From positions 1 to 19,245 of the forward strand of contig JANLPS010000533.1 of assembly GCA_031367385.1 (NCBI GenBank): 19,245 nucleotides of DNA, read 5' to 3'. Below are positions 1 through 19,245 of this stretch, in pieces. The notes beneath the pieces were generated by a model. It had not been told where the DNA came from, did no database searches, and saw nothing but the letters and a program-made list of their open reading frames with translations. Made by a program: the position numbers and the translations under genes. The first letter of the stretch is position 1, and each line of letters opens with the position of its first letter. The DNA is from Archangium sp. GTDB taxonomy: Bacteria; Myxococcota; Myxococcia; Myxococcales; Myxococcaceae.

Positions 1-1
1 C

Positions 2-1330
2 GAGCTCGACAAGGCGGCCGAGTATGCCGAGCGGGTCTTGAAGGAGTACCCGGTCTCGATCTTCGATTTGAAGGTCAAGTACACGCTGGCCAAGCTCTCT
101 GAGCAGATGGCCAACTTCGACAAGTCAGCCAGCATGTACGAGGAGTTCGTGCAGACCTACGACCTCGCCGCCGGCGAAAAGGCGATTGGGTACGCGAACA
201 TCAAAGACCTGCTCAAGAAAGACAAAGAGCTGCGAGAGAAAGAGGCCAAGGCGAACAAGAAGGCCCCGATGGTCACCACCGTCGAGCTGAAGAACCTCAA
301 AGACGACGCCAAGCGCAAAGAGCGTGAGGCGTTGATCGCCGAGTGCACCGACAAGAAAGACAACTGGGTGCAGAACGCGGTCTTCAACGAGGGGTTCTGG
401 TTCGAAGGCGTCGGCAAGCTCGACAAGGCCATCGGCGCGTACACCCGGTACGTGCTGCGGTTCAAAGACGAGAAAGACGCGCCTGACATCGCCTATAACA
501 TCGGGCTCGTGCTCGAAAAGGCTGGCCAGTCGGGCGAGGCGATCAAGCAGTACGACACGTTCTTGGCGAGCTACGCGAAAGACGCGCGGGTCTCAGACGG
601 TCGCCGCCTCGACGCGAAGTACCGCCAGTTCTTGCTGCAACAGAAGCTGAAGAGCCCGCAAGACATGGACAAGCTGGCCAAAGAAATCATCGCCGCGTAC
701 CCGAAGCTCAAAGACGACGAGCAGAAGAGCGACCGGGCGATGTTGGCGGTGGCCCACGCGAAGTTCTACACGCTCGAGCCGCAGTGGAAGGCGTACACCG
801 ACATGAAGTTCAAGAAGGTCGCGACCTTCAAGGCTGATCGCCCGGCCAAAGAGAAGCGGCTGGCTGAAATCGAGAAGGCGTACATCGACGTGCTCAAGGT
901 GGGTAACGCCGAGTACGGCATCGCGGCGCTGACCCGGGTTGGCCTGCTGTACGCCGACTTCGCGTCGAACATCGCCGAGCTGCCAGACCCGCCTGGGCTC
1001 GACGAAGACCAGGTCGGCATGTTCCGCGGCGAGCTCGAGAACCGGTACGTCTTTCCCGTCGAGGAGAAGGCGGTCGAGGCGCTCGAGAAGGCCGTCGCCA
1101 AGAGCTCAGAGCTCTCGATCTACAACGAGTGGACGTTGGCGGCCCAAGACCGGCTCAACAAGTACAAGCCGGGCCTCTACGGCAAAGCCAAAGAGGTGCC
1201 GTTTCGCGGCAGCGAGTTCTTCGCGACCGCGGGGGCTGAGAAGAAGACCGACTTGCCGGTCGAGACGACCGTCGAGAAAACGCCGACGCCTGCGAACGCA
1301 GCTCCGGTGCCTGGCGCGGGGAGCCGGTAA
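2..1330 (+). CDS. gltD: Gliding-motility TPR protein GltD/AgmU, C-terminal part (5' truncated by window)
   Basis: Frame is open from base 2 (ELDKAAEYAERVLKEYP...), so the TTG at 38 is internal. TPR-like helical repeats (e.g. APDIAYNIGLVLEKAGQSGEAIKQY). Lies directly upstream of gltE-like, gltF-like and gltG-like genes, matching the myxobacterial gltD-E-F-G-H order. Stop overlaps the next start (TAATG, 1328-1332). Confidence 0.75.
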   Translation, partial: ELDKAAEYAERVLKEYPVSIFDLKVKYTLAKLSEQMANFDKSASMYEEFVQTYDLAAGEKAIGYANIKDLLKKDKELREKEAKANKKAPMVTTVELKNLKDDAKRKEREALIAECTDKKDNWVQNAVFNEGFWFEGVGKLDKAIGAYTRYVLRFKDEKDAPDIAYNIGLVLEKAGQSGEAIKQYDTFLASYAKDARVSDGRRLDAKYRQFLLQQKLKSPQDMDKLAKEIIAAYPKLKDDEQKSDRAMLAVAHAKFYTLEPQWKAYTDMKFKKVATFKADRPAKEKRLAEIEKAYIDVLKVGNAEYGIAALTRVGLLYADFASNIAELPDPPGLDEDQVGMFRGELENRYVFPVEEKAVEALEKAVAKSSELSIYNEWTLAAQDRLNKYKPGLYGKAKEVPFRGSEFFATAGAEKKTDLPVETTVEKTPTPANAAPVPGAGSR

Positions 1331-2595
1331 TGAAAGCACTTCGATTCGCAGTCTTCGCGTTGATCGCCTGTACGGCTGCCAAAGAAGAGGTCAAGCCCAC
1401 GCAGGTCGCGGTGGTGCAGACCTCGAAAGCCGCCGGCCCGAAAGAGAACTTCGAGCAGGGCGTCGCGGCGTTCGACTCGGGCAACCTCGAGCAGGCGAAG
1501 GTGCTCTTCACCAAGGTGGCCGAGAAGGCGCCGACCAACTTGCAGACCCAGTACAATCTGGGTGTCATCGGCGAGCGGCAGGGCAACCTGCGTGAAGCGC
1601 AGACGCGCTACGAGGCGGCGCACGCGATCGACCCGAAGCACAAGTCGACGTTGCTGAACCTGGGCAAAGTGTACCGCCTGCAAGACAAGTTCACCGAGGC
1701 GATCGCGCTCTACGAAGAGGCGCTCAAAGACCCGGCGAATGAGTACGACGTCGAGCTCAACAACAACCTCACCGTCGCGTACCGGCTGGCGAAGAAGTAC
1801 GACCGCGCCGAGGCGACCGCTCGCAAGGTGCTCTCGCGCACCAAGAACAACGCCGATGCGTACAAGAACCTGTCGCTGATTTACTTCGATCAGGGCAACT
1901 ACCGCTTGGCCGAGTTCATCTCTGCGAACGCGAAGAAGCTCGATGACAAAGACCCGGGCGTCTACAACAACCTGGGCCTGATCTACCTGAAGCTCGATGA
2001 TCGCCGCCTGGCGCTTGGGCAGTTTCAGAAGGCGGTGTCACTGAACAAAGACTTCGCCCCGAGCTTGTTCAACATGGGCGCGATTGCGCTGAGCTACCGC
2101 GACTATGCGAACGCAGAGAAGTCACTGGCGCGCGCGGCTGAGCTCGACCCGACCTCGTACGAGAGCTTCTTGGCGTATGCCTATTCGCTCGACGGGCAGA
2201 AGGGCCGCGACCCGAAGAAGGGCGTGAAGGCCGGCGAGACGTTCGAGAAGGTGCTCGCGCTCAAGGCCGACCAGCCCGAGGCGGTCTGCGGAGCGGCCTG
2301 GGCCTACGCGGCCGACAAAACCGGTTGGGACCGGGCGCTGAGCTTCTTCGACAAGTGCAAGACGATGGCGTCGACCACTGCGCAAGATCAGCAGCTAATC
2401 GACGTCAAGGTGAAGGGCATCGTGGCGATGCAGAAGAGCGGTCAGCCTGCTGCCACGCCTGAGACCAAAGAGAAGCCGAAGGCGGCTCCGACGGGCCCCT
2501 CGATGCTCGACAAGGTGGCAGACGACGCCGCGGCCAAAGAAGCGACGACGCCGGCGCCTGAGACTTCGGCACCGGCGCCTGCGACCAAGCCGTAA
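1330..2595 (+). CDS. gltE: Gliding-motility TPR lipoprotein GltE/AglT
   Basis: Lipoprotein signal MKALRFAVFALIAC (Cys14). Many canonical TPRs (YNLGVIGERQG, LNLGKVYRLQ, YNNLGLIYLKL). Pro/Ala/Lys-rich tail. Translationally coupled to gltD; synteny. Confidence 0.8.
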   Translation: MKALRFAVFALIACTAAKEEVKPTQVAVVQTSKAAGPKENFEQGVAAFDSGNLEQAKVLFTKVAEKAPTNLQTQYNLGVIGERQGNLREAQTRYEAAHAIDPKHKSTLLNLGKVYRLQDKFTEAIALYEEALKDPANEYDVELNNNLTVAYRLAKKYDRAEATARKVLSRTKNNADAYKNLSLIYFDQGNYRLAEFISANAKKLDDKDPGVYNNLGLIYLKLDDRRLALGQFQKAVSLNKDFAPSLFNMGAIALSYRDYANAEKSLARAAELDPTSYESFLAYAYSLDGQKGRDPKKGVKAGETFEKVLALKADQPEAVCGAAWAYAADKTGWDRALSFFDKCKTMASTTAQDQQLIDVKVKGIVAMQKSGQPAATPETKEKPKAAPTGPSMLDKVADDAAAKEATTPAPETSAPAPATKP

Positions 2596-2605
2596 CGTCG
2601 CTTCG

Positions 2606-3775
2606 CTAGTCTTGCGGTTTGACGATGGTCGCTTGCTGCAAGGCGACCTGCGTCTGGGCGAGAATGCGGCCGTTGAGCGTCGCACCGGTGGCGAGGGTGA
2701 CGGCGGTCTTGCACAAGATGATGCCCTCGAAGTGTGAGGTCGACCCCAAGGTCACCTCGCCGCCGATTTGCCAGAAGATGTTCTTCGCCTTGGCCTGGCC
2801 GCCGAGGGTGATGCGCGTGGCCGAGGCCAGCGTCAGGTTGCCGCTGGTCTGAAAGATCCACACGTCGTCGGCGCCGCCGGTGATGGTGACGTCGGTCGGT
2901 ATCGAGATCGTGCTCGTCCACTTGTAGAGGCCGGGCTCGAGGTTCAAGCCGCCGATGGTGCCCGCGCCGAGCTCGGTGTGATCAGGCGTGGGGCGGGTGG
3001 CCGCGTCGGTGTAGGCGTTCTCCATGTTGCCGACCGCGGTGGTCAGGTTGCTCGGCGTCGGCACCGCGAGGTTCGCGGCGTAGAGCTTGCCGGTGACCTG
3101 CGGTGAGGTCGAGAACACGTTGGTGGCGTCGGCGGTCAGCGAGAAGCCGGTCAAGAACGAGGCGGCCGCGGGGCTCACGCCCACGTCACCGGTGATGGCT
3201 GAGGGAGGCACGGTCGAGACCGCGGCCTTGGCCAAGACGACGAAGTTGCCGGCGGCTCCGAGGCTGACCGGGGCAGGGCCCTTCGAGAGCGAGGTGCCGG
3301 TGTTGAAGCTCCAGGTGAAGGCGGTCACCAGTGCCTGCCCGTCGAGCGCCAGGGCGGCGGTCGAGATGGTGGCGGTGTACTCGGTGCTGGCCGTCAGGTT
3401 CGCGGTGGGCACGAAGCGCGCGGTGTTGCCGCTGAACGTGGCGACGCCGGTCACCACCGTGGCGCCTTGCTTCACGCTGAAGGCGCTGATCACCGTGGCG
3501 GCTCGCATTTCTACGCTGAACGTCGCCAGGAGCGTCGCGTTCAAGGGGGCGCCCGCGCCCGTCGGGTACATCGAGACGACCTTCGGAGGGGCTGCTTGGC
3601 CGGCGTCAGCGGTACCGCCACCGCCGCCGCTGCCGCCGCCTCCTCCGTCATTCGAGCCGCCCGTGCCGCCACCCGAGCCAGTGAGGCCGCCGTCGGTGCC
3701 GGTACCGCCCGCACCTCCGCACGACGAGAAGACAGACAACGCCACGAGGCACACTGCCGTTTGAAGCCATTTCAT
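2606..3775 (-). CDS. Lipoprotein with Gly-rich linker, Ig-like (Big_5/SbsA-type) domain and DUF3494 ice-binding domain
   Basis: Lipobox LSVFSSC (Cys19). G-rich linker, aa ~20-60. Ig-like segment PPKVVSMYP...ATFSVEM...ARFVPTANLTASTEYTATIS...FTWSFNT. DUF3494 motifs LGAAGNFVVLAKAAVS, ITGDVGVSP, LTTAVGNMENAYTDAA, LEPGLYKW, VWIFQ, AKNIFWQ, FEGIIL, LNGRILAQT. Confidence 0.9.
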   Translation of the reverse strand: MKWLQTAVCLVALSVFSSCGGAGGTGTDGGLTGSGGGTGGSNDGGGGGSGGGGGTADAGQAAPPKVVSMYPTGAGAPLNATLLATFSVEMRAATVISAFSVKQGATVVTGVATFSGNTARFVPTANLTASTEYTATISTAALALDGQALVTAFTWSFNTGTSLSKGPAPVSLGAAGNFVVLAKAAVSTVPPSAITGDVGVSPAAASFLTGFSLTADATNVFSTSPQVTGKLYAANLAVPTPSNLTTAVGNMENAYTDAATRPTPDHTELGAGTIGGLNLEPGLYKWTSTISIPTDVTITGGADDVWIFQTSGNLTLASATRITLGGQAKAKNIFWQIGGEVTLGSTSHFEGIILCKTAVTLATGATLNGRILAQTQVALQQATIVKPQD

Positions 3776-4017
3776 TTGAGATGCCGATCTGAAAAGGGGG
3801 GGGGCCCGGGGTCGCTCGGTCGAGCAACCCCTCCGCAGGTCTTCAAAGCATGTCTTGAGCCATCGCCTAAGATATCGGTTTCACTCGATTCTCGTTGTTT
3901 CGCCGGTGGCACGTACGCCACGGTTCAACATTTCCACCTCGGCCGAAACGTCTCGGCGCTGTTTCCCGACAGCGAACGGCTGCGGTTTTCGGGTGTCTTC
4001 AGGTGCGTGGGCGTCAG

Positions 4018-4046
4018 GTGACAACGCCTATGAGACCACCTAGTAT
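4018..4046 (+). promoter_or_regulatory. Sigma70-like promoter for gltF-gltG
   Basis: GTGACA (4018-4023), a 17-nt spacer, then TAGTAT (4041-4046). Lies 60 nt upstream of the gltF ATG, which has RBS GGAGG at 4097-4101. Confidence 0.6.
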
Positions 4047-4106
4047 GCGCCGCCCTGTGGGAACCCCACGTGTCTGCTGTTGTCAGACGAATTTACGGAG
4101 GCCGGA

Positions 4107-4379
4107 ATGACGCGTGTATCGCTGATGATTTCGTTGAGCCTGATCGCTGTGATGGCCGCCGGTGCTGCATTCGCCGAAGACAAGGTCGTCAAAGAAGCCG
4201 ACAAGACGGTGTTTCGCAAGAAGACGGTCATCGACTTCACCGATGTCGCGGTCGAGGGCGAGCTCACCAAGCCCGAAGGCAGCTACGCGATCAGCAAGAA
4301 GAAGACGACCTTCAAGACGTTGATCAAGGTTCGCGACAACTTCAACCCCGAGCTCCAGAAGTCAGTCGACAACCTGTGA
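4107..4379 (+). CDS. cglF: Adventurous gliding motility protein GltF/CglF (small secreted protein)
   Basis: ATG 4107 after GGAGG. Signal peptide ending AAFA. Motif RKKTVIDFTDVAVEGELTKPEG and terminal FNPELQKSVDNL resemble CglF. Positioned immediately before gltG. Confidence 0.85.
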   Translation: MTRVSLMISLSLIAVMAAGAAFAEDKVVKEADKTVFRKKTVIDFTDVAVEGELTKPEGSYAISKKKTTFKTLIKVRDNFNPELQKSVDNL

Positions 4380-4381
4380 GC

Positions 4382-4397
4382 TGAAGGTTCGCCTTCA
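4382..4397 (+). other. Intercistronic stem-loop between gltF and gltG
   Basis: TGAAGG-TTCG-CCTTCA: a perfect 6-bp stem with a UUCG loop, just after the gltF stop. Possible mRNA-stabilising element. Confidence 0.4.
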
Positions 4398-4441
4398 CTC
4401 TTCTTCGAGCTTTCGTACTGCATTCACTGAAGGACGCCCCC

Positions 4442-6322
4442 ATGTCGAAAAAGTCGATCACGCTGCAGATCACCGGGCCCCAGGGCCAAGTCTCGGAGTC
4501 GGTCTCTGACCTCGAGAGCATCATCGTTGGCTCAGGCGCTGGCGCGGCGGTGAAGATCGCCGACCCGAAGGTGTCGAACCTCCACTGCCTGCTGAAGGTC
4601 GAGAAGAACGGCAATGTGACGGTGATCGACCTCGGCAGCGAGTCGGGCACGAAGCTCAAAGATCAATCGGTCAAGTCGCCTGAGATCGTCTCGTCGGGTG
4701 ACACCATCACCATCGGTGGCTCGACGGTGAGGGTGTTGATCGGCTCGTCGGCCTCGGCCGTGGCTCCTCCGCCTCCGCCCGCGATGTCGCCCCCGTTTCC
4801 TCCGGCGATTGCGCCCGTGACGATTGCGGCTGCTCCCGTGGCGGCGCCGGCTCCTTCGAAAAAAGCGAAGACCGTGCCCGTGCCTCCGAAAGCGTTGGCT
4901 GGCACCGGCAAGAACGCGGCGATCTTGTTCAACGAGCCGCTGCCGGCCGAGGCGATACCGACCGACACCGAGAAGGTGTTGCAGGTCGCGCTGCTCTGGG
5001 GCGACACCCTGATCAACGTTCAGCACTTCGCTGACGGCGTGCCGGTCACCATCGGTGAGGGCCCGGGCAACAAGTTCAACGTGTTCTCATCGGGCGTCGG
5101 CGACTCGTTCATGCTGGCGGGTTCGCGAGGCGCGAAGGCCGTCGTGAACGTGCCCAGCGAAGCGGGCCTGGTGGTCGGCTCGAAGGGCGACACCCACAAG
5201 ACCAAAGAGCAGCTCAAGGCCGAGGGCAAGCTGAAGGCGGCCGAGGGCGGCTTGCGCGCTGACGCGGTCGAGCTCGGGTTGCACGACCAGGCGCAGGTCT
5301 CGTTCGACAACGTGGCGTTCATCATTCGCTACGTGCGGCCGAGCGCGGCGATCACCGTCAATACGCTCGAAGATCAAGACTTCACCTTCTTCAAGATCGT
5401 CTCGATTTGCGTGATGGCCTTCATCGCGTTGGTGGCGGCGATGATCTTGACGCCGGTCGGAGACGGCAGCGACAGCGACGACCTGTTCTCGAACCCGTCG
5501 AAGTACGTGAAGATGGTGATTCGCCCGCCCGAAGAAAAGAAGGTCAAGAAGTTCTCTGACCTCGCCGGCAAGGCCGAGTCTGAGAAGGCGAAAGAGAAAG
5601 AAGCCAAGTTCGGCAAGCAAGACGCGCAGAAAGACAAAGCCGACCCCTCGAAGAAGGGCGCTCCGGTGGTCGACGCGAACAAGCGAGAAGAAGACCGCAA
5701 GAAGGTCAGCCAGCTGATGGCCGGCATGTTCGGCGGCGGCGCGGCCTCGAGCGTGTTTGGCGCGGGCGGCCTCGGCACCGGCATCAACAACGCGTTGGGC
5801 GGCTTGCAGGGCAACACCGGCGTCGGTGATGCGCAGGGCGTCGGCGGCTTGGGCTCGCGTGGCTCGGGCAGCGGCGGTGGAGGAGCGGGCTTGGGCCTCG
5901 GCGGCCTCGGCACCAAGGGCGGCGGCGGTGGTCGCGGTGGCTACGGCGGGCTCGACCTGGGTGGGCGCGGCAAAGACTCGACCCGCGTCATACCTGGCAA
6001 GACCACGGTGGTTGGCGGCCTCGACCGCGACGTGATCATGAAGGTCGTCAAGCGTCACCAGAACGAGATCAAGTACTGCTACGAGCAAGAGGCGCAGAAG
6101 AACCCGGCCCTGGCTGGCAAGGTCGCCGTCGCGTGGACGATTGACCCCGCCGGTGGCGTGGCCGAGGCGAACGTGAGCGAGTCGTCGATCTCGAACGCGA
6201 ACGTCGAGTCGTGCATCGTGCAGCGCATTCGCCGGTGGAAGTTCCCCGAGCCGTCGGGTGGTGGCGTGGTGAACGTCACCTTCCCGTGGATCTTCAGCTT
6301 GGCGGGCAGCGAAGGCGAATAA
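4442..6322 (+). CDS. gltG: Gliding-motility protein GltG/PglI (FHA - TM - Gly-rich - TonB-C-like AgmX/PglI C-terminal domain)
   Basis: N-terminal FHA-like domain (IIVGSG...VSNLHC...DLGSESGT). Pro/Ala linker. One TM helix (IVSICVMAFIALVAAMIL). Long Gly-rich stalk. C-terminal GGLDRDVIMKVVKRH...YCYE...VESCI...WKFPEP...VTFPWIF domain. Confidence 0.88.
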   Translation: MSKKSITLQITGPQGQVSESVSDLESIIVGSGAGAAVKIADPKVSNLHCLLKVEKNGNVTVIDLGSESGTKLKDQSVKSPEIVSSGDTITIGGSTVRVLIGSSASAVAPPPPPAMSPPFPPAIAPVTIAAAPVAAPAPSKKAKTVPVPPKALAGTGKNAAILFNEPLPAEAIPTDTEKVLQVALLWGDTLINVQHFADGVPVTIGEGPGNKFNVFSSGVGDSFMLAGSRGAKAVVNVPSEAGLVVGSKGDTHKTKEQLKAEGKLKAAEGGLRADAVELGLHDQAQVSFDNVAFIIRYVRPSAAITVNTLEDQDFTFFKIVSICVMAFIALVAAMILTPVGDGSDSDDLFSNPSKYVKMVIRPPEEKKVKKFSDLAGKAESEKAKEKEAKFGKQDAQKDKADPSKKGAPVVDANKREEDRKKVSQLMAGMFGGGAASSVFGAGGLGTGINNALGGLQGNTGVGDAQGVGGLGSRGSGSGGGGAGLGLGGLGTKGGGGGRGGYGGLDLGGRGKDSTRVIPGKTTVVGGLDRDVIMKVVKRHQNEIKYCYEQEAQKNPALAGKVAVAWTIDPAGGVAEANVSESSISNANVESCIVQRIRRWKFPEPSGGGVVNVTFPWIFSLAGSEGE

Positions 6323-6329
6323 GTCTCGT

Positions 6330-6401
6330 CCTTGAGTGCGCGACGGTGAATTGGCGCGGGTGACTCCATCGAGTCTCCGCGCCCCGTCGTCAGGCTCAGG
6401 G
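6330..6401 (+). other. Long multi-stem hairpin after gltG
   Basis: Nested pairings: 6330-6337/6394-6401, 6340-6346/6384-6390, 6353-6359/6377-6383 and 6362-6366/6371-6375. G-U pairs favour the + strand RNA. Confidence 0.55.
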
Positions 6402-6415
6402 CAGGCATTTTCACG

Positions 6416-6444
6416 TTGGAGAGTCAGAAGGTCGCAGGTATGGT
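6416..6444 (+). promoter_or_regulatory. Sigma70-like promoter for gltH/cglE
   Basis: TTGGAG (6416-6421), a 17-nt spacer, then TATGGT (6439-6444). RBS GGAG at 6463-6466 precedes GTG 6473. Confidence 0.45.
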
Positions 6445-6472
6445 GCCGCGCTCTTTTTGACTGGAGAACCTC

Positions 6473-7078
6473 GTGCGGAAGCTTGCTGCTCTGATGATTG
6501 TGCTTCTCGCGCCGGCTGCCTTTGCAGCAACGCCGTCAGAAGGTGTTCCGCTCCAGGTTCGCCGCGGCTTCTTCACTGAAACCGACATTGGTGGCTTCTT
6601 CACGCTGGGCGGTGACAACGCGTATTCGAACCTGCAGACGTACCTGCAGTTGGGCATTGGCTACCAATTCACGGTGAACGACGGCGCGGGCATCGTGCCG
6701 ATTGGGTTTCACGTCGCGATTGGTTCGAACGCGCAGAACTGCTTCGCGGGGCTCAAGCCGAATGGTGACTGCAGCCAGGCCGACAACTTCACGATGACGT
6801 TCTTGAGCCTCACGGGTGGCTACCTGGCTCGCGTGGTCGAGCGCTTCTACCTGGGCGCGAAGTTGATCGCCGGGTACACGCTGCTCGATCCCGCTCCGGT
6901 GTACACGACGGGTGGCGCGCCGGTGAACGGCGGCGTCAACCTGGGCGCAGCGTTGAGCATGGAATACGCCACCAATATGGACCACTTCTCGGTCGGCATC
7001 GACGTGGCCTTTCGCTTCGTGATCGGCCCGAACATACCCAGCTTTGCGTTTTACCCGCGCGTTCAATACACGTTCTAA
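6473..7078 (+). CDS. cglE: Adventurous gliding motility outer-membrane beta-barrel protein GltH/CglE
   Basis: Signal peptide ending AAFA. Amphipathic beta-strands (RRGFFTETDIGGFFTLGG, YLQLGIGYQF). C-terminal beta-signal YPRVQYTF. Directly downstream of gltG. Confidence 0.8.
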   Translation: MRKLAALMIVLLAPAAFAATPSEGVPLQVRRGFFTETDIGGFFTLGGDNAYSNLQTYLQLGIGYQFTVNDGAGIVPIGFHVAIGSNAQNCFAGLKPNGDCSQADNFTMTFLSLTGGYLARVVERFYLGAKLIAGYTLLDPAPVYTTGGAPVNGGVNLGAALSMEYATNMDHFSVGIDVAFRFVIGPNIPSFAFYPRVQYTF

Positions 7079-7109
7079 AAGCAGCGCTGTTTTCTCGTGT
7101 TGCTCACCT

Positions 7110-7134
7110 AAGCCCCGCAGTGACGGGGCTTTTT
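7110..7134 (+). terminator. Rho-independent terminator after gltH/cglE
   Basis: AAGCCCCG-CAGTGA-CGGGGCTT-TTT: a GC-rich stem running into a T5 tract, 31 nt after the stop. Confidence 0.7.
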
Positions 7135-7155
7135 CATGCTCAAGAGGTACTTCGC

Positions 7156-8187
7156 ATGGTGTCTGACCCGTATGGCCTCAACCGCGTGGTGGGTGAGAAG
7201 GGCGTGCTGCCGCAGCGCGCGAAGGTGCTCGACCCGTCGCTGCCGCTGCGTGACGGAGAGCTGTTGATCGACGTCGAGAGCCTCAACATCGACGCCGCGT
7301 CGTTCAAGCAGCTCAAAGAGGCCGCTGGCGGTGATGGCGCGAAGATCATCGAGGCGATTCGCGGCATCGTTGCCCAACGCGGCAAGATGCAGAACCCGGT
7401 CACCGGCTCGGGGGGCATGTTGATCGGCCGCGTACGCGAGGTTTCATCATCGCACCCGGCCGCGGGCCAGGTGAAGCCGGGTGACCGAATCGCGACCCTG
7501 GTGAGCCTGACCCTGACGCCGCTGGTGTTGACCGAGGTGAAGGGCCTGAAGGCGGAGATCGACCGGGTCGACGTGGCCGGGCACGCGATTCTCTTCGCGT
7601 CGGGCATCTTCGCGAAGTTGCCCAACGACCTGGCCGACACACTGTCACTGGCGGCGCTCGATGTGGCGGGGGCTCCGGCGTTGGTGGCGAGGTACGTGAA
7701 GCCGGGCATGACGGTGGTGATGCTTGGGGCCGGCAAGAGTGGCGCGCTCTGCCTGGCCCAGGCGCGGGAGCTGATGAAGGGGCAGGGCAGGTTGATCGCG
7801 CTCGACATCTCGCCCAAGGCGCTCGACGCGTTGAAGGCGATCGGCCTGTGCGACGAGACGGTGGTGTGTGACGCGACGCAGGGGGTCGAGGTGATGGCCA
7901 AGGTGGCTGCCGTGACCGGGGGTGGCCTGGCCGACCTGGTGGTCAACGTGGCCTCGGTGCCGAACACCGAGATGGCGAGCATCTTGAGCGTGCGCAACGG
8001 TGGGTCGGTCATCTTTTTCTCGATGGCGACCAGCTTCACGGCGGCGGCGTTGGGCGCCGAGGGCGTCGGCAAGGACGTGACGATGATCGTCGGGAACGGC
8101 TACGTTCCTGGGCATGCCGAGCTGACGTTGGAGCTGCTGCGGCGCAATGAGAAACTGCGGGCCCTGTTTGCCGAGAGGTACGTGTGA
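7156..8187 (+). CDS. kdd: L-erythro-3,5-diaminohexanoate dehydrogenase
   Basis: Family motifs PYGLNRV...GVLPQRA, LLIDVESLNIDAASF, RGKMQNPVTGSGGMLIG, ATLVSLTLTPL, LDVAGAPA, GAGKSG, FFSMATSFTAAALGAEGVGKDV, GNGY. ATG 7156 follows GAGG at 7144-7147. The upstream GTG at 7120 lies inside the terminator. Confidence 0.9.
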   Translation: MVSDPYGLNRVVGEKGVLPQRAKVLDPSLPLRDGELLIDVESLNIDAASFKQLKEAAGGDGAKIIEAIRGIVAQRGKMQNPVTGSGGMLIGRVREVSSSHPAAGQVKPGDRIATLVSLTLTPLVLTEVKGLKAEIDRVDVAGHAILFASGIFAKLPNDLADTLSLAALDVAGAPALVARYVKPGMTVVMLGAGKSGALCLAQARELMKGQGRLIALDISPKALDALKAIGLCDETVVCDATQGVEVMAKVAAVTGGGLADLVVNVASVPNTEMASILSVRNGGSVIFFSMATSFTAAALGAEGVGKDVTMIVGNGYVPGHAELTLELLRRNEKLRALFAERYV

Positions 8188-8531
8188 CCTTCGCGACGTT
8201 GATGGTGCTGGCACTGACGCTCGACGGGGGCCAGAGCGGCGGCCTCGATCAGGAGCTGATCAAACGCGAGATTCGGACGCACCATGAGAAGACCTGGGCT
8301 TGCTACGAGCGGTACCTTGGGCCCGAATCGGTCACTGACTTTCGCGTGGCGTTGATCGTCTCGATTGGCCCCTCGGGCCGGGTCGAGTCGGCTGCGGCCA
8401 AGTCGTCGATTGCGCACCCCGACATCGAGTCGTGCCTGATCGCCGAGGCGAAGACCTGGCGCTTCCCCAAGTCGAAGAGCGGGGCGGCCAACGTGCGATA
8501 CCCATTCATCTTCAAGGCTGATGAAGACTGA
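8184..8531 (+). CDS. Small secreted stand-alone AgmX/PglI C-terminal (TonB-C-like) domain protein
   Basis: Short hydrophobic N-terminus, then GGLDQELI...ACYE...IESCL...WRFP...VRYPFIF, which aligns by eye with the GltG C-terminus in this window. GTGA overlap with the kdd stop. Confidence 0.8.
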   Translation: MTFATLMVLALTLDGGQSGGLDQELIKREIRTHHEKTWACYERYLGPESVTDFRVALIVSIGPSGRVESAAAKSSIAHPDIESCLIAEAKTWRFPKSKSGAANVRYPFIFKADED

Positions 8532-9981
8532 GCTCGGGCTCTCGCTCGCCGAGGCCCTGGCGCGCTTTCAAACGCATCGGAGTGCCCAGCTCACGAGGGT
8601 GATTACCGAGCTCGGCGCCGCCGCGGTCGAGGGGTTCGTCGAGCCGCACGCTCGAACCAACGTCGAATTTCACGGGGCCTGGGTCGGGTTCGCGCAGAAC
8701 GCCCAGACCCGCAGCTGGGCGCTCGAGCGGCTCATCACCAAGCTTTTTCCTCCAGACGACAAGGTGAAGTGCGTGGTGGCCCGCTTCGAGGTGCTCCAGG
8801 CGCTCGAGGCCGACCCGCGCATCGCCAAGGCGGTTCTCGATTTGTTCGAGCTCAAGTCGCCGGTCACGGGGTTTCGCATTGCGCACGAGGCGATGGCTCG
8901 GTTGATCGCCAAGCACGCTGACGACGAGACGGCGGAGGTGGTGAACGCGTCACCCGGTCTGCCCGAGGAGGTCAAGCGGCTGGCTCTGCCGGCGCCGGTC
9001 GCGCTGCCGGCGAAGTGGGCGTTGCCGAAGGCCTCAAAACCCGATGCCGACGGGGCTGCGCTGTGGGCCGCGGTGTACGCGAGGCTCGACGATGACGCTC
9101 CGAGAGCCGTGTTGGCCGACTGGCTTCAAGAGCGAAACGACCCGCGTGGCGAGCTCATCGCGCTGCAGCTGATCGAGCAGGGCGGCACGGCGAGCGAGCA
9201 GCAGGTCTCACGGGCTCAGGCGCTGACGACCCGATACGGCTCGAGCTGGCTGGGGGCGCTGCGGTCGGCGGTGCAGCGCGCGCAATTTCACAGGGGGTTC
9301 GTGCAGTCGATCGAGCTTGACGGCTCTTTCAGCCCCGACGACGCGACGAGCGACCCCCAGCTGGCGACGGTTGAAGTGCTCACCGGCAAGTCGAATGGCC
9401 ACATTGCCCAATTTCTGAAGAGCCCCGTGGTGCGCAGCGCCCTTCGAGAAATCGTCGTCGAAGACGATGCGGTCTGGGCCCAGGTGCCGTTCTGTACCGG
9501 CCTGACCGGGCTGCAGTGCACGAGCTGGTCACGGCATAGCGTCGAGGAGCGCTTCTTGAACCAGGTGCTGCCTTTTCTCGAGGGCACTCCGGCGATCACG
9601 CGGGTGGGCGCGAGACTCGACATGCTTCGCCAATTTTCGCCGGCGCTGAAGGGCCGAATCACGTCGTTTCGGGCGGTCGAGCCGCTGCAGAGTGCGCTGG
9701 CGGTGTGGCATGCATTGCCGAAGCTGACGCGGCTGACCGCGGGGCACTCAGGGCGCGTTGAGCTGCATCGGGCGGGGCGCCTGGAGCACGTGCGCATCAA
9801 CGGGCGCAGCGTGATGCTCGGGGTCGAAGAGGAGCTGGCGCTGGTGCCGAAGTCGATTTCGCGGGTCGAAGTGGTCGGCAACAAGGCGCTCACCAAGCGG
9901 TTGTCAAAGCAGCTGGGTGACCGTTTCGAGGTGGTTGACCGGCTGTCACCGTCGGGGTTGGTGACTGGGGTGAAGGGCTGA
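8521..9981 (+). CDS. TIGR02996 domain-containing protein
   Basis: Internal motif LWAAVYARLDDDAPRAVLADWLQERNDPRGELIALQL (~9061-9171), followed by WLGAL...FHRGFV, typical of TIGR02996 proteins. Start overlaps the upstream gene by 11 nt. Confidence 0.8.
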   Translation: MKTELGLSLAEALARFQTHRSAQLTRVITELGAAAVEGFVEPHARTNVEFHGAWVGFAQNAQTRSWALERLITKLFPPDDKVKCVVARFEVLQALEADPRIAKAVLDLFELKSPVTGFRIAHEAMARLIAKHADDETAEVVNASPGLPEEVKRLALPAPVALPAKWALPKASKPDADGAALWAAVYARLDDDAPRAVLADWLQERNDPRGELIALQLIEQGGTASEQQVSRAQALTTRYGSSWLGALRSAVQRAQFHRGFVQSIELDGSFSPDDATSDPQLATVEVLTGKSNGHIAQFLKSPVVRSALREIVVEDDAVWAQVPFCTGLTGLQCTSWSRHSVEERFLNQVLPFLEGTPAITRVGARLDMLRQFSPALKGRITSFRAVEPLQSALAVWHALPKLTRLTAGHSGRVELHRAGRLEHVRINGRSVMLGVEEELALVPKSISRVEVVGNKALTKRLSKQLGDRFEVVDRLSPSGLVTGVKG

Positions 9982-9988
9982 GTTGTTT

Positions 9989-10387
9989 CTAGATGGTGAA
10001 GCGATCAGTCACTCCGGCGGTGCGCTGCAAAATCGCGGTGAGGCCGATGAGCTGATCGACCTTCGGCTCGACCTGTGGCGGCGTCAGACCCAGCGACGCC
10101 ATCGAGCCCGTGCAGGCGAACAGCGTTGCCTGCCCTGAATCGCGCACGATGTTGAGCAGCTGCCGGAGCGTGGGCACGCCACGCAGCTCCATCGTCGCGT
10201 TGACTTCGTCGCGATCGAGGTCGGGCACGTCGAGCTTGTCGGCGACGAGGCGATCGAGCGCCCACCAGAAGAAATAGAGCTCGACCTTGCGACCCAAGGC
10301 GGCGGCCGCGGCGGCGATTGAAACACCTTGGTGCACGGCGTCGTACTCACCGCGATGCAGAAACAGACAGACCGGTTGCGGCGCCAT
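9989..10387 (-). CDS. DsrE/DsrF/DrsH-like family protein
   Basis: 132 aa. Pattern SIAAAAAALGRKVELYFFWWAL...PTLRQLL...LFACTGSM...GL with a conserved Cys, typical of DsrE-like proteins. Confidence 0.75.
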   Translation of the reverse strand: MAPQPVCLFLHRGEYDAVHQGVSIAAAAAALGRKVELYFFWWALDRLVADKLDVPDLDRDEVNATMELRGVPTLRQLLNIVRDSGQATLFACTGSMASLGLTPPQVEPKVDQLIGLTAILQRTAGVTDRFTI

Positions 10388-10586
10388 GGCGGCCCCTATA
10401 CCCGACGAAGCGCGCTAATCGCTCGCATGCACTGAACCGGGAGGTTCACGATGACCCCGGAGGCGTAATTCACGTCTGGTTTCAAGAGGTTGTATTGCCC
10501 CACCTGGGTCAAGAAACGCTCGTCAGTCAAATCGAATGAAACCCGCTGGAACCGTTGAGAACATGTCTGATACCTGGCCCCTCCCG

Positions 10587-11648
10587 ATGTCAGACGAAAT
10601 GACCGCTCGTCGCAAAGACGCGCACCTTGACCTCTGTGCGACAGAAGAAGTGGCGCCGGCCGAAAATTCGACGTTGTTCGAGAACGTTCGGCTCGTTCAC
10701 TGCGCGTTGCCTGAGCTGTCGTTCGACGAGCTCGACCTGTCGACCTCGATCTTCGGCAAGACGCTCAAGGCGCCGATTCTGATTACGGGCATGACCGGCG
10801 GCACCGAGCGCGCGGGGCAGATCAACCGAGACTTGGCCCAGGTGGCCGAAGAGTTCGGCGTCGCGTTCGGCGTCGGCAGCCAACGGGCGATGGCCGAGCG
10901 CCCCGAGCTGGGCAAGACCTTCGCGGTTCGCGCCCAGGCGCCGAGCACGGTGATCATCGGCAACATCGGCTTGGTGCAAGCCGTGAAGATGGGCGTCGAC
11001 CGCGCCCGGGCGTTGGCCGACGACCTCGGTGCAGACGCGCTCGCGGTGCACTTGAACCCGGGCCAAGAATTGACCCAACCCGAGGGCGATCGCGATTTTC
11101 GTGGCGGCTTCGAGGTGCTCGGCGCCCTTTCGAAGGCGCTGGGAGACCGCCTGCTGGTCAAAGAGACCGGCTGCGGCATTTCACCGGCCGTGGCGAGGCG
11201 TCTGGTCGACATCGGCGTTAGAAACATCGACGTGTCGGGTCTGGGCGGTACTTCATGGGTTCGGGTCGAAGAGCTCCGCGCCGAGGGGCCGGCCCGCGAA
11301 GTGGGGGCGCAGTTCTCGAGCTGGGGCATACCCACCGCCGCGGCGATCGCTTCGGTACGGCGGGTGACGGGCCCAGGCGTGAAGCTGATCGCTTCAGGGG
11401 GCATGCGCACCGGGCTCGACGTGGCGAAGGCGCTGACGCTGGGAGCAGATCTTGGCGGCATGGCGCTCCCGCTGTTTCGCGCGCACCAAACCGACGGCAT
11501 CGAGGGTGCTCGGCGGGCGCTGAAGGTCGTGGTGGCCGCACTGAAGCAAGCGATGTTGCTCACCGGCAGCCGTACCTGCGCCGAGCTGAAGACCAAGCCG
11601 CGCGTCGTGACTGGTGACTTGAAAGATTGGCTCAGCGCACTCGCGTGA
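10587..11648 (+). CDS. fni: Type 2 (FMN-dependent) isopentenyl-diphosphate delta-isomerase
   Basis: Motifs RRKDAHL, ITGMTGG, GVGSQRA, IGNIG, VHLNPGQELTQPEGD, VKETGCGIS, GLGGTSW, WGIPT, ASGGMRTGLD. Start placed at ATG 10587 (MSDEMTARRK); 10563 and 10599 are alternatives. Confidence 0.95.
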   Translation: MSDEMTARRKDAHLDLCATEEVAPAENSTLFENVRLVHCALPELSFDELDLSTSIFGKTLKAPILITGMTGGTERAGQINRDLAQVAEEFGVAFGVGSQRAMAERPELGKTFAVRAQAPSTVIIGNIGLVQAVKMGVDRARALADDLGADALAVHLNPGQELTQPEGDRDFRGGFEVLGALSKALGDRLLVKETGCGISPAVARRLVDIGVRNIDVSGLGGTSWVRVEELRAEGPAREVGAQFSSWGIPTAAAIASVRRVTGPGVKLIASGGMRTGLDVAKALTLGADLGGMALPLFRAHQTDGIEGARRALKVVVAALKQAMLLTGSRTCAELKTKPRVVTGDLKDWLSALA

Positions 11649-11682
11649 CGAGCAGTTGGTTCGAAGTGAGATGGAGAGGCAC

Positions 11683-13008
11683 ATGGCTGAAATGGTGACG
11701 TCGAGGTTGTCGGGTTTTCACAAGCTGCCAATGGCTGACCGGTTGAGCACGGTCTCGCGCATGTTCAAGCTCAGCATCGAAGAGACCAGCGCGATGAATG
11801 GCTTTGGCGGGTTGTCGAACGACACCGCCAACACGATGATCGAGAACGCGGTGGGGGTGTTCAAGCTGCCCCTCGGCTTGGGTCTCAACCTGCAGATCAA
11901 CGGGCGCGACTACGTGGTGCCAATGGCGGTCGAAGAGCCGTCGGTGATTGCCGCGGTCAGCTTCGCCGCCAAAATCGCCCGCGAGGGCGGAGGCTTCGTC
12001 GCCGAGGCCGACGACCCGATCATGATTGGCCAGGTGCAGGTCACCAACTTTGGCGACCCGACCGAGGCTGCGCAGAAGCTCACCGCTCACAAAGAGCAGC
12101 TGCTGGCGCTTGCGAACAGCTTTCACCCGTCGATGATCGTGCGGGGCGGCGGGGCGCGAGACATCGAAGTGCGGGTGCTCCCGGCTCCCGAGGGGCCGAA
12201 GGGTGAGCCGATTCTGGTGCTCCACCTGTTCATCGACACCCAAGACGCGATGGGCGCGAACCTGATCAACACGATGTGCGAAGGCGTCGCACCGTTGGTC
12301 GAGCAGATCACCGGCGGCAAGGTGTTCTTGCGCATCTTGTCGAACCTGGCCGACCGCCGGTTGGCGCGCGCGACCTGCCGCATACCGGTGCAGTCGTTGG
12401 CCGATTTCGACATGACCGGCGAGTCGATCGCCGAGGGCATCGTACAGGCGAGCCGCTTCGCCTCGGCCGACCCGTACCGCGCCGCGACCCACAACAAGGG
12501 CATCATGAATGGCGTCGACTCGGTGGCCATCGCCACCGGGCAAGACTGGCGCGCGATCGAAGCCGGGGCGCACGCCTTCGCCTGCCGCGACGGTCAGTAC
12601 CGCCCGCTGTCGACCTGGCGCCTCGAAGAGGGCCACTTGGTGGGCCGCATCGAGCTGCCACTGGCGTTGGGCATGGTCGGTGGGCCGATCAAGATTCACC
12701 CCCAGGTGCAGGCGGCGCTGAAGATCTTGCGCGTGACCTCGGCGCGCGAGCTGTCGCTGGTGATGGTCTCGGTCGGTTTGGCGCAGAACTTCGCCGCGGT
12801 TCGGGCGCTCGGTTCGGTGGGTATTCAAAAGGGCCACATGGCGCTGCACGCCCGCTGCGTCGCGGTCACTGCCGGTGCTCGCGGCCTGTGGGTCGAGAAG
12901 GTCGCCAACGCGTTGGTCACTGCAGGCCACGTGAAGGTCGAGAAAGCCAAGGAGCTGCTCGCGTCGATGATGCGCGAAGAAGCCCTCGCTGGGCAGCCAG
13001 TGCCGTAA
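11683..13008 (+). CDS. mvaA: Class II hydroxymethylglutaryl-CoA reductase
   Basis: Motifs SRLSGFHKL, MIENAVG, PMAVEEPSVIAA, DAMGAN, LRILSNL, RAATHNKGIMNG, DWRAIEAGAH, GIQKGHMALH. RBS GGAGAGG at 11673-11679 precedes ATG 11683. Confidence 0.95.
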   Translation: MAEMVTSRLSGFHKLPMADRLSTVSRMFKLSIEETSAMNGFGGLSNDTANTMIENAVGVFKLPLGLGLNLQINGRDYVVPMAVEEPSVIAAVSFAAKIAREGGGFVAEADDPIMIGQVQVTNFGDPTEAAQKLTAHKEQLLALANSFHPSMIVRGGGARDIEVRVLPAPEGPKGEPILVLHLFIDTQDAMGANLINTMCEGVAPLVEQITGGKVFLRILSNLADRRLARATCRIPVQSLADFDMTGESIAEGIVQASRFASADPYRAATHNKGIMNGVDSVAIATGQDWRAIEAGAHAFACRDGQYRPLSTWRLEEGHLVGRIELPLALGMVGGPIKIHPQVQAALKILRVTSARELSLVMVSVGLAQNFAAVRALGSVGIQKGHMALHARCVAVTAGARGLWVEKVANALVTAGHVKVEKAKELLASMMREEALAGQPVP

Positions 13009-13018
13009 GAAGCGACCA

Positions 13019-13930
13019 ATGGCGAATCAGATGACGGCTTTTGGGCCCGGCAAGGTGATCTTGTTGGGTGAGCATGGCGCGGTGTACGGGCAGCCAGCAT
13101 TGGCGGCTCCGATTTCGAGGGGCGTGCGCGCGTTCGCGGTGCCGGCCGAGTCGCTCGAGATCGACCTGCCGGAAGACCTGAGCGAGGCGCAGACCGAGGC
13201 GCTCGAGCGGGCTTTTTCTCGGGCGGCCAAGCTGACCGGTCACCCGAAGTTTTCGATCTCGTTCGAGAGTGACCTGCCGGTATCGATGGGGCTTGGCTCA
13301 TCGGGTGCGCTGAGCGTCGCGGTGACGCGGGTGCTGTTGCAGGCCAAGCACGGCGGCAAGGTGCCCGACGCCAAGCTGGTCGAGAAGATCGCGTTCGCGC
13401 TCGAGAAAGAATTTCACGGCACGCCGTCAGGTGTCGACCACACCACCAGCGCCCGCGGCACGATGGTGCTCTACACCAAGGGCGTGGTCAAAGAGGTGAA
13501 GGCCCGCAGGCCGGTGAAGGTGTTGATCGCGATGGTCGGTGCGCGCACGGCGACCAAGGTGACGGTGGGTGCGTTGCGAGAACGCCAGGCCCGTTGGGCG
13601 TCGCGGTACCGCAGGGTCTTCGAAGACATCGGGCAGCTCGCGCGCGAGGGGGCCGTGGCTGCGGCGAAGGGCGACCTCGAGCTGCTGGGCGACCTGATGA
13701 ACATGAATCAGGGCTTCTTGAACGGCCTCGGCCTGTCGAGCGAGCGGCTCGAGGCGATGGTCTACAAGCTGCGCGCGGCGGGAGCGCTGGGGGCCAAGCT
13801 CACAGGGGCTGGCGGAGACGGCGGCGCGGTGATTGCGCTGTTCAAGGAACCGGAGCCTCTCGTGAAGCGGTTGCGCGAAGAAGGCATCGACTGTTTCGCG
13901 AGCCAATTGGCTGGGCCGGCAGCGCTGTAG
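13019..13930 (+). CDS. mvk: Mevalonate kinase
   Basis: GHMP motifs PGKVILLGEHGAVYG, PVSMGLGSSGA, HGTPSGVD, GAKLTGAGGDGG. Operon context. Confidence 0.92.
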   Translation: MANQMTAFGPGKVILLGEHGAVYGQPALAAPISRGVRAFAVPAESLEIDLPEDLSEAQTEALERAFSRAAKLTGHPKFSISFESDLPVSMGLGSSGALSVAVTRVLLQAKHGGKVPDAKLVEKIAFALEKEFHGTPSGVDHTTSARGTMVLYTKGVVKEVKARRPVKVLIAMVGARTATKVTVGALRERQARWASRYRRVFEDIGQLAREGAVAAAKGDLELLGDLMNMNQGFLNGLGLSSERLEAMVYKLRAAGALGAKLTGAGGDGGAVIALFKEPEPLVKRLREEGIDCFASQLAGPAAL

Positions 13931-14008
13931 TCGAGGGTCAATCGCAGGGCGGTCTCTCGCGACCCGAGGCTGGTGCGCCCTCGGCCGCGAAAAGCGTTGG
14001 AGTCAACG

Positions 14009-14017
14009 TGCTACCCT
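14009..14017 (+). promoter_or_regulatory. Possible extended -10 element for a leaderless transcript
   Basis: TG-c-TACCCT ends 7 nt before ATG 14025. No Shine-Dalgarno sequence is visible. Confidence 0.35.
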
Positions 14018-14024
14018 GCCCCCG

Positions 14025-14471
14025 ATGCGAGGCCCCATTCTTCTTTCGGTGATGCTGCTCGCGGCCCCCGCGAGTGCGTCGCTGAGCATCGGCTTCGACG
14101 TCGGGGCCGGGTACTGGGGCGCTCCCACGGGTGACACGTTTCCCGGCTATGCGCAGTTCGACGCGCACCTGTCGGTTCGAAACGTCTTCAACAAGCTCAT
14201 CTCGCTGGGGGTACGGCCGGGTTTCATGGTGAACGTGGCGCCCGGCATCTCGTACGGGGTGCCGGTTGACCTGCAGTTTCGGGTGCGGTTTCTCGTCTTG
14301 TACGCCGAGGCGCTGGGAGGTGTGGCGTACCTGATTCGCGACCCTCAGCCCTGGCGGCCACACGGAGCGCTTGGCGTGGGCCTGGTGGTGTTGGGTCTAA
14401 CCCTGGGCCTCGAGGCCGGCTACCTGATGAACGGTTTTCACGGCGGGTTGCGCATCGGCTTCAGCATTTAG
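14025..14471 (+). CDS. Hypothetical small outer-membrane beta-barrel protein
   Basis: Signal peptide ending PASA. Repeated Gly/aromatic amphipathic strands (IGFDVGAGYW, LYAEALGGVAY, LTLGLEAGY, GGLRIGFSI). Fills the mvk-mvaD gap on the operon strand. Confidence 0.65.
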   Translation: MRGPILLSVMLLAAPASASLSIGFDVGAGYWGAPTGDTFPGYAQFDAHLSVRNVFNKLISLGVRPGFMVNVAPGISYGVPVDLQFRVRFLVLYAEALGGVAYLIRDPQPWRPHGALGVGLVVLGLTLGLEAGYLMNGFHGGLRIGFSI

Positions 14472-14495
14472 CGCGAATGTGATGAAAGCCGCCGC

Positions 14496-15491
14496 ATGGA
14501 GAAAGCCACTGCGGTCGCGCACCCCAACATTGCGCTGGTGAAGTACTGGGGCAAACGCGACGAGCGACTGATTTTGCCGCACCAATCGAGCCTCTCGGCG
14601 ACTCTGGGCCCGCTGGCGGTCACCACCACCGTCGAGTTTCTGGGTCGCGGCGTGAAGAAAGACGAGGTCGAGCTCAACGGGCGCATCGCCGAGGGCACCG
14701 AGCGGCAGCGAGTGGTGGAGGTGCTCAAGCTGATACGCGCCAGCTCGAAGACGTTGGGCGGCGCTCGGGTGGTCTCGCGAGGCGATTTTCCGGCATCAGC
14801 GGGGTTGGCGTCGAGCGCGGCTGGCTTCGCGGCCTTGGCGGTGGCAGGGCGGGCAGCGGCCGGGCAGAAGCGCGACACCCGTGCGGAGTCGATCTTGGCC
14901 CGGCAGGGCAGTGGGTCGGCCTGCCGCAGCATCGAAGGTGGCTTCGTTCGGTGGAACCGCGGTCGTCGCGCTGATGGCAAAGACAGCTTCGCCGAGCAGC
15001 TGTTCGATGAATCGCACTGGCCAGACCTTCGCCTGCTGGTGGGCATGATCAGCCGCGAAGAAAAAGAAGTGAAGTCGCGTGACGGCATGCGCTCGACGGT
15101 CGAGAGCTCGCCGTACTACCCGGCGTGGGCGAAAGACGCCGAGCGCGAATGCAAGGCGATTGTCGCGGCGATCAAGCGGCGAGATCTCGAGGTGGTGGGC
15201 GAGACCGCCGAGCGAAACGCGTGGCGCATGCATGCCAGCGCGCTGGGCGCGAACCCGCCGCTCTGTTACCTGAAGCCCGAGACCTTGAGCGTGATTCAGG
15301 CCCTGCGTGATGAGCGCAAGCGCGGGGTCGGCATCTGGTTCACGCTCGATGCTGGGCCAAACCCGGTGTTGCTGACGACGCGAGCTGATGAGGCGCGAGC
15401 GGTCGAGGTGGTGCAGGCCTTTGGAGCGAAAGACGTGGTTCGCTGTCAGCCCGGGGGAGACGCACAGGTGACCTCCGAGCACCTTTTTTAG
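14496..15491 (+). CDS. mvaD: Diphosphomevalonate decarboxylase
   Basis: Motifs HPNIALVKYWGK, FPASAGLASSAAGFAAL, GSGSACRS, KSRDGM, FTLDAGPN. Confidence 0.93.
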   Translation: MEKATAVAHPNIALVKYWGKRDERLILPHQSSLSATLGPLAVTTTVEFLGRGVKKDEVELNGRIAEGTERQRVVEVLKLIRASSKTLGGARVVSRGDFPASAGLASSAAGFAALAVAGRAAAGQKRDTRAESILARQGSGSACRSIEGGFVRWNRGRRADGKDSFAEQLFDESHWPDLRLLVGMISREEKEVKSRDGMRSTVESSPYYPAWAKDAERECKAIVAAIKRRDLEVVGETAERNAWRMHASALGANPPLCYLKPETLSVIQALRDERKRGVGIWFTLDAGPNPVLLTTRADEARAVEVVQAFGAKDVVRCQPGGDAQVTSEHLF

Positions 15492-15507
15492 CGAGGCACG
15501 CTCGTGA

Positions 15508-15563
15508 TGTAACAACTGTGGTTACAAAGATGTCCCGACAGTCGGTACATCCTTGTCCCAACG
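15508..15563. repeat. Degenerate 23-bp-period array of palindromic TGT-N13-ACA sites
   Basis: TGTAACAACTGTGGTTACA (15508-15526), TGTCCCGACAGTCGGTACA (15531-15549) and a partial TGTCCCAAC starting at 15554. Confidence 0.5.
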
Positions 15564-15594
15564 TTTCCCGCTGGTTCTGCATGACAGGCCGAGG

Positions 15595-18500
15595 CTACGC
15601 AGCTTGTCGCACCGCCGACCAAAGGGTGAGCGTCTCGGCGAGGGCCTGCTGCCGAATCGGCTTCGAGAGGTAATCGTCCATGCCCGCAGCGAGGCAACGC
15701 TCGCGGTCACCCTGCATCGCATCGGCGGTGAGTGCGATGATCGGCAGGCGTGTGCCACCGGCCTCGAGCGTGCGAATGATGCGAGTTGCCTGAAAGCCGT
15801 CCATCTCCGGCATGTGACAGTCCATCAAAGAGAGGTCGAAGTCGCCATGGAGCGCGAGATCGATCGCGTCGCGCCCGTTCTCAGCGAGCACCACGGTGCA
15901 CCCGATGCGCTCGAGCAAGCGAGTGGCGAGCCGTTGATTGACCGCGTTGTCCTCCACCAAGAGCACCCGCAGCCCATCGAAGCGGCACGGGGCGCGATCG
16001 AGGTCGACGTTCGTGGCGGCGAGGCCGGGTCTGGCACTGGTGGTGCCTCCGCGGCGAGCCCAGCCGAGGTCGGCGGCGGTGAGAGTGGCTTCGAGCAGCT
16101 GCGCGCTGCGAGTGACAGGGGCCTGGAGCCAGCTGTCAAACAGCTCGCTCGCACCCTTTCTGCGTGCGGCGAACGAGGCTCGCACCAGGCCGAGGGGCTT
16201 GATGCGCACGTCATCGCGTATCGCTGTCGCCGCTTGAGTCACCGCGGCGTCGTTCGAGCTCGCGAACAGCACGACATCGAGCTCCGAGGAGGCCAGCTGC
16301 TCGATCATCGCCGGCCCCCCCGGCGAGCTGACCGCGGTCATACCCAGCTGCGCGAACTGCCGCACCCACAGCGCCGCGCTGGCCTCGAGCGGGTCGACCA
16401 CCATCACGCGCAGCGCGGGGAGCGCGGCGGGGCGAACGGGCGCTGCCTCGACCACCGGAGCGGCGATGGTGAAGAAGAATCGGGTGCCCTTGCCCAACGT
16501 CGACTCGACGTCGATCGAGCCTCCCATCAACGTGGTGAGGCTGCGCGAGATCGCCAGACCCAGCCCGGTGCCTCCGAAGCGCCGGGTGGTCGAGCTGTCG
16601 GCCTGCGTGAAACGATTGAACAGAGTTCGCAGGGCTTCGCTCGAGATGCCGATGCCGGTGTCTTCGACATCGAACCGGAGTGCCGCGGCCTGCATCGACA
16701 CGTGAATCAGCACCGACCCGCGCTCGGTGAACTTGAGCGAGTTGCCGATCAGGTTCAGCAGCACCTGGCGCAGGCGAACCGGGTCACCCATCACCGTCGA
16801 GGGCACGTCGTCGTCGACCTCGACCCCGAGCAGCAGGCCCTTCTCGATCGCCTTGGTGGTGAGCAGCTCGACCGCCTCAGCGACGGTGTCGCGCACCGAA
16901 TACACGACCTGTTCGATGCTCAGCCGGCCCGCGTCGATCTTCGAGAAGTCGAGAATGTCGTTGATGATGGTGAGCAACAGCTCGCCCGAGCTCTGAATGG
17001 TGGTCGCGTAGGCGCGCTGCTCATCGTCGAGCGGCATCTCGAGCAGCAGGTTGGTGAACCCGATGATGCCGTTCATCGGAGTGCGAATTTCGTGGCTCAT
17101 GCTGGCCAGAAACTCACCCTTCGCGCGATCGGCTGCTTCGGCGCGGCTGCGGGCCTCATCGAGCTGAAGCATTCGCTCGTGGAGGGCGAGCTCGGCTCGC
17201 TGCCGCAGGTGACCCTCGTGGGCGAGCGAGACCAGGGCTGCCAGCGAGGTCGCCAAGGCCTGATCTTCGGCCGACCAGGCTCCGGGCGCGTTGAGGCGAT
17301 TGACGCTGATGAGGCCGATCAGCCGCTCGCCGCGAAAGAGGGGCACCGCGAGGTGGGCGGTGAGACCTTCGCGGCGCACCATGTCTTGAAGCCCGTCAAG
17401 GCGTTCATCGGTGAGCGCGTCGTTACAGACGATGATGCGGTCTTTTCTGAGACTCTCAAGGTACCGCTCGCTGACCAAGTTCGAGAACGTGCCGAGCAGA
17501 GCCTCCTCGAAGACGCCATCGACGAATTGGGTCGTCAGCTCGATCGTGTCGGCTTCACTGTTTCGCGACAGCCAGATGGCGACGCGTTGGGCTCGCAGGA
17601 GCTGTGCGAAGTTGGGCACGATGGCCTCGATCGCGGTGCTGATGTCGACCCCAGACTGCGCCGCGTGCATCATCGACACGAGCCGGTTGTTCTGGGCGAG
17701 CAGCTGTTGGGCGCGCTCCTCGAGAACGGCCTGTGCCGATTTCTGCGCGGTGATTTCGGTGTTGATCGCCACGAAGCGTTCGACCTGCCCATGGTCATCG
17801 AGCGCGGCGGTGCAGGTGCTCGACATCCACACCAGGGCGCCGGCTTGGGTTCGAATGCCGACCTCGCCGTGCCAGACGCGCTTGGTCGCGAGCTGGGCGA
17901 TCGCCCGAGGCCAGACCTCGCTCAAGCCGTCGTCGAGCAGAGCCTTGATCGAATGACCGATGAGCTGATCGTTCGAGTACCCACTGATCTGCGAGAAGCG
18001 GTCATTGACCCAGGTGATTCGCCCCTGGGTGTCGGCCTCGCAGACCACCGCGTGCTCATCGAGGGCGAACTTTTGAAAACGCAGCTCGCGCAGAGCGGTC
18101 TCGGCCTGGTGGGTCTTGGCGCGAATCTCTTGGGCCAGGTGGTGCGCCTCGGTGATGTCTTGGGTCATCATCACCACGCCGCCGACGGAGCCATCGGCCT
18201 CGTACCAGGGGTGGGCCTCCCACTTGAGCCACTGCTCGCTGCCGTCGGCTCGAACGAAGCGCTCATGATCGTTGCGTTCGATGCTCCCGTTGAGGGCGCG
18301 GGTGTGAATCGGCTTCCACCACTCCGCGACTTCGGGAAAGAGGTCGTAGTGCGACTCGTTGATGGGCGATGAGGAGAACCCGTAATCGGCGAACCAGCGG
18401 CGGCTGCACGACACGTAGCGAATGTCGCGGTCGAACATCGCGATGGCGATGGGCGCGTTGGCGATGAAGCTGAGCAGCTGGCTCTGGGTTTTCAGGGCCT

Positions 18501-19245
18501 CTGCCTGGGCGCGCTCGCGGGCGGTCACGTCGACGTACTGGGTGACAAAGCCCTGGGCTTCACCCGCTTTGTCGCCGACCGGGCTGCCGTCGATCTCGAT
18601 GCTGAGCAGATGGCCACTGCGATGACGCAGCTCGACCAGCTCGCGAAAGGGCTCGCGCCGCAGAAAGGCCAGGCGAATGCGCTCGAGCCCCGCGGAGTCT
18701 TTTCTCGGGCCGCCGAGCGTGCGGCTGTCGACTCCGATGAGCTCGGCCGATTGGTAGCCGAGCAGCTCGGAGAAAGCGGGGTTGACCCACTGAAAAGAAC
18801 CGCGAGGGTCGAGGGAGGCGATGGCCAATGGCATCTGGCGCGCGATGACCGCGAGGCGCTCGGCCTCATACGCTTGGCGAGCTCCGCGTTGGCGCATCGC
18901 CCTGACCGCGACCAACCCGAGCACCGCCAGAAGCTCCGCCGCGATGCTCCAGAGGGTTCGCTCGAGCAGAGAATCAGACCTCGCTCTGATGGCGTCATCG
19001 ACTGCCTCGAGTGCGCTCAGGGCTGGCTCGAGGTTCACCGGTTGATGCCCCGATGCCGAAGTGAGCTGGGTCAGCGCTCGTTCGGCACCGTTGAGCCGAG
19101 TCTGAAGCGTGAGCCCGTCGTGCCACACCGAGAGGGTGTCGTGTTCAGAGGTGCGCAGAACGAGCTGAGTTGCCCACAGCTCGTTCTTGGCGTCGGCGAG
19201 CGCCGCTGAGCGCTTGGCTGCCTGGTCTTCGGTTTCGCCTTCGGG
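15595..19245 (-). CDS. Hybrid sensor histidine kinase/response regulator (TM - 3 PAS - GAF - HisKA - HATPase - degenerate REC - REC), 5' truncated by window
   Basis: Frame stays open from 19128 to the window end. [20 protein letters not shown]. Three PAS/PAC segments. GAF ([19 protein letters not shown]). H-box [19 protein letters not shown]-box [29 protein letters not shown]. Terminal [13 protein letters not shown]...[11 protein letters not shown]...SKP. Confidence 0.95.

Follow-up and report, generated by a model that had tools for sequence, protein, structure and literature searches.

The gap between nfsE and nfsF in an uncultured Archangium holds an intact, self-contained gene on the opposite strand for a lipoprotein of the DUF3494 ice-binding family, and this gene is probably a passenger in a part of the nfs cluster that likely tolerates insertion. 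The window analyzed here (the whole stretch of DNA, 19,245 nt) is the entire contig C430 of a draft genome of 7.97 Mb in 562 contigs. The initial annotation had taken the flanking genes to be gltE and gltF of the gliding machinery and suggested an ice adhesin possibly coupled to gliding, offering as a fallback a neutral insertion at a transcription-unit boundary. It is the fallback that fits best (if the boundary, which is only a likely one, is granted). In relatives the slot is empty or filled by unrelated genes. The ice-binding gene likely has no role in gliding.

Identity of the flanking cluster

The forward strand of the window begins with the C-terminal part of an nfsD-like TPR gene (2..1330), whose N-terminal part lies on contig C343, and continues with an nfsE-like TPR lipoprotein gene (1330..2595; 421 aa; a GltE paralogue), an nfsF-like gene (4107..4379; 90 aa; a GltF/CglF paralogue), an nfsG-like FHA/TonB-C gene (4442..6322; 626 aa; a GltG paralogue), and an nfsH-like outer-membrane barrel gene of the CglE/GltH family (6473..7078; 201 aa). 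The assignment of the flanking genes to gliding did not survive comparison with the Glt models: E scores 107 bits on NF033758 (cut-off 225), F 66.7 bits on NF033764 (cut-off 90), and G 333 bits on NF033760 (cut-off 650). The genes of the nfs-type locus L183 likewise fall under the Glt cut-offs for E, F, and G, its GltG paralogue scoring 339 bits on NF033760. H passes its model, NF033755, with 168 bits (cut-off 70), but the nfsH-type gene of L183 (213 bits) and the second copy on contig C218 also clear the cut-off of this GltH/CglE model.

The GltE equivalog of this genome lies on contig C548 (552 bits), within a D-E-F-G run whose gltE-gltF gap is empty and 146 nt long. Contig C218 carries the C-terminus of GltG and a second CglE-family gene, while equivalogs of GltC (916 bits) and GltJ are found on contigs C166 and C510, respectively. 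In the window, kdd follows nfsH, and there is no gltI or gltJ behind H.

Contig C343, which overlaps the start of the window by 20 nt, carries nfsA-, nfsB-, nfsC-, and nfsD-like genes, so that C343 and C430 together give eight genes, A-B-C-D-E-F-G-H, in one run. This is the nfs order, found likewise in loci L183-L185 and described for Nfs, the paralogue of Glt (PMC3858216, cited in part). The open reading frames of the L183 run encode 294, 442, 520, 1262 (first start), 481, 94, 683, and 241 (first start) amino acids. The published lengths of NfsA-H are 294, 442, 512, 1219, 499, 96, 682, and 200, and those of A, B, C, E, F, and G agree with the L183 run. The window is the contig that best matches E, F, G, and H of L183, and it comes second, behind C343, for the terminal part of D; the nfsF-like protein is 82% identical to its L183 counterpart over 65 aa. 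The window E protein behaves as a single-copy orthologue: in a tally that takes in genome G148, 174 of the 208 family genomes contain a single match at E <= 1e-60. In a tree of 14 rows, it grouped with the nfs-type rows (100/99), separate from the GltE rows (100/100) and also from a paralogue on contig C487; the tree has a deep join between long branches, which leaves these three groups unaffected.

Judged by gene content, sizes, and reciprocal matches to the nfs-type locus, with the link to Myxococcus xanthus made via published lengths, the cluster is nfs (G3), a paralogue of glt. Gene content and sizes rule out G4 or G5; contigs C487 and C15, further Glt paralogue clusters of this genome, fit G4 and G5, respectively, by size only. 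NF033763, tried as a model for CglB, turned out to be TraB.

In M. xanthus, the paralogous clusters G3 (nfsA-H), G4, and G5 cannot substitute for glt, and their disruption leaves motility intact (PMC3169522, cited in part). There nfs is induced during sporulation and required for viable spores but dispensable for gliding, which its deletion does not affect (parts of PMC2875238 and PMC3169522), and with the cluster identified as nfs, the suggested coupling to gliding loses its support. Since nfs may be kept by non-fruiting genera (PMC13689315, cited in part), its role in this uncultured organism can only be inferred.

Several other genes of the window deserve mention. The gene after nfsH, kdd (7120-8187), encodes 3,5-diaminohexanoate dehydrogenase and occupies the same position in 27 of 41 related loci. 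After it (8184-9981) come genes for a stand-alone AgmX/PglI C-terminal domain protein of 115 aa and a TIGR02996-domain protein. A mevalonate run (10536-15491) encodes type 2 IPP isomerase, class II HMG-CoA reductase, mevalonate kinase, and diphosphomevalonate decarboxylase; no phosphomevalonate kinase was recognized in the window, where 13938-14471 has no family match. The reverse strand carries a DsrE-like gene (9989-10387) and one for a PAS/GAF hybrid histidine kinase (15595-19128).

The ice-binding lipoprotein gene

The interval 2596-4106, whose coordinates the initial annotation gave exactly and which ends just ahead of the ATG at 4107, contains an intact open reading frame of 389 aa on the reverse strand (2606-3775). 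The initial annotation described an intact lipoprotein gene with a lipobox, a Gly linker, an Ig-like part, and a distal DUF3494 domain, antisense and 10 nt from the stop of its upstream neighbor, and the reading frame, Pfam, the Cys19 pattern, and the structural model all bear it out. The predicted signal peptide (residues 1-18) has a lipobox-type pattern whose last residue, Cys19, is nearly invariant across an alignment of 40 homologues. A linker of 42 residues (20-61), 57% of them Gly, leads to a Big_5 domain (62-159) and then to the DUF3494 domain (180-384). Both domains, for which the annotation had proposed a check, score above their Pfam cut-offs: Big_5 reaches 52 bits against a threshold of 23.6, and Ice_binding (PF11999) reaches 234.9 bits against a gathering cut-off of 28.7. 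An Ig-like stalk was claimed as well; an Ig-like domain is indeed present, but as one Big_5 domain only and not in tandem.

The stop codon (2606-2608) converges on the nfsE-like stop at 2595, leaving a gap of 10 nt (2596..2605). No terminator-like site was found between the two stops, so antisense overlap is possible.

An AlphaFold2 model of the lipoprotein, built on a 40-sequence alignment, has a mean pLDDT of 81, with residues 1-59 disordered. By this model, the DUF3494 domain has the beta-solenoid fold of IBP-1: Foldseek aligns it to 4NU3 with a TM of 0.96, an rmsd of 1.2 A, and 60% identity, and to the SfIBP_1 structure 6BG8 with a TM of 0.85 and 29% identity. The rungs of the b-face (NLTLASAT, EVTLGSTS, AVTLATGA, and QVALQQAT), rich in Thr/Ala/Gly/Ser, align with the rungs of FfIBP, one of them identical; the FfIBP motif is T-A/G-X-T/N (PMC5334608, cited in part). 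This alignment makes it likely that the lipoprotein binds ice. On the NCBIfam model IBP_CFB, the protein scores 251 bits, under the cut-off of 400.

The gene bears no sign of foreign base composition, its GC3 being native-like (0.89 vs 0.86), and no insertion scar (target duplication or IS end) was seen among the 20 direct-repeat families and 25 inverted pairs shown. A weak, putative sigma-54-like site (GG-N10-GC; 3847..3862, reverse strand) precedes the start codon by about 70 nt. Two such sites occur in the window vs 1.48 expected, which is not above chance. Such a site precedes two of the three DUF3494 genes of this genome, as compared with 42 of 2159 background ORFs; within the family, however, just 2 of 21 genes have one. 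The stretch 3847-3862 reads GSRHAL, as does the N-terminal extension of the homologue P0124.

The nfsE-nfsF slot in relatives

The slot was surveyed across relatives, as the initial annotation had proposed, in two sets: 41 loci of 60-84% identity (the 12 weaker of 53 being left out as non-orthologous) and 43 stretches that overlap the first set. F was placed in 78 of the 85 rows (window included), which gave 58 distinct loci apart from the window; of the seven rows lacking F, six stop at a contig end. None of the 58 loci has a DUF3494 gene in the slot. The gap measures 103-214 nt in 43 of them and is bounded at less than 570 nt in another 10, nfsE is frameshifted in one, and other, unrelated genes occupy the slot in four (L054, L060, L062, and L063), a finding that speaks against a functional link to gliding. 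The closest locus, L036 (84%), runs to a contig end, but a gap of 133 nt can be read from its last 156 nt, with a start codon and the promoter-like motifs also seen in the window. As no relative examined has the gene in this place, it is likely a lineage-specific passenger.

In L054, L060, and L062, the gap holds an extra plus-strand gene for an AgmX/PglI tail (a GltG-like C-terminus), which in L054 ends at the promoter-like motif. In L063, an ArsC/Spx-like gene (8366-8719, reverse strand) lies antisense in the slot, with the same geometry as in the window. L202 (G154:C53:20500-23700) has other genes for 3 kb after nfsE, the first of which resembles by eye an FHA/sigma-54 activator, and no nfsF within these 3 kb; its nfs cluster is split or carries a larger insert. 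In some genomes (L189, L215), the slot coincides with the end of a draft contig.

Two putative promoter motifs lie upstream of nfsF on the forward strand of the window: a sigma-70-like motif, GTGACA-N17-TAGTAT (4018..4046), and the motif GGAAC-N16-TGTC (4060..4084), which we take to be ECF-sigma-like. Of 59 distinct nfsF upstream regions, 48 contain the pattern GGAAC-N15-18-YGTY (shuffles: mean 0.5, maximum 3) and 19 the sigma-70-like pair (shuffle mean 0.06), with the proviso that the patterns were written from the same sequences in which they were then counted and that related loci are not independent. The regions considered are 4018-4084 of the window and those upstream of F in L037-L076 and L186-L225 (GGAAC-N16/17-YGTC; GTGACA-N17-TAGTAT); L183 has no GGAAC motif at this spacing. 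In the window, both motifs are intact and lie beyond the inserted gene, on the nfsF side, which likely allows the gap to tolerate insertion. The motifs suggest an internal nfs promoter in the gap, one unmapped in the cited papers. In M. xanthus, nfsA-H behave as a single transcription unit, with RT-PCR crossing nfsE-nfsF (PMC2875238, cited in part), which leaves a transcription-unit boundary in the gap unproven.

DUF3494 genes in the family

Genes of the DUF3494 family are patchy yet frequent in this myxobacterial family: PF11999 is present in 57 of 208 genomes, a tally that includes genome G148, and 133 such genes occur in the 55 genomes other than G148 and the one studied here. They lie at loci unrelated to nfs or glt, which again argues against a functional link to gliding. 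A Glt- or Nfs-like neighbor was found at none of 104 DUF3494 loci (24 genomic and 80 metagenomic, with flanks of 1.5-4 kb and the F query left out). The shortest same-contig distance of a DUF3494 gene is 76 kb to nfsE, placed in 52 genomes, and 49 kb to gltE, placed in 46 genomes among the matches listed; short contigs limit both tests.

The genome itself has two further DUF3494 lipoprotein-like genes (G000:C222:6244-7140 and G000:C428:41419-43275), 50% and 38% identical to the window gene in the domain; in the one on C428, three stretches resemble Big_5, and a sigma-54-like site lies 85 nt upstream. The one genome of the same genus (87% complete) has no match.

Lipoproteins that combine Big_5 and DUF3494 are common and auto-annotated. 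Of 7992 candidates scored, 3112 are relatives at E <= 1e-30; among the matches listed, PF13205 and PF11999 are both present in 119 of 120. The matches listed include proteins named Myxococcus, Archangium, Hyalangium, and Aggregicoccus sp. 17bor-14, a strain number that belongs to Simulacricoccus ruber in PMC13689315 (cited in part), where the title of a reference makes this species a soil myxobacterium. The closest homologues are P0002 (89%), P0007 (85%), and P0124 (84%). Homologues with a genomic place are at most 66% identical, and the insertion may be common to a small unsampled clade. The protein cluster of P0001 has as its representative P0122, an unrelated-looking sequence of 54 aa, probably a clustering artefact.

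A literature search with little coverage of subscription journals found no published account of DUF3494 in myxobacteria. In prokaryotes, DUF3494 is combined most often with Ig-like domains and its genomic contexts are diverse, and the authors of that survey found little support for tethering as its main role (PMC9957290, cited in part). DUF3494 is also found in non-frozen settings (PMC12337378, cited in part).

Interpretation and alternatives

The passenger reading could work as follows. The nfsE-nfsF gap would tolerate insertion if nfsF-G-H keep a conserved promoter of their own downstream of the insertion point, and the ice-binding gene may have brought its own promoter along. Anchored by lipid at Cys19, the protein would use its short flexible linker and single Ig-like domain to hold out the predicted FfIBP-like beta-solenoid. 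The displayed solenoid would then bind ice (leading to recrystallization inhibition or weak tethering) or perhaps another surface, as in other proteins of this widespread family.

One might instead blame the assembly, whose fragmentation (562 contigs) and an arrangement unique among relatives would be expected if a chimera had put a foreign gene into the cluster. However, contigs of a second study, P2, span each junction without a single difference (X5 at the left, 2250-3014; X6 at the right, 3760-4281), as does one 2414-nt piece in X1 for both, and a chimera, practically inconceivable in the face of these contigs, was rejected. The datasets that carry the window DNA are labeled sediment or freshwater sediment metagenome, labels that give no sign of a cold habitat, and no RNA dataset is among those listed. 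Run X7 (share 0.06), which gave short pieces of 90-97% on the flanks and no joint, was left out of the evidence on habitat and empty slots. Coupling of an ice adhesin to the Agl-Glt gliding machine, by which the cells would move on ice, would make sense of a lipoprotein with an ice-binding-type head in a genome that has a gliding gene set, but its sole positional argument fails, the cluster being nfs rather than glt. Moreover, M. xanthus nfs mutants glide normally (PMC3169522 and PMC2875238, in the parts cited), and no gltE-DUF3494 pair lies within 48 kb in 46 genomes, among the matches listed. This idea, rejected once the GltE equivalog was found on C548, is extremely improbable. Hardly better are the chances that the lipoprotein serves the Nfs machine as cargo or adhesin and is displayed by NfsA-B-C-H on resting cells or spores, protecting them from ice. 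The analogy is with the outer-membrane platform of Glt (GltA-B-C-H-K), which recruits the lipoprotein adhesin CglB (PMC9946355, cited in part), Nfs being a paralogue of Glt (PMC3858216, likewise) and the ice-binding gene sitting inside nfs. It sits there on the opposite strand, however, and the two further DUF3494 genes of the genome are located elsewhere. Of the 208 family genomes, 174 have an nfsE orthologue and only 57 have DUF3494; in none of the 52 testable genomes are the two linked.

Somewhat more probable, though still unlikely, is a noncontiguous operon, in which the nfs transcript would continue past nfsE, cross the antisense ice-binding gene, and enter nfsF. Induction of nfs would then silence the ice gene and the reverse, pitting a vegetative ice tether against a spore coat. 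A gene of opposite strand inside a co-oriented run fits the definition (PMC11034616, cited in part), nfsA-H form one transcript in M. xanthus (PMC2875238, in the part cited), and the stops lie 10 nt apart with no terminator-like site between them. Against this, the arrangement occurs in one genome and in none of the 58 other distinct loci, the promoter-like motifs before nfsF make read-through unnecessary, and an unrelated antisense gene (ArsC/Spx-like) occupies the slot of L063. The bolder proposal, that the nfs operon captured the ice-binding gene in this way and that antisense RNA from nfsE read-through turns the ice tether off while the resting coat is built and on in active cells, has a slightly smaller chance still of being right. 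If true, such an antisense switch would be the first link of myxobacterial differentiation with ice binding. If the gene is instead a passenger in the gap, its position is a one-genome accident in a paralogue not used for gliding, of little significance as it stands. Two side results are of modest use: the nfsE-nfsF gap takes up foreign genes and carries conserved promoter-like motifs, and DUF3494 genes are frequent, if patchy, in this family.

Comparison with known systems

The likeness to Nfs, the machinery for spore-coat assembly in M. xanthus (G3, nfsA-H, MXAN_3371-3378), lies in the eight-gene A-H run, matching sizes, and reciprocal best matches to the nfs-type locus; the E-F gap, however, is 1511 nt here, with an antisense gene, and 207 nt in M. 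xanthus. With Glt G1 (gltD-H), the window shares the paralogous gene order D-E-F-G-H, which explains why it was first read as a gliding cluster, but the orthologous glt cluster of this genome is on C548/C218 and its E-F gap is 146 nt. CglB, the adhesin of Glt, is a von Willebrand A-domain lipoprotein of unrelated domain content (PMC9946355, in the part cited). The noncontiguous operons of Staphylococcus aureus (PMC11034616, in the part cited) also have an opposite-strand gene amid a co-oriented run, whereas the arrangement here is unconserved and its read-through transcript hypothetical.

The DUF3494/IBP-1 proteins (FfIBP and its chimera, PDB 4NU2 and 4NU3; TisAFP; LeIBP) resemble the lipoprotein in the discontinuous beta-solenoid with a bracing helix that the model predicts; in the lipoprotein, however, DUF3494 is preceded by a Gly linker and a Big_5 domain. 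SfIBP_1 of Shewanella frigidimarina (6BG8; Vance et al. 2018) is a proposed ice adhesin, as cited in PMC9957290. The lipoprotein has in common with it a DUF3494 domain with an Ig-like tether and an export signal, the latter features being predicted here. SfIBP_1, however, has tandem Ig-like repeats, and with its one Ig-like domain the lipoprotein would have a short reach.
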